64,000 nt of DNA from a virus (taxonomy: Duplodnaviria > Caudoviricetes): positions 1 through 64,000 of IMG/VR virus record IMGVR_UViG_3300030433_002124, one strand, 5' to 3'. Below are positions 1 through 64,000 of the stretch, piece by piece. Numbering within the stretch: position 1 is the first letter of the stretch; each line of letters opens with the position of its first letter. The notes beneath the pieces were generated by a model that was not told the origin of the DNA, searched no databases, and saw nothing but the letters and a program-made list of their open reading frames with translations. A program made the position numbers and the translations under genes.

Positions 1-1
1 T

Positions 2-496
2 CAGCAATTATGTTTAGATTGCGTTGAACAAAATGGTTTTTTCTGTGGAGATGATCCTGCAAACTGGACTCAATATGCTCCTAATGGTTGTGTGCCTAAT
101 GGAGCTGGTGGTTTGTTTTATTTAAACGATGGTTGGGATGATTGTGTAGATGGGAGTGATGAGCAGGATGCTGTTCCTACCTTACCTGAAGCATGCGGAC
201 CACCACCACAAGATTGTGACACAGTATATGTAGATGTTATACAATATGAAACTATATTTGATACTATTGTTCAAATAGAATATATTACTGTAATTGATAC
301 AATTATAGAATATGTTCCAGAATATATTGTAGAATATATAGATTGTGTTACGAATGAACCTTGTGGTAATAGTCAAATTATAGAAATAATGAAAGGATCA
401 TTTGGATCTGATATTATGTATAATTTAAATGGGCAGGTTATAAGAAAACCAGAAGGAATATACATTCAAAACGGAGAGATAAAAAGAAAGTTTTAA
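2..496 (+). CDS. 5'-truncated protein with LDL-receptor class A-like motif and T9SS C-terminal sorting domain-like tail
   Basis: The frame is open from base 2 (QQLCLDCVEQNGFFCGDD...), so the track's GTG start at 92 is internal. It contains FFC...GCVP...NDGWDDCVDGSDE (LDLa-like DCxDGSDE). It ends in MYNLNGQVIRKPEGIYIQNGEIKRKF, which resembles T9SS type A CTDs. Confidence 0.6.
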   Translation, partial: QQLCLDCVEQNGFFCGDDPANWTQYAPNGCVPNGAGGLFYLNDGWDDCVDGSDEQDAVPTLPEACGPPPQDCDTVYVDVIQYETIFDTIVQIEYITVIDTIIEYVPEYIVEYIDCVTNEPCGNSQIIEIMKGSFGSDIMYNLNGQVIRKPEGIYIQNGEIKRKF

Positions 497-774
497 TGAA
501 ATATGTTTATAGAAATATAGATAGTCCTAATCAAGCTATAATAAAAGGGGGAGGTAAAATATCACAACTAATGTTAACTCCTTTACAAACTGAAACTAAA
601 ATAAATATTTTATTATATAAGCAAGGAGAGGAAATATTTATATTGAAAAATACAGAATTGTTTGAAGGATCTACATTAGATGTGTTTGAAAATACATTTA
701 GTTATGATCCTTCTTACCAATTTGCAGTAAAAGTATTATCAGGATCTGTAAGCATGTTATTAACCTTAAGTTAA
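496..774 (+). CDS. hypothetical protein (92 aa)
   Basis: TAATG stop/start overlaps at both ends; no motif recognised. Confidence 0.6.
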   Translation: MKYVYRNIDSPNQAIIKGGGKISQLMLTPLQTETKINILLYKQGEEIFILKNTELFEGSTLDVFENTFSYDPSYQFAVKVLSGSVSMLLTLS

Positions 775-1124
775 TGAGTAAAAAAGAATTATCGGAAGAC
801 AGCAAATTTCAAATAAGTGTTAAAACATTAGTTAGTATAGTAGTAGCAGTAGTTACGGTTGTGTCTGCTTATTTTGGTTTAATGAGTAGTATAAATTCTA
901 AGTTTTCAGAACTAGAAGGTAAAGTAGAAAAAGCCTTACAACTACCAAAACCTGGAACAGGAACATACACAATAGATATGGGAGATCCCGCAGCTACTAA
1001 TACATGGCCACCTACGCGTATGGAGTTTAACATGAAAGATCAAATGGCTCGTAATCAAATTGATGCTTTAGTAAAAGAAGTAGACGAGTTAAAAGAAGAA
1101 ATAAAAATCTTAAGAAATAAATAA
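774..1124 (+). CDS. single-TM membrane protein with C-terminal coiled coil
   Basis: Hydrophobic stretch TLVSIVVAVVTVVSAYFGLM; heptad-like C-terminus IDALVKEVDELKEEIKILRNK. Confidence 0.65.
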   Translation: MSKKELSEDSKFQISVKTLVSIVVAVVTVVSAYFGLMSSINSKFSELEGKVEKALQLPKPGTGTYTIDMGDPAATNTWPPTRMEFNMKDQMARNQIDALVKEVDELKEEIKILRNK

Positions 1125-1496
1125 ATGAAAAAATTATATTGGATAATATTGTTAATATGTAATATTTGCATAGGACAAGAGGTTATTAATAAGAATAATT
1201 TTAATGATAAAATAGCTAAAGATATTGTAGTAATAGAGTTTTGGGCTTCATGGAATGCGCAAAACGAATTTAAAGACTTATCAAAATTAAAAGAATGTAA
1301 TAAATACAGAGTAGATATAACAGCTGATATGGATCTACAAATGAAATACAAAGTAGAAGCTATACCTACTGTTATTATTTTTGATAATGGAAAAGAAAAA
1401 GAAAGGTTTTTACCTAATATAATGTTTCAATTAGATGTAGATAAAAAAGTATTACAAAATTCTGTAGATACATTACTGTTAAATAAATTTCAATAA
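1125..1496 (+). CDS. secreted thioredoxin-fold protein lacking CxxC
   Basis: Signal-peptide-like N-terminus MKKLYWIILLICNICIG. VVIEFWASWNAQN replaces the usual WAxWCxPC. The thioredoxin cis-Pro region KYKVEAIPTVIIFDNGKE is present. Confidence 0.75.
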   Translation: MKKLYWIILLICNICIGQEVINKNNFNDKIAKDIVVIEFWASWNAQNEFKDLSKLKECNKYRVDITADMDLQMKYKVEAIPTVIIFDNGKEKERFLPNIMFQLDVDKKVLQNSVDTLLLNKFQ

Positions 1497-1497
1497 T

Positions 1498-1857
1498 ATG
1501 TATACTTATAAAGCAAAGTTAGATAGAGTAGTAGACGGTGATACTATCGATGTTAATATAGATCTTGGATTTGATATTAGCGTTCACAAAAGAGTACGGT
1601 TAGCTGGCATTAATGCGCCAGAATCTAGAACAAGAGATTTAGAAGAAAAGAAAAAAGGTTTAGCTTCAAAAGCTAGATTAATAGAACTATTAGATAAAGG
1701 GAATCTTGTTGTAGAGAGTAAAGAGTTGGGTAAATATGGTAGGGTAATAGGTACTTTGCATATATATCCGGATAACTTAGACTTACCTATTAATGTTAAT
1801 GAAACATTAGTAAGTGAGGGCTATGCTGTCAAGTATGATGGTGGAAAACGTGTTTAA
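1498..1857 (+). CDS. thermonuclease (SNase-like) family protein
   Basis: SNase motifs RVVDGDTID, VRLAGINAPE and GKYGRVIG. Confidence 0.9.
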   Translation: MYTYKAKLDRVVDGDTIDVNIDLGFDISVHKRVRLAGINAPESRTRDLEEKKKGLASKARLIELLDKGNLVVESKELGKYGRVIGTLHIYPDNLDLPINVNETLVSEGYAVKYDGGKRV

Positions 1858-1871
1858 TTTAAAATAAAATT

Positions 1872-2087
1872 ATGATGAAAATCTTTAAAGATTCCAATGA
1901 TTGGAATGAAAAAGCAATAATAGGTTTTATAGCTTTTGTAATAATGTGTTTAGTTATGATGTTAGATCTAATAACAGGATGGGCTGGTTATGATTTAGTA
2001 ATTAACGAATTCGTATATGATTCATTTGTATGGGTAGTTCTGGGCTGCTTTGGTATAAGTGGAGTAGAAAAATTTGCTAAAAAATAA
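1872..2087 (+). CDS. small 2-TM membrane protein (holin-like, function uncertain)
   Basis: Two hydrophobic helices (IIGFIAFVIMCLVMMLDLI; FVWVVLGCFGISGV) and a basic C-terminus. Confidence 0.55.
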   Translation: MMKIFKDSNDWNEKAIIGFIAFVIMCLVMMLDLITGWAGYDLVINEFVYDSFVWVVLGCFGISGVEKFAKK

Positions 2088-4102
2088 TGAATCATTTTAG
2101 ATTACAACCTTCATTTGTAAATACTAGAGAATTTTCTTGCGAAGCTAGAAGTTTTTTAAGGAATGGGTATTATACTAATTCTCCTCCTGGGACTTATGCT
2201 TATAAAGAATATTGGGACGAACAAACCAGAAGATGTTTAGAAGGTTTTGAAGTAGGAGGGGTTAGAATTACTGGCCCCCACTACTTCTATCTAAATTTTA
2301 CACAAATTAAAGCCACAGTAAAACAGGGTAAGTTAGAAAGAAAAGTACTTACATTTCCGAGCTTTTTAGATATGGATTATTATTACTTTGACGAATGTGA
2401 ATTAGCACGTGAAAATGGTCAAGGAATGATAGTAGCAAAAGCTAGACGTAAAGGTTTTTCCTACAAAAATGGTGCCTTATGTGTTCATCAATATAATTTT
2501 TTTAGAGATTCTACAAGTATTATTGGTGCATATTTAAATGAATATGGTAATGCTACTATGGCGATGGCTTTAGAAATGATTAACTTTATTAATAAACATA
2601 CTGCATGGGCTAAACGTAGAAATCCAGATCGTAGAGATTTTGTAAAAGCAAGATTTAAAGAAGTAAAAGATGGAAAAGAAGTGTGGAATGGATATAATAG
2701 TGAGATTTTTACATTAACATTTAAAGATAACTTCTCAGCTGCTATTGGTAAAACAGCCGATCTTATGCTATGGGAAGAAGCCGGTAAGTTTCCTAATTTA
2801 ATAAATGCTTATATGATTACAGCACCTGTATTTAGAGATGGTAATGTAATGATTGGTATGCCACTAATATTTGGAACAGGAGGTGATATGGAAGGAGGTT
2901 CCAATGATTTTGCTGAGATGTTTTATAATCCAGATAAATACTGGTTAAGACCTTTTGAAAATATATGGGATGAGGGTGGATTTGGAACTAGTTGTGGTTT
3001 TTTCATAGATGATATGTGGTATAAGCCTGGAAAAGTAACATTAGAAAATGGTGATGTTGTCAGTATGGTAGATGATCAGGGTAATTCTAATAGAGATGCT
3101 GCAGAAGAGTTTTTAGACCAAGAAAGAAAGATTATAAAAACTACAGATTCTAGAACTACTTGGGAAAAGTATATTACACAATCTCCTAAAACACCTAGAG
3201 AAGCTTTCCTAAAAAGTTCAGGAAATATATTCCCTACTATTGAATTAAATGCATGGTTAGGTGAACTTGAAGTTAGTAAGCTTGCACAAGATATGGCAAT
3301 GATCGGTGATTTATGGTGGGATAAAGATAAAGTAAAATGGATGCCAAATGATAATTTAAATCCTATAAAAAAGTTTCCTATTAAAAATACAGATGATAGA
3401 ACTGGTTGTGTTGTAATATGGGAGCATCCATATAAGGATGAATCGGGTAATATTCCTTATGGATTATATATAGCTGGAACTGACCCTTATGATCAAGATG
3501 ATTCAACTACTAGTTCTTTAGGTAGTACTTTTATTTATAAAACTTTTCAAAAATTTGATAATACTTTTAATATTCCAGTAGCTGAATATACAGGTAGACC
3601 TGATACAGCTAAAGAATATTATGAAACAGTAAGAAAATTGCTTACTTATTATAATGCTCAAACATTATATGAGAACAATTTAAAAGGATTAAAGATTTAC
3701 TTTGAGCAAAAGAAATCTTTACACTTATTAAAAGAACAACCAAATATATTAAAAGATATTGTTAATAGAACTACAGTAAGTAGAGGATATGGTGTACATA
3801 TGAGTGATCCTATTAAAGTACAATGCGAGTTATATTTAAGAGATTGGTTGTTAGAAAAAAGAGCTGATGGTCAAGGAGGAGATCAACTTAATCTTCATAC
3901 TATTTATTCTATTCCATTAATACAAGAATTAATAGCATATGATCATAAAGATGGTAACTTTGATAGGGCTATAGCATTCATGTTATGTATACTTCATAGT
4001 CATGAAAATTATAATGTAGATTTAGAAGCTAAGTTTGATTTTAATATGGGAGATAAGTTTTGGAGTTCTTCTTTATTTAAAAAGAAGAAAAAATTCTTCT
4101 AA
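2087..4102 (+). CDS. terL: terminase large subunit
   Basis: Walker A region KARRKGFSYK, Walker B LWEEAGK, motif FGTGG, nuclease-domain AGTDPY and C-terminal NFDR; lies directly before the portal. Confidence 0.95.
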   Translation: MNHFRLQPSFVNTREFSCEARSFLRNGYYTNSPPGTYAYKEYWDEQTRRCLEGFEVGGVRITGPHYFYLNFTQIKATVKQGKLERKVLTFPSFLDMDYYYFDECELARENGQGMIVAKARRKGFSYKNGALCVHQYNFFRDSTSIIGAYLNEYGNATMAMALEMINFINKHTAWAKRRNPDRRDFVKARFKEVKDGKEVWNGYNSEIFTLTFKDNFSAAIGKTADLMLWEEAGKFPNLINAYMITAPVFRDGNVMIGMPLIFGTGGDMEGGSNDFAEMFYNPDKYWLRPFENIWDEGGFGTSCGFFIDDMWYKPGKVTLENGDVVSMVDDQGNSNRDAAEEFLDQERKIIKTTDSRTTWEKYITQSPKTPREAFLKSSGNIFPTIELNAWLGELEVSKLAQDMAMIGDLWWDKDKVKWMPNDNLNPIKKFPIKNTDDRTGCVVIWEHPYKDESGNIPYGLYIAGTDPYDQDDSTTSSLGSTFIYKTFQKFDNTFNIPVAEYTGRPDTAKEYYETVRKLLTYYNAQTLYENNLKGLKIYFEQKKSLHLLKEQPNILKDIVNRTTVSRGYGVHMSDPIKVQCELYLRDWLLEKRADGQGGDQLNLHTIYSIPLIQELIAYDHKDGNFDRAIAFMLCILHSHENYNVDLEAKFDFNMGDKFWSSSLFKKKKKFF

Positions 4103-4105
4103 ATA

Positions 4106-4136
4106 TTTGGAAATTAAATTAAAATGAATATTTTTG
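4106..4136 (+). promoter_or_regulatory. Bacteroidota primary-sigma promoter upstream of portal
   Basis: TTTG (4106-4109), 19-nt spacer, TATTTTTG (4129-4136); matches the TTTG-N19-21-TAnnTTTG consensus. Confidence 0.75.
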
Positions 4137-4156
4137 TAAGTTAGAAATAGACTATA

Positions 4157-6673
4157 ATGGAAGGAATAAACAATGACTATATATTAGAGGACTTACCTCA
4201 ACAGAAATTACCTAGAAAAAGAAAAGGTAAAAAGTGGGGTAAATCCTGTATTGATGAATTAGAAAAAGTTACATATAGTGATGCTACTTATAATGGTAGA
4301 TCTTCTAGATACAGAAAACAAATTAATTATGATTTATATAATGGTGTATTAGATCAAAAAGATTTTGAATATGTAGTTAATCCTTATGGTCATTCTGCAG
4401 ATGAGTTTCCTGCAAACTTACAACATTACGATATTATTTCTCCTAAATTACAATTATTAATGGGAGAAGAAATAAAAAGACCTTTTAACTTTAGAGTAGT
4501 ATCTCATGATCCTGCTTCTATTTCTCAGATTGAAGAAACTAGGAAAAAAATGTTAATGGAATTTTTATATTCTGTAGTCGTTCCACCAGAAGTAAGAATG
4601 CAACAAGAGCAACAAATGCAAGAACAAGCAGCTGCTCAGGAAGCAGGACAAACTATGTCTCCAGAAGAACAACAAATGCAACAACCACAAACTCCTGCAC
4701 AAATAGAAAAATATATAAGCTATGAGTATCAGGATGTAAGAGAAAAGCAAGGACAAAATATATTAGAATATCTAGTAAGAGAAGAAAATATACAAAACAA
4801 ATTTAATCAAGGATTTAAAGATGCGTTAATTGCAGGCGAAGAAATCTATTGGGTAGGTGAAGTTTCAGGAGAACCTGTAGTAAGATTATGTAATCCATTA
4901 GATATTCGTGTTATTTTAGATCCAGATTCTCCATGGATTGAAGATGCTCAATCAATAGTTGAAGAAAGATGGTTAACATTATCTACTGTAATAGATGAAT
5001 TTCATGATGTATTAACACCAAAAGATATAGATGCATTAGAAAAAGGGTGGGGTAGAACAGATAGTTATATGGATAGTGGAGGAGTGAATTATCCTTATTC
5101 TGAATTCAATATAATTAATTATGATGCTAGAGGAACTTTTGATCCTAATCATATCAGACAATATAGACGTGATGGTATGATAAGAGTTATTCAATGCGAA
5201 TGGAAATCTATGAGAAAAGTAGGTTTTATTAAAATGATGGATGAGAATGGATTTGAACAACAAGATATTGTAGATGAAATTTTTGAAGTTCCAGAATACG
5301 CAGAAAAAGATAAAGAAACTGGAGAATGGGTATTTGATGGTGTTTCTTTAAAGTGGGAGTGGATTAGTGAATATTGGGAAGGTACTAAAATAGCAGAAGA
5401 TATATATGTTAATATTAGACCTAAAGAAAATCAAAGAAGAGATATGGATAATAATAGTGTAGTTAAATCCGGTTATGTAGGATATATCTATAACGAAAGA
5501 AATTCAGAATCTATTTCATTAATAGATAGAATGAAACCATATCAATATTTGTATAATATTATATATTATAGAACTGAATTAGCTTTAGCTAAATCAAAAG
5601 GAAGAGTTGCATTAATGGATATTTCTCAAATACCGTCATCTGAAGGATGGGATGTTTCTAAATGGATGTACTATTTAGAAGCTGTAGGTGTTATGTTTAT
5701 TAACTCCAGAGAGGAAGGTAATAGATCTCAACAAGCAGCCCCGTTTAATCAATTCCAATCCATTGATCTTTCTATGGGTAATTATATAAATACTCATGTT
5801 CAGCTATTAGATCAGATTAAAACCGAAGTGGGCGAACTCTCTGGAGTTTCTAGACAAAGACAAGGACAGGTTCAAACTTCAGAACTTGTAGGAAATACTG
5901 AAAGAGCAGTAACACAATCATCACATATTACTGAATATTGGTTCTATAATCATAGTGAGGTAAAAAGAAAAGTATTACAAGCTCTTATAGATGTAGCTAA
6001 AATGGCATGGCGTAATGGAAAAAAGATTCAGTACATTATGGATGATATGAGTAAAGTATTTATGAATATAGAAGGAGATGATTTTTCTTCTACTAACTAT
6101 GGGGTATTTGTTTCTAATTCTTCTAAAGATGATAGAACAATAGATCAACTTAGAAATCTTGCTCAATCAGCATTACAATCAGGAGTTACTTCTTTTGCAG
6201 ATGTTGCAGATATTATACAAGACGAATCTATTACTTCTATACAAAGAAAGTTAAGAGATGCTCAAGCAAAAATAGAACAAAAAGCTCAAGAAGGTCAACA
6301 AGCTGAACAACAAAATCAACAGCAAATAGCTCAAATGCAAAAAGAAACAGAGGAAATGAAACAGGCTAGAGAAGATGCAAGAGCTCAATTAGATGCTAAT
6401 ACTAAAATAAAAGTTGCAGAAATTAATGCTGAAGCTAGATTAGCAGATAAAGATGATAATAATGATGGATATCTAGATAATAAAAATAATGAAGTAAAGT
6501 TAGAATTTGATAGGGCAAAAGAACAGGCTAAGTTAGATATGCAAAGAGAAAAGAATCAACAAGATCTTGGTTTAAAACAACAAGAACTTGAAGAAAAGAA
6601 AAGAGCTAATTTAGAAAATGAAAAAATAAAGAGAGCTGCTGCAAATAAAAAACCATCAACTCCTAGTAAATAA
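4157..6673 (+). CDS. portal protein (crAss-like)
   Basis: 838 aa after TerL. Contains YDIISPKLQLLMGEEIKRPF, DALIAGEEIY, SLIDRMKPYQYLYN and GVSRQRQG, with a long coiled-coil C-terminus. Confidence 0.92.
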   Translation: MEGINNDYILEDLPQQKLPRKRKGKKWGKSCIDELEKVTYSDATYNGRSSRYRKQINYDLYNGVLDQKDFEYVVNPYGHSADEFPANLQHYDIISPKLQLLMGEEIKRPFNFRVVSHDPASISQIEETRKKMLMEFLYSVVVPPEVRMQQEQQMQEQAAAQEAGQTMSPEEQQMQQPQTPAQIEKYISYEYQDVREKQGQNILEYLVREENIQNKFNQGFKDALIAGEEIYWVGEVSGEPVVRLCNPLDIRVILDPDSPWIEDAQSIVEERWLTLSTVIDEFHDVLTPKDIDALEKGWGRTDSYMDSGGVNYPYSEFNIINYDARGTFDPNHIRQYRRDGMIRVIQCEWKSMRKVGFIKMMDENGFEQQDIVDEIFEVPEYAEKDKETGEWVFDGVSLKWEWISEYWEGTKIAEDIYVNIRPKENQRRDMDNNSVVKSGYVGYIYNERNSESISLIDRMKPYQYLYNIIYYRTELALAKSKGRVALMDISQIPSSEGWDVSKWMYYLEAVGVMFINSREEGNRSQQAAPFNQFQSIDLSMGNYINTHVQLLDQIKTEVGELSGVSRQRQGQVQTSELVGNTERAVTQSSHITEYWFYNHSEVKRKVLQALIDVAKMAWRNGKKIQYIMDDMSKVFMNIEGDDFSSTNYGVFVSNSSKDDRTIDQLRNLAQSALQSGVTSFADVADIIQDESITSIQRKLRDAQAKIEQKAQEGQQAEQQNQQQIAQMQKETEEMKQAREDARAQLDANTKIKVAEINAEARLADKDDNNDGYLDNKNNEVKLEFDRAKEQAKLDMQREKNQQDLGLKQQELEEKKRANLENEKIKRAAANKKPSTPSK

Positions 6674-8427
6674 TGAGCTTATATGAAAATATAAATAAAA
6701 GAAAAAAAGCAGGTACAAGTAGATCTAAAGCAAACTCTACTATAAGTGATAAAAACTATAGAGATATGCAAAGAGGTTTTAAAATGTATGGTGGTTTAAA
6801 TAAATCATTTGATAAAAACTTTAAACGATCAGAAAAACCAAAAGTAGTTAAGAAAAAATTTGGCGGAGGAGTACCAGATGCATATGGTACATTAGCAAAA
6901 ATGGAACAAGCCGAAAAACTTAATAAGACATTTAAAAAATTACCTACAGCAGAATATGGTTTAAAAAAAGATAAATGGAATGAAGTTGAAGATAATCCTT
7001 ATTCAGAATCAAATCCTCGTACTAGAAAAGCTCAACATCAATTAAATACTTTTATTGTTGAATATGTTATTCCTGAATATGGAGGTACTGTAGAAGGATG
7101 GAAACAAATATTAAATGAAATTGCATTTCATGAGAGTGGTAAAAAACAAAGATTTGATTCAGATGCTACACAAGTAGGAGGTGGTCCTGGAAGAAGTTTT
7201 GCTCAAATAGAAGAAAATTCAGCTAAAACAAATCTTAAAAAATTATTTAGTTCTGCTAAAGATAGTAAGACTGGTGAACATTATCATAGATATGTTCAGT
7301 ATTATGATAATTATGTAAAAGATAAGAATAATAAATTTAAATTTTCAGATGGAGATACTATAACTTATTCTCCTTTTCCTGAATTAGAAAAAAAATATCT
7401 TAGTCAAGTAGATGTAAAAACAGATGATCAAGGAAATATGACAGGATGGAAAGGAGATCAACAACCTTTTGATGTAAGAGGTCTTAGCGATCAGTCTATT
7501 GGTATTTTAATGTTAATGGAATTAATGGGTCAATATGAAAAGCAAACAGATCCTAAATTAAAATTAGCAGAATATTTCGAAGGAGATAAACTTGCTCATC
7601 CTAGAAAAAGAGCAGAATTGTGGGGTACTTATTATAATACAGATAAGAGTTTATTTAAGAATCATCAATTTCTAACGAATATATCTAAATTTGATGATTA
7701 TGATGATAATGAAGGTATAATAACAAAATGGTCTTGGCCTGATGGTTACGGGGGAAAACCTGATAAAAATAAACCAGTAAGAAATTATAAACCTTTTTAT
7801 AGCCATCAAGCAGATTTTGTTAATATAGATGCAATTACACATAATTTAAAAAAATCATTTGATTTATGGTATGGTGAAAAAGATATACAAAATAAAACTT
7901 TTGAAGAGCTTATTCACCCTAATCCTATACTTGCTCATCCTAAAGATAAGATGAATGTAGATCTAAATATTAGAGAACTTAATATGCCTTTACCTCCTAA
8001 TACAGAACCTAATTTAAAAAAATATGGAGGTGATAATAGTGATGATGTTCAGAAAAAACATATTTTTAATTTTGTAAATAAGTATAATAGACAAAGAGAA
8101 AAACTAGGAAAAGAAAGACAGGCTATATTAGATGGTTTACCTGAAGAAACTATGGGATCTGTAAACTCACGCCAAGAATTATTAGATAAATGGCAACAAG
8201 AAGATACAGTAAGAGGAGTTCCTAATTTTTTAGCGGGAAAAGGAAATAAAATAAAGAGACTTTTAAAAAAAGCTTGGAATATATATTGGAGTAAGGAAGC
8301 ATGGGGACTTAGTGGAATGTTAAAAGCACCAGCATTGTATGCTGCTTTTAAAGCTTCTAAGCCTATGAGTACTGAAACAAAAAAGAAACTGAATTTGGAT
8401 TTTAAACCATATGAACCTAAAATATAG
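6673..8427 (+). CDS. putative virion protein with basic N-terminus and lysozyme/transglycosylase-like domain
   Basis: NEIAFHESG (candidate catalytic Glu at 7132) followed by GGGPGRSFAQIE, resembling the ES...GxxQ motifs of lysozyme-like folds. Repeated [Y/F]GG motifs. Confidence 0.5.
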   Translation: MSLYENINKRKKAGTSRSKANSTISDKNYRDMQRGFKMYGGLNKSFDKNFKRSEKPKVVKKKFGGGVPDAYGTLAKMEQAEKLNKTFKKLPTAEYGLKKDKWNEVEDNPYSESNPRTRKAQHQLNTFIVEYVIPEYGGTVEGWKQILNEIAFHESGKKQRFDSDATQVGGGPGRSFAQIEENSAKTNLKKLFSSAKDSKTGEHYHRYVQYYDNYVKDKNNKFKFSDGDTITYSPFPELEKKYLSQVDVKTDDQGNMTGWKGDQQPFDVRGLSDQSIGILMLMELMGQYEKQTDPKLKLAEYFEGDKLAHPRKRAELWGTYYNTDKSLFKNHQFLTNISKFDDYDDNEGIITKWSWPDGYGGKPDKNKPVRNYKPFYSHQADFVNIDAITHNLKKSFDLWYGEKDIQNKTFEELIHPNPILAHPKDKMNVDLNIRELNMPLPPNTEPNLKKYGGDNSDDVQKKHIFNFVNKYNRQREKLGKERQAILDGLPEETMGSVNSRQELLDKWQQEDTVRGVPNFLAGKGNKIKRLLKKAWNIYWSKEAWGLSGMLKAPALYAAFKASKPMSTETKKKLNLDFKPYEPKI

Positions 8428-8475
8428 AAACCGCTATAATAAACAAGAAAAAATTAACTAATAATAATAATAACT

Positions 8476-8506
8476 ATTGGAATTATAAAATTTAATTCTA
8501 TTTTTG
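8476..8506 (+). promoter_or_regulatory. Bacteroidota-type promoter upstream of scaffold/capsid operon
   Basis: ATTG(GAA) at 8476-8479, 19-nt spacer, TATTTTTG at 8499-8506. Confidence 0.7.
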
Positions 8507-8531
8507 TAAAATTGATAAATAATATTTAATT

Positions 8532-9707
8532 ATGACTGATAATAAAGAACTAAATCCTTTTGAGGGATTTAAAGCGTTAGAAGGAGATACGATGCCTCCT
8601 TCTGATTTAGAAATAAAAGATGTGGCAGATGTTGATACGATGGGGGAAGATACTGGTATAGTAGATAAAACAAAAGAAGAAGATACTGTTGAAGAAACAC
8701 CTGCTAAAGAAAAAAAAGATGAACTTTCTGTAGATAATTTAGAAATTGAATATAGAGATACAGTTGAAGAAGACGATGAAGAGGTTACAGAGTCTGAACC
8801 AAAAGAAGAGGCTGAAGCAACAAAAACAGAAGAAGAAGAAGAGGAATTATCACAAATAGGAATTCTTGCTAATCATTTAAAAGAAGAAGGAGTTATTGAT
8901 TTTGAAGATGAAGAATTTGAAGACTCAGAAGAAGGATTAGCAAATGTTGTAAAAAAACAAATAGAAAAAGGGGTAGCAGAATATAAAGAAAATTTAGATC
9001 CTGTTGCACAACAGTTTTTAGATTATATTGAAGATGGAGGAGATCCTCAACACTTTACTAAGGCGTATGCTACTGTTGATTTTTCAAGAATCGATAATAC
9101 TAACTTAAAAGGAAAGAGTGAACTTCAAAAACAGATAGTTGCAGAACTTATGAGACGTGAGGGATATAACAGAGAAGAGATAGTGGAAGAAATCCAAGAT
9201 CTTTTAAATGGTAATGTTTTAGCAGGAAGAGCTAATCGTTCTTTGAGAAAATTACAGAATATACAAAAGAAAGAACGAGCAGAATTACTTAAGTCTCAAA
9301 AAGATAAGGCTGCAGAATCAAAAATAAAACAAGAAACTTTTTTAACAGAGTTAAGAGAGAATATAGATGGGAAAGAAGAAATTGCTGGCTTTCCTATAAG
9401 TAAGAAGCAAAAAAAGGCTTTTTATGATTATATAACTAAACCAGATAGAAAGACAGGTAAAACAAAACTGGTTATGGATTCAGAAGCGGATAAAGATTCG
9501 CAACTGAAAATGGCTTGGTTATATTTTAACAACTTTAATTTTGACAAAGTTGAAAAGAAGGCACGAACTAAAGCTACATCAAATCTACGAGCTAACCTAG
9601 AACGAGCTTCTGGGGTGTCTAGAAAAAAGCTGAAAAGCAAATCTAGAACAAAAGTAACTGGAGATGATCTAAACTTTAGTTTGTTCTCTAAGGCAATGAA
9701 ATTATAA
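8532..9707 (+). CDS. capsid scaffolding protein (putative)
   Basis: Very acidic N-terminal half, helical C-terminal half, immediately upstream of the MCP, which is the usual scaffold position in crAss-like genomes. Confidence 0.7.
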   Translation: MTDNKELNPFEGFKALEGDTMPPSDLEIKDVADVDTMGEDTGIVDKTKEEDTVEETPAKEKKDELSVDNLEIEYRDTVEEDDEEVTESEPKEEAEATKTEEEEEELSQIGILANHLKEEGVIDFEDEEFEDSEEGLANVVKKQIEKGVAEYKENLDPVAQQFLDYIEDGGDPQHFTKAYATVDFSRIDNTNLKGKSELQKQIVAELMRREGYNREEIVEEIQDLLNGNVLAGRANRSLRKLQNIQKKERAELLKSQKDKAAESKIKQETFLTELRENIDGKEEIAGFPISKKQKKAFYDYITKPDRKTGKTKLVMDSEADKDSQLKMAWLYFNNFNFDKVEKKARTKATSNLRANLERASGVSRKKLKSKSRTKVTGDDLNFSLFSKAMKL

Positions 9708-9741
9708 TAATAATGTTTAATTTAATAAAAATTTTAAGTGA

Positions 9742-11175
9742 ATGGCTATAAATGGATTACAACTATACAGAACCAAATGGCATTCTGGGTTGACTCAGCA
9801 AAATCACTTATCATCTGCATATTTGACAGAGCCAGAGGTTATGAGTACATTAGTTACTCGTATCTTTGGAATGCAAGGATCTAATCCTATCCAATACCTA
9901 ACTTCAGGTATGGGACGTTCTAAAGAGATTGGCAACAGAGAGTATGACTGGCATTTACAAGGTGATGATGAGAAAGCTGTTGCGATCGCAGGAAACTTCG
10001 GTGAGTATGGAGCAAACAGAACTAATTTCCGAGTTAAGTTTAAGGAAAAATGGTTCGCAAATCAAGAAGTATTAGTTCTTGATGACAGAGATTATCGAGT
10101 TAGAGTAATGGAAGATCCCTATTTTGATGGGAATGCTTGGGTGTATACTTTACGCCAAGTAGGTACAGCTACTGCAGCTATACCAGCAGCATTACTTGAA
10201 GCTGGAAAAGAGATGTCGAAAGAATATACTACAGTACCTGAATTCTCTACTGGAGGTAACACTACTTTTAGTGCACCTTTCAAAATGAGAAATCATTTAA
10301 GTACATTGAGAAAATCATATACAGTAACAAGAAGCGCTGCTACAGATGCTCTTGTTATTCAGTTGGCTGACCCAAATAACCCAGGGAAAAAATCAACAGT
10401 ATGGACTCGATATGCTGAGTGGGAAGCAATGGCACAGTGGTATAGAGAAATAGAAAGATCATATTGGTACTCAACATTCTCATCTGACTCTAATGGAGTT
10501 ACTGACATGATGGGTAACAATGGACTTCCAGTTTATGAAGGTGCTGGTATTAGAGAGCAAATCGCTCCAGCTAATATTAGAAATTATACTACATTAACTG
10601 AGAATATTATCCGTGATTTCTTAATTGATCTATCTTATAATGTAATGCCTGAATCATCTAGAGAGTTTGTTGCATTTACTGGTGAGTATGGATTTGCTGA
10701 GTTTGACAAAGCTATGAAAACAGCTGCGTCTAATTGGACTTTAGTAGATTCTAAATTTGTTACTGGTAGTGGACAAAACCTTGCATTAGGTGGACAGTTT
10801 AAAACATACATGGGATTAAATGGTACAAAGATTACTCTTAAGCATTTACCTTTATATGATAACACTGTTATGAACAGACAATTACATGCAGAGACAGGTA
10901 GACCTCTTGAGTCGTACAGATTTACATTCTTAGACTTTGGTATGGCAGGTGGAGAATCAAACATCCAATCTGTACATAAAAAAGGTTCTAAGGATATTAT
11001 GTGGCATACTGCTGGTTCTATTGACCCGTTTGGTAATACAGCTAAATCAGTAAACACTATGCGTTCTGATAACCTTGATGGTTATTCAGTGCATATGTTA
11101 TCTGAATGTGGTGTAATGATCAAAAACCCAATGGCTTGTGGTGAGTTAATTTGTACTAACGCGGCTGCTAATTAA
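9742..11175 (+). CDS. major capsid protein (crAss-like)
   Basis: 477 aa. N-terminal WHSGLTQQNHL, plus EYDWHLQG, GAGIREQI and FTGEYG segments typical of crAss-family MCPs. Confidence 0.92.
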   Translation: MAINGLQLYRTKWHSGLTQQNHLSSAYLTEPEVMSTLVTRIFGMQGSNPIQYLTSGMGRSKEIGNREYDWHLQGDDEKAVAIAGNFGEYGANRTNFRVKFKEKWFANQEVLVLDDRDYRVRVMEDPYFDGNAWVYTLRQVGTATAAIPAALLEAGKEMSKEYTTVPEFSTGGNTTFSAPFKMRNHLSTLRKSYTVTRSAATDALVIQLADPNNPGKKSTVWTRYAEWEAMAQWYREIERSYWYSTFSSDSNGVTDMMGNNGLPVYEGAGIREQIAPANIRNYTTLTENIIRDFLIDLSYNVMPESSREFVAFTGEYGFAEFDKAMKTAASNWTLVDSKFVTGSGQNLALGGQFKTYMGLNGTKITLKHLPLYDNTVMNRQLHAETGRPLESYRFTFLDFGMAGGESNIQSVHKKGSKDIMWHTAGSIDPFGNTAKSVNTMRSDNLDGYSVHMLSECGVMIKNPMACGELICTNAAAN

Positions 11176-11201
11176 TAAATGTTTAATTTAAAGTAAAGAG
11201 T

Positions 11202-12035
11202 ATGTTAAATAGTACTGTAATAGTGAAAGCTTTAAAACAACATGCTTGGTCAGGATTTCATAGATTTCCTAAATGTAAAGACACGGTCATAGCTACTTAC
11301 GGAAGGGGTGGCTATGATACCGGTCTTACAGAATCGGAAGAAAGAGATCTTGAAAAAGTTATGAATTTAGAAGCTGGAACTTTAAATCGGTTTTCAGAAT
11401 ATTGGCAAAATTATGCTGTTATATTAACTGATAAAGAAAAAATTTTAAAACTAGATCGTCCTAGAGATTTTTTAGATTATAAAATTTTGAGTAGAAGTGA
11501 AAAAGTAGCGAATTCTGTAAATGAAACTGATAATTGGCCCAAAGCAACATATGTATTATATGATGCTGAGGAAGATGCCAAAAAAGATAATTTAAAAGTT
11601 AAGGAAAAAAGGAAAGCTTATAAGCAATTTAATTCGATGACAATTAGTGAAATGAAAAATGTATTAAAGATTATGGGTAAGAAAGCAGATAATGCTTCTG
11701 ACGAATTAGTTGAAAATACATTGGCAGAAATTGTTGAACAAAAAGCATCAGAATTTAATGAAACTTTAGCTCTTCCAGATTTCAAAACTAGGGTTTTAAT
11801 TGAGGATTTAGTTAATAATAACGTTCTTAGAATTAGAGGTGGGCATTATATGCTTGGTGATAGTGCTGTAGGACATGATTTAGAAGCTACAATTCTTTAT
11901 GTAAAAGATCCTAAAAATCAGGATATTGTGTTATCCATGAAGGCGAGACTGCAAGGAACTACGAGCAGTGTGAAAACAGTTAAGGAAGTTGAAACCAAAA
12001 TGCCAAAGAAGGCCAAAAAAGTTGATAGTGAATGA
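11202..12035 (+). CDS. conserved crAss-like protein downstream of MCP (function unknown)
   Basis: Position after the MCP; TGLTESEE...LNRFSEYW and RPRDFLDYK segments. Confidence 0.6.
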   Translation: MLNSTVIVKALKQHAWSGFHRFPKCKDTVIATYGRGGYDTGLTESEERDLEKVMNLEAGTLNRFSEYWQNYAVILTDKEKILKLDRPRDFLDYKILSRSEKVANSVNETDNWPKATYVLYDAEEDAKKDNLKVKEKRKAYKQFNSMTISEMKNVLKIMGKKADNASDELVENTLAEIVEQKASEFNETLALPDFKTRVLIEDLVNNNVLRIRGGHYMLGDSAVGHDLEATILYVKDPKNQDIVLSMKARLQGTTSSVKTVKEVETKMPKKAKKVDSE

Positions 12036-12730
12036 CTGTAGCGGAAATGCACATACAATTCAAAGTGGGGTTAGATAAGACAGACAGTCTTAACTACCCT
12101 AACTTTGAGCCTGAAGAAATTGATCTTTGGCTTAATAAAGCTCAAGATAAATTTATAAAAACACGATATTCACACGATGTTAAAAGAGAAACTTTTGAGG
12201 AGACTCAAAAAAGAACTGATGATTTACGTGAAGTCGTGCAGGAAGTTACATTAATTCCTGCTGTCACACAAACTCCGGTAAAGCCTAATGGAGTATTATT
12301 TACTTTACCTGATGGAACGTTTGGCGGATTTCCTACATACTGGTTTGCAATTAATGAAGAATGTGAAATTGAATTTACAAATTGTTCAGATAATCCAGTA
12401 TCTAGAAGAAAAAGAGTAAAACCCATTCAGCACGATGATTATAATAAAATCATTGGGGATCCATTTAATAAGCCTGATAAAAATAAAATTGTCAGACTTA
12501 TGCATGGAGGAAGTGCTGAGTTAATTAGTGATGGTACCTATGATATACTTAGGTACATTTTGAGATATATAAAAAGACCAGAGCAGATCAATCTAGCTAA
12601 CAATAATGATTGCGAATTAGCTGATCATACTCATAGTGAAATTGTAACTCTTGCAGTTGGAATGGCATTAGAGAATACAGCTAACCCTAGGTTCCAAACT
12701 CATATGGTTGAAAGTATAGCTCAAGAATAA
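12032..12730 (+). CDS. tail ring / head-tail adaptor protein
   Basis: MTVAEMHIQF...LDK, EIDLWLNKAQ, FEETQKRTDDL, YIKRP...CEL...HSEIV..AV pattern of crAss-like ring proteins. Confidence 0.75.
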   Translation: MTVAEMHIQFKVGLDKTDSLNYPNFEPEEIDLWLNKAQDKFIKTRYSHDVKRETFEETQKRTDDLREVVQEVTLIPAVTQTPVKPNGVLFTLPDGTFGGFPTYWFAINEECEIEFTNCSDNPVSRRKRVKPIQHDDYNKIIGDPFNKPDKNKIVRLMHGGSAELISDGTYDILRYILRYIKRPEQINLANNNDCELADHTHSEIVTLAVGMALENTANPRFQTHMVESIAQE

Positions 12731-12759
12731 ATAATGTTTAATTTTTAAAATACTTTATA

Positions 12760-13746
12760 ATGAGACACGAGAATTATAAAATTTTAGTCGGTAAAAATAT
12801 TGCAGGAGGTGCTGCAAACATTGCCGGTTTAGCGATAGGAGAAATCGCAGCAGTAAAACCAGATATGACTTTTTTAGCAGCTGGTGAAACTATTGCTGAT
12901 GCTCCTTATATATATTTAGTACAAGGTATTGATGGAGCTGGAAAAGTAAGATGGTCTTCAAAAATACAAGGTGCTAATGTTCACAAGTATACTGGTAGCC
13001 AACAAGCAGCCGCTGTACAACAAATAACAACCGTTGGTTATAATGGAGCTTCAGGTTCTATTTTAGTTAACAATTCAAGCGAGTATGAACTAAGTATTAT
13101 ATTTACTTTTGATAAAGTTCAAGGATCGGAAAGACAATATGTTAGAAGATTCCACTATACTACAGACGCTACTGCTTCAGAAGCAGAAATAGCTACTAAC
13201 TTTAAATCACAAATCGATGCAGATTCTATTTGTAAAGATTTATTAGCTGCAGTAACTATTGATTCTTCTGGTGCAAATAGAGGTATGAGAATAGAAGGAA
13301 AAGCTCAAACATATAATGTTATTGATGGTTATGAACATGTTACATTTAAAGTTGTTCTTAGTGGGGGATTCATTGATGGTGGATCTACATTACTTACATC
13401 TGATGGGACTGGTAACTCTCAATTAGCAAGTTTTGGTGTAGGTACATATGAGCATGTGTCTGATCTTGAAAGAGCACAAATTGGAATGGAGGGTATTAAT
13501 AATTTAATGAAATTCCCAGTACCATCTTATCCAGTATTTGCTGATTCATCGGCAACATACGATATGTATAGTATAATTTATGATGATGTACACGCTTCTG
13601 CTAATCTTAATAAAGATATAGCTAGTCCAGAAATGACTATTGTAGCTATGGCTACAGGAGGTGCAGGACAGCAGGCACTTTTAGAAAATGTTTTAAACCC
13701 ATGGTTTAATTCATGTCCTGGAAGTTTCCCAGCTGTAGTACTTTAA
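12760..13746 (+). CDS. auxiliary capsid protein (putative)
   Basis: 328-aa beta-rich, Ala/Gly-rich protein in the position of the crAss auxiliary capsid gene. Confidence 0.6.
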   Translation: MRHENYKILVGKNIAGGAANIAGLAIGEIAAVKPDMTFLAAGETIADAPYIYLVQGIDGAGKVRWSSKIQGANVHKYTGSQQAAAVQQITTVGYNGASGSILVNNSSEYELSIIFTFDKVQGSERQYVRRFHYTTDATASEAEIATNFKSQIDADSICKDLLAAVTIDSSGANRGMRIEGKAQTYNVIDGYEHVTFKVVLSGGFIDGGSTLLTSDGTGNSQLASFGVGTYEHVSDLERAQIGMEGINNLMKFPVPSYPVFADSSATYDMYSIIYDDVHASANLNKDIASPEMTIVAMATGGAGQQALLENVLNPWFNSCPGSFPAVVL

Positions 13747-13778
13747 TTGATTGTTTAACTTAATAAAATTTTAATATA

Positions 13779-14171
13779 ATGGCAGCTCCAACAATAAAAA
13801 GCAAAGGAATAAACAGAGAAGTTCAATGTGCTACAGCTAATTTCGTATTTGATTCGACAGCAGCAGGAGACTATGATAGTACTGTAATTATTCCACCAAA
13901 AGCAACGATAGTAGGTGTTTATATGATGGCTAATGTGGCATTAACAAACGGTACTAATATTATTGCAAATATAGGACCAGCGGGAGGAACTCACGTTGAT
14001 CTTACACCGGCAGTAGTACTTGCTGACTTAAATGCAAATAATAAGCAGGATAGTTCAGCAGTAGTTACTCCATTAGCATTAGATGCAGTTCAGGGTGGTG
14101 TTATCTCTATAACAACAACTGGAACATTTAACGCAGGTGATTTAGATGTAACTGTTTGTTACGTTGTGTAA
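13779..14171 (+). CDS. small capsid decoration/head protein (putative)
   Basis: 130 aa, beta-rich (IPPKATIVGVY...GTFNAGDLDVTVCY); last gene before a terminator hairpin. Confidence 0.5.
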   Translation: MAAPTIKSKGINREVQCATANFVFDSTAAGDYDSTVIIPPKATIVGVYMMANVALTNGTNIIANIGPAGGTHVDLTPAVVLADLNANNKQDSSAVVTPLALDAVQGGVISITTTGTFNAGDLDVTVCYVV

Positions 14172-14183
14172 TAAAAATAATTT

Positions 14184-14223
14184 TATAGGTTAAAGGGGGA
14201 GTAATCTCCCCCTACCTATATTT
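14184..14223 (+). terminator. intrinsic terminator-like hairpin
   Basis: Stem AGGGGGAG-TAAT-CTCCCCCT with outer TATAGGT/ACCTATA pairing, followed by TTT; directly after the capsid gene block. Confidence 0.75.
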
Positions 14224-14240
14224 AAAATATAGTATAGTTA

Positions 14241-14840
14241 ATGTTACCACAAATTAGTTTTTCAGCACACGAGTCTTGTGATTCACAAAATATAGTATTT
14301 ACAGATACAACAGGTGCATACGATCCAGTTACAAATACAACAGGATGGGGTGCTCCTAATTTTCCATTATCCGTTGTTCAAGACGCAGAAATAAATATAA
14401 CAGATCCTTCAGGTACACTCTATCAATTAGAATGGGGAATATTTGGTGCTACTTTACCTAATGCAAATAATAATTCTTTTATGATTAATATGAGTATGTT
14501 AGGAGGTACAGCAAATACAACAATGACACAGGGTTTGTATAATATAGAATATAGAATTTTAGTAGCCGAACAAGGAGGTGCAGGTACTTGGATAACAGCT
14601 CGTAAATTTGTATTCTGTTATAGTACAATTAAATGTTGTGTACACAAAATGTTAGCAGCATTAGACATATGTGATGATTGTCCTTGTGATTCAGAAAAAC
14701 AAAATGCGTTGGAAGCTTACACATTATATAAAGCTATGCTATATGCTTCATCTTGCGGTAGTATTACTAAAGCCGATAAGATATTTAAGCAAGTTAGTAG
14801 ATTGTGTAATTATAAGGGTCCGTGTAATACGTGCTCATAA
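14241..14840 (+). CDS. tail hub-like structural protein with Cys-rich C-terminus
   Basis: FTDTTGAYD...TGWGAPN N-terminus; C-terminal CCVH, CDDCPCD and CNYKGPCNTCS; lies in the tail module. Confidence 0.55.
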   Translation: MLPQISFSAHESCDSQNIVFTDTTGAYDPVTNTTGWGAPNFPLSVVQDAEINITDPSGTLYQLEWGIFGATLPNANNNSFMINMSMLGGTANTTMTQGLYNIEYRILVAEQGGAGTWITARKFVFCYSTIKCCVHKMLAALDICDDCPCDSEKQNALEAYTLYKAMLYASSCGSITKADKIFKQVSRLCNYKGPCNTCS

Positions 14841-14851
14841 TATGAGTTTTA

Positions 14852-15808
14852 ATGGCATGTGAAAATTGTGAAAATGGATGTGCAGATCCAAATCTGTGCG
14901 CATGTGATTGTCAATCATGTGCAGAAGCAAACGGGTGTGATATACCTGTAGGTGATATAGGACCATCTGGTCCTGCTGGACCTGCGGGACAAAGTGGCCA
15001 AGACGGTCAACCCGGAGTAAATGGTGAAGATGGAGCAAATGGATGTTCTGTCTTAAATATATATGTAGCTTCTGGAGGAGAAACTGTAGATAGTGGATTT
15101 GCTGTTGAAGGAGATCTAGTTATTGAAACAGGACCAGCTCCAAGTCCATGTAATCAAACTTATATAGCAGGAAATATAACTAATATATTAGAAGAATCTA
15201 CAAGTAATACTTTACCTGTAGGTGTTATTGTAATGTGGTCAGGATCAGTATCAAGTATAAATGATTTACCTGGTTGGGCTATATGTGATGGAACTAGTGG
15301 TACTCCAGATCTTAGGGGTAGATTTATAGTAATGCCTGATCAATCTGCAGGTGCTCCTATGCTAACAGATGCAAATAATAATCCATTGTGGCCTAATGTA
15401 GGTGATACAGGTGGAGATATTCCTTTTACATGTTTAGCACCAAATAATATTCCAGCTCATGTTCATGATTTAGATGGTGTAGATATATCACTTTCACAGG
15501 GAGGTGCTCATTATCATCAACGTAGAGGTTATTATGTAGTAGATGGAACTGGAAGTCCTGCAGAAGACGTTAAATCTAGAGGTAGAATAGGTTCTGATCC
15601 TATGGAAAATGTAACAGCAGTTCCATTTGATGGTACGGGTGACTGTACTGGAGATAATGATCCTAATTGTGGAGCTCACATTCATGATGTAAGTTTAGAT
15701 GGAGATACAGGAGATGGACAACCAGAATTAGGAAGTCCTGATTTTGGAGATTGTTTTAATCATATTCCCCCTTATTATGCACTTTGTTTTATAATGAAAA
15801 TATCTTAA
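14852..15808 (+). CDS. tail fiber-like protein: Cys-rich N-terminus, collagen-like repeat, tail collar domain
   Basis: Ten G-X-Y triplets at 14951-15040; tail-collar motif LPVGVIVMWSG...GWAICDG...TPDLRGRFI; C-terminal HIPPYYALCFIMKI. Confidence 0.8.
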   Translation: MACENCENGCADPNLCACDCQSCAEANGCDIPVGDIGPSGPAGPAGQSGQDGQPGVNGEDGANGCSVLNIYVASGGETVDSGFAVEGDLVIETGPAPSPCNQTYIAGNITNILEESTSNTLPVGVIVMWSGSVSSINDLPGWAICDGTSGTPDLRGRFIVMPDQSAGAPMLTDANNNPLWPNVGDTGGDIPFTCLAPNNIPAHVHDLDGVDISLSQGGAHYHQRRGYYVVDGTGSPAEDVKSRGRIGSDPMENVTAVPFDGTGDCTGDNDPNCGAHIHDVSLDGDTGDGQPELGSPDFGDCFNHIPPYYALCFIMKIS

Positions 15809-16548
15809 TGAGTACTTTAGGTAAATATACAGTATATGATTTAAAGCATAGGTTAAATAAACTTAAATGCTGTTTTGCAGAAAAAACTGCTAAACTAGTA
15901 GATAAACAAAAATATGGTAAACCATGTGAAGATGAAAAATGTAATGTTCAGTTATTAGGAGCATATATTGAGATGTTAGAATGTTTAGTAAGCGAAGGAT
16001 GTAATTGTGAAGATGATTGGGTTGCAGGAGGATCATTAGTATATCATACTGATATACCTTCATCAGGATTTACTTTTGATCAAGTTGTAAAAGTATATCC
16101 TAGATATGCAGCAATAGGAACTGATGAGTTTTTATATATAAGATGGATGAATTCAAGTCTTCCTAGTTTAGAGAATGGTCTGGTAATAGATTGTGATACT
16201 TGTCAAGAAGTTTTAGGACAAACTTGTGAAGAAGGAGAATATGTTTTAAAGATACCATGTTGGGAAAATGCTATAGGTATAAATGCTTGGAGTGTTTGTG
16301 GTAATTTAAAAGTAGCGTGGCAAGCGAGAGGTCAGTTAATTTGGACTCCAGGATATACATATAATAGTGGAGATATAGTAAAATTTATGGGAGGTGGAAA
16401 CGGTGCAGATCAAACAGATCAAGGTAATTATTATATTTGCGCTGTTAAATCAGATAATCAACCAGAGTTTCATGAAGCTGTTCAAACAGTTTCGGATGTA
16501 ACAGCAAAAGTATGGGTAAAATTAGAATGTTATGATTTAATAGGATAG
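15808..16548 (+). CDS. tail hub-like/tail protein, Cys-rich
   Basis: The likely start is the ATG at 15808, overlapping the upstream TAA (the track gives 15784). Contains LKCCFAEK and a C-terminal WTPGYTYNSGDIVK carbohydrate-binding-like segment. Confidence 0.55.
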   Translation: MSTLGKYTVYDLKHRLNKLKCCFAEKTAKLVDKQKYGKPCEDEKCNVQLLGAYIEMLECLVSEGCNCEDDWVAGGSLVYHTDIPSSGFTFDQVVKVYPRYAAIGTDEFLYIRWMNSSLPSLENGLVIDCDTCQEVLGQTCEEGEYVLKIPCWENAIGINAWSVCGNLKVAWQARGQLIWTPGYTYNSGDIVKFMGGGNGADQTDQGNYYICAVKSDNQPEFHEAVQTVSDVTAKVWVKLECYDLIG

Positions 16549-16551
16549 AAA

Positions 16552-19500
16552 ATGGCAGCAAATTATAAGTGGAAAAAATTAATATTAGGAAATAGTGTAA
16601 AGCAGGATAATCTTACTTATCCACCTACTATGTCATCTACTCCAGCAGCATTCAATGCTCCTGCAGGTATGGCATCTGTTGCTACAGATGATGCTTACAA
16701 TCCTGGTGTTTCTTATGCTGCAGGTGATTTATTATTCTACACAGATGGTGCTACTGTATATGATTCTACAGGTGCTATTATGAACGGTGGTACTCTTAAT
16801 GGACTAGGAGGTACAAAAGCAGGTGCTCAACCTGCTGTTATTTTAAAAAGTACTGAAACTAATTATTGGTGGATTTTATCTATATCTGCTGGTGGAAGAG
16901 TATATTCTAGTACAGTAAATATGGCTGGTAATTCAGGTCGTGGTACTGTAGATCAAAAAGCAGTTACAGTTAATATAGGGGCTACTGTAACAGACAGATT
17001 CAATGCTTATTACAGTACTAGTACTAGTCAGTATGGTTTTATATGTCATTTAACTGGTAGTAATAGATGGAAATCTGCTTTAATTACAGGTATATCTTCA
17101 CACAATCCTACTTTTAGTGCTGTTACTACTACTGCTATAGGTAATATCTATGCTAATAATGATGCTGCTAATCATGCTACTGTTAAGTTTAATGAAGATA
17201 ATACAAAAATGGCTACGGTTTATCAGACAGCTGTTGGTACTTCTTCATCTCCTGTTACATCTGCTATAGTAGAAGTTTATGACTTTAATCCTGCAACCGG
17301 TGTACCTTCTAATTTTAATTCGTTTTTAGTAAATATTAAAGACGCAGGGGCTGTTGCTCCTGGAGCCGGAAATGATGGTAGATTAAAGGGATATGATTTA
17401 GAATGGGATTTTGATACAGATACATTATATATTCCTACATATGATTCTACTCATGGATTAGGAATAGAGTGGTTTACTTTAAATGCTTCTAATGCTGTAA
17501 CCTCTCAAGGAGTTGTAGGTAAATCTAGATCTTCTATTGGTAATAATGCAGATAAAGCTATTTTTGGTATGTATAAAGATCCTTATGAAGATCGTATATA
17601 TATAGCTAAACCTGCTGTTATAGGTACTACAGGTGGATATAGTTCTGATTATAATGATACATATGCAACAGATAGAGTATCTGTAATTATAGATACAGCT
17701 ACACCATCTACTTCAGAATTTGTAGAAACTTTAACAACTACTGTTCCTGGTGACACTATTGGTAAAGGTATGCCTACTAGACCTATGGCCGGAGAAGAAG
17801 CAGGAGCTTCAGATTACTATAGATTAACTCCTTGCGATACTCAAAAAGAGTATGTTATGGATACTAATGGATCTATTTGGGTTTTAGATGGATCATTAGA
17901 TGCTACTAAAATTGCTGATGTAAGTTCGATATCCGATAGAGTAAATATAGCAGTTCAAAAAGAAACTAACTTTATTTACTTATTAGCAGGTACAGGAGCT
18001 ACTCCAAAGATATATAAAATAGATACAGTAACAGGTACTGTAGATGCAGGTACTACTGTAAGTGGTACAGGTATTACAGGATTTAATTCTATATGTAGTA
18101 AAGATGGAGATGCTGCTAAATTATATGCAGTAATTACAATAGCAGGTCCTCATTATAATTATGCAGAAATAACTATTGCCACAGGTTCTACAACCAAAAC
18201 AGCAGGTAATACAAGTCATATTGCAGTAGATACTGCTATAATTGGTGGTACTTTATATATGGCATCAGGAGATGATTTATATAAAAATACAGGTCCAGGT
18301 ACATGGGCTACGGTAGGAGCAAATACATTAAGTAAAGATTATGAAGGTTTATCTACTGATGATACTACATTATATGGTTATATAGAAGGTAAAAGATATA
18401 CTATTAATACTTCTACAGGTGCAGCTTCTGCAGGACAAAGTATTACAATAAACTCAAGTACAAGTACTTGGAACTATACAGTTCAAGGTGCAGGTATAGT
18501 TAATGTTGGAGTTATTAATACAAATGATACAAATCCTGGATCAGAATTAGGTAAAGTTATTACAGTTACTAATTATTCAGGTTGTTATACTGTAAGTACT
18601 ACAGGATCTGGAAGTGATGTTATTGGAACTATATTATCTTCTTCAGCGGATTGTGGTTCTTGTTCTAGTATTGAATCTGATAATTATTGTAAATTATTAA
18701 TTAGTTGTTGTGATTCTGGTTATAAAGGATTAGGATTTACAAGAGAAATTGTAGGAGTTAGTGATGATCCTACATGTTCAGTAGGTAGTTATTATGAAAT
18801 AACAGCTAATGCTCAAAGTAATGATCAGTTAAATAGATGTGTTGAAGTTCAGGATACAGACGATTCTTTATATATATTAAATAATAGTGATGGTTATAGG
18901 ATAGATATTACTACTGGTATCCTAAGTGAAGAATCGACAATAGGTGGAGAGGATATTGCTTTTAATAAACATGGTGTAGGATTTATATCTGGAGGATCTA
19001 CTTTATCTTATACAATACCAACTTTTAGTACATATAAAGATCTTCCTAAAGGAAATAGTACACCTATTTCTATTCCTCAAAATAGAGCAATAGGTTTTAA
19101 TTATTCAGATGAATTAATTACAGGAGGAGTAATTAGTGGTGTAACTCAAATTTCTAGAAACTCTATTAATAAGAAAGGAGTCTTAACTACTATTAATACA
19201 TTAACAAATGCTAATGTATTATTAACAGGAGATTTTGCTGTTGATAAAATTACAGGTAATTATTATTGTGTAGGAGATTCATCTCCTTCAGCTACACCTG
19301 AAACAAATGATTTATTTAAGTTAGATCCTTCTACATTAGCAGAAACTCATATTGCTAGTTTAACTACTACATTAAGTTTAAGCGCATGGCAAAACATTAA
19401 AGCTATAGAGATTGTTAAAGATGCTTGTTATGTAGTTGTTTGGGATACTAAAACTTATGGTATAACTCTTTATAGAATAAATAAAGATACAGGTGCATTA

Positions 19501-22500
19501 ATATCTTCTTTAGTATTAAAAAGTAATGATGGTAATGAAAAATTTATAAACCCTCCAACAGGTTTAGGTTATAATAATCCTTGTATTTATTGGGAAGCAG
19601 GTGCTTTTAAATTTGTAAATTATTCTAGTTGTTCTACATGTTTGGCTTCTGCAACAAGTAAAACTTGTTGTTATGAATTAGTTGATTGTGCTACAGGAGT
19701 TAGTACAATTACAAAAACAGATCTATCTAGTTATTTAGATCATATTATTGTAACAGATACTCCAGGTAAATGTTATACAGTATACACATATGATAATTCA
19801 ATTACATGTTCTGGTATAGATGTAAATGTTACTTCACAATATGCAGATTGTGTTAGTTGTACAGGAACTCAAACTAAATGTTATAGGTTATTAAAATGTG
19901 ACGATCCTACATCGGATCCTAAATATACTACAGAAGCTTTAACTCCTATGATTAGAAATAAGAAAGGAAAAAGCGTTCAATTAGAAGGAGAATCTTTTTG
20001 TCGTAGTGTAGATGATGCAGGAAATGCAGTTGAATTAATATCTGCTACAGCCCAAACAATTAAAAGTACAAAAGCATCTTGTGGTAAATGTAATTTTTAT
20101 TTAAAATTAAAGCAATGCGGGGCTCAGAATATTGTCAGGTATGTTGATTATGCAAGTAGTACAACTTTACATCCTTTTATAGGAACAGGATCTGTTAAGA
20201 TACAAGATTTAGGTAAAGGAGAAAATGGACATTGTTGGGAGATAGATTCTACTATTTATGGACCTACTTCAACATTAAGACCTAAAGCTCAATTAGTTTT
20301 ATCTGGACCTGATTGCACTATATGTAATGCACAAAACAATGAAGCGGTATTACCTGCTACTATAAAAATAGATAGTTGTTGTCCTGATTTAAATCCAGGT
20401 GTTAATTTTGGTAATACACAATGGTATAGTAATGATGGATCTCTTGTAAGCCTTGTTACATCGGGAGATTTAGTTTATTGGGGAAGTCTTATAGACCCAG
20501 ATGGAAATACTGTTACAGGATGTTTTAAAATAGAAATGTCTCCATCTCCCGTTAATCCAAGCTTTTTATCTACAGTACAAATTGTAGGCAGTAGTTCAGA
20601 TGCTAGTAAATGTGAAGCATGTGATCCTGGATTTACATCAGGGTGTGCTACTTTAAACTCAAATGCTACTATGATGTTAAGTTGTACTAGTGATGATCCT
20701 ATGTTTGTAACTACTAATACTTTTAATAATTATGATAATGATGCTCACACAGTATTTAATTTTGAAGAAATAGAATATTATGGTTGCTGGAAAAGATGTG
20801 TAACAGCAGATTATGTACATGGTTCTAATTGGTTTTGGGGATTTGGTTCTGGTCTAACTTGGCAAAATGCTTACGGATATCCAACTGTTCAGATGGGAGG
20901 TTCTTCAAATATGGGTGTTTCAGATGATAATTTAAATGATAATAATTTCTTTACTAAATTTGGTAGTACAGCACATAGTGCTCATGAAACTTTTACTGCA
21001 GGAACTAAAGAATATACTAGAGGTGCTCTAATGTTTTACTCTGATGGTAGATTTGTATATAATTCTAATCATCAAATAATGGCAGGTAGTGTTGACGGTA
21101 ACGGTACACCTTTATTAAGTGGTGGTGTAGATCCTAATGGAGTTTTTCAATATGCTTCTCAACAATGTATAACAGTTCCAAAACCAGATAGTGCAAGATT
21201 TACAGGTAGTACAACATATAAACAATATTATTTAATATATCAAAGACCCGGAACTCTCCGCGCTTTGTATGCTGTTCTTGATATGGATACAGCTGATGGA
21301 TTAGGTCAAATTATTTCTTATGATCAAGAATTACCTTATCCTCCTGGAGCATCAAATTTATCTACTGAAAGATTATCAGTATCATCAAGACCTGCTATTG
21401 CAGATAGTGAAGATGATGAATATTGGGTATTTGATGTAGTACCTTATGAACCACCGCAAGGATTTTTCCCTAGCCCTCCAGGCAAAATAAGAGCATGGAA
21501 AATATCTTCTACTGGTATAGATCTTCCGGTAATAAGTGCTATGGCTGGTAGTATTAATAATACACCTTGGTCTATAACTGAAGAAAATAGTAATGTGAGT
21601 GAATGGGCTCGTATTAAAGTTGCTCCTGATAATAGCCATATAGCTATAACAGGTAATAAAGACGGAATAGGATGGACTCAATTATATTCTTTTGACGAAA
21701 CTACTGGAGTTTGTGTTGGTGTTTGGCAAGATATACATGCTATAGGAATGACTAATTGTGGATTTCCAAATGCAGCTGATGTATATGGTGTTCCATTAAA
21801 TTTTTTACCTTTTACTCATGGAGTTGAATTTGGTGATAATGCTTTATTTATTTATAGATCTGGTGGATCATATGTAAATGAATGGCAGTGTAATGAATAT
21901 GGTAATGGAAATGGTACAATGACTTGGAATTATCTTAATGGTACTTGGGAAACTAGTACATATAATAATCCTGAGTGCTGTGGTTATCCTACGCTTCATA
22001 AAGCTATTTTATCATGGGTTGATTTAAGTGATTATTCAACAGGACAACAAACTCAAGATATAGATGAAATTTTACCTTCTGTTGGATTTAACTCTTTTAA
22101 AGTATCTAATCCATCTACAAGATTAGTATTTGAAACTGAAGAATTATTAATAACTCAACCACAATACTGTTCAAATGGATATTGTGAACAGCCTAGTGAT
22201 ATACGTCCTTTATTACAACATAGTATTGTAACCGATTTACATAGAGGTCCTGATGGGGCTTTATATGCAGGACTTGTATTAGGAGATGGTTCAAGTGGTA
22301 TTGCTAATACAAGAAATTGGAGAAATACATTTTTAGGAATATCTTCAACAGCAGAAGCAACTCCTAATTATGATTATACTTTTATGGGGGCTGCTCAAAC
22401 TAGTGACTGGACTCCTGATCCAGATGGAAATAGTTCTCAAAGAATTGCTCAATCTGGAGCTATACGAAGATTTCAGATTTCAAATGTTGATCTTGGAAAC

Positions 22501-25500
22501 GGAGATGGATATGTTTATCCATCAGGAATGGATGCTTTTAACAGAAGATCAGTAGTTATTAGTAATACCTCTAAAATAGATTTTGGATTTCCTCAATATA
22601 TAAAACGTAGATGTTTTGCAGCAGATGTAGATGCTGTTTCACCTACTATTCAAAATGCTAATTTTAATTGTGCATATGCTCAAGCCAGTTTTAATTGTTT
22701 TAATGCACCTGCTGAACCAGATATATTTAAAATAATTAATTGTACTCAAGGTAGTGAAGGATGTCAAAGTTCAAATACATGTCAAGATTTTACTCCAGGT
22801 ACAGCTATACAAGATGATGGAGAAAGCCAAAGATTTGGTATGACAGAATGGTTAAATCCTGATATATTAGATGCAATTCAAGCATTACCTTTAGGACCTC
22901 AAGCTGTATATATGACTTATAGTTTTCCACGAGAAGGTAGTATTATGTCTTCCGGTAGTTTTTTACCTACTTGTTCAGGTAGTGATTATTCACCTGGATC
23001 GGGTCCATATGCTAATGGTCAATGGACAGTACCTAAACATGAGAGTGGTCCTGGTACAGATAATGCTCAAGGAAATAATAGTTCTGGTAATGTATATGAT
23101 AAGACTTATACTATAACAGAAGCTCAATTTAGAGCAGAAATTGGAAAAGCTTTTGATCAGGTTAGTCAATTATTTGAAAGTGTATTTTCTATTAGTAATG
23201 GTTATCCAAATAATTTAACTTTACGATTTACAGATCTTGGAAAAGAAACAGGTACAGATAGTAACTTAACAAATACTCCTTTAGATAATTGGAGTACAAC
23301 TGCTCCTATAGGATTTGTTACATCATCAGGCGCTTCTGGTGTAGGAGATTTTAGAATATGGTTTGCAAGACACTCTCAGTGGTGTTTAAATAGTAATGGT
23401 AATCCAGGATCATATCAAACTAGTGGATGTACTGGATGTACTTATGCAGGATCTGCGGGAGGTGCTTTAGCTTGGGCTTGGGGACCTAGTTATGTTAATA
23501 ATGCTTCTGGTTATGATGGTACTACAGGTACATATAATGTAGATCCTACTACATCTTATAGAACAGCAAGTAGTCAGAATATAATATTTGATGTTAACGA
23601 GAATTGGAGAAAGACTACTGACGCACAAGTAAGCGGTACTTATGAAATATTAAGAGTTGGTATTCATGAAATATTACACTCTTTTGGATTCGGTCATGCT
23701 TATGAAAGTATGGCATCATTTCCTGGAGGTCAGTGTACAGGTACTACTAGTAGTGGAACAGTATTGAATAGTTATTTCCCTGCTATGGGCGGTTTTCTAT
23801 GTCCTAATAATGGTTATTATAATTCTGGTTGTGAAGCAAGTTCTACTTATGGAGGAGATCCTAATGCAATAATGGCTCCAACTGCAAATAGTGATAGCTT
23901 TACTACTATTTATGCTTTTGGTACAGATACTGCTTATGATCCTAATGCTTGTTATATGAGCGGTGGTTCTGCAGCAGCTATCCAAGATAGAACAATGGCT
24001 TGTCAGATTTATGGATATAGTTATTCAGATCAAGGAAATTTCTGTACACCTTTTGAGTGTCCTGTTTGTGTATCTCAGTTTTATTATACTGATCAAGAAT
24101 TATTTTGGGATTATGTTGGAAATATAGGTAATAGTTCTTTTAGTTGGAATCCAGGAACTGGATTATCATGTTGGTATGTAGAGCCAGTTGATTCATTACC
24201 TGAAGGAGATTCATTAACTACAATCAATCCTGTTGAAGGTTATGTAGATTGTGAAGCTTGTAATGTACAATTTTTAGCTCCTAGATGGAGATTAGTTTTA
24301 TGTGATGAATGTACAGAAAATGCTGGAAACGGATCACCTGGAGAAATTATTACAACTAGTGATATGAGTCAGTATTGTAATCCTGGTATTACTCCACAAG
24401 ATGATCCTATTAGTGATGTAATTGAACTTGTAGGATATACAGGATGTTATAAAGTTGATTGTACATATGATCCTTATGTAAATTATCCAGACTCAGCGGT
24501 TGCGGTAGTAGTATCAACAGTAGCAGAAGACTGTGATTCTTGTTGTAATACAACTGTTACACAATGTTATACAGTAACACAATGTGCTGATACAAATCCA
24601 ATAAGTTTTGTAATGATTGGAGATCAATATTGGGGAGGTATTACTGATTTAGGAGATTATGTATTTAAATTCGAACAATTACCTGCGGATGTTTTAGCAT
24701 TAGGGTTAACAAATGATGATTGTTTTACTGTTGCTTATTGCGGAGAGTGTAATGAAACAACTTGTAGTCCTTTAATAGGACCAGGACTTTTAACTGTAAT
24801 AGAATCATGGCCAGGTTGCTATAGTTGTTTATATGAAAACCCTAATCAAGAATGTTTTAAATTAGTTTGTTGTGATAGTAGTGGAGATCAATTAATTAAT
24901 GTTTTACCAAATGCAGATTTAAATAATGCATTTGTAACTGGAACAGTTGTAAAAATTAGTCAATATCCAGATAGTCAAGGTAATCCTAGATGTTGGCAAA
25001 TTGAAACTCAAGATGTATGCAACCCAGAAATAGCAGTAACAGTTACTGATACTTTTGTAGGATGTCAATTCTGTAGTGCAACAGTTTCTACTACAGGATG
25101 TACAGATCCAAGCGCATTAAATTGGTGTCCGCAATGTGTTACATGTTTATCACCACTAGGTGTTTTAAATGAATGTTGTATATATGAAGGATGTCCTTTA
25201 TCTTGTCAAGATCCAACTGCTACTAATTATAATCCTAATAATACATGTGATTGTAATGGAGTAGAAGGAGGAGATGATATTTCTTGTTGTGAATATCCTG
25301 CAATAGTTCTTCCACCAGAAGGTATTGAAGTAACTTTTGAAAAAGATTGTACTAATTGTTTGGATTGGGCTACTGTAGATAAAGTATTTTCGAATGCTGC
25401 AGAGTTATGTGGAACTTGTTTTCCTCCTAAAGGATTAACATTAAGAGAATATAATTGTGATCTAACAGATGCAACTGAAACTATTATACCTCCTGTAGAA

Positions 25501-27327
25501 GTTCCTGGAGGATGTACAAATCCAGAAGCTTTAAATTATGATGCATCTGCTGAGTGGGATGATGGATCTTGTTATTATACATCTGCATGTACAGATCCAA
25601 ATGCTTGTAACTTCGATCCTAATGCAGTTGAAAATAATCCAGATGAATGTATATATCCAGGACAATGTGGTTGTGAAGATTTTACAGACTCATGTGTAGG
25701 ATGTATGGATTTAACAGCATGTAACTATAATCCAAATGCTACTGTTCCTGATAATAGTTTATGTGAATATGCAAGTTGTTATGGTTGTACAGATCCAGAA
25801 GCAGGTAATTACTGTGCAGATTGTATAATGTGTCCAGATGCTGCTTGTTGTGCAAATAATGTACAAGCATGTCTTGACAATAGAAATATATATGTATTCT
25901 ATGATATGACATCTATACTTAACAGCGGTACTAACGAAGATAGATTTCAGGCAGTTATAGACCTTAGAAATTTGGTAGAAGCTTCTGTATCACAAATATT
26001 AACTAATAATGAAATAACTAATTTTAGTGGTAATATTTATCATTTACCTGTAGGAGCTTATTTTGGTGAAGGTAATGTACCTGCAGGTAATTGGAGAGTT
26101 GGTGGTACTGATCCATCAACTTGGATTCCTTATGAAACTCCTGCTAGTGGTGTAACAAATTTAAATAATAGTTCATTGTATTATCTAGGAGGTAATACAA
26201 CTAATTTAACAGAAGATTTTCCAGGATGGACTACTGTATTACCTACTGACAATAACGTAAATAGTGAAGGTACAGGTTCTGGTGAGAGGTGGTTACAATG
26301 GATGATGTATCCATTACATGGTAATTCCGCAGCTTTACATCCTAATTTAAGAATACCTTTTTCTAGTGTAACTGGAGTTTGGAAAGATACAGGACTACCA
26401 GTAAATAATCAAACTAATGAAGAACGTCTTCTTATTAAATCTATAAATTCTAATGGTTTAGATCAAAATGGTAATTATGTAAATAATTTACCTGGTACAC
26501 AAGTTAACCCTTTTAATGATCCACCAGGAGAAGAAGGGTTTAGTGATATATATCATCAATTTGAAGGAGGAGATACTAATGCTATTTGTATTGCATTTAT
26601 AGATGAATCAAATCCGGTATATCACACACTTGCTCAACCAGGGGGAGGAGCTTGTACTACAGATATGTTAGTTAGTGATAATTTATGTGGTCCTGGTATA
26701 ATAAATAATACTCAAACAGCCTGTGGTAATGCATCGTGGTATGGTACAGCTCCTGGTGTAGATGTTTTTGATATTTATATTACCGCACCTTTTTGTTTCG
26801 ATCATACTAGATTTACTGAGGCTTGGAATTATGGGTATGATACTAATGGAGCAGCACCTATGACTGTTAAGTATGCTAATGGACCAATAGGTAGTGGTTA
26901 TGGAAATGGTAACTTTAATGGTATTATAATACCTACTAAATTGTCGGGAACTCCTGGAACTGATACAAATCAAATGTTTATCTCAACTTTATATGGTTCT
27001 ATAGGACAAGGAAATCCATCAGAATTAGGTCATATTAGTTGTGCAGATTTTATAGATCTTCCTTGGCCTGATGCAAGAAGTATGGCTCCTTATACAGATA
27101 CATATTGGCCTAATCCTTTTTCTTGGACAAATAATTCTATGGTAACTACTGCTTTACATGATGGTTCAACTATTCCTCCTGGTAGATATAGTTCTCAAGG
27201 ATTTAGTTTAGCTAACTATGGAATGACTTTTAAAATACCAGGAGCAGGTCAAGAACTACTTCAAATAAGTCAAGATGATTTAGCAGATGCAATACTACAA
27301 GGGTTATTGTGTAATAATGGAGGATAA
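16552..27327 (+). CDS. giant (3591 aa) Cys-rich mosaic tail/fiber protein with beta-propellers, metzincin domain and GCTDP repeats
   Basis: About 11 Cys modules ending in CxxC; HEILHSFGFGH (23665-23697) with Met-turn AIMAP; two L[L/M]FY[T/S]DG propeller-like domains; GCT[D/N]PxAxNY repeats at 25096-25812. Confidence 0.75.
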   Translation: MAANYKWKKLILGNSVKQDNLTYPPTMSSTPAAFNAPAGMASVATDDAYNPGVSYAAGDLLFYTDGATVYDSTGAIMNGGTLNGLGGTKAGAQPAVILKSTETNYWWILSISAGGRVYSSTVNMAGNSGRGTVDQKAVTVNIGATVTDRFNAYYSTSTSQYGFICHLTGSNRWKSALITGISSHNPTFSAVTTTAIGNIYANNDAANHATVKFNEDNTKMATVYQTAVGTSSSPVTSAIVEVYDFNPATGVPSNFNSFLVNIKDAGAVAPGAGNDGRLKGYDLEWDFDTDTLYIPTYDSTHGLGIEWFTLNASNAVTSQGVVGKSRSSIGNNADKAIFGMYKDPYEDRIYIAKPAVIGTTGGYSSDYNDTYATDRVSVIIDTATPSTSEFVETLTTTVPGDTIGKGMPTRPMAGEEAGASDYYRLTPCDTQKEYVMDTNGSIWVLDGSLDATKIADVSSISDRVNIAVQKETNFIYLLAGTGATPKIYKIDTVTGTVDAGTTVSGTGITGFNSICSKDGDAAKLYAVITIAGPHYNYAEITIATGSTTKTAGNTSHIAVDTAIIGGTLYMASGDDLYKNTGPGTWATVGANTLSKDYEGLSTDDTTLYGYIEGKRYTINTSTGAASAGQSITINSSTSTWNYTVQGAGIVNVGVINTNDTNPGSELGKVITVTNYSGCYTVSTTGSGSDVIGTILSSSADCGSCSSIESDNYCKLLISCCDSGYKGLGFTREIVGVSDDPTCSVGSYYEITANAQSNDQLNRCVEVQDTDDSLYILNNSDGYRIDITTGILSEESTIGGEDIAFNKHGVGFISGGSTLSYTIPTFSTYKDLPKGNSTPISIPQNRAIGFNYSDELITGGVISGVTQISRNSINKKGVLTTINTLTNANVLLTGDFAVDKITGNYYCVGDSSPSATPETNDLFKLDPSTLAETHIASLTTTLSLSAWQNIKAIEIVKDACYVVVWDTKTYGITLYRINKDTGALISSLVLKSNDGNEKFINPPTGLGYNNPCIYWEAGAFKFVNYSSCSTCLASATSKTCCYELVDCATGVSTITKTDLSSYLDHIIVTDTPGKCYTVYTYDNSITCSGIDVNVTSQYADCVSCTGTQTKCYRLLKCDDPTSDPKYTTEALTPMIRNKKGKSVQLEGESFCRSVDDAGNAVELISATAQTIKSTKASCGKCNFYLKLKQCGAQNIVRYVDYASSTTLHPFIGTGSVKIQDLGKGENGHCWEIDSTIYGPTSTLRPKAQLVLSGPDCTICNAQNNEAVLPATIKIDSCCPDLNPGVNFGNTQWYSNDGSLVSLVTSGDLVYWGSLIDPDGNTVTGCFKIEMSPSPVNPSFLSTVQIVGSSSDASKCEACDPGFTSGCATLNSNATMMLSCTSDDPMFVTTNTFNNYDNDAHTVFNFEEIEYYGCWKRCVTADYVHGSNWFWGFGSGLTWQNAYGYPTVQMGGSSNMGVSDDNLNDNNFFTKFGSTAHSAHETFTAGTKEYTRGALMFYSDGRFVYNSNHQIMAGSVDGNGTPLLSGGVDPNGVFQYASQQCITVPKPDSARFTGSTTYKQYYLIYQRPGTLRALYAVLDMDTADGLGQIISYDQELPYPPGASNLSTERLSVSSRPAIADSEDDEYWVFDVVPYEPPQGFFPSPPGKIRAWKISSTGIDLPVISAMAGSINNTPWSITEENSNVSEWARIKVAPDNSHIAITGNKDGIGWTQLYSFDETTGVCVGVWQDIHAIGMTNCGFPNAADVYGVPLNFLPFTHGVEFGDNALFIYRSGGSYVNEWQCNEYGNGNGTMTWNYLNGTWETSTYNNPECCGYPTLHKAILSWVDLSDYSTGQQTQDIDEILPSVGFNSFKVSNPSTRLVFETEELLITQPQYCSNGYCEQPSDIRPLLQHSIVTDLHRGPDGALYAGLVLGDGSSGIANTRNWRNTFLGISSTAEATPNYDYTFMGAAQTSDWTPDPDGNSSQRIAQSGAIRRFQISNVDLGNGDGYVYPSGMDAFNRRSVVISNTSKIDFGFPQYIKRRCFAADVDAVSPTIQNANFNCAYAQASFNCFNAPAEPDIFKIINCTQGSEGCQSSNTCQDFTPGTAIQDDGESQRFGMTEWLNPDILDAIQALPLGPQAVYMTYSFPREGSIMSSGSFLPTCSGSDYSPGSGPYANGQWTVPKHESGPGTDNAQGNNSSGNVYDKTYTITEAQFRAEIGKAFDQVSQLFESVFSISNGYPNNLTLRFTDLGKETGTDSNLTNTPLDNWSTTAPIGFVTSSGASGVGDFRIWFARHSQWCLNSNGNPGSYQTSGCTGCTYAGSAGGALAWAWGPSYVNNASGYDGTTGTYNVDPTTSYRTASSQNIIFDVNENWRKTTDAQVSGTYEILRVGIHEILHSFGFGHAYESMASFPGGQCTGTTSSGTVLNSYFPAMGGFLCPNNGYYNSGCEASSTYGGDPNAIMAPTANSDSFTTIYAFGTDTAYDPNACYMSGGSAAAIQDRTMACQIYGYSYSDQGNFCTPFECPVCVSQFYYTDQELFWDYVGNIGNSSFSWNPGTGLSCWYVEPVDSLPEGDSLTTINPVEGYVDCEACNVQFLAPRWRLVLCDECTENAGNGSPGEIITTSDMSQYCNPGITPQDDPISDVIELVGYTGCYKVDCTYDPYVNYPDSAVAVVVSTVAEDCDSCCNTTVTQCYTVTQCADTNPISFVMIGDQYWGGITDLGDYVFKFEQLPADVLALGLTNDDCFTVAYCGECNETTCSPLIGPGLLTVIESWPGCYSCLYENPNQECFKLVCCDSSGDQLINVLPNADLNNAFVTGTVVKISQYPDSQGNPRCWQIETQDVCNPEIAVTVTDTFVGCQFCSATVSTTGCTDPSALNWCPQCVTCLSPLGVLNECCIYEGCPLSCQDPTATNYNPNNTCDCNGVEGGDDISCCEYPAIVLPPEGIEVTFEKDCTNCLDWATVDKVFSNAAELCGTCFPPKGLTLREYNCDLTDATETIIPPVEVPGGCTNPEALNYDASAEWDDGSCYYTSACTDPNACNFDPNAVENNPDECIYPGQCGCEDFTDSCVGCMDLTACNYNPNATVPDNSLCEYASCYGCTDPEAGNYCADCIMCPDAACCANNVQACLDNRNIYVFYDMTSILNSGTNEDRFQAVIDLRNLVEASVSQILTNNEITNFSGNIYHLPVGAYFGEGNVPAGNWRVGGTDPSTWIPYETPASGVTNLNNSSLYYLGGNTTNLTEDFPGWTTVLPTDNNVNSEGTGSGERWLQWMMYPLHGNSAALHPNLRIPFSSVTGVWKDTGLPVNNQTNEERLLIKSINSNGLDQNGNYVNNLPGTQVNPFNDPPGEEGFSDIYHQFEGGDTNAICIAFIDESNPVYHTLAQPGGGACTTDMLVSDNLCGPGIINNTQTACGNASWYGTAPGVDVFDIYITAPFCFDHTRFTEAWNYGYDTNGAAPMTVKYANGPIGSGYGNGNFNGIIIPTKLSGTPGTDTNQMFISTLYGSIGQGNPSELGHISCADFIDLPWPDARSMAPYTDTYWPNPFSWTNNSMVTTALHDGSTIPPGRYSSQGFSLANYGMTFKIPGAGQELLQISQDDLADAILQGLLCNNGG

Positions 27328-27329
27328 GA

Positions 27330-27361
27330 TTTGGAAAAACAAAATATATATAATATATTTG
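27330..27361 (+). promoter_or_regulatory. Bacteroidota-type promoter
   Basis: TTTG (27330-27333), 20-nt spacer, TATATTTG (27354-27361). Confidence 0.75.
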
Positions 27362-27397
27362 GAAAATTGAATTAATAATTAAAAAAAATAAATAATA

Positions 27398-27766
27398 ATG
27401 GCGACTTTATCACAACAATTAGTTTTGACAAGTACTACAACAAGTACTGATGCGTTGAGTATATCAACAACAGATAGTCTTAGTGTAACAGAGCCATCTA
27501 TAAACGTAGCGCGTAAATCAATAGCAACGGGAGGATCGACAGCTGTATTAGCAGCTGTTGCAGGAAAAATAACTTACTTATATATAAAAGTAATAAGTGG
27601 TGTTACTGCTACTGATACAGTCGAGATTGATCTTGGAGGAGCTGGAATTATGAGAATGGGAATAGGAGAATGTTGTTTTTTACCTTTGAAAGATGGTAAA
27701 GCAGTGGCAGCTCAGGCTTTTGGAAATGCGTGTGTTATAGAATATGGTCAGTGGGCTAAGAGTTAA
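27398..27766 (+). CDS. small structural protein, paralog 1
   Basis: 122 aa, Thr/Ala-rich and beta-rich; 24 of the first 31 aa are identical to the next gene. Confidence 0.65.
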   Translation: MATLSQQLVLTSTTTSTDALSISTTDSLSVTEPSINVARKSIATGGSTAVLAAVAGKITYLYIKVISGVTATDTVEIDLGGAGIMRMGIGECCFLPLKDGKAVAAQAFGNACVIEYGQWAKS

Positions 27767-27796
27767 TAGAATGTTTAATATAATAGAATAATAATA

Positions 27797-28165
27797 ATGG
27801 CAACTTTATCAACAGCCTTAACAATAACAAGTACTACTACTTCAACTGATGCTTTAAGTATTAGTTTAACAGATACTCTAACTGTAACTAATCCTGTTGT
27901 GGATTCTGCTAGAGTAGAAGTTACAACAGCAGCTCATACAGAGTTGGTAGCTACTAGTGTAAGTACCATTACATATGCATATATAAAGAACTTACATACT
28001 TCTAGTATATTAGATGTATGTACAGGAGCAGGATCTCCAGTTATATTTGGAGGATTAGGACCGGGAGAATTTATGATGTACCCGATAGATGCAAGTAAAG
28101 GACTGAAACTAAAAGCTAACACTACTAATATAAAAGTAGAGTATGGTTTATGGACAAAAGGTTAA
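27797..28165 (+). CDS. small structural protein, paralog 2
   Basis: 122 aa; shares the N-terminal TSTTTSTDALSIS and C-terminal EYGxWxK with the previous gene. Confidence 0.65.
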   Translation: MATLSTALTITSTTTSTDALSISLTDTLTVTNPVVDSARVEVTTAAHTELVATSVSTITYAYIKNLHTSSILDVCTGAGSPVIFGGLGPGEFMMYPIDASKGLKLKANTTNIKVEYGLWTKG

Positions 28166-28193
28166 TAGTGTTTAATAATAAAAAAGAATAATA

Positions 28194-28499
28194 ATGGCAA
28201 AAGCAGATAGTCCAGTAACAAGTAGAGCTAAAAAAGAATCTCTTGGAGCTGAAATGAAACTAAAATATGCATTAGCTAAAGATGTAGATCAAATTGTAAA
28301 AGACTTACAATTTTTTTATATTAAAGCTACTGCAACATCAACTACTACTGATTTTGGTAATTTAAAAGTAGGGGATTTAGTAATTCAAATTCCTGATGCA
28401 GCAGCAACTATGCATTATATGACAGTAGCAACTGCAGGTACATTACCAGAAGCTGCAGTAGTAGATGATCTATATGTGGTATTACGACCAAGTGCGTAA
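28194..28499 (+). CDS. small putative structural protein
   Basis: 101-aa ORF preceded by the same upstream motif as the capsid genes. Confidence 0.5.
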   Translation: MAKADSPVTSRAKKESLGAEMKLKYALAKDVDQIVKDLQFFYIKATATSTTTDFGNLKVGDLVIQIPDAAATMHYMTVATAGTLPEAAVVDDLYVVLRPSA

Positions 28500-28527
28500 T
28501 AAGTTTAATAATTTTAAAATTTTTAAT

Positions 28528-28923
28528 ATGGCTAAGAATAGCAAAAAACAAAAGATGACTAATAAAGACTTACTAGCGATAAGTCAAGGTATTGCTTATA
28601 TAAATAGCAAAGAAACTAAAGTATGGCATACACTGTCTAAAAATCTAGATCTTATTTCACCTATTGTAACGAGTGTGAATAAAAGACATAAAGAACTAAC
28701 AGATGAGTTAGCTCCAAAAGATGATAAAGGACAGATAAAAAGAAATCAACAAAATCAAATTGATTTTGGAGATAACTTAGAAAAAGCCAACGAAAGATGG
28801 GAAAAAGTAATGACTGAAGAAGTTGAAGTAGAGATCATACCAATTCCATTAGATGATTTAAAAGACTATGGTTTAGATGCTAATATGATGAAGCCTTTAC
28901 TGGGTACGCTAGTAGTTGAATAA
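28528..28923 (+). CDS. hypothetical protein
   Basis: The likely start is ATG 28528 (MAKNSKK) after an AT-rich leader; the track's 28465 start overlaps the previous gene. Confidence 0.55.
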   Translation: MAKNSKKQKMTNKDLLAISQGIAYINSKETKVWHTLSKNLDLISPIVTSVNKRHKELTDELAPKDDKGQIKRNQQNQIDFGDNLEKANERWEKVMTEEVEVEIIPIPLDDLKDYGLDANMMKPLLGTLVVE

Positions 28924-28934
28924 ACTATAAGCTA

Positions 28935-29150
28935 ATGGCAAGACGTATTTCAAACTCAGAGTTACGCGAAGATATACTCGATATTAAGAAGGATGTAAGT
29001 GATCTTAAAAAAAGATTACTAGATCCGGATTTGGGAGTCGTGGCTAGAGTTAATAAAAATACGTCTTTTCGTCATAATGCTAATAAAGTATTATGGTCGA
29101 TCTGGGTAGCTATAGTAGGTATTCTGGCTAAATTAATGTTTTGGAATTAA
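28935..29150 (+). CDS. small coiled-coil + C-terminal TM protein (holin-like)
   Basis: ILDIKKDVSDLKKRL followed by hydrophobic VLWSIWVAIVGILAKLMFW; adjacent to a spanin-like gene. Confidence 0.45.
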   Translation: MARRISNSELREDILDIKKDVSDLKKRLLDPDLGVVARVNKNTSFRHNANKVLWSIWVAIVGILAKLMFWN

Positions 29151-29161
29151 TATTATATAAT

Positions 29162-29755
29162 ATGAAACTAGATCCGAAATGGATAGTAATAGGTTTATTA
29201 ATAGCCTATATACTATTTTTACAAGAGTGTGGATCTCCAAAAGGAGGTTCTGTAATTGAGACCGAAGTGACTACGGTTCAGACGGATACTATATATAAAA
29301 CAAGAATAGATACTGTTAAGTTTGTAGAAACAGTAGAAAGGATTGTAGAAGTAGAGATAGTCAAACCGGTTAAAGTAGAATTGCCGGATGATGTTTGGGA
29401 TGAATTTAATATCAATGAGTATAATAATCCATACTCCGATAGTTTAATAGATGGTACTATTTATACTAGAGTAGATGGAAAGTTATTAGATCAAAATCTA
29501 AGTTATACTCCAAAATTCCCCCAGTATATCATAAAAATAGATACTGTTATGGTTAATACAGTATCCTCTACTGTAAAAACATTAAAGCCACCATTTACTT
29601 TAGACCTGGGGGCTGAAATAGGAGGTAATAGAGATATGTTTAATTTCTCTCCTAAAATAGGATTTACAAGTAAGAGTGGGTTTTCCTATTCTTATAGATA
29701 TGGAATATTAAATAAAACTCACAATGTGGGGATAATGTATAAAATTAAATTTTAA
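29162..29755 (+). CDS. membrane-anchored protein, possible spanin
   Basis: N-terminal hydrophobic anchor WIVIGLLIAYILFLQEC, a DT-rich stalk, and C-terminal amphipathic beta-strands ending in YKIKF. The likely start is 29162. Confidence 0.45.
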   Translation: MKLDPKWIVIGLLIAYILFLQECGSPKGGSVIETEVTTVQTDTIYKTRIDTVKFVETVERIVEVEIVKPVKVELPDDVWDEFNINEYNNPYSDSLIDGTIYTRVDGKLLDQNLSYTPKFPQYIIKIDTVMVNTVSSTVKTLKPPFTLDLGAEIGGNRDMFNFSPKIGFTSKSGFSYSYRYGILNKTHNVGIMYKIKF

Positions 29756-29760
29756 TAATA

Positions 29761-30402
29761 ATGGGACTTTTAGATAAACATAAGAAAACAAGAGGAGCAT
29801 GGGGACAAAAGATAGTTCGTTCATCTTCTACTTATGGTAAAAACTTAGATCGAGTTATAGATCAAAATGAATTACTAACAGATATAGAAACTAAGTTTGC
29901 TGCACAAACAGATTTAACTAGTATAGAAACTTCGGTTAATTCTAATACAGCAACTGTTAATACACTGTCTGGTTTAACTAAGACACTTATATTTAATGGT
30001 ATAAGTGCTGCTAATATTAATGGTGTATTTAAATTAATAGAACCTACTACTGGAAAAGCTATTATACCTTTACATATGATTGTTACTGCAACAGCAGGTA
30101 GTAGTGCTGAGAGTGCTAATAAAGCTTTAGTATTAGCTTATGGTAATGGAGCTAATAATGGGTATGCTTTTACAGCGAGTAAATTTATGATGGGTACTGT
30201 TAATAATAGAATATATACAACACAAGTACACGCTAATGTAGGAGCTTATTCATTATTCGATAGTTTAGTAGGTCCAAAAGATGTAGCTTTGTATTTAAGA
30301 CCTAATAGTGGATCGTTTAATGGAAACTGGGTTCTAAATTCAGGTATTTTAATTTATGCAGAAGTCACTTATGATAATGTAGCTAAAACGTATTCACTTT
30401 AA
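29761..30402 (+). CDS. putative structural (head fiber/decoration-like) protein
   Basis: Short N-terminal coiled coil followed by a beta-rich domain. Confidence 0.45.
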   Translation: MGLLDKHKKTRGAWGQKIVRSSSTYGKNLDRVIDQNELLTDIETKFAAQTDLTSIETSVNSNTATVNTLSGLTKTLIFNGISAANINGVFKLIEPTTGKAIIPLHMIVTATAGSSAESANKALVLAYGNGANNGYAFTASKFMMGTVNNRIYTTQVHANVGAYSLFDSLVGPKDVALYLRPNSGSFNGNWVLNSGILIYAEVTYDNVAKTYSL

Positions 30403-30411
30403 TTTGTAACT

Positions 30412-31551
30412 ATGATATTACAATATACAATGCAGGGACAGCTGGTTGGTCGGTACCAAGATGTTTCTGAAGCTTCAACAAAAACCGATATAGATAATGG
30501 GAGTATACATAAAGTACTCCGAGGAGAAAGAGCTACAGCGGGTGGCTTTATGTGGAAGCAGGAAAATGAAGTAAATGAAAATGTTAGTTCTAATGAGCTT
30601 AAAGAAGCGATAAATGCTCAAGGACTAACTGAAGATGAAGTTAAGTCAGTTAAAATCTGGCAAACTATGAGCGGTGAGACACGTTACTCTATAGTAACTA
30701 GAGATGGTGGTAAAGCTGCTCAGAAATTTAAAGATGAGTTCTTTGAAAAACTGAAAACAATAGCTCCGGCTGAAATAGATCGTAAATATACTATGGTCGA
30801 TAATAATCCTATAGTATATGAAATATCTTTACCAGATATACATTATGGTAAAGAAACTAATGAAGATCTTAATACAGGTGAAGTGCATTTTATGAATTCT
30901 GTAAAAGAATTACATGCACGAGCAAAAGGATTAAATATACAGCGATTCTTATTACCAATAGGAAACGATGGTATGAATTCAGAAGGTATGAGAAAGACTA
31001 CAACTAAGGGAACACCTCAAAGTGATTCTGTAGATTGGCAAAAGTCTTTTATTGGGTATACTAAATTAATTATAGATGCTGCTAATTATTTAGCAGAGTA
31101 TGCTCCGGTAGATATTGTTATAGTACAAGGTAACCATGACTTTGAACGTATGTTTTATGCGGGAGAAGTTTTATCAGCTTGGTTTAAAAATGATAAAAAT
31201 GTAACAGTTGATAATGGTTTAGATAGTAGAAAATACTATGAGTACGGAGTAAATATGATTATGTTTACTCACGGTGATAAAGAAAAGGCTGCTGATATGC
31301 CATTAATAATGGCTACTGAACAGCCTATGATGTTCTCGAGAACTAAATTTAGAGAAGTTCATTGTGGACATTTACATAAAGAAATGGTAAACGAATATAG
31401 AGGAATTAAAGTAAGATTTATTCCTTCTATATGTGCAAATGATTCTTGGCACAAACTAATGGGTTATGAATCTTTGCGATGCGCACAAGCGTATATATGG
31501 AATAAGGAAAAGGGATGTGAAGGTTACTTACAAGTTAATATAGATAAATAA
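30412..31551 (+). CDS. NUMOD1-like DNA-binding domain fused to calcineurin-like metallophosphoesterase
   Basis: N-terminal ILQYTMQG...SEAS...SIHKVLRGERATAGGFMWK (NUMOD1/IENR1-like); metallophosphoesterase motifs DIHYG, GND, GNHD, HGD and GHLH. Confidence 0.85.
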   Translation: MILQYTMQGQLVGRYQDVSEASTKTDIDNGSIHKVLRGERATAGGFMWKQENEVNENVSSNELKEAINAQGLTEDEVKSVKIWQTMSGETRYSIVTRDGGKAAQKFKDEFFEKLKTIAPAEIDRKYTMVDNNPIVYEISLPDIHYGKETNEDLNTGEVHFMNSVKELHARAKGLNIQRFLLPIGNDGMNSEGMRKTTTKGTPQSDSVDWQKSFIGYTKLIIDAANYLAEYAPVDIVIVQGNHDFERMFYAGEVLSAWFKNDKNVTVDNGLDSRKYYEYGVNMIMFTHGDKEKAADMPLIMATEQPMMFSRTKFREVHCGHLHKEMVNEYRGIKVRFIPSICANDSWHKLMGYESLRCAQAYIWNKEKGCEGYLQVNIDK

Positions 31552-32306
31552 TGGCACTAACTTTAAATAAATTGGTTTATGATATTAAAAACATTGCTTA
31601 TGGTGGCATAACGTCTGATGATGCAAAGATAAGTGATAGACAGATTGCATATTGGGTAATGCAAGAGAGATCTATGCTTTTATCTCAGATTATGGGTAGA
31701 AAGATGAGAGTCGCTGCATCATGTATAGAAACGTTAGAAAGAGTGTTTTTAGAACCAGTAGATAGTGCGGAAGCTTGCGAAGTGGATTTGGGAATTCATG
31801 TACTAAAATCCGTTAAACCTATTCCAAGAACTGTACAACGAAATGAAAGAGATAGTATACTAGCTGTAGAATCTTTGGACGGGCAAAGAGCTTTTTCTGA
31901 GACTACTGCGTTTAGGACTAAGTGGAACAAGTATAATAAATATACAGGTTCTAAGAACAGGTGGTATATTAAGGATAGTTATCTATATGTTATATGTGAC
32001 TTACTAATTGAAGCCGTCAAAGTCACGGGAGTCTATGAAGACGCTGAGGAAGTATGGATGCATAATAGATGCTTAACTGAAATGGGAGGAATAGATTCAG
32101 AAAACTCTGACTATTTGAATACTCAATTTTTTGATTGTGAATACTCTTGGGATGAACCTTTTCCGATTTCCATGACTATAGCAGAAAATGTTACAAGTAT
32201 TGTTTTACAAAAAAGAATGCAGATAACATTAACTTTACCTAATGATGAAACTAATAACGCTAAAGGAGATGGAGAGCAAAACATGCAAGTCCCTGCAGGT
32301 AAATAG
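31551..32306 (+). CDS. tail ring/tubular protein
   Basis: LNKLVYDI...SDD...SDRQIAYW, CDLLIEAVKVTGVYED and FPIS motifs of crAss-like ring proteins. Confidence 0.7.
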   Translation: MALTLNKLVYDIKNIAYGGITSDDAKISDRQIAYWVMQERSMLLSQIMGRKMRVAASCIETLERVFLEPVDSAEACEVDLGIHVLKSVKPIPRTVQRNERDSILAVESLDGQRAFSETTAFRTKWNKYNKYTGSKNRWYIKDSYLYVICDLLIEAVKVTGVYEDAEEVWMHNRCLTEMGGIDSENSDYLNTQFFDCEYSWDEPFPISMTIAENVTSIVLQKRMQITLTLPNDETNNAKGDGEQNMQVPAGK

Positions 32307-32715
32307 TTGCACTTTAAAAAGTGCTTATAAAAGTTATGATGACTTTTATAATGTAGGATATAAAAAATACAGAGCGATCTGTGAAGACTTTAATAAGAAA
32401 ATTATTGATGATATTCTTATGAAAGCAAAAGAATTTAAAATGCCTTATAGGCTAGGAACTCTTAGAATAAAGAAAAAGAAAATGAATTATTCTAAGAAAA
32501 ATAAATTAAAAATTAATTGGGTTGAAACCAATAAACATAAGAAAGTTATTTATCATTTGAATGATCATACTGATGGATTTAATTACAGATGGTTTTGGTC
32601 GAAGATAAATGCAGTAGTAAAGAATAAAAGTGTATATAGCTTTCAGGCTACTCGTACTAATAAAAGACGATTAGCTGCATTATTAAAAAACAATGAAGTA
32701 GACTATTTTGAATGA
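32242..32715 (+). CDS. IHF/HU-like DNA-binding protein (crAss-type); start uncertain
   Basis: FKMPYRLGTLRIKKKK, INWVET, YHLNDHTDGFNYRWFW and YSFQATRTNKR; sits between ring genes as in crAss-like phages. Confidence 0.7.
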   Translation: MMKLITLKEMESKTCKSLQVNSCTLKSAYKSYDDFYNVGYKKYRAICEDFNKKIIDDILMKAKEFKMPYRLGTLRIKKKKMNYSKKNKLKINWVETNKHKKVIYHLNDHTDGFNYRWFWSKINAVVKNKSVYSFQATRTNKRRLAALLKNNEVDYFE

Positions 32716-33464
32716 TTTATAAATATGTATCAGTATATGAAATAATAGAAGGAGTATATAGAGACTCAGGTATCCAAGAAGAACTTGACATTTGGGATGT
32801 AATCGAATGGGCAGGAGAAGCATTAGAACTTATTGGGGCTGGAGTATCTTACGTAGAATTAATAGGTGAACTATGTGTACAAGATCACAAAGTTAAATTA
32901 CCTTGTAATTTTCATTCATTAGAACAGATTTCATATAACGGTATTCCACTATCTCAGTGCTCTGGAACATTCGGAGCGATTTCAACAACTTCTGGAAATG
33001 CTACTAAGAATACTATTGATGGTAAGGAAGTAGATGCTACTAACTTTCCATTAACGGATTCTCAAACTACAAGCGGTAATTGTTATTATATAAATGATAA
33101 TTTTATTGTTACGTCTTTTGACAAAGGATGTTTATTAATATCCTTTAAAGGTATAAATGTAGATAAAGAAGGTTTTCCTATGATACCTGATAACATTAGT
33201 TATAAAAAAGCTGTAAAGGCTTATATACAAACTATGGTAGATAGAATATGGTGGAGAAGAGGATCGTTACAAGAGGGTGTATATAGAGAGAGTCAAAGAG
33301 ATTGGGAATGGTATGTGAAACAAGCAAGAGGATCGGCAAGTATGCCTAATCTAGATCAAATGGAAAATCTTAAGAATCAATGGGTTAAATTAAAACCTAA
33401 CATGAATTCTTCAAGAACATTTTTTACTGATCTGGCTAGTCCTGAGCGCAGGAAAATTAACTAA
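32712..33464 (+). CDS. tail ring/tubular protein
   Basis: EWAGEALELIG, KVKLPCNF, GFPMIPDN and WEWYVKQA; directly upstream of the muzzle gene. Confidence 0.75.
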   Translation: MIYKYVSVYEIIEGVYRDSGIQEELDIWDVIEWAGEALELIGAGVSYVELIGELCVQDHKVKLPCNFHSLEQISYNGIPLSQCSGTFGAISTTSGNATKNTIDGKEVDATNFPLTDSQTTSGNCYYINDNFIVTSFDKGCLLISFKGINVDKEGFPMIPDNISYKKAVKAYIQTMVDRIWWRRGSLQEGVYRESQRDWEWYVKQARGSASMPNLDQMENLKNQWVKLKPNMNSSRTFFTDLASPERRKIN

Positions 33465-36400
33465 TGGCAGAAAAACAAAGACAACAGGGACCTCCTAGTA
33501 ATTCTTTTAATACCTTTATCAAGGGTATGAATAAAGATGTAGCTAAGTATATATTACCTCCAGATACTTATTATGATGGTGCAAATATTCGTATAGCTGC
33601 TCATCATTCTAAAGAGGGAGCAGCTGTAGTTAATATTGAAGGTAATCAATATATAACTACAATTCCTTGTTCTCCTAGAGTTCTTGCATTAGAAATGGAT
33701 GACCAAGTTGTTTTAAACAGTTATTGGGAAACTACATCTTGGAATGTTACATTTAATATTTATACAAATAATAATGTTTATAGCAGATCTTTTTCAGGTA
33801 TAGGAGGAAATATAGTTTCTGTTATATATCAAGCTTTAATAAGTCCTGCTCCTGGTTTTTTAACAAATGGAGTTCAATCCGGAAATGGATCATTACCGGA
33901 AGAATTAAAATTTTCTTATGATAATAGTAGATTTAGATTAACTTTTTGGAATACTGTAGGAGATCTAGAACTTAATAGTATTGCAGTAACAGGTGGTTAT
34001 ACAAATACTATTAATGTAGGTGGTAGAGAATGTGATCTAGAAATTATAGGATATACTACAATTAGAGATGATATTTATTTATTCACTACTTCTCATGATG
34101 GAGGTACTCCTGAAGCTGCTGGAGGATTAGGACAGATATGGAAATTAACATATGATCCTACATCATATGAAATAGAATGGACATGTGTTTATAATAATAA
34201 CACAATGAATCTTACTAAACAGCATCCTATACAAGCTATTGGTAGATATGAAAATAAAGATGAGCAAGGAGTTTATTGGACTGATTTTTTTAATCCTCCA
34301 AGAAAGCTTAACGTTGCGTCTCCAAATTCTATAGCTGTTGATTCTAGATTTTTGGATCTTTCTCCTGTAACTGAATTTCAAATTCCTACATTATCCGAAA
34401 TAACTATAGGAGGTACACTCCCTTCTGGTACTTATCAAATAGCTTATAGATATAAAAGTTTTGAAGGTTTAACATCTAATTGGTCTCCTTTAAGTAATAA
34501 AGTATCTTTATATGGAGATGAAGAAACAGATCCTTATTGTAATATAGAAGGAGGAGAAATAGATTTAGATGCAGCAGATTTACCTGGAACTGCTACAAGT
34601 AAACGTATTCAATGGGATCTTAAAGATTTAGATACATCTTATGATTTAATTGAATTTGGAGCTGTATATATGAAGACTAGTGGTTATGATCCATTATTAC
34701 ATCAGTATTATATTTTTCAAATAGCTCCTAATATATTAGAAGATATGTCTGTTGAATTAACAGGAAGTGAAGAAAAAATACCATTATCTCCTACCGAATT
34801 TCAAGAAGGTATTGGAGCAACATTCGAGAAAGTTAAAACTATAGCCTCAAGAGATAATAAATTATTTATGGGTAATATTGTAAATACTTCTTTTTATGTT
34901 GATTTTGATGCAAGAGCATATAGATTTGATGCAGGTAAAGCTAAAGCAAGATTAGATTCTGAATCAGATGTTACAGTTTTTATTGATGGTAACGCTCCTT
35001 TTGCAGATCAACCTGGTACTGAATTTACAGCTATTAATAAAGTACCTGAAACACATGATTGTATATGTCCATATAATGATGAAAATCCAGAAACAAACCC
35101 AGATTGGTTTGATGAAGATCAATATATATGGCAAGCAAACGGTGATATTTTAGGGGGTACTGGTCCTAATATTTCTTATCGATTTGTGACACAGGAATTA
35201 AAAGGAGACGATGCTCAATTTACAATGCAGCAATATAATAATTTTATAGGAGATGTATCTGGTTATGCGGGTGTCTCGTTAAGGTTAAATGATTGGACAA
35301 ATGATGTACTTAATAATTGTACTCCTTATCAACCCCCTCCACTAAATTCATGTTTAATAAATCCAAATGAAACTACAAATGTTACAGAAAATTTAGGAAT
35401 ACCTGGACAAACATATAATCAAAATAATACAATAGAAAACTTTAAAAGTAGTTATCAATATAGTTTATTTGAAGGATATGCAAGAGGAGAGACTTATAGG
35501 TTTGGTATTGTATTTTATAATAGTAAAGGATCTCCTAGTTTTGTTAATTGGATAGGAGACATTAAATTCCCTTTTAGTTATCAATATGATGCTGGTGAAG
35601 TTATAGGTCAATTTGCAGTACATAAATGGAAACCTGAAGGACAATTTAAACCATGGATGGATCATATAGGAGACTTTGGATTTAAGGGAGAAATGTGGTT
35701 ACAATCTTTAGGTATTGAATTTACAGTTGATTTATCTGGTTTAGATGTAGAAGGATTAGGAATAACTGGTTATTCTATTGTAAGATGTGAAAGAAAAGAA
35801 ACAGATAAATCTAAATTAGGTCAAGGTTTAGCTTGGCAAACAACTCATGTAAGAGCAAGAACTTCGGGTAGAGATAAAATTGATGAGGGTTATACAGGTT
35901 ATCCAGGATATGAATGGTTGGCTCCTTTACATAATTTAATTGTAGGTACTTTTAGTTGTTCTAATTATGGATTATTTTCTTTTGATCCTGGTACTGATGA
36001 TTTTGAAGATCCTGTTTATGATGCTTATGTAAGTCCTGGTGCAGAATGTGTTAGGATTGGTTTGACACAGCAAAAAGCATTATTATTATATGGTCCTTTA
36101 AATTGGGTCAATAGTCAATCAGATCAATTATATAATAGAGATTATAAAGTAGATTTTATAGGAGGAGATTATATTAAAATAGAATCTGTTTTTGCTCCAT
36201 TAGTTAATGGTGATTATGCAGAATTACCTAATTTTTCACCCGCTGGTTCAGGTTTAATAGTTTATACTAGTCTTGGTCCTTTTAATCTTCCTCAAAATGC
36301 ACAACGTACTGGACAGTGGTATAAATATTATTATCCACTAAGTATGAATGTAGGAACAGGATGGAATGATAATATAGGTTATTATAATGGATTACCTATG

Positions 36401-38836
36401 GCAGGAGATAGTCAAGATCCTCAATTCTTAAAGTTTCCATTAGAGTTTGCTCAGTGGGTTGGAGATGGAGGTCAAATTGAAAAAGAAGCTGATGTAGCTA
36501 TGCCTCATCCTTTTGTAAATATTACTAATGAAGGAGAACCTGCATATTCATTTGGAGATCCTACTAATGGATGTGGTATGTGTGGTAGGCCTAGATCTAT
36601 AGGAAGTGAAACTATGTTTTGTTTAACAACAGATGAACTTAATTTTAGAAATATGTTGATGGGAGCTCATTTACCTGCGACAGAACAAGGCCCTACTGTT
36701 GTAAGAACTGTTATGAATTACGAAAGATATGTAACACCTTACGGAGGACCTACTTATGCAGAGCGTAGTCGATCTATTTATATATTAGCTAATCATTATT
36801 ATCCTATAAATAAAACAATGCAGCAAATACCAGGTATGTTAGAAAATATGACTTCTAAAGTATTTGGAGGAGATGTTAGTGTTAATATATTTGATTATAC
36901 ACAACAAGAAAAAAATTGGGGACAAATACCAGGTTTTCCAGGTAAGTGGGGATTGGTAAATGCAAGTGGAGACTTTTTAGGATGTGCTCCTGATACTTTG
37001 GATGATAGTCTATATGGTATTATGAGAGGATGTGCAGTTCCTTTAGAAATACATACTGCTAATCCTGAGTATAGAAAAGGTTATCATTTTGCTTCTAAAG
37101 GAGGGGCTAATAATCCATATCCAGACGATGGTACATTTTTACATGATGAGTATAGAATATTAGATGGTTATATGGCTGTTACTAATGTAAGAACATATAT
37201 ACCTCAACCATTAGATTTTAATATTAATGAAGAGTTTGATACTCGAATCTATTATTCTAATACAAAAACAAATGGAGAATCATCAGATTCTTGGGCTGTA
37301 TTTAAAGTAGGTAATTTTCATGATGTAGAAGGTATTCAAGGTCCTTTAAATAATTTATTAGTACATCAAGATAAAATGTATTTCTTCCAAGATAAAGGGT
37401 TTGGGGTACTTAATATAAATCCAAATGCTATTGTACAAGCTGCAGATGGTACTGCTATACAATTAGGAACAGTATCTAGTGGTACTGGTGCATTTATACA
37501 ATCTTATCAATATATTTCTAATCAGTTTGGAGCTTCTCAGCAATGGGCTGTTACTAAAAGCCAAAGCTCAATTTATTTCTTTGATGCTTTACAAAAGAAA
37601 TTATTTAGTTTTAGTGCTGATGGAATGCAACCATTAACTGATATTATGGGATTAAGTGCATGGTTCCAAGATAAATTAAGAGGAGATGTAATTAAATTTG
37701 ATAATCCTATATTAAGACAAGGAGTAACTGCTACAGTAGACAATAGACATAATGAAGTTTTATTTTCATTTCATGATAAAAATGTAGATCAATTATATGA
37801 AACACAATTAATAGACTTACAACCTCTACCGTTTGGTGCTGGTATTTTAATTATATTAAGAGCTTTAGATCAATGTAATGATTGTTTTCATATAGAATGC
37901 CCGTGTAATTGTAGTGGCTTTTTTCCTAGTGACACTATGGAATATCCTAATCCTGAGCTTTGGTTTAATGGTCAAAATTTAGGAACTGGAGACATATTAG
38001 GAATTGTAGGGTGTCAAGACTTTATATCTCCTCAACCTCCTCTTCAATATGGTGATATGGTTTTAATATTTCCTTTTTTTGAAGTTAATGATTATAATCT
38101 AAATGTTAGTACTAATCCTATTATAGAAATGGTATGCCCAATAGGATCTGCTTCTTATACTGTTGCATATAATGAACTTGTTCGTGGGTTTACTTCTTTT
38201 TATGATTTTCATCCTTCTATATATGTAAATGATGGTAAAACTATTATAACTCCTAATACAGAAAATCTATGTTATAATTCTATGAATTATTGGAATCAAA
38301 GTTATATTAAGAATAATTTATACATACATGATATAGGATCTTATGGAACTTTTTATGATGTTACGTTAGCTTCTAGATTATCTTTAATATCTAATGAAGC
38401 ATCAGTAATGACTAAAAGTTTTGATAATGTTTCTTTTCACATGGAATCTTTACAAGTAGATGGAGAACCTCAATCAGAAGATTTTGATGTACAGTATGAT
38501 GTATTTGATAGAATAAGATTTTATACAGATTATCAAACTACAGGTTGGATAGAAACAAACACAGGTGATTATTATGGTGATAGAAATATAAGAAAAGTAG
38601 AAAGAGAATGGCAAATGACAGTACCTCGTAATGTTATGGCAGATAATCCTTTAAATATGGATTTATTTGATCCTACTAATTATGATTTAGATAGACCTTT
38701 TAAAGATAGGTTGAGAGATAAATACATGATTGTAGAATTAGAGTATGATAATTTAGATAATGTATCGGGAGCTGCTAAAAATGTGAAATTTATTTTACAT
38801 TATTTTAGAACCTTCTTTAGAGGTTCTTTCCGATAA
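33464..38836 (+). CDS. tail muzzle / stabilization protein
   Basis: 1790 aa. N-terminal NTFIKGMNKD, VYWTDFFNPPRKLN, RGETYRFGIVFY, FTSFYDF and C-terminal RLRDKY, all typical of crAss-like muzzle proteins. Confidence 0.85.
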   Translation: MAEKQRQQGPPSNSFNTFIKGMNKDVAKYILPPDTYYDGANIRIAAHHSKEGAAVVNIEGNQYITTIPCSPRVLALEMDDQVVLNSYWETTSWNVTFNIYTNNNVYSRSFSGIGGNIVSVIYQALISPAPGFLTNGVQSGNGSLPEELKFSYDNSRFRLTFWNTVGDLELNSIAVTGGYTNTINVGGRECDLEIIGYTTIRDDIYLFTTSHDGGTPEAAGGLGQIWKLTYDPTSYEIEWTCVYNNNTMNLTKQHPIQAIGRYENKDEQGVYWTDFFNPPRKLNVASPNSIAVDSRFLDLSPVTEFQIPTLSEITIGGTLPSGTYQIAYRYKSFEGLTSNWSPLSNKVSLYGDEETDPYCNIEGGEIDLDAADLPGTATSKRIQWDLKDLDTSYDLIEFGAVYMKTSGYDPLLHQYYIFQIAPNILEDMSVELTGSEEKIPLSPTEFQEGIGATFEKVKTIASRDNKLFMGNIVNTSFYVDFDARAYRFDAGKAKARLDSESDVTVFIDGNAPFADQPGTEFTAINKVPETHDCICPYNDENPETNPDWFDEDQYIWQANGDILGGTGPNISYRFVTQELKGDDAQFTMQQYNNFIGDVSGYAGVSLRLNDWTNDVLNNCTPYQPPPLNSCLINPNETTNVTENLGIPGQTYNQNNTIENFKSSYQYSLFEGYARGETYRFGIVFYNSKGSPSFVNWIGDIKFPFSYQYDAGEVIGQFAVHKWKPEGQFKPWMDHIGDFGFKGEMWLQSLGIEFTVDLSGLDVEGLGITGYSIVRCERKETDKSKLGQGLAWQTTHVRARTSGRDKIDEGYTGYPGYEWLAPLHNLIVGTFSCSNYGLFSFDPGTDDFEDPVYDAYVSPGAECVRIGLTQQKALLLYGPLNWVNSQSDQLYNRDYKVDFIGGDYIKIESVFAPLVNGDYAELPNFSPAGSGLIVYTSLGPFNLPQNAQRTGQWYKYYYPLSMNVGTGWNDNIGYYNGLPMAGDSQDPQFLKFPLEFAQWVGDGGQIEKEADVAMPHPFVNITNEGEPAYSFGDPTNGCGMCGRPRSIGSETMFCLTTDELNFRNMLMGAHLPATEQGPTVVRTVMNYERYVTPYGGPTYAERSRSIYILANHYYPINKTMQQIPGMLENMTSKVFGGDVSVNIFDYTQQEKNWGQIPGFPGKWGLVNASGDFLGCAPDTLDDSLYGIMRGCAVPLEIHTANPEYRKGYHFASKGGANNPYPDDGTFLHDEYRILDGYMAVTNVRTYIPQPLDFNINEEFDTRIYYSNTKTNGESSDSWAVFKVGNFHDVEGIQGPLNNLLVHQDKMYFFQDKGFGVLNINPNAIVQAADGTAIQLGTVSSGTGAFIQSYQYISNQFGASQQWAVTKSQSSIYFFDALQKKLFSFSADGMQPLTDIMGLSAWFQDKLRGDVIKFDNPILRQGVTATVDNRHNEVLFSFHDKNVDQLYETQLIDLQPLPFGAGILIILRALDQCNDCFHIECPCNCSGFFPSDTMEYPNPELWFNGQNLGTGDILGIVGCQDFISPQPPLQYGDMVLIFPFFEVNDYNLNVSTNPIIEMVCPIGSASYTVAYNELVRGFTSFYDFHPSIYVNDGKTIITPNTENLCYNSMNYWNQSYIKNNLYIHDIGSYGTFYDVTLASRLSLISNEASVMTKSFDNVSFHMESLQVDGEPQSEDFDVQYDVFDRIRFYTDYQTTGWIETNTGDYYGDRNIRKVEREWQMTVPRNVMADNPLNMDLFDPTNYDLDRPFKDRLRDKYMIVELEYDNLDNVSGAAKNVKFILHYFRTFFRGSFR

Positions 38837-38838
38837 TA

Positions 38839-38869
38839 TTTGGAAAATTAATAAAAATTATTATTTTTG
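38839..38869 (+). promoter_or_regulatory. Bacteroidota-type promoter upstream of cargo/vRNAP genes
   Basis: TTTG (38839-38842), 19-nt spacer, TATTTTTG (38862-38869). Confidence 0.75.
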
Positions 38870-38890
38870 TAAACTGGTAAAGTATAGTTA

Positions 38891-41800
38891 ATGGCGCATA
38901 AGAAAAAAAAGAAAACAAATTGGTATATGTATGGGGGTAAACCCAGTGACATGAAGTCTTTAATTCCAAAAGCTAATTTTGGCCAGACTCTAGGAAGTAT
39001 AGGTGATACTAATTTAGCTAAAAATTTAGATATGGCTATACCTGGATTAGGTACAGGTATAGATGCTGCTTTAGATTTGGCAGGCTTTTTTGGAGATAAA
39101 AAAGTATATAATGAAGCTCAAGAAGATAAAAAAGCTGCTGGAAGCTATATAACTGCTATAGAATCAGGTCCTAATAAAGGAGGTTTAGATTTTTCTGCTG
39201 GGTTATCTGGAGCTAAAGGTTTTCAAGATTATGCAAATACTTTAAAAAAACCTAATTTTGGTAGAGATTTTCTTTTACCAACTGTTATGAGTGTAGGAGA
39301 AAGTGCTATAGGAGGTGGGCTTGGTAATCTAGGATTAGAGAATTTACAAATAGGTAAGTCAAATGCGCAAGATATTTTAAGCGGTATAACAGGTATACAA
39401 AAACCTGATTTTTCAGAAATGGGAGGTTCTCCTAGATCTGATGTATATGAAGCAGAAGGAAATGAAGTAATACAACATGAGCCTGGAGCTCCTCCAGGAA
39501 CAACAGGTAAAATGGAACCTATAGGTAATAATCCTATGTTATCTGAACTTAAAGGTAAGTCTCATGCAGCTGGTGGTGAACTAGTTGATTCTGTAGGACA
39601 ACAGGTAGTATATTCGAAAAAACTAAAATCGAAAACATGGGGAATATCTTTTGCAGATGCAGCTAAGAAAATAGGAAAGAAAATAGAAACATTTGAAAAA
39701 GCTGCAGCAGAAGGTGATCATATAACAAAACAAACTGCTCAATCTATGATTAGATCTTGGATTGTTAAATTACAAGAGTTACAAGCAGAACAAGAAGCTG
39801 CAAGAAAAGAAAAGTTTACACAACTTTTACAAGATGGATCTTCGTTTGAAGAATTACAACAAAGTTTCCCGGACTTAACTGATCAATTTATGCAGGCTAA
39901 TGCTGGGCCTCAAAAACAAGTAAATCCTACTGAAGGGCCTATGGCGCCTATAGCTCCTATGGAACAGCAATTCTTATACGGTGGTAAAAATAAAATGATG
40001 TACGGTAGTACTCCTAAATATGCGTATGGTATGTCAGCTGATCCTAATGATCCTCCTTTCTACGAAGGCCGAAGAACAGATGAAGATGTTGATGCATTAC
40101 AAGATACTTTTATGACTTATAATGGTCATAAGATTTATGGAAATGATCAGGGTATAAAAGACTATATCCAAGAAATTGGAATGGACGAATTTGCTAGACA
40201 ATGGATGGCAAACATGGATCCTGAGTTATTAGAGTTTGCAGGTATACAAGAATTTGGTGATTTATTTGAAAATAATGGAGACAAGCTTAAAATGCTTCAA
40301 AGATTATATAACGAAAAGAATGCAGGACAACCAGGCTTTACTCCTATACCGGTAGACTCAGGTGTTGGAAAGTTTGGAGAACACTCTATGAGTATGGCAG
40401 GATGGAAAGAATTAGAAGATTCTGCAACTAATCCAGACGGTCCTATTAGTGGAGGAGATCAAGGAAATGTACCTAATCCTAATAATACAGGAGATCCGGG
40501 TATTCTAGATGATGATTTTGATTTAGGTGAAATAGAAGATCCATTAGCTGATGATGATGGAATAATGGAAGAAGAAGAGGAAATAGAGATTTATAGAGAT
40601 CCTAATCTAGGCCCACAAAGAGGTCCAAGAGATGATATGGCACCTATAGCTACAGGAGATCCTATACAAGATAGAGCATATCAAATAGAAGGTGAACCTG
40701 AATTAGAAATTACTGAATTAGATCTTGAAGATGATGAAGAAGAAGAAGAAGAAATAGTTTACGATCAACAGGGTAATATTATATATGACCCTGCTATAGA
40801 TAAACCAGGTACAATACCAGGTAATCCTTTAGAACTTAGAGGTCCTATTCGTTTAACTGAATATGAAGGAGTTGAACTACCTCCTAATACTCAAACAAAG
40901 AAAAAAGATCCACCTCCATATATGGGAGATGCTCCTTATACTGATATTGTAGCAGATAATGCAGGAGTTCCATTACAACCAGGACCAGGAAAAAAACCAC
41001 CATTTACAGGTGGATACTTCACAGGACAAGACGATGGAGTAGATGATATTCTACCAGGAATGTACGATGATGAAGCAATGTATTATAATAGACCAACTCT
41101 TGAAGATGCGGATATGTATAGAGAAGATGTACAATTATACAAAGATGATTCTAAAATTAAAAAACCTAAATGGAAAGCCGGAGGTACTGAAGATCCTATG
41201 TTCGGTCCTTTCCCTGAGAATGATAGAACTCCTTATAGATCTAAAAACAGATGGTGGGAAAGAGATCCAAATAAGAAAAATAAAAAAGAAGAAGAAGAAG
41301 AAGAAATTATTAATAATAATATAAATAAAAATGAAGAAATTATTAATAATAAAGGAGCGACTGATACAGATAAGACACAAGCATTTAATAACCGAAAGTT
41401 CTTCCAAGGTCTTTCTAAATACGCTTCTCCTCTTTATAATTTAATGAAATCAAAAGAAGGAGCAGAAATAGAAAAGAAACAAGTAAACCCATATGAAAAA
41501 GATATTTTAAAAGAGTTGGATCAAACAGTTGATATACAACCTTGGTTAAATCAAAATATGATGTCTATGAAAGGTGGTATGGATTTCTCTAAAGATTTTG
41601 CTAGTGGTAATCCAATGCAGATGTTTAATATGTATAATAGATTAAACCAAGGTAAAATGATGCAAGACTCAGCAGCTTGGAAATATAAACATGATGCAGA
41701 AGGTAAGTTAGGTACTGCTAGAGCTAATATGATGTTTAATTTAGGAGAAAGAGATAGAGCTGAAAGTGTTAGAGTAGCAGGTGTAAACTCTCAAAACAGA

Positions 41801-42979
41801 GCAGCAGTAGATAAATATGTATCTACCGCTATAGAACAGTTATCTGCTATAGGACAACTAGATGAGTATACAGCTAATTTAATGGAGAATGATAAATTAA
41901 GAGCTAGCTTTATTAATGCTATGGCTCCTGATTTGCAAAAGTATATGAATAATAATCCAGATGCAGGTGTTGATGAATCTATTACTAATGTTATGAGTAC
42001 TCTAACTGAAGAGGATATACAAAATATGATTAATAATAGTGTAGGAAATATTCCTGTAAATATAAATATTACTCCGGGGGATAATAATACTAATGTTACT
42101 GATAATACAGGTACTAACAATGAAGTAGTAACTGGTAATAATGAAGATCCTATAGATGCTAATAATGTATTGTCAGGAGGAGAATTTATAAATCCATTAG
42201 ATGAAGCTACTAGTAATGTACAGAACGTAGGAACCCCTATTGATGTAAGTGATGATATGAGATTCAATAGTGCTTTTGATCATGAAGTAAATGGTAATTT
42301 ATTTACTCCTATAGAAGGAGAACCTAATAGATATTCATACGACAATCAAACTTATGTTAAAATTAAGCAAGGAAATAGCGAACTATATATACCAGAAGAA
42401 GAAGCTATACAAAAAGGATTGATTACAGAAGAAGATATAAATGTTGATATGGATGATGTTGTATTAGATGGAAATACTGGAGGAGATGGAACGGGAGGTG
42501 GTAATAATATAGAATATACTCCTATTATTTCAGCTGATCAAATGGCTTCATTAGAACCTATGAGTATTCAAAGTACTGGAGCAGGTAAAGCTAATATATT
42601 AGAAAATGGTCAGCCTATACAAGTAGAAGTAGATGGAGGTATGTTAAAAGTAAATGGAGTAAGAGCAGAAGGAGATAAGATAGTAGTTGATGGTTCTGTG
42701 ACTATGTTAGGTGTAGACCTACCTTCTACAAGAGATTTTGGAGAATTTATACAAGATAGTAATAGTGCTTCAGGATTTAAGTGGGTTCCTAATGAAGATT
42801 CTTGGGAACAGTTTCAAGCTAATGCTAGCGCAGAACAAAAAGCTATGTTTGCAAACTTTATAGCTGCAGTAGAAGGAGATGTAAGATATGCTGAAGCATT
42901 ACGTAATCAAATAAGCGGAGGAGAAGGAACTTTAACGGGAGCACAACTAAATGATACAATAAGAAATAAACCAGAGTAA
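38891..42979 (+). CDS. virion cargo (ejection) protein 1
   Basis: Follows the muzzle gene; contains EAEGNEVI...GKSHAAGG...VVYS (crAss cargo-like), Gly/Ala-rich hydrophobic segments and a long acidic Pro-rich linker. Confidence 0.7.
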   Translation: MAHKKKKKTNWYMYGGKPSDMKSLIPKANFGQTLGSIGDTNLAKNLDMAIPGLGTGIDAALDLAGFFGDKKVYNEAQEDKKAAGSYITAIESGPNKGGLDFSAGLSGAKGFQDYANTLKKPNFGRDFLLPTVMSVGESAIGGGLGNLGLENLQIGKSNAQDILSGITGIQKPDFSEMGGSPRSDVYEAEGNEVIQHEPGAPPGTTGKMEPIGNNPMLSELKGKSHAAGGELVDSVGQQVVYSKKLKSKTWGISFADAAKKIGKKIETFEKAAAEGDHITKQTAQSMIRSWIVKLQELQAEQEAARKEKFTQLLQDGSSFEELQQSFPDLTDQFMQANAGPQKQVNPTEGPMAPIAPMEQQFLYGGKNKMMYGSTPKYAYGMSADPNDPPFYEGRRTDEDVDALQDTFMTYNGHKIYGNDQGIKDYIQEIGMDEFARQWMANMDPELLEFAGIQEFGDLFENNGDKLKMLQRLYNEKNAGQPGFTPIPVDSGVGKFGEHSMSMAGWKELEDSATNPDGPISGGDQGNVPNPNNTGDPGILDDDFDLGEIEDPLADDDGIMEEEEEIEIYRDPNLGPQRGPRDDMAPIATGDPIQDRAYQIEGEPELEITELDLEDDEEEEEEIVYDQQGNIIYDPAIDKPGTIPGNPLELRGPIRLTEYEGVELPPNTQTKKKDPPPYMGDAPYTDIVADNAGVPLQPGPGKKPPFTGGYFTGQDDGVDDILPGMYDDEAMYYNRPTLEDADMYREDVQLYKDDSKIKKPKWKAGGTEDPMFGPFPENDRTPYRSKNRWWERDPNKKNKKEEEEEEIINNNINKNEEIINNKGATDTDKTQAFNNRKFFQGLSKYASPLYNLMKSKEGAEIEKKQVNPYEKDILKELDQTVDIQPWLNQNMMSMKGGMDFSKDFASGNPMQMFNMYNRLNQGKMMQDSAAWKYKHDAEGKLGTARANMMFNLGERDRAESVRVAGVNSQNRAAVDKYVSTAIEQLSAIGQLDEYTANLMENDKLRASFINAMAPDLQKYMNNNPDAGVDESITNVMSTLTEEDIQNMINNSVGNIPVNINITPGDNNTNVTDNTGTNNEVVTGNNEDPIDANNVLSGGEFINPLDEATSNVQNVGTPIDVSDDMRFNSAFDHEVNGNLFTPIEGEPNRYSYDNQTYVKIKQGNSELYIPEEEAIQKGLITEEDINVDMDDVVLDGNTGGDGTGGGNNIEYTPIISADQMASLEPMSIQSTGAGKANILENGQPIQVEVDGGMLKVNGVRAEGDKIVVDGSVTMLGVDLPSTRDFGEFIQDSNSASGFKWVPNEDSWEQFQANASAEQKAMFANFIAAVEGDVRYAEALRNQISGGEGTLTGAQLNDTIRNKPE

Positions 42980-42980
42980 G

Positions 42981-45900
42981 ATGGCAGTAAATAGATTTAA
43001 TACACCGGCAGAACAGAATTTGATGCAAACATATGTACCACTTCCTTTTCAGGAAATGGCTGCAGCTGCTCAAATGATTCAACAGAGACATGATACAGCA
43101 GAAGCTTTAGCAGATTCTTTAGATGATGATTTATTAGGTATAAAAGCTTATCGTGAATTAGATAAAAGATATTTAACTGATTATAGACAAAATTTAGATA
43201 ATGAGTTATCTGGTTTAATAAAGAAACATAATGGTAGATATGCAGATATGTTACCAGATCTTAAACTGATACAGAAAAGAGTAAATAGAGATCTTACTGC
43301 TGGGAATTTAGCTGCTATAAAAATGAGTGGAGAACAGTTAGCTTTATATGATCAGGGTGTATTAGATACAAAAAAAGATGAAAAATATGATCCATATTTA
43401 GACTCAATGTTAGGAGCTGGATATGATAGAGCTGTATGGATGAGTGAGGGTATGAAAAATATTGGTACAGAATTACAACCTAATTATATTATAGATGAGG
43501 ATTATTATCAAAATAATGTAACAGGACAACCTTTATCATCATATAAGTATACAGGTGTATGGCAAGCTTCTGATATGCTTTCTCAATTAGATAAAGTATA
43601 TGGTAAAGTTAAAAAAGACAGTCAAGAAGTTACATATAATGTAACTGATCCTGATGGTACTGTAAGAACAATTACAGAAAAAATAGATCAAATAACACCG
43701 GCTAAAATAGCTGAAGCTGCTTTAAATAATATAAGTGCATTGAGTCCAAATGCTAGACAAGAGTTGGCATTATGGTCAGCTTCACAAACAGATGATGCTG
43801 TGTTAGCATATGCAGATGCATTCTTACAAACATTACTTTCAGATGAAATGATGGCAGCAGAAACCCAAGATCAAATTGATGATGTAAATGAAAGATATTC
43901 TAGTATGTGGGCTGAAATGACAGATGAAGATGGAAATCCTACAGCTCAGGCTATTAAATATGCAGAACTTTGGAATATAAATGAAGAGGGTAGAAAATAT
44001 ATCACGGGAGATACAACATTAAAAGATGTTGCTGATACTAAAAATAAATACAAAAGTAGCACAGGAGGTTCTACACACACATATAGAATTATTGATACTG
44101 GTACAGGACCTGAACTTCAAATTACTCCGGTAGTAAATGAGTTTGGAGAAGATATAATAGAAAATAGTAATGACGCATTATTGACAACATGGAATAAAAG
44201 TGTTAATCAAAACTATACTAATTATGTGGATGCGGTAGAAGAATATAATAAATGGAGAGAACAAACTCCTGGAGATGTAGATCATTTAGCTGATTTAGAA
44301 AGAATAGTAAATTCAGCTAGGTATACTTATGAAGCATCAGCTTTCCTTAAGCAACAAATAACACAGCAAGCTGCTATAGATGCTAATTATAAATATGTAG
44401 GTCATGGAGCAGGAATGAATGAGAAAAATGAAGCAGGTTATTATTATGAAGATATTACTTTTGGTCCAAATAATGAGCTTTTAAGTACTTTTATTGATGT
44501 AGGTTATGGTGATACTGGAGATAATATTCCTATGAGATATAATATTGATGTTATGTTTGACGATCAAGGTAAACCTATTAGTCCAGACGATGTAAACGCT
44601 ATATGGGCTCATATAAGAAATAGAACTTTAACAGATGAGGATGGTTTTATTACAGGATTTACTCCTGGATTACATGAGAATCCTTTAATGGTTGTAGATG
44701 AAGAAACCGGTGTGGGAGTAATTGATCCAAGAACAGCTGATTATACAGGACGTCATAGTATTGTATATGATGCTTCTTATGTAGGTAATACACCATTAGA
44801 TAAAGCTAAAGTAAAACTGTATGAAAAAAGAAAGAAGGAATTATTTGGAGGTAGAACTAGAGAGATAACAGAATTAGCAGGAACAGGTAATAAGAGAGTA
44901 GATGAACAAATTAGAACAGCTATTACTGAAAATTGGTTAAATGAGGACTTTATGTTTATGGGACAAATGACTAATCAAACATTCTCTATGCTTGAAGATC
45001 CTGGAACAGATGCTGAAGCTTTAAAAGATATTATAGCAGATATCAATGGAGATGGTAATGAAAACCAAGAAGATGTTATGGAATTCTTAGAACAAGTTAA
45101 AAAAGGAGATGTTAGAATATTATGGGAATCTGTACCTAATTCAACAATAAATGATGGTGCAGGTGGTTATAGAGGTGTTGTAAAAGTTCCTACTAAAACG
45201 GGTGCTCAAACATTATACTTTACAGCACCACAAGCTTATTTAAATGAAATAATGACATATCATGTAGATATGGATGGTAATTATGTAAAAATGAGTCCAA
45301 ATGAATCTCAAATGAAATGGATGAATTACAATGCTCAAATAGATTTAGATAGAGCAATGAGATTACCTGGTAATATTGTTCCAACTGCTACTTTAGATGA
45401 GAATAATAATCCAATAGGATGGTATTATTTTGGTATAAATCCTAATGATGGTACACCATTAAGATCTGATGAATATATATTTGTTCCTAATAAAAATGTA
45501 ATAACTGCAGTAGATGTTGTAGAAGGACAAATTGTAGAAACAAGAGCCACAGGAGAGCCTAGCGGTGCTATAGATGTAGATGATAATACTAGAGATTTAG
45601 CTAGAATATTAATGTTAAATGATCCTAATCAAGCGGCTACTAAAAAATTCTGGTATAATCAGTTAGACGTAACACCTGCTACTGAACCTATTAAAAGAGA
45701 ATTTGACAAAACGCCTATTATTAATAATAATGATAATACTATTATTGATAATAATATTAATATCGATAATGAAGATAAAGATAATATTATTGTAGTTGAT
45801 CCGAATGATAAAAAAGATAAAAACGATAATGACTATATATTACCAGAAGAGATTGATCCAATTCCTGAAGGATTTGATGAAAACGGTAATAGAATACCAG

Positions 45901-47738
45901 AAGAAATAATTAAGCTGCCAAGGAAAGAAATAAATAAAGAAGAGTTTAGACAAAAAACTCAACAAACAAGAGATGATCTTGATAAGTTAATTATAAGAAA
46001 CGAAGAAGCTATTATTGATCCTGATGACTATTTTGTATATACGCCAGAAGATGATCAAATTCTTAATTTCTTAACAAATGATCCAACTATAGAATCTACA
46101 ACAAACCCTGGAGAAATTGATAAAGAACAATCTTTTGTACAAAGCTCGGGCCCTGGAGCATTAGTAATAACACAACCTGGAGATGAGATATTCCCAGAAG
46201 GTGCTATGATGAGTAATGATTATAGGATTTGGAATTTAACTACAGGTCAACAATTAGACCAAAATGGTAATGTTATAGGACCAAGAGAGTATGATCATTA
46301 TTATTATCAAAATGATGATGGATTTACTGTACATGTTGACTTTACTTTAAGTGACAATATTGATGCAGATGGACAACCTATAGAAAGTCCTAATGAATAT
46401 GATATTGATTTAGAAGGTGAGATTATAGAAAACGAAGGTAATGATCCTATTATTAATCCAAACGATACTGATATAATAGATGACGAAGATAATGATCCTT
46501 TACCAGGAGGAAATGCTCCTAATACTATAGTAACAAGTCCTCAAACTTATAATACTGAAATTACATTAAGAAATGGAACGGTGATAAAAGGAGAGTTTAA
46601 TGTAGATCCAGGACAATTATGGTTTGATGATTCACAGAATACTTATCATACATGGGCTATGCATAGAGGTCCGGGTATAAAACCTGAACAAATGCAAGTT
46701 AAAAAACCATTACTTGATGCATTATTAGAAGCTGAAACTAATATTAATAAAGATATGTTTGATATATTTGCAGGATTATACGGTGATTTAGGAGGGGGCG
46801 CATTATCAGAAGACGCAACTAAACATGGAGCTGCAAAAATATTAGGATGGATTGATGAAAGTGGAAATACATATCCTTATAAAGGATTCCAGTGGAGCCC
46901 AGACGATGATACTTATTATGGAGAATTGCCTGAAGGGTTTACACAAGATGATTTAAAATTACAGTGGTCAGATAATTATAATGAGACATATCATAATAGA
47001 GATGGCTCTGTAAAAGATGAGTATTTAGGAGATAGAAAACAAATATTAAATGGTAACTTCCCTGGTTTAGAGTTAATATCAGCAGAAGAAATGACTGTAG
47101 CAGATGGAACTACTGCAAGTATAGCCGATCTTATAAAACAAGGTAAAATAGCTATAATGACTAAAACAGGTGTTATGGATCCATTTATGAGAAATAATAC
47201 TAGACAATCAGATGGAAATATATTTAATATACCAATGGCAGATGTTTGGAGATCTTATGAATCTCAAAAAAGAGCTTATGATAAGTATCAAAAAGAAGGA
47301 GGTTCACCAGTTGCTCCTCCAGGACACTCATTCCATGAAGCTGGTCAAGCGTTTGATATTTCTCAATCTGATAATGATTATGGAATATATATAGTAGATC
47401 TTTCAAGTCAAGGAGAATTAAATAATATTGCATTCGGTTCAAATAAATGGAAAATGGAAACATTATTTTCTACTACAAAAGCTTTACCTGCTATACAATT
47501 AGATGATATTATATATAATGGTACAAGACCTTGGAATGGAATGGATAATGAAATTCAAAAATTAGTTACACAAAGATTAATTGATATGAATAAAAAAGAT
47601 GGATATACATTAGCACAATTATCAGCTTCTAATCCTAAAAACAATGAATGGTGGCACTTCTCAATAGGTGAAATGACAACTTATAGAGAACCTTTAATGC
47701 CAGGCAATAAATATGGAACATATAAATACGTAAGATAA
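42981..47738 (+). CDS. virion cargo protein 2 with C-terminal M15-family (VanY-like) peptidoglycan peptidase
   Basis: N-terminal MAVNRF...TYVPLPFQE; C-terminal RSYESQKRAY, APPGHSFHEAGQAFDI and EWWHFS Zn-peptidase motifs (about 47250-47660). Confidence 0.8.
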   Translation: MAVNRFNTPAEQNLMQTYVPLPFQEMAAAAQMIQQRHDTAEALADSLDDDLLGIKAYRELDKRYLTDYRQNLDNELSGLIKKHNGRYADMLPDLKLIQKRVNRDLTAGNLAAIKMSGEQLALYDQGVLDTKKDEKYDPYLDSMLGAGYDRAVWMSEGMKNIGTELQPNYIIDEDYYQNNVTGQPLSSYKYTGVWQASDMLSQLDKVYGKVKKDSQEVTYNVTDPDGTVRTITEKIDQITPAKIAEAALNNISALSPNARQELALWSASQTDDAVLAYADAFLQTLLSDEMMAAETQDQIDDVNERYSSMWAEMTDEDGNPTAQAIKYAELWNINEEGRKYITGDTTLKDVADTKNKYKSSTGGSTHTYRIIDTGTGPELQITPVVNEFGEDIIENSNDALLTTWNKSVNQNYTNYVDAVEEYNKWREQTPGDVDHLADLERIVNSARYTYEASAFLKQQITQQAAIDANYKYVGHGAGMNEKNEAGYYYEDITFGPNNELLSTFIDVGYGDTGDNIPMRYNIDVMFDDQGKPISPDDVNAIWAHIRNRTLTDEDGFITGFTPGLHENPLMVVDEETGVGVIDPRTADYTGRHSIVYDASYVGNTPLDKAKVKLYEKRKKELFGGRTREITELAGTGNKRVDEQIRTAITENWLNEDFMFMGQMTNQTFSMLEDPGTDAEALKDIIADINGDGNENQEDVMEFLEQVKKGDVRILWESVPNSTINDGAGGYRGVVKVPTKTGAQTLYFTAPQAYLNEIMTYHVDMDGNYVKMSPNESQMKWMNYNAQIDLDRAMRLPGNIVPTATLDENNNPIGWYYFGINPNDGTPLRSDEYIFVPNKNVITAVDVVEGQIVETRATGEPSGAIDVDDNTRDLARILMLNDPNQAATKKFWYNQLDVTPATEPIKREFDKTPIINNNDNTIIDNNINIDNEDKDNIIVVDPNDKKDKNDNDYILPEEIDPIPEGFDENGNRIPEEIIKLPRKEINKEEFRQKTQQTRDDLDKLIIRNEEAIIDPDDYFVYTPEDDQILNFLTNDPTIESTTNPGEIDKEQSFVQSSGPGALVITQPGDEIFPEGAMMSNDYRIWNLTTGQQLDQNGNVIGPREYDHYYYQNDDGFTVHVDFTLSDNIDADGQPIESPNEYDIDLEGEIIENEGNDPIINPNDTDIIDDEDNDPLPGGNAPNTIVTSPQTYNTEITLRNGTVIKGEFNVDPGQLWFDDSQNTYHTWAMHRGPGIKPEQMQVKKPLLDALLEAETNINKDMFDIFAGLYGDLGGGALSEDATKHGAAKILGWIDESGNTYPYKGFQWSPDDDTYYGELPEGFTQDDLKLQWSDNYNETYHNRDGSVKDEYLGDRKQILNGNFPGLELISAEEMTVADGTTASIADLIKQGKIAIMTKTGVMDPFMRNNTRQSDGNIFNIPMADVWRSYESQKRAYDKYQKEGGSPVAPPGHSFHEAGQAFDISQSDNDYGIYIVDLSSQGELNNIAFGSNKWKMETLFSTTKALPAIQLDDIIYNGTRPWNGMDNEIQKLVTQRLIDMNKKDGYTLAQLSASNPKNNEWWHFSIGEMTTYREPLMPGNKYGTYKYVR

Positions 47739-47739
47739 G

Positions 47740-50700
47740 ATGAGTCAAAATAATTCACTACAAAATTTATTGAATAGTAGTACTCCTGAACCTGTTGAGT
47801 TAAATCCTATTACTAACTTACCAATAAAAAGAGGCAATCCTCAAAGGATTCCAGGAGCTAGTTCAGTTAAAGATTTAATAGATGGAACCTATTTAGATCC
47901 GGCTAGAGATGAGTCTTATTTTAGCAATCCTGTTAATCCCGATGACCCTTATGATTTAAAAAGAGTTGATTGGCCTGTATATGATCGTAGTCAGATTAAT
48001 AAAATTCGAAATTCTAATCAAACTCATGGAGGTAGATTTTTAGCATGGCTTAATCAATCTATTGCAGAAATTGGAGGAGGTACTCTTTATGGTATAGGAG
48101 CATTATATGATTTAGTAGCAGGTAATGTAGAAAATGATTATCAAAATGCTCTTACAGAAATAGGACAAGATTGGATGGATTGGGCTAAAGATGTTACTCC
48201 TATATTTAGAAGGAATCCTGGAAAAGGTTGGGATCCTAATGATTGGGCATGGTGGGCTTCTAATGCAGTTTCATTAGTATCTACTTTATCTTTATTTATA
48301 CCTGCAGCTGGAACAGTAAGAGGTGTTAGTATGGCTGGTAGAGGTGTGGGTATGTTGGGAAAAACTATGAGAGCTGCTGGTAGAACTAGTAAACTTGGTA
48401 AAAAAAGTTTAAAATTTCAACTTGGTACAGCATTAGCTAAAGTCCCTAGATTAGGAGGAAAAAGAGTACAAGCTTTAGGAGGTATGACTTTAGGGGGTTT
48501 GAGTATGAGGTATATGGAAAACTATAGAGAAGCAGGAGATACTTTTGTACAATCTTATGATAAAAACTTAGAATTTTTTCAAGATCAAGCTGCTTTTGAT
48601 CGTTTTTTAGAAAGTAAAGAAGGGCAAAAATTTTTAGAAGATAATCCAGGTATTACTCTTGATGATCCTCTTTTAAAAGAAAAAGCCGCACAATGGATAG
48701 CTGGACATGCTGCGCATAAATCTTTTAATATGAATTGGCATAATGCTGCATTTGATATACTTCAATATGGTCTTGTGTTTGGACATCTTGGAAGATTAGG
48801 AAAAGGTACAAGAGCTAGTTTTTTAGCAGGGCATAGTAATAAAGTTAGACAGGCTCAAAATGCTTTACTTAAAAATCCTAAAATTCCTAAAACTAGATTA
48901 GGTAGAATATGGCAAAACTATGGTAAAAAACCTACTAAATGGGGAGCTTGGGCTTATTCTGAAGGTATAGAAGAACAAATAAACTGGATATCTATGCAAG
49001 AAGGTATAAGGTATGGAGATATTATGGCAGGTAATATGGGACCTTCTAATCCTGATTGGCTTGGTGCTGGTTTTGGTCGTCCTGATTTTTCTTTATTACC
49101 TAGTATGTTTCTAGGACCTGAAAACAGAAAACATGCATATAGCCAGCAAGGAGAATATTGGTCTTCGACATTATTTGGAGCTATGGGTGGTGGTGGATTT
49201 ACTATGCTTGGAGGTTTAGCTAATAGAAAAACAAATATAGCTAGACAAAAAAGACAGATAGAAGAAATTGGTAAACGTCAAGAGTTTATAATAAATGCTT
49301 TAAATAAACGTAATGAAGCAAAACAAAAAGGAGATGTTGAAACAGTTAAAGAACAAAATAGATTATTAGCTATTAATTTAGGGTTAAATGCATCTCAAGC
49401 AGGGAATGTAGATTTACTATTAGAGCAAATAAATGATGAGAATTTTGATCAATTACTTTTAGATAATGGTATTACTCAAGAAGAGTTAAATACAACTAAA
49501 AAAGACATTATCAATGTAATTAATAATACTGAAAAACGCTATAGAAAGTATAGTGATACAATATTTGGTACAGAATATGGAGCAGGTGCAGCAAGAGCTG
49601 TAGTAGAATTAGAAATGGCTATGGATATGTATTCTGAGCTAATGGAAGATATTGATAATAGAATAGAAGAATCTCAAGAGAGTACTAAAGTAGCCGAAGA
49701 AAAATCTAAAATAGGTACTAATACTAAAAGACGTAGACAAATACAAACTAATATTATTAGTTTGAATCAAACTATAGAAAAAGTAAAAACTATTATTGAA
49801 AATCTAGAAAATGATAATGCTACACCTAATTTAAGTAAAGAAGAAAAACAACAAAATGATTCTACTATTGCTGGTTTTAAACAGGCTTTAAATAATTTTG
49901 AAGTTGAATTAAAAGACTTGACTAAAGAAGGAGCAGATTTAGAAAAAAATTCAAAAGAAACTTATACAGAAGATCAATTTAATGCAGAACAAGAGTATTT
50001 AAATCAGACTAATAGAAATGATGTTATACAATTAGCTAATAAAAAACAAATTTATAAAGCTAATAGATTAGCAGCTTGGAAGCAAATGAATGAAATACTT
50101 AGTGGTAATTATGAATTTACTGTTAAGCAAAAATCTGATAAGGTAGAAGATGCATTACTTTCAGAAAAAGAACAAAAGAAAAGACTTAAGTTAGATGAAC
50201 AAGATCGTGCTGATATTGAAAGAAGATGGAACTCGATAACAAAAAAGAATGCAAGAGATACAGAGAATGATGCTATTATACAAGACTTCTTAGACCTAAC
50301 ATCAGATCCTAATACTAATCAAGATCAAATAGATATTTTTGTAGATGAATATAGAGATAATAGCGAAGTTCAAACTCGACTTAAACCTCTTATTCGTAAT
50401 TGGAAAACTAGAAAAAAACAACTAGAGTTACAGTCTTCTATAGATCAACTAAAAAAACTTAGCTCAGAAGTTAATGAAGCTGTAAAAGAAGGTAAAGAAA
50501 TTGAAAATATAGATAAAGTTATTAATGAAGTTATGCTTCTATTAAATAATATATGGGGTAAGAAAGGATTTCGTAGAGATTCTTCAGGAAAAGATTTATC
50601 TAAAAAACAATTTGAACAAAAAAGAAAAGATTATAAATGGGCAGAGCATCTAACTGGTTTTTTAGCTAGATATAAACATGGTATACCAGAATCTTTAAAC

Positions 50701-53700
50701 TGGGAATGGGATAAATTATTTGATAATTTTGTTCCTAATGTACAAGTTATGTGGAATAATCGTATAGGTGTTATATATGCTGAAAGCGGTGCTTTATTTT
50801 TTGAAGATGAGAAACAAAATAAAGTACAGGTAACTGAGAACAATGATATTTTATATAATTTAAATATGATTGTGTTAAAAAATAGTACTACTATACCTTT
50901 AACTGTACATGAAGATGGTAGAACATTTAGAATAAATGGAGATTATTATAGTAATCTACATGAAGATCCTACTGATGCTATTAAATATAATAAAGAAGAT
51001 ATTCCAATATCTGTTACTTTAACTAGATGGATAGGAAATGACATTACTATTACTACCCCAGGTATTGTAATGGACATAGCTAGAGTTATAGAGACTTTAG
51101 AAGCTGTAAAAATAGCTAAATTTGCTGAGTTTAATAATCAAGAAAATTCTTTAGATTTAGGAGATACTATTCATTATGCTATTTGGAAAAAGACTTCAAA
51201 TGGTTATAAGCTTGTAGTAATGAATGAAGAGACTGGTAAAGCAGTTAGAGGTAAGAAAGCTAAAGAATTAAAGCATATAGCAAATGAAATGCTAAGCTAT
51301 AAAATAGAAACTGAAATTAACAAAATAAAACAAAAATTCAATGAATCTATCACAACTCATAATGTTACTCCCTCCCCGATTACAAAAGAAACTCTTAGCG
51401 GTACCCCCGGTCAAGCAGCCCGGATTTCTGAAGAAGTTGAGGAATCCAACCCCCAAAAGCAAGAAGAAAAAATAAGCGCTGAGGTACAATCTGCTAGTCC
51501 TATTGTTAATGTAGACAGAACAGAAGTTAGTCAAAAAGAAAAGGATGAAATATTAAATAAAATAAATAATGATGCTTTAGAAAAAGATAAAGCGAATGCA
51601 GAACAGGTTATAGAAAACGAAAAGAAAAATCAAACAGAAAATCTAGAACAAGAAGTAGGTACAAGTATTGATAGTTTAATAAATGAAAATAAATCTGATG
51701 CAGAAAAAACTGTTAATTTAGTAGAGTCTTCTGTTAACCAGCAGGAAAGTACACCACCAAAGAAACAACGTCCTAAAAAAGCTATTACTAATCCTACTGC
51801 TACTAATAAAAATAAAGTAGAGCTAGATAGATCTTACCCACAAGCTTGGACTCCGCAATTTGTAGGAGTTAATTTAAGTACTAAAGAAAATCCTTTATGG
51901 GTACAAGCACTTGATAGAAACGGTAATAGTATGCCAGTATTTGTAAGGTCAAATGGAGCTCCTTATAGAATTATACCTGAGTCCTTTTTAACGCCTACAC
52001 AACTAGATCAAATAGATAAAAAAAGTCCAGGCCCAGGAACAATAAATACTGTTTTTTATAACGAACCTAGAGTAAATCAAAATAATAAAGTTATACGAGA
52101 GGGGAATCGTATCATAGTAAATAAAGAAAAACTAGTTAGATATACTGTATTAAATCCTAAAACTAAAAAAAGAGAAAATGCTGTTATGATTATCTATCCA
52201 GGATCGATAAATCAATCTGATATTATAGATTTTGATGTAGCTAATAGCCCAGAGACTGGGGTAGGAACAGATGTAATATTAAGAGTAGAACCTAATTGGC
52301 AATATCATAGAAGTAAAAATCCTAATGATGTAATAATTACTGTTAGATTAGCGGGAAGAACTGATACTATTATTTCTACAATGCGTGGAGGTTCAGCTCA
52401 GTTTAAACAAAATTTATTACTTAGAAAAAATGTAGCAGAGGCTTTAAAAGGTAATAGGTCTATGGATATTAAAGCTAAGATCGCTGGTAAAACAGATGGT
52501 TTTGTTACTAATATAAAAAAGAAAGGTAAATCTGTAAAACAATCTATAGATGTATTACAAGGGCCTATAGTAATTGGATATGGTATGGAAGGTACAGTGC
52601 GTATACCTAATTCTGATGTATCTGTTTCCAACTCAGAATTTGTTGAAAATGGTACTATTTATTTAGCTACTAAATCTGCTAGCGGAAGAATGATTCCTAT
52701 TAGATTAGAAACTTCTAATTTAAATAATATAGCTGCAAATAAAGTTGTAGATATAATTTTAGATAATAAGCTAACAGAAGAAGAAAGAAGACAAGAAGTA
52801 AATAAAATAATACAAGTTTATGGTAAACTTGAAGAAGATACACAATTAGCTATGGATAATTATAGAATTAAATTTCCATATGCTGGTAAAATGATAGGGC
52901 TACAAATACATGCAGAAGGTAGTGATCAAATAAGTAACTTCGAGAAATTTATAACAGGTAAACCTTTTAAATATATTTTATATGATTCACAAGGTTTAAT
53001 ACAATCTGTAGGAGAAATACAAAAATCTGATGGTAAAACAGCTCAAAGAATATTAAGAGATAGTTCGGATTTTTCACAACAACTATTAGTAAATAATAGA
53101 AATGTATTTGTAGAATATTTAAAAACTAAAAAATATAACGTACAAGGCCATGAATTAAATATCAATGAGCCTTACAGAAGTCCTATAAATGGATATGAGT
53201 ATGATAATTATATACAATACTTATCAGATCCTGATTTTAGTATATTAACTACAGATATTCCGGGGGGAAATGCATCTAAATTTCATCATTCAATTATTTA
53301 TACAGAAGTAGTAGATGATACAACATCTATTCCTTTTGAAAAAGCAGATCTAACTAAAGCAGAAATTAAAGAGTTAACTACACCTTCATTAGATGAACAA
53401 GTTGTAGAAGCTATAGAAGATGAAGCAACTATGTCTATAGATGATCTGATTGAGAATAATAAGAAAAAACCTAAGACTAAAAACGATATAGATAATTTAG
53501 ATGATATTAATTTACCTGATATTAAATTAAGAGAAGTAAATGTTGTAAATCCTCCATCTTATAATATGTTGACACAAGAAGAGGTAGATTGGTTTAAAGA
53601 AAAGTTTGGTGAGCAGGGTTTAAATGTATTAGAACGTGTTAAGTGGATACGTGTATCTAAAGGTAGAAACGCATGGGGATTTTATAGAAACGGTTTAGTT

Positions 53701-56700
53701 ACATTAGCACGAGAGGGTAAAGAAGGTACAGCATACTGGGAAGCGTTTAGAAGAGTATTTGATATTCATTTATCAGAAGAAGAAAAAGCAGATATATTAT
53801 TAGAAGCTGATAATAAGTATGGTTATGATATGTTAATGGCACAAGAAGAAGCAGGTGTAGATATATCAAAGGCTACTTATTCTAACGAGCAATTAGAAAC
53901 AGCCCTTGCAAGAGATTTTATGGATTTCATGATGAATGAAAAAGATCCTTCTTTTAAAGGTAAAATAAAAAGATTCTTTAAAGAATTATTATATACTATC
54001 AAAAACTTTTTAGGATTAAATAATAGTATAGAAAGATTATTTAGAAATATCCGTGATACAAATTATAACAATTATACATTAGAAGAATTAAATAAGTTAT
54101 CAAAAGTAGAAAATGAACAACTTAGGCAAATGTATAATAAGAATGGCCAGCCTATGCCACAAGAATTTGTAGAAGAGGTAGTAGGAAATATAAACCATGA
54201 TTTATATACTGCTTTACAAAATAAAGCAAAACAAGATAATGTATCTTTTGAATCATATCTTAAAGATCAAAAACAATTAGATGCTTTTTACGATGCTTTA
54301 AGAGCACAATACAGAGCTATAGGTAAAAAAATATTAGATACACCTGGAATAAGTGATAGAGTTAGAAGTATCGGAGAAAACTATTTAAGAATTACAGAAG
54401 ATTCTTTATGGGGTATAAGAACTGATGCTTTACATAATTTAACGTCACCTGGATTTAAAAAATTAGCTATACAAAATTTACAACCTTTATTCGGTGTAAA
54501 ATATACTACATATAGAGGTAAAGAATTGACAGATGATTTAGATGCTAATGAAGTAAACGATATTGTAGAAGATGCACAACCACAAGCTCAAGAAAAAATA
54601 CATGGTATAAATTACTATTATAGGCCTGTAAAAGATACTTTATCTAAAGATGTAAAAATAGGATTAAGTTTTATTGAGTCTAAAGAAAAAGGTAAGATAT
54701 TAGGTAAACATAGATTTGTACCATTTGATGATGTGTATAACTATCTTGCTTTAAACTTATCCAATGCTACAGAAGGTAGAGTTATAGAAAAATTAAAAAC
54801 TCTAAAGCATGAACTAGTACCTCAAGTATTAGAAAAATATACACAAGCAGGCCCAGCCTGGCAAAATAAATTTGTTACTCACTTTAATAAACAAAACATA
54901 GCTTTTAAAACTTTAGTTATTGATAACTCGGGATCTGTAAAAGTTATGTACACAAATCGTAATGGTCTTGAACGGCAAATTATAAATGATTGGATGGGTA
55001 ACAAAGCATCTTCACCTATATTTACAGAAGTTAATGGTGAAAATGATAAAATTAATGTAGAAAAAGCTAAAGAATTTAAAGCTATTTTAGAAAATGATTT
55101 AGTAAAAATATATAATAAATATAGAAACACATCTAAAATATCAGAGCAAACAGCAGGTAAAAAAGAATACATGGTTCCTATGATGAAAGTTCTAAAGAGT
55201 CTGGGTATAACTTTACCTCAGAATATGAAGAATGATTTGTTTAAAGATGAGACTGTTAGTGTTAAAGATCTTCATGCATATATGTTTGGGCCCAACTCGT
55301 TTCAATATGTATTTAAAAATCTAGCGCTAGGAAGAAGTCCTTACATGGCTAATAATATGGAGATGGGGGCTTTAGGTAAATTAGCTAAATTTGTTGCTCA
55401 ATATAAAGTAGATTCTTATTTAGCGTCATTTATTGGAGGTAATAGAAAAAGTATATATTCTATTAATTTAAATACTTTTGATTCAGAAAGAACTTTAGCA
55501 TTAAGATCTGATGAAACTTTTAAAGAAACAATAGCTAAATATTTTTCTGATGTATTTTATAAACCTAATTCCAAAACATCCCATGTGTTATTAGATATGT
55601 TACTTAAGCATCCTACTGTAAGAAACAACTTCCAATTAAGTACATTTGATGTAATAAAAGATAGAGGTAATTTTGGTAGAGCTACAGCTTATGATCGAAT
55701 GACAGAAAATTTATCTGCAATAACTAGATTTGCTATGTTTAATAATAGCGGAAATGTTTTTGGAGAATTTAGTACAGGTACTAAATCTGATAAAGGTCAG
55801 TTTAAATTTTTAACATTACCTAAAATACATCCTAAAAACAAAGCATTTGGTATGTGGAAATCAACTAAGCTTGGTACAGAAGGCTTTATAGAAACAGCTA
55901 TAGAGTTATTAAGACCATTAGCATTAGGAGAATATGCACGTATATCTAAAGTAGAACGTCAATTATTTGATGTTAATATGGATCCTAAACATTTAATAAA
56001 GAATTTTCATTATAGAAATGAACCGGGAGATATGGATGCTAATGGATTAAAGTTTATGTTATTTAGAACTTTAAACGAATCAGAAATATTTAATGAAGAT
56101 ACTAATAGACTAGAAGCTATAGCAGACACTAATGAATCTGACATTGAAGTATATAATAAATTAGCAGGAGTAATAGATGCTCATATTAAAGCATATATAA
56201 GAAAACAAATAAGTAAAACAATAGATGCTTTTGTTGAAGCTAAAGCTATAGTAAAAGTAGGAAAAGAATTACATAATATTAATCTTCCTTTAAATGCTAT
56301 AGCAAATAAAAGGATAGGTAAAGATGTTACACCGGCTATAATAGAATTTGCTATTAATGATATTGTTATGAAGCCTTATATAAATACTATATTCGGACCT
56401 GAACTTGCTTTCTATAAAACTGATAAAACAGGTAATCCTATGGTAGATGCGGGGAAAAGACAATATCAATCAGTTACTCCTAAAATGAATCTTACATATA
56501 ACGAAGAGCATGACTATGGAGCTAAACCTAAATTTACACACGCAGTAGTTAGGGATATAATTAAAAGAAGCCCAGAAACTGTAGAAAGATTTCAAAAAAT
56601 ATTAGAAAAATCCGGAGTAGAAAGTACAGAAGCTAAAAAAATAGCTTCCGCTTATACAGAAGTTTTAAAAACGGATGCTCAAGGATATACGACTTTAGAA

Positions 56701-59700
56701 TTCCATAAAAGACAAATGGAGTCCCAGGGTAAATGGTCTAAAGAACATCAGAATGCATATGAAATGTATTGGAGAAAAGGATTAATGGGAGGAAAGGCTG
56801 AACAAGAACTTTTATTAGATCCTTTAAAAACATATTTCTTTGGAGAAGTATTAGAAAATGACGGTCATAATAATGAAACTTTAGTATTTAAACAAATAAA
56901 ACACTCTACTGTACCATTATTAAAATCTTATACTCAGGCTTTTGCAGAAGAAGGTATAACTACATTAGATGATCTTAGACAACGTATGGAAGCTACTGGT
57001 AAATATAAAGGTATGCAACATATTGATATGATTAATTTTGAAAGTGGTGTAAAAGTAGGTATATCAGGATTATCTAATGTTCAAGATTTATCTAATGTAA
57101 ATGTAGAAGTTTTAGAAAGTAAGTATTTAGGATCACCTCAAATAATTACAACTAGACCTAAAGACCCATTATTTGGTTCTCAATTTGCTAAATTATTACC
57201 TTCAAATATAAATAATGAAGATAGTTATTCTCTGCCTAATGGAGATAGATTATTAGGATCGGAATTAAAAACTTTATACAATGACTTATGGTATGAAAAA
57301 ATAGAAAGATCTTCTAATAAACTATCAAAAAAATTAGGATATAGAGCATTCATGGATGTTTTAACTACAATGAATGAAAATCCTACAGCTGTATCACCAG
57401 AACAATTTGCTGCAGCGCAGTTAAAGTTTTTAAAGAAAGTTAAAAATGAAGTATATCAAATGTTACAAGAAAGAGAATTACCTGATAATTATTTCTTAGC
57501 ATTAGATATAGAAGAGTTAATAGATGATGTTGATAGATACGGTTATGTAACACCTATGGCATTCCCTACTTTTTCTAAACGGTTTGAAAATATATTATTA
57601 TCTCTATTTAAAAATAATATATTAAAACAAAAAGCTAAAGGAATGAGCGCAGTACAAGTAGCAGACTTTGGCTATTCTTTAAATAACGAGCTTAAAATTG
57701 AAGCTAATAGTAATGGAGGTATATATGCTGAAGTTGCATTACCTTATGATTTAGTACATAAATTAGGATTAGAAGTAGGAAGTGACTTATCTGCAGTAGA
57801 TCCGTCTTTATTAGAATTAATAGGATATCGTATTCCTACACAGGGTAAAAACTCAATGCTGATGTTAAAAGTAGCAAGAATTTTACCTAAGAATATGGGT
57901 GCAGTTATACAATTACCTGCAGAAATAACAACAATTATGGGATCTGATTTTGATATAGATAAAATGTATATCATGTTCCCAGAGTTAACAAAAGAAAAAA
58001 GAAGAGAGTCAGCATTTAAAATAGGACAATATAGAACTAAAAAAACTTTTGAGGGCTTATCTGATCAAGCTGTTAATCAAGCTTTATTTGATATATCTGC
58101 AAGTATATTGTCATCTAAACATTCTGTAAAAGAAATCTTAACACCATTAGATTCTGATACATATGCTAATGCTATAAAAGATTATCAAGAGGCTAGAATT
58201 ACAGAAGATATATCTGACTTTGATGTATTTACCCCGGCTGCGGATATGTATTTAGAGAAAATAAATAAAGATGCATCTATGCTAATCGGTTTATTTTCTA
58301 TGCATTCTACATCACATGCTCTAGCGCAAGATATGGATATTAAATTAAATAATGTAGCAGTTTATTTTAACAGTAACAAAGGACAAGAGCATACAAGTTT
58401 AAGTAATATCTATGATTTTGATGGTAATTATATTTCTGATCATATAAAAGATGACCAAAATGAGTCTATAGATAATGCTAAAAATCAAAGAATAGGTCCC
58501 GCGGGAGTTACAGTATATAATCATGGTGTAAAAATGTTATTAAACAGAGTAGGTGTTCCTGGAAGAGCATCTCTTGATTTTATTAATCAGCCTATTATAA
58601 AACAATATCAAAAAGAAAGAGCTACAAATACGAGTAATGTATCTGATCAAAAACTTGCAGAAAAAGTAGCAGAAGAATGGCAAGTAAAACAAGAATTTTT
58701 AGAAGCTAAAAAACTATTTGGAGAAGACAGATTTTTTACTCCAAGTGCAGCTTCTTTAAAGAAATCATTAAAACATACTAAAGGTGGCCAAAGAGAGCAT
58801 AAAGTACAACAAGCTCAATTATTAGCAGATTTCTTTAATTATATAGATATTGCTAGAGATATATCTAAATTAAATATGCTATTAAATCCAGAAGGATTAA
58901 AGAACTTTAGTAGATTAAGTTTCTTAGAAAACTTTAAAAATGCACAAGCGCATTTAGAATCTAGTATGTCTTTTATAGATATAGGTAAAATGCCAAAAAG
59001 AACAGAAGCATTCATTAAATTTGGTATAGATGAAGCTATCGATACAACAAGTTATTTTATTCCATTTAATAAAGAAGGATTTTTAGAATTAAAAAGAAAA
59101 ATAGCTAAATATACAGGACAGAGAGATGGTGTTTTATCACAAGAGTCAATAGAAACTATAAATAGTTTAGCTCTTTATTATGTGTTTACACAGCCCCATT
59201 CTCCTTTAGCGGATCTATTTTATACTGATGGAAAGTCTGATATGTCATTAGTTAAGGAAAGATTGTTTACATTATCAGGATCCACAGTATCTAGGTTTTT
59301 AAATCTAAGAGCTAATAAAAATATGCATAATGATAAATTCTTTGGTATGTTATATGCTCATACAGAGAATACAGGTAAAAATAAGTTTATTAAATTATTA
59401 GCATTTAATAATACAAGTAAATTAGATGCTGCTAAAAAGTCGGCTATTACAGATAGATGGGAGCAGTTATTAGATCCTAATGTTACAAAAGATGTAGAAG
59501 TAAGAAGGATGGCAGAAGCATTAGTTCTTTATTCTATTATTACTTCAGGATTTATCTCTACAGGTCCTAATACATTTGTAGATTTAATTCCTAATTCATA
59601 CTGGTCTAATAAATCAGAGAATAGAGATTCATTAAGTAATTTCTTTAGAAAAGAAGTTAGAACAATGGATTATTCAAATTACTTTGATGACAATGCTGCA

Positions 59701-62700
59701 AGACAGATAATAAGAAATTCTTATAAAGACCCCGGATTATTAAAAACAGTAGATAAATCAAGTTTAGTACATAATGATTTAGTAAAAAATAAAGGTTATA
59801 ATAAAAATTACTATTTTATCCACAAAGAAGCAGCAGGTGATATTTTAATGAAAGATAGCCCGGGAACAAAAGCTTATGTAGAGTATTTTAAAACTTGGGA
59901 AAATAAATGGAGATTATATCAACTAACTGAAGCTACAGAAACTGGGGCTATATACCAAGAAATACAGCCTTTAGGAGAAAGATACAAATTTGTAGAGATG
60001 ACTAGTAAAGATGCTTTAATTGAAAGTATACATCCTGTAAACAGAACAAAGCACAAGCAGTCTATAGATCAAACATTAACTAATTTACCACCTAATACAA
60101 CAGAAGCTACAGAAAGTATTGATGATATAATGGGTATGCCACAATTAGCAGCTGAAAAAGTATTAGAAACAAAAATACAAGATCTAGAAGGTAGACTATT
60201 AACATGGCTGAAAAAAGAATTTGGAATTGGCCATAGAAGTTATAATGTTTTAAAAACAAAAACAGGAAAAGATGCTTTAGGTATAGCAGATATTATGCAT
60301 AAACTAATACATATCTCTAATAGAAGAGATCGTTATACAGTACCAGAAGAAACTGCACATTTCTTTATCGAAATGTTAAAAGATAAGACTATAGTTAAAA
60401 AATTAATGAGTTTAGCTAGTAAAACTAATCTACACGGTGAAGTATTAAGAGATTATGCAGATGTTTATAATACTCCCGAAGAGTTTCAAAAAGAAACGGC
60501 CGGTAAAATATTAGGAAAATACATTGTTTCTGAGTATTATCAAGGAAAAGGCTTTAGTATTGGCACAGAAACAGAGTTTGTTAAAGAATATAGAGGGTTT
60601 TTAGGCATATTAAAGAAGATTTGGGACAGAATTAGATCAATTTTTGTAGGAGAATCTGCAAGTAATGAGTTAAATAGACATATTAGAGATGTTTTTGGAC
60701 AAAAAGCGAGACAAATATTAAATGGAAGCGCATTAGGATTAGATGTTAATCTATTAAGAGAGCATACAATACAAAAATACTATAGTATTGGTAGTATTAT
60801 GGAAGGTGCGGGTAAATTAGGAGAAGGTGCGCTTAATAAGATCGGTAAAACATTAAGTATATTAGATTTTAGTGATAGTCAATTAAAAGAATTAAAAGAA
60901 AAAGGTAAAGAATTATTACAAAGAAGAGCTACCTGGAAGCAGGCAGACTTTTTTACAGAGTTACTTGCAGATAGTAATAGAATAACAGAGCCTACAGAAG
61001 AAAATCAATATTATACTAAAGATGGTATACAATTAACACGAGTTACATCTGTTCAAGATTATTTTACTGATGCATTTGCGGAAGAAGAAATGGCAAAAAA
61101 AGTAGCTAAATCAAACAGAGCAAAAGGAGATATATTTAATTCTGCAGAAAGAGTATTAAATTTATGGAAATTCTTACAAGAAGGTGGGACAGAAATCCAT
61201 AAAGTAATGCAAGGAATTATAGAAGGTAAATCTAATAAGCAGGTTATGGAATCTGTTAATATAGATCCAAAAAGTAAAAAAGCTATTCAAAGTTCTTTAT
61301 CTATATTAAGATCTTGGGTACAAGATAAGCTTAATAAAGGTAGTATATTACATGCAGAAGTTAAAGTAGCAGACATGAACAATCTAATGGCCGGTACAAT
61401 AGATGTTATAGAAAGAACATCTGGGGGTCGAGTATTTCTACACGACTTTAAAACTAAGGTCCTTGGAAAGTTAATTGAAATAGAAAAAAGATTACCTAAC
61501 TTTAAATATGCATTATCAGGAGTGCCTAATACTATACTGAATCAATATAGATTACAACTTTCGCTATACAAATATATGTTAGAGAGAAAAGGAATTAAGG
61601 TAGATGGTATTAAAGTACAACCATTAGAAGCAGGTGTTAATATAACCCCAGAAACAGGCGTTATTAATTATACATCATTAGCATTTCCAAGTGCTACATC
61701 ACCTGTATTAAATAAATTAAATAATTTAAAACCTATTGATAATACTATTTTATCTAACGTTGTAAAGAAACTTAATCCAGAATCAACAGGTGTCGCTGAA
61801 GAATTAAAAGAAAAAGATGCTGCAGTTAGAGTATTACAACAAGCTAAAGATGTTATTAAAAAGAAAATTGATAGGTATAAGAAATCAGGAAATCCTAATT
61901 ACTTAGATGCTATGCAGGAACTTTCTAATCAATTAGAAGAAGTAAGTGAAAAAGAAGGTATTGTTTTATTTGTAAAAAGAGCACTAAAAGAAATAAACGA
62001 TGCGCATAAAAGATTATTACAACTGCAGAAAGATGATGCAGTAACTGCAAGAAATTTAGCAGAGATAAGAAATTATGTATCAGCATATGAGATCTTAGAT
62101 GAAATGACTTTATTAGCACCATCATTAGGAAAAACAGGCTATGAAAATCTTATTAAAACATATGTTGCACCGGCTGTACTAAAAAGACAACAGGTAGAAG
62201 AATTGTATAAAGCTTTAGGAAGACCTATTATTGCAGACTTTTTAAGTAAGTATAGTACTAAGCCTGGGATGACTAAACAGAAGATGGAAGCAGAACTTAT
62301 CAAAGCTAGTAGAGATATAGGTTATTTAGCTAGATGGTTAAATGCATTAGCAGATTCTAAGATGACTGAGCTTGCTATGATCGATAAGCATATAGGTATC
62401 CAAAGAAATATTGTACAAGAAGCTAAATATAATCTAGAATATGGCGCTGGTAAGGCTGAAGGTTTACTTGATATTGTAAAAGAATATGAAGATCATAGAT
62501 CTAGTGAGGGAGCAAGTGTTACTAATTATGTTCAATTATTTGAGCCTATATTAGAATTCCATAATGGTAAGCCAACAGGATATATAGTAGGCCCATTATC
62601 TTATGAGTTTAGAAAAAAGAAATATGATTTTATTCAGGCTAAAAAAGCAGCTGGAGAAGCTATTACATCTAGAATATGGAATGAATTCTATGAAGATAAT

Positions 62701-64000
62701 AAATTTGTTGAAGATCCTAAATATAAAGCATTGATGGCATTACCAGAGTCTAATCCAACAAGAAAATTTTATGATTTCTTTATAGAAAATTATAAATATG
62801 CGCAAAGTATATTACCTTCTTTTGCAAGAAGAGGTTTAATGTTACCCGGATTAAGAAAAACACCACAAGAAAAGTTTATGGAAACAGCTGGATTTGTTGG
62901 ATTAAAAGGAGGATGGAACGCAGTAAAAGAAGCTGCATTACAAAAGTTTACTATACTTGAAGATGAAACTGAATACAAAGAAAAAGTAGATGAAAAAGGA
63001 GATGCTATGCATTATGTTCCTATACACTACAGTGAGAAAATAGGATTCGAAGAAGGTATGTTAAATCCTGAAGAAGTATCTTATGATCTAAGTAGCGCAT
63101 TATCTATGTATTATACTATGGCTGTTAATAATCAACAAATGAATGAGATAATAGCAGAATTAGAATTAACTAAAGAATTAATAAGAACTAGAAAAGTTAC
63201 TAAACTAAAAAGTGGTTTACCTGTTATTGATTCAGTTACTGATGCACAAGTTACTACAGAAGGAGTACAGTCTTTAGCTTATAATAGATTAGTTGATTAT
63301 CTAAATATGGTTGTTTATGGAGAAAGAAAGAAAAGAGGAGGAGATGTAATGACTATAGCTGGAAAAAAAGTCCCTATGGATAAAATAATGGATGGTTTCT
63401 TATCTTATAATAGTTTAAGAGTACTAGCATTAAACCCTCATGCGGGTTATGTAAACGTAGCATTTGGTAATTTAATGAATAGTATTGAAGCTTTTGCTGG
63501 TCAATATTTTGGTAAAAAGAATTTCATAAAAGCAAAAACAGCTTATTGGGGAGGTTTATCAGGAATATTAAAAGATACTGTTGGAAGAGTACCTACATCT
63601 AAGATCGGATTAATGAATGAATACTATAATGTATTACAACATTTTGATGAGTTTGGAAATAGAATAAAGCATAAGTCTTTAGCAATGCGTGGTATGAATA
63701 CCGGCTCATTCTTCTTTATGATGACTATGGGGGAACATATGTTACAGACACAGTTATTTATGGCAATGGCTTATAATAAAACATTTAAACTAGCAAATGG
63801 TAAAACAATTAATTTATGGGATGCTCATAAAGTAGTAGATGGTAAGTTAGAACTGAATCCAGAAGTTGCAGAACAGTTTAATCAAACAGAAAGAGCTATA
63901 TTTAAAGAAAAAGTACAGGGGGTTTATCAAAGATTGCATGGTATATATAATCAAAAAGATAGAAATGCTATACAGCAGTATGCTTCAGGTAGATGGGTTA
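47740..64000 (+). CDS. giant virion RNA polymerase polyprotein, 3'-truncated, at least 5420 aa (missing from ORF track)
   Basis: ATG at 47740, two bases after the previous stop. No in-frame stop was found in the parts I translated, and the track lists no + strand ORF in this frame, which fits an ORF open to the window end. RNAP motifs AFYK...DAGKR (about 56400), KTDAQGY (56668), FESGVKVG (57037), GYRIPTQG (57823) and GSDFDIDK (DFDID 57946-57960). Also zincin-like domains and a PD-(D/E)xK nuclease. Confidence 0.93.
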   Translation, partial: MSQNNSLQNLLNSSTPEPVELNPITNLPIKRGNPQRIPGASSVKDLIDGTYLDPARDESYFSNPVNPDDPYDLKRVDWPVYDRSQINKIRNSNQTHGGRFLAWLNQSIAEIGGGTLYGIGALYDLVAGNVENDYQNALTEIGQDWMDWAKDVTPIFRRNPGKGWDPNDWAWWASNAVSLVSTLSLFIPAAGTVRGVSMAGRGVGMLGKTMRAAGRTSKLGKKSLKFQLGTALAKVPRLGGKRVQALGGMTLGGLSMRYMENYREAGDTFVQSYDKNLEFFQDQAAFDRFLESKEGQKFLEDNPGITLDDPLLKEKAAQWIAGHAAHKSFNMNWHNAAFDILQYGLVFGHLGRLGKGTRASFLAGHSNKVRQAQNALLKNPKIPKTRLGRIWQNYGKKPTKWGAWAYSEGIEEQINWISMQEGIRYGDIMAGNMGPSNPDWLGAGFGRPDFSLLPSMFLGPENRKHAYSQQGEYWSSTLFGAMGGGGFTMLGGLANRKTNIARQKRQIEEIGKRQEFIINALNKRNEAKQKGDVETVKEQNRLLAINLGLNASQAGNVDLLLEQINDENFDQLLLDNGITQEELNTTKKDIINVINNTEKRYRKYSDTIFGTEYGAGAARAVVELEMAMDMYSELMEDIDNRIEESQESTKVAEEKSKIGTNTKRRRQIQTNIISLNQTIEKVKTIIENLENDNATPNLSKEEKQQNDSTIAGFKQALNNFEVELKDLTKEGADLEKNSKETYTEDQFNAEQEYLNQTNRNDVIQLANKKQIYKANRLAAWKQMNEILSGNYEFTVKQKSDKVEDALLSEKEQKKRLKLDEQDRADIERRWNSITKKNARDTENDAIIQDFLDLTSDPNTNQDQIDIFVDEYRDNSEVQTRLKPLIRNWKTRKKQLELQSSIDQLKKLSSEVNEAVKEGKEIENIDKVINEVMLLLNNIWGKKGFRRDSSGKDLSKKQFEQKRKDYKWAEHLTGFLARYKHGIPESLNWEWDKLFDNFVPNVQVMWNNRIGVIYAESGALFFEDEKQNKVQVTENNDILYNLNMIVLKNSTTIPLTVHEDGRTFRINGDYYSNLHEDPTDAIKYNKEDIPISVTLTRWIGNDITITTPGIVMDIARVIETLEAVKIAKFAEFNNQENSLDLGDTIHYAIWKKTSNGYKLVVMNEETGKAVRGKKAKELKHIANEMLSYKIETEINKIKQKFNESITTHNVTPSPITKETLSGTPGQAARISEEVEESNPQKQEEKISAEVQSASPIVNVDRTEVSQKEKDEILNKINNDALEKDKANAEQVIENEKKNQTENLEQEVGTSIDSLINENKSDAEKTVNLVESSVNQQESTPPKKQRPKKAITNPTATNKNKVELDRSYPQAWTPQFVGVNLSTKENPLWVQALDRNGNSMPVFVRSNGAPYRIIPESFLTPTQLDQIDKKSPGPGTINTVFYNEPRVNQNNKVIREGNRIIVNKEKLVRYTVLNPKTKKRENAVMIIYPGSINQSDIIDFDVANSPETGVGTDVILRVEPNWQYHRSKNPNDVIITVRLAGRTDTIISTMRGGSAQFKQNLLLRKNVAEALKGNRSMDIKAKIAGKTDGFVTNIKKKGKSVKQSIDVLQGPIVIGYGMEGTVRIPNSDVSVSNSEFVENGTIYLATKSASGRMIPIRLETSNLNNIAANKVVDIILDNKLTEEERRQEVNKIIQVYGKLEEDTQLAMDNYRIKFPYAGKMIGLQIHAEGSDQISNFEKFITGKPFKYILYDSQGLIQSVGEIQKSDGKTAQRILRDSSDFSQQLLVNNRNVFVEYLKTKKYNVQGHELNINEPYRSPINGYEYDNYIQYLSDPDFSILTTDIPGGNASKFHHSIIYTEVVDDTTSIPFEKADLTKAEIKELTTPSLDEQVVEAIEDEATMSIDDLIENNKKKPKTKNDIDNLDDINLPDIKLREVNVVNPPSYNMLTQEEVDWFKEKFGEQGLNVLERVKWIRVSKGRNAWGFYRNGLVTLAREGKEGTAYWEAFRRVFDIHLSEEEKADILLEADNKYGYDMLMAQEEAGVDISKATYSNEQLETALARDFMDFMMNEKDPSFKGKIKRFFKELLYTIKNFLGLNNSIERLFRNIRDTNYNNYTLEELNKLSKVENEQLRQMYNKNGQPMPQEFVEEVVGNINHDLYTALQNKAKQDNVSFESYLKDQKQLDAFYDALRAQYRAIGKKILDTPGISDRVRSIGENYLRITEDSLWGIRTDALHNLTSPGFKKLAIQNLQPLFGVKYTTYRGKELTDDLDANEVNDIVEDAQPQAQEKIHGINYYYRPVKDTLSKDVKIGLSFIESKEKGKILGKHRFVPFDDVYNYLALNLSNATEGRVIEKLKTLKHELVPQVLEKYTQAGPAWQNKFVTHFNKQNIAFKTLVIDNSGSVKVMYTNRNGLERQIINDWMGNKASSPIFTEVNGENDKINVEKAKEFKAILENDLVKIYNKYRNTSKISEQTAGKKEYMVPMMKVLKSLGITLPQNMKNDLFKDETVSVKDLHAYMFGPNSFQYVFKNLALGRSPYMANNMEMGALGKLAKFVAQYKVDSYLASFIGGNRKSIYSINLNTFDSERTLALRSDETFKETIAKYFSDVFYKPNSKTSHVLLDMLLKHPTVRNNFQLSTFDVIKDRGNFGRATAYDRMTENLSAITRFAMFNNSGNVFGEFSTGTKSDKGQFKFLTLPKIHPKNKAFGMWKSTKLGTEGFIETAIELLRPLALGEYARISKVERQLFDVNMDPKHLIKNFHYRNEPGDMDANGLKFMLFRTLNESEIFNEDTNRLEAIADTNESDIEVYNKLAGVIDAHIKAYIRKQISKTIDAFVEAKAIVKVGKELHNINLPLNAIANKRIGKDVTPAIIEFAINDIVMKPYINTIFGPELAFYKTDKTGNPMVDAGKRQYQSVTPKMNLTYNEEHDYGAKPKFTHAVVRDIIKRSPETVERFQKILEKSGVESTEAKKIASAYTEVLKTDAQGYTTLEFHKRQMESQGKWSKEHQNAYEMYWRKGLMGGKAEQELLLDPLKTYFFGEVLENDGHNNETLVFKQIKHSTVPLLKSYTQAFAEEGITTLDDLRQRMEATGKYKGMQHIDMINFESGVKVGISGLSNVQDLSNVNVEVLESKYLGSPQIITTRPKDPLFGSQFAKLLPSNINNEDSYSLPNGDRLLGSELKTLYNDLWYEKIERSSNKLSKKLGYRAFMDVLTTMNENPTAVSPEQFAAAQLKFLKKVKNEVYQMLQERELPDNYFLALDIEELIDDVDRYGYVTPMAFPTFSKRFENILLSLFKNNILKQKAKGMSAVQVADFGYSLNNELKIEANSNGGIYAEVALPYDLVHKLGLEVGSDLSAVDPSLLELIGYRIPTQGKNSMLMLKVARILPKNMGAVIQLPAEITTIMGSDFDIDKMYIMFPELTKEKRRESAFKIGQYRTKKTFEGLSDQAVNQALFDISASILSSKHSVKEILTPLDSDTYANAIKDYQEARITEDISDFDVFTPAADMYLEKINKDASMLIGLFSMHSTSHALAQDMDIKLNNVAVYFNSNKGQEHTSLSNIYDFDGNYISDHIKDDQNESIDNAKNQRIGPAGVTVYNHGVKMLLNRVGVPGRASLDFINQPIIKQYQKERATNTSNVSDQKLAEKVAEEWQVKQEFLEAKKLFGEDRFFTPSAASLKKSLKHTKGGQREHKVQQAQLLADFFNYIDIARDISKLNMLLNPEGLKNFSRLSFLENFKNAQAHLESSMSFIDIGKMPKRTEAFIKFGIDEAIDTTSYFIPFNKEGFLELKRKIAKYTGQRDGVLSQESIETINSLALYYVFTQPHSPLADLFYTDGKSDMSLVKERLFTLSGSTVSRFLNLRANKNMHNDKFFGMLYAHTENTGKNKFIKLLAFNNTSKLDAAKKSAITDRWEQLLDPNVTKDVEVRRMAEALVLYSIITSGFISTGPNTFVDLIPNSYWSNKSENRDSLSNFFRKEVRTMDYSNYFDDNAARQIIRNSYKDPGLLKTVDKSSLVHNDLVKNKGYNKNYYFIHKEAAGDILMKDSPGTKAYVEYFKTWENKWRLYQLTEATETGAIYQEIQPLGERYKFVEMTSKDALIESIHPVNRTKHKQSIDQTLTNLPPNTTEATESIDDIMGMPQLAAEKVLETKIQDLEGRLLTWLKKEFGIGHRSYNVLKTKTGKDALGIADIMHKLIHISNRRDRYTVPEETAHFFIEMLKDKTIVKKLMSLASKTNLHGEVLRDYADVYNTPEEFQKETAGKILGKYIVSEYYQGKGFSIGTETEFVKEYRGFLGILKKIWDRIRSIFVGESASNELNRHIRDVFGQKARQILNGSALGLDVNLLREHTIQKYYSIGSIMEGAGKLGEGALNKIGKTLSILDFSDSQLKELKEKGKELLQRRATWKQADFFTELLADSNRITEPTEENQYYTKDGIQLTRVTSVQDYFTDAFAEEEMAKKVAKSNRAKGDIFNSAERVLNLWKFLQEGGTEIHKVMQGIIEGKSNKQVMESVNIDPKSKKAIQSSLSILRSWVQDKLNKGSILHAEVKVADMNNLMAGTIDVIERTSGGRVFLHDFKTKVLGKLIEIEKRLPNFKYALSGVPNTILNQYRLQLSLYKYMLERKGIKVDGIKVQPLEAGVNITPETGVINYTSLAFPSATSPVLNKLNNLKPIDNTILSNVVKKLNPESTGVAEELKEKDAAVRVLQQAKDVIKKKIDRYKKSGNPNYLDAMQELSNQLEEVSEKEGIVLFVKRALKEINDAHKRLLQLQKDDAVTARNLAEIRNYVSAYEILDEMTLLAPSLGKTGYENLIKTYVAPAVLKRQQVEELYKALGRPIIADFLSKYSTKPGMTKQKMEAELIKASRDIGYLARWLNALADSKMTELAMIDKHIGIQRNIVQEAKYNLEYGAGKAEGLLDIVKEYEDHRSSEGASVTNYVQLFEPILEFHNGKPTGYIVGPLSYEFRKKKYDFIQAKKAAGEAITSRIWNEFYEDNKFVEDPKYKALMALPESNPTRKFYDFFIENYKYAQSILPSFARRGLMLPGLRKTPQEKFMETAGFVGLKGGWNAVKEAALQKFTILEDETEYKEKVDEKGDAMHYVPIHYSEKIGFEEGMLNPEEVSYDLSSALSMYYTMAVNNQQMNEIIAELELTKELIRTRKVTKLKSGLPVIDSVTDAQVTTEGVQSLAYNRLVDYLNMVVYGERKKRGGDVMTIAGKKVPMDKIMDGFLSYNSLRVLALNPHAGYVNVAFGNLMNSIEAFAGQYFGKKNFIKAKTAYWGGLSGILKDTVGRVPTSKIGLMNEYYNVLQHFDEFGNRIKHKSLAMRGMNTGSFFFMMTMGEHMLQTQLFMAMAYNKTFKLANGKTINLWDAHKVVDGKLELNPEVAEQFNQTERAIFKEKVQGVYQRLHGIYNQKDRNAIQQYASGRWV

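What the first reader, a model, noticed from the sequence alone, without database searches (positions are those of the whole stretch)
17812..25074. Cys-repeat scaffold with whole domains nested inside the repeats
Seen: about 11 modules of the form [YF]xLxxC ... C[YWF]xV ... CxxC, starting near 17812, 18685, 19666, 19876, 20095, 20362, 20671, 22723, 24283, 24562 and 24850. Seven are compact (about 65-100 aa). Four appear split by large inserts: propeller-like regions at about 17845-18510, 18860-19560 and 20820-22590, and a metzincin at about 22760-24060. After the inserts the remaining Cys motifs resume (for example YYRLTPC...[insert]...GCYTV...DCGSC). Inference: a beaded metal-stabilised stalk that accepts interchangeable effector domains as loop insertions, a plug-in architecture for a receptor-binding or envelope-penetrating fiber that I do not recognise from described phage fibers.
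Basis: partly seen in the sequence, partly recalled or inferred. Interest (0 to 1): 0.75.

Follow-up and report, generated by a model that had tools for sequence, protein, structure and literature searches.

The report
Phage fibre repeats with nested domains
A 3,591-residue appendage protein of a marine crAss-like phage is a string of eleven small cysteine-stapled beta modules of an unannotated but widespread family, and four of them carry whole domains (two beta-propellers, a large propeller-related domain, a metzincin-type protease) spliced into their loops, so the repeat works as a stalk with sockets.

Summary
All eleven module starts lie in frame in one ORF (16552-27327, 3591 aa) of a complete 88.9-kb marine crAss-like phage, in the tail-fibre gene slot. 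The module is a real family. A profile of the compact copies finds 528 protein clusters in metagenomes, all unnamed, with no match in Pfam, PHROGs, NCBIfam, PDB sequences or GenBank phages.

Covariation over 528 modules gives a five-stranded antiparallel sheet (order 2-1-4-3-5) with strand 1 in the centre. Nesting is strongly supported for modules 1 and 8, where the insert follows strand 1. It is moderately supported for modules 2 and 7, where the insert follows strand 4.

Inserts 1 and 2 are beta-propellers (pLDDT 80; Z 13-16). Insert 3 contains a paralogue of the N-terminal domain. Insert 4 has an invariant HExxHxxGxxH motif and a conserved Met.

- Paired loss of cysteines favours two disulfides (C1-C3, C2-C4) over a metal site.
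- The domain set is fixed in close orthologues. Distant homologues and other fibre families do fill or empty the same two loops with unrelated domains, so "plug-in" holds only on an evolutionary scale.

The fibre role rests on synteny alone. This scan had not noted the module on other DNA.

The parts
16552..27327 (+). Single ORF of 3591 aa (P0001), the giant appendage protein
   Evidence: Eight full-length collinear homologues of 3528-4147 aa come from marine metagenomes.
16552..17796 (+). N-terminal domain (aa 1-415), propeller-like. The first ~25 residues are highly conserved.
   Evidence: Invariant residues. Nearest ESM-Atlas clusters include PD40-type propellers, which is a lead only. Paralogous to part of insert 3.
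17809..17835 (+). M1 strand 1 (aa 420-428), ending in invariant C428
17839..18510 (+). Insert 1: beta-propeller (aa 430-653) in the strand1/strand2 loop of M1
   Evidence: AF2 model pLDDT 80. VIA Z 16.2, rmsd 2.5, 178 residues aligned to 3mbr; model range up to 25-249 in six-bladed propellers.
18514..18669 (+). M1 strands 2-5 and the CxxC helix (aa 655-706); invariant C678, C701, C704
18685..18855 (+). M2 strands 1-4 (aa 712-768), a divergent module
   Evidence: Order of secondary-structure elements; invariant C713, C719, C763. Profile support is weak.
18856..19581 (+). Insert 2: six-bladed-type beta-propeller (aa 769-1010) in the strand4/strand5 loop of M2
   Evidence: VIA Z 13-14 to nidogen, LRP4 and LDLR YWTD propellers and to Kelch. 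Foldseek E 1e-15 to LRP6 and LRP2.
19582..19644 (+). M2 strand 5 and CxxC (aa 1011-1031)
19660..20628 (+). Compact modules M3 (aa 1037-1105), M4 (1107-1182), M5 (1181-1260) and M6 (1269-1359)
20665..20805 (+). M7 strands 1-4 (aa 1372-1418)
   Evidence: External HMM positions 15-48, E 0.023. The equivalent in P0073 and P0055 scores E 1e-6.
20806..22626 (+). Insert 3 (aa 1419-2025) in the strand4/strand5 loop of M7. It contains a paralogue of the N-terminal domain.
   Evidence: HHalign aa 39-294 against aa 1471-1767: probability 96%, E 2e-9. The structure model failed.
22627..22701 (+). M7 strand 5 with a widened C...C closure (aa 2026-2050)
   Evidence: 12th-ranked distinct site as a C-part. 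The closure is canonical in P0055 and P0073.
22717..22743 (+). M8 strand 1 (aa 2056-2064), ending in invariant C2064
22744..24069 (+). Insert 4: metzincin-like domain (aa 2065-2506) in the strand1/strand2 loop of M8. The HExxHxxGxxH motif lies at 23665-23697.
   Evidence: Pfam Peptidase_M10 E 2.6e-4, 21.3 bits, below the cut-off of 24. H2372, E2373, H2376, G2379 and H2382 are invariant. A Met about 59 residues downstream is conserved. Weak matches to MMPs in the PDB.
24070..24267 (+). M8 strands 2-5 and CxxC (aa 2507-2572)
   Evidence: External HMM positions 20-77, E 9e-7
24280..25080 (+). Compact modules M9 (aa 2577-2666), M10 (2669-2761) and M11 (2765-2843)
25096..25851 (+).
   Evidence: Read from the sequence. 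Shared with P0010.
25852..27324 (+). C-terminal domain (aa 3101-3591), unknown fold, candidate distal tip
   Evidence: Conserved in the giant family only. No Pfam match.

Best explanation
P0001 is a giant virion appendage protein, most likely a tail fibre, of a marine crAss-like phage. Its shaft is a chain of eleven copies of a 65-95-aa beta module.

The module. It has five antiparallel strands in sheet order 2-1-4-3-5, followed by a short helix that begins with CxxC. It is stapled by two disulfides: C1 (end of strand 1) to C3, and C2 (start of strand 4) to C4. A third pair is optional.

The sockets. Two connections of the module tolerate insertions: the strand1/strand2 hairpin and the strand4/strand5 crossover. 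In this protein four modules are occupied:
- M1 holds a beta-propeller in the 1/2 loop.
- M2 holds a six-bladed-type propeller in the 4/5 loop.
- M7 holds a ~600-aa domain in the 4/5 loop, which includes a copy of the N-terminal propeller-like domain.
- M8 holds a metzincin-like Zn protease in the 1/2 loop.

The chain leaves and re-enters the module through linkers of only 3-4 residues. The shaft therefore stays continuous while the working domains stick out sideways.

Shown: the module family, its topology, the split halves, the propeller folds, the conserved protease motif, and the variable occupancy of the same loops in relatives.

Inferred: that the propellers bind host or particle glycans, that the protease cuts a surface protein layer, that the C-terminal domain is the distal tip, and that the protein sits on the tail.
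For: Context:
- The genome is crAss-like: capsid Pfam 1e-144, terminase, portal, ring proteins 1-4 and muzzle.
- The record is complete at 88,886 bp.
- The gene follows a collagen-like tail-fibre gene and precedes ring 2, ring 1 and muzzle.
- Module-bearing proteins P0011 and P0114 occupy the same slot in other crAss-like contigs.

Module family:
- A profile of the compact copies finds 528 clusters at E<=1e-3 and 282 at E<=1e-10.
- There are 548 complete modules in 147 proteins.

Topology, from direct-coupling analysis of 528 unique modules:
- Strand 1 pairs with strand 2 (12-24, 13-23, 15-21).
- Strand 1 pairs with strand 4 (10-52, 12-50, 14-48, 16-46).
- Strand 3 pairs with strand 4 and with strand 5.
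- Strand 1 is therefore central. A C-terminal half without it would have a gap between strands 2 and 4.
- The AF2 model (pLDDT 80) shows the same five strands plus helix in compact M3, in M1 around propeller 1 and in M2 around propeller 2.

Split halves: with numbers in the observation check.

Disulfides:
- C2 and C4 presence counts (both, C2 only, C4 only, neither) are 514, 5, 5, 4, p 4.8e-6, while C1 and C3 are about 100% kept.
- The same pattern is seen in M4 of L003 and L009 and in M5 of L008.
- PhiCrAss001 tails are disulfide-stabilised (PMC10172136).

Variable sockets.
Against: - Model coordinates could not be inspected. Contact between the early strand and the later half is deduced from topology, secondary structure, profile complementarity and invariant Cys, and was not measured.
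- The second model (aa 1372-2571) failed at pLDDT 35, so M7 and M8 have no structural support.
- M2 and M7 are weak by profile.
- In M1, a strand at aa 644-650 lies where a local strand 1 would sit. Structural alignments assign it to the propeller, but it could substitute.
- Fibre location and all biochemical roles rest on synteny and domain type alone. There are no virion proteomics, and the oligomeric state is unknown.
- There is no similarity to the PhiCrAss001 fibres.
Confidence: 0.65

Rival explanations
1. Serial arrangement instead of nesting. The propellers, the large domain and the protease lie between modules, as YWTD propellers lie between EGF modules in LDL-receptor relatives. The short orphan pieces (an early strand, a late strand plus CxxC) are degenerate remnants or linkers that do not rejoin.
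For: The best fold matches are serial propeller-EGF arrays (LRP6, LRP2, LDLR). M2 and M7 halves score weakly when joined. No coordinates were available to show the contact. A local strand at aa 644-650 could stand in for strand 1 of M1.
Against: Strand 1 is the central strand of the sheet. The M1 and M8 C-halves lack it and lack its Cys, while C428 and C2064 are invariant and are the only conserved partners for C3. The claimed windows are the best or near-best completions out of 3577. Joined halves give full-length matches in 8 homologues for M1 and 6 of 7 for M8. Distant homologues show both halves with complementary coordinates.
Confidence: 0.13
2. One reading: each module is held by a tetrahedral metal site (Zn bound by C1, C2 and the CxxC pair), not by disulfides.
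For: There are four near-invariant Cys including a CxxC at a helix start, which is a common Zn-knuckle element. All four Cys show mutual couplings of z 5-7. Phage assembly occurs in a reducing cytoplasm.
Against: C2 and C4 are lost as a pair while C1 and C3 remain about 100% conserved. A crippled Zn site would not keep two ligands under such constraint. The strongest coupling is specifically C2-C4. A further optional pair, C0-C57 (both, C0 only, C57 only, neither: 184, 106, 27, 211; p 1e-36), behaves as a disulfide. The related crassvirus tail uses structural disulfides.
Confidence: 0.25
3. The protein is not a tail fibre. It would be a head fibre or capsid decoration, or a protein released at lysis that acts on particles or biofilm, with the stalk serving only as a spacer.
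For: PhiCrAss001 also carries head fibres encoded in the structural block. There is no sequence similarity to any characterised tail fibre. No docking motif could be recognised.
Against: The gene sits directly after a collagen-like protein that hits many PHROG tail-fibre families, and before ring 2, ring 1 and muzzle. In a long-tailed phage contig a six-module protein follows the tape measure and a tail protein.
Confidence: 0.2

Closest known systems
LDL-receptor family YWTD beta-propeller / EGF arrays (LRP6, LRP2/megalin, LDLR, nidogen)
   Same: Propellers alternate with small disulfide-rich modules in a long extracellular chain. These are the best fold matches to the model: Foldseek E 1e-15; VIA Z 13-14 for propeller 2; the LDLR YWTD-EGF pair 1ijq aligns over model residues 366-680.
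   Different: There the EGF modules precede and follow the propeller as complete units, whereas here one module is split around the propeller. There is no sequence relationship and no Ldl_recept_b or EGF Pfam match. Those proteins are eukaryotic receptors, not virion proteins.
Carbohydrate-binding modules inserted into loops of siphophage distal tail proteins ('evolved Dit', lactococcal and Lactobacillus phages). Recalled from my own knowledge, not checked here.
   Same: A host-interaction domain is inserted into a loop of a structural tail protein, present in some phages and absent in relatives.
   Different: That is a single insertion into a baseplate hub protein. It is not a repeated free-standing stalk module with two defined sockets, and it involves no Cys staples and no propeller or protease guests.
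Tail and head fibres of PhiCrAss001 (Bayfield et al. 2023, PMC10172136)
   Same: Same virus order and the same structural gene block. The tail there is stabilised by disulfides, and fibres attach through short N-terminal peptides.
   Different: No detectable sequence similarity. None of the 50,697 GenBank phage records gave a tblastn hit to the two module-bearing queries tried.
Matrixin/metzincin Zn endopeptidases (MEROPS M10)
   Same: HExxHxxGxxH with all three His, the Glu and the Gly invariant in 9 homologues, and a conserved downstream Met. Weak profile hits to Pfam M10 and to MMP-3, -10, -11 and -14.
   Different: The score is below the Pfam cut-off. The domain is about 440 aa, far larger than a 160-aa catalytic domain. 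It is embedded in a loop of another domain. Its fold is not confirmed.
CCP/sushi and EGF 'beads on a string' modules (my own knowledge)
   Same: Small beta modules of 40-70 aa, stapled 1-3 and 2-4 by disulfides and concatenated into rods.
   Different: Different Cys spacing (C3 and C4 form a CxxC here). No profile match. The topology derived here (2-1-4-3-5 plus a helix) was not compared with them structurally.

Membership tests
Crassvirales (crAss-like phage) structural block | Crassvirus major capsid protein, ring proteins 1-4 and muzzle protein | tested here: met
   Pfam Crass_capsid 1e-144 and Ring_3_4 1e-26. Ring_2 5e-33, Ring_1 5e-58, crAss_MUZ 4e-143.
Phage tail fibre | Encoded among tail genes next to other fibre genes | tested here: met
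   Lies between a collagen-like PHROG tail-fibre protein and ring 2, ring 1 and muzzle. Same slot for P0011 and P0114. Follows the tape measure in L012.
Phage tail fibre | Physically present on the virion tail, usually as a trimer | not testable with these tools
   No cultured phage, proteome or map exists for this lineage.
Phage tail fibre | Sequence or profile similarity to a described fibre family | tested here: not met
   PHROGs gave 0 families. tblastn against 50,697 phage records gave no match.
Metzincin / Peptidase M10 | HExxHxxGxxH zinc-binding motif with catalytic Glu | tested here: met
   The motif is at aa 2372-2382, with H, E, H, G and H invariant in 9 homologues.
Metzincin / Peptidase M10 | Met-turn downstream of the third His | tested here: inconclusive
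   A Met at aa 2441 in the AIMAP context is invariant in 7 homologues. Its structural role could not be checked because the model failed.
Metzincin / Peptidase M10 | Profile score above the curated Pfam threshold | tested here: not met
   21.3 bits against a cut-off of 24, matching only profile positions 83-128.
Beta-propeller (YWTD/Kelch/NHL-type) | Propeller fold of 4-stranded blades | tested here: met
   Model pLDDT 80. VIA Z 16.2 for propeller 1 and Z 13-14 for propeller 2.
Beta-propeller (YWTD/Kelch/NHL-type) | Family-specific sequence repeats (Ldl_recept_b, Kelch, NHL) | tested here: not met
   Only a sub-threshold Kelch_6 hit, E 0.029, 14.8 bits against a cut-off of 25.3.
   C2 and C4 are lost together while C1 and C3 are kept. 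The strongest coupling is pairwise C2-C4.
   Needs purified protein.
New module family (this report) | Profile match over strands 1-5 and CxxC, with C1, C2, C3 and C4 | tested here: met
   Six compact copies score E 9e-17 to 8e-4 against a profile built from other proteins; M6 matches only in part (E 0.009). Joined M1 and M8 score 25-50 bits, except M8 of L008, where joining adds nothing.

The most novel reading that the evidence does not exclude
The module is a dedicated insertion-tolerant scaffold. It has two loops that act as sockets, and uncultured phages of more than one morphotype (crAss-like podophages and tape-measure-bearing long-tailed phages) use them to gain, lose and exchange host-interaction domains. 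Guests include propellers, a protease and unknown 90-, 150- and 415-aa domains. The fibre shaft itself does not have to be rebuilt. This would be a natural domain-display system and a previously unrecognised route of host-range evolution.
Probability: 0.35. Interest if true: 0.75.

Novelty: new variant of a known kind. Interest (0 to 1): 0.6.

Why it matters
Fibres decide which hosts a phage can infect, and for marine crAss-like phages nothing is known about them. This work defines a widespread repeat family that no domain library names (528 clusters at 50% identity). It gives the family's topology and cystine pattern from covariation. It also shows that whole folded domains, including a probable protease, are grafted into two specific loops, with occupancy that differs between relatives.

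If confirmed, three things follow:
- A rule for annotating many giant 'hypothetical' phage proteins.
- A concrete example of how fibres acquire new binding or enzymatic heads.
- A compact natural scaffold for displaying domains.

None of this changes the general picture of phage fibres, so the interest is moderate rather than high.

Tried and rejected
- The second AlphaFold job (aa 1372-2571, 7 sequences) gave pLDDT 35 and is unusable. In hindsight 1200 residues with so shallow an alignment was too ambitious, and no jobs remained.
- Model coordinates are not exposed, so Cys-Cys distances and strand contacts could not be measured.
- PSSM scans of single strands were too dependent on the training copies to be useful.
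- A self-BLAST of the protein printed nothing. Domain-by-domain BLAST gave only the N-terminus/insert 3 hint, which HHalign then confirmed.
- HHalign found no relation between propeller 1 and propeller 2, nor between either and the N- or C-terminal domain.
- The ESM Atlas gave only unnamed viral clusters for the modules.
- PDB sequence search with the module profile gave only chance-level hits (importin, E 0.14).
- Word-indexed searches added nothing. The metzincin region against shorter proteins and the module profile against longer proteins returned only fragments of the same family.
- Three literature searches found no description of the module or of this protein.
- No N-terminal docking motif is shared with neighbouring ORFs or with other module proteins.
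- P0055 (1799 aa) probably represents a broken or partial giant gene on a short contig. It was used only for motif comparison.

Full report
WHAT IS THERE

The finding lies inside one open reading frame, 16552-27327 on the + strand, encoding 3591 residues with 136 cysteines. The window belongs to an 88,886-bp virus record rated complete. It carries crassvirus hallmarks: terminase and portal, Crass_capsid at 1e-144 and ring 3/4, and ring 2, ring 1 and muzzle.

The giant gene follows a collagen-like protein that matches many PHROG tail-fibre families, and it precedes ring 2, ring 1 and muzzle. Eight collinear homologues of 3528-4147 aa (38-73% identity) come from marine metagenomes on contigs up to 94 kb, several of about 90 kb.

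THE MODULE IS REAL AND WIDESPREAD

- The seven compact copies align to a consensus of the form CYxLxxC ... TxxDL..G..V ... C[YWF]xV ... TV......CxxC.
- A profile of 43 compact copies was searched against 1.84 billion representative proteins. It found 528 proteins at E<=1e-3 and 282 at E<=1e-10. Most are 300-1900 aa with 3-12 tandem copies.
- None has a Pfam, PHROG or NCBIfam family or a source name other than 'hypothetical protein'.
- The PDB holds no sequence relative.
- GenBank phages give no tblastn hit.
- Two such proteins lie in the same gene slot of other crAss-like contigs.
- A third follows a tape-measure gene and a tail-protein gene, so the module is not confined to crassviruses.

TOPOLOGY FROM COVARIATION

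I built an HMM from 402 modules of these other proteins and ran mean-field direct-coupling analysis on 528 unique complete modules.

- The strongest couplings are C2-C4 (z 11.9), an optional pair C0-C57 (z 10.9), and C1-C3 (z 7.0).
- Ladders of couplings pair strand 1 with strand 2, strand 1 with strand 4, strand 3 with strand 4, and strand 3 with strand 5, all antiparallel.
- The sheet order is therefore 2-1-4-3-5, with strand 1 in the middle.
- The AlphaFold model of aa 405-1110 (8 sequences, mean pLDDT 80) shows this series of five strands plus a helix starting at CxxC in compact M3.

ARE DOMAINS NESTED?

M1
- The external HMM hits aa 420-441 (profile 8-30) and aa 659-706 (profile 26-77, E 5e-9). 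These are complementary pieces about 220 residues apart.
- Of all 3577 14-residue windows tried as the missing strand, the claimed one is the best.
- Joined halves give full-length matches of 32-50 bits in all eight homologues, 8-15 bits above the C-part alone and above controls with a shuffled N-part.
- C428, C678, C701 and C704 are invariant, and no other conserved Cys is available to pair with C701.
- In the model, strand 1 ends four residues before the first propeller strand, and strand 2 starts four residues after the last.

M8
- The later half (aa 2508-2572, E 9e-7) lacks strand 1. The native sequence just upstream does not supply it: 21 bits with it against 24 without.
- The [YF]xLxxC strand at aa 2058-2064 is the sixth-best distinct completion, behind only the first strands of other modules.
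- Joining adds 5-14 bits in six of seven homologues.

M2 and M7
- These are divergent, and the profile alone does not establish them.
- M2 is supported by the order of secondary-structure elements around propeller 2.
- M7 is supported by P0073 and P0055. There the first four strands (E about 1e-6) and a canonical strand 5 plus CxxC (E 4e-5 to 8e-4) are 541-549 residues apart, and the first strand of M8 follows immediately.

Caveat: I could not read model coordinates, and the model covering M7 and M8 failed. Nesting is therefore well argued but not seen directly.

WHAT THE GUESTS ARE

- Propeller 1 (aa 430-653) aligns best to the Xanthomonas glutaminyl cyclase propeller (Z 16.2, rmsd 2.5 Å, 178 residues).
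- Propeller 2 (aa 769-1010) aligns to nidogen, LRP4 and LDLR YWTD propellers and to Kelch propellers (Z 13-14).
- Over the whole model the best Foldseek matches are LRP6 and megalin propeller-EGF arrays.
- Insert 3 contains a paralogue of the N-terminal domain (HHalign probability 96%, E 2e-9, 238 columns). Atlas look-alikes of the N-terminal domain include PD40-type propellers, which is a lead only.
- Insert 4 has an invariant HExxHxxGxxH and a conserved downstream Met, with sub-threshold matrixin hits.

METAL OR DISULFIDE?

- Among 528 modules, the counts for both, C2 only, C4 only and neither are 514, 5, 5 and 4 (p 4.8e-6), while C1 and C3 are essentially always kept.
- The same joint loss occurs in M4 of two homologues and in M5 of a third.
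- The optional C0-C57 pair is also all-or-none (p 1e-36).
- PhiCrAss001 tails contain structural disulfides.
- I read this as two or three cystines per module, at about 70%, rather than a Zn site.

INTERCHANGEABLE?

- Within the orthologous group down to about 38% identity the domain set is fixed.
- P0009 carries a roughly 415-aa domain, unrelated to anything in P0001, in the strand4/5 loop of its M9. Its N-part scores E 1.4e-6 and its C-part 2e-5. M9 is compact here.
- P0055, P0066 and P0073 carry a roughly 150-aa domain in the strand1/2 loop of M10.
- Six clusters of 700-900-aa crAss-type proteins carry a roughly 90-aa domain at the strand4/5 site.
- All ten split modules detected in 147 proteins use one of these two sites.
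- The sockets are therefore real hot spots, filled differently over evolutionary time.

VERDICT

This is a new repeat family and an unusual architecture within the known category of modular phage fibres.

Noticed in passing
window 25096-25851 (aa 2849-3100): A second, different Cys-rich repeat of the form GCTDPxAxNY...DDGSCxY occurs about six times. It is the only part shared with an NCBI protein of 3359 aa (P0010) that carries VCBS and bacterial TSP3 Pfam domains.
   Followed up: partly
window 16552-17796 and 20962-21852: The N-terminal domain (aa 39-294) and part of insert 3 (aa 1471-1767) are paralogues (HHalign 96%, E 2e-9). The giant gene therefore grew partly by internal duplication.
   Followed up: yes
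window 27398-27766 and 27797-28165: Two tandem 122-aa paralogous ORFs (40% identity, E 1e-14) lie directly after the giant gene. Pairs of about 103-123 aa follow it in all four homologous loci fetched by protein look-up. They may be fibre accessory or assembly proteins.
   Followed up: partly
window 30412-31551: A 379-aa ORF has weak NUMOD-like (homing-endonuclease DNA-binding) and metallophosphatase hits. It sits between the fibre genes and the ring 2 gene.
   Followed up: no
window 14852-15808: The collagen-like tail-fibre protein starts with a dense Cys cluster (9 Cys in the first 29 residues) before the Gly-X-Y repeats.
   Followed up: no
window 42981-47738: A 1585-aa protein downstream of the muzzle has a sub-threshold VanY-type D-Ala-D-Ala carboxypeptidase hit near its C-terminus (E 3.5e-5). 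It is a candidate ejected cell-wall enzyme.
   Followed up: no
L012:4246-6645 (P0013) and L010:10480-12561: A six-module protein follows a tape measure and a tail protein in a long-tailed phage contig. In a crAss-like contig the gene after module protein P0011 carries a Pfam Ice_binding domain.
   Followed up: partly
L004:9847-11100: The ~415-aa domain nested in M9 of homologue P0009 has no Pfam match and no relative among the 150 proteins examined.
   Followed up: partly
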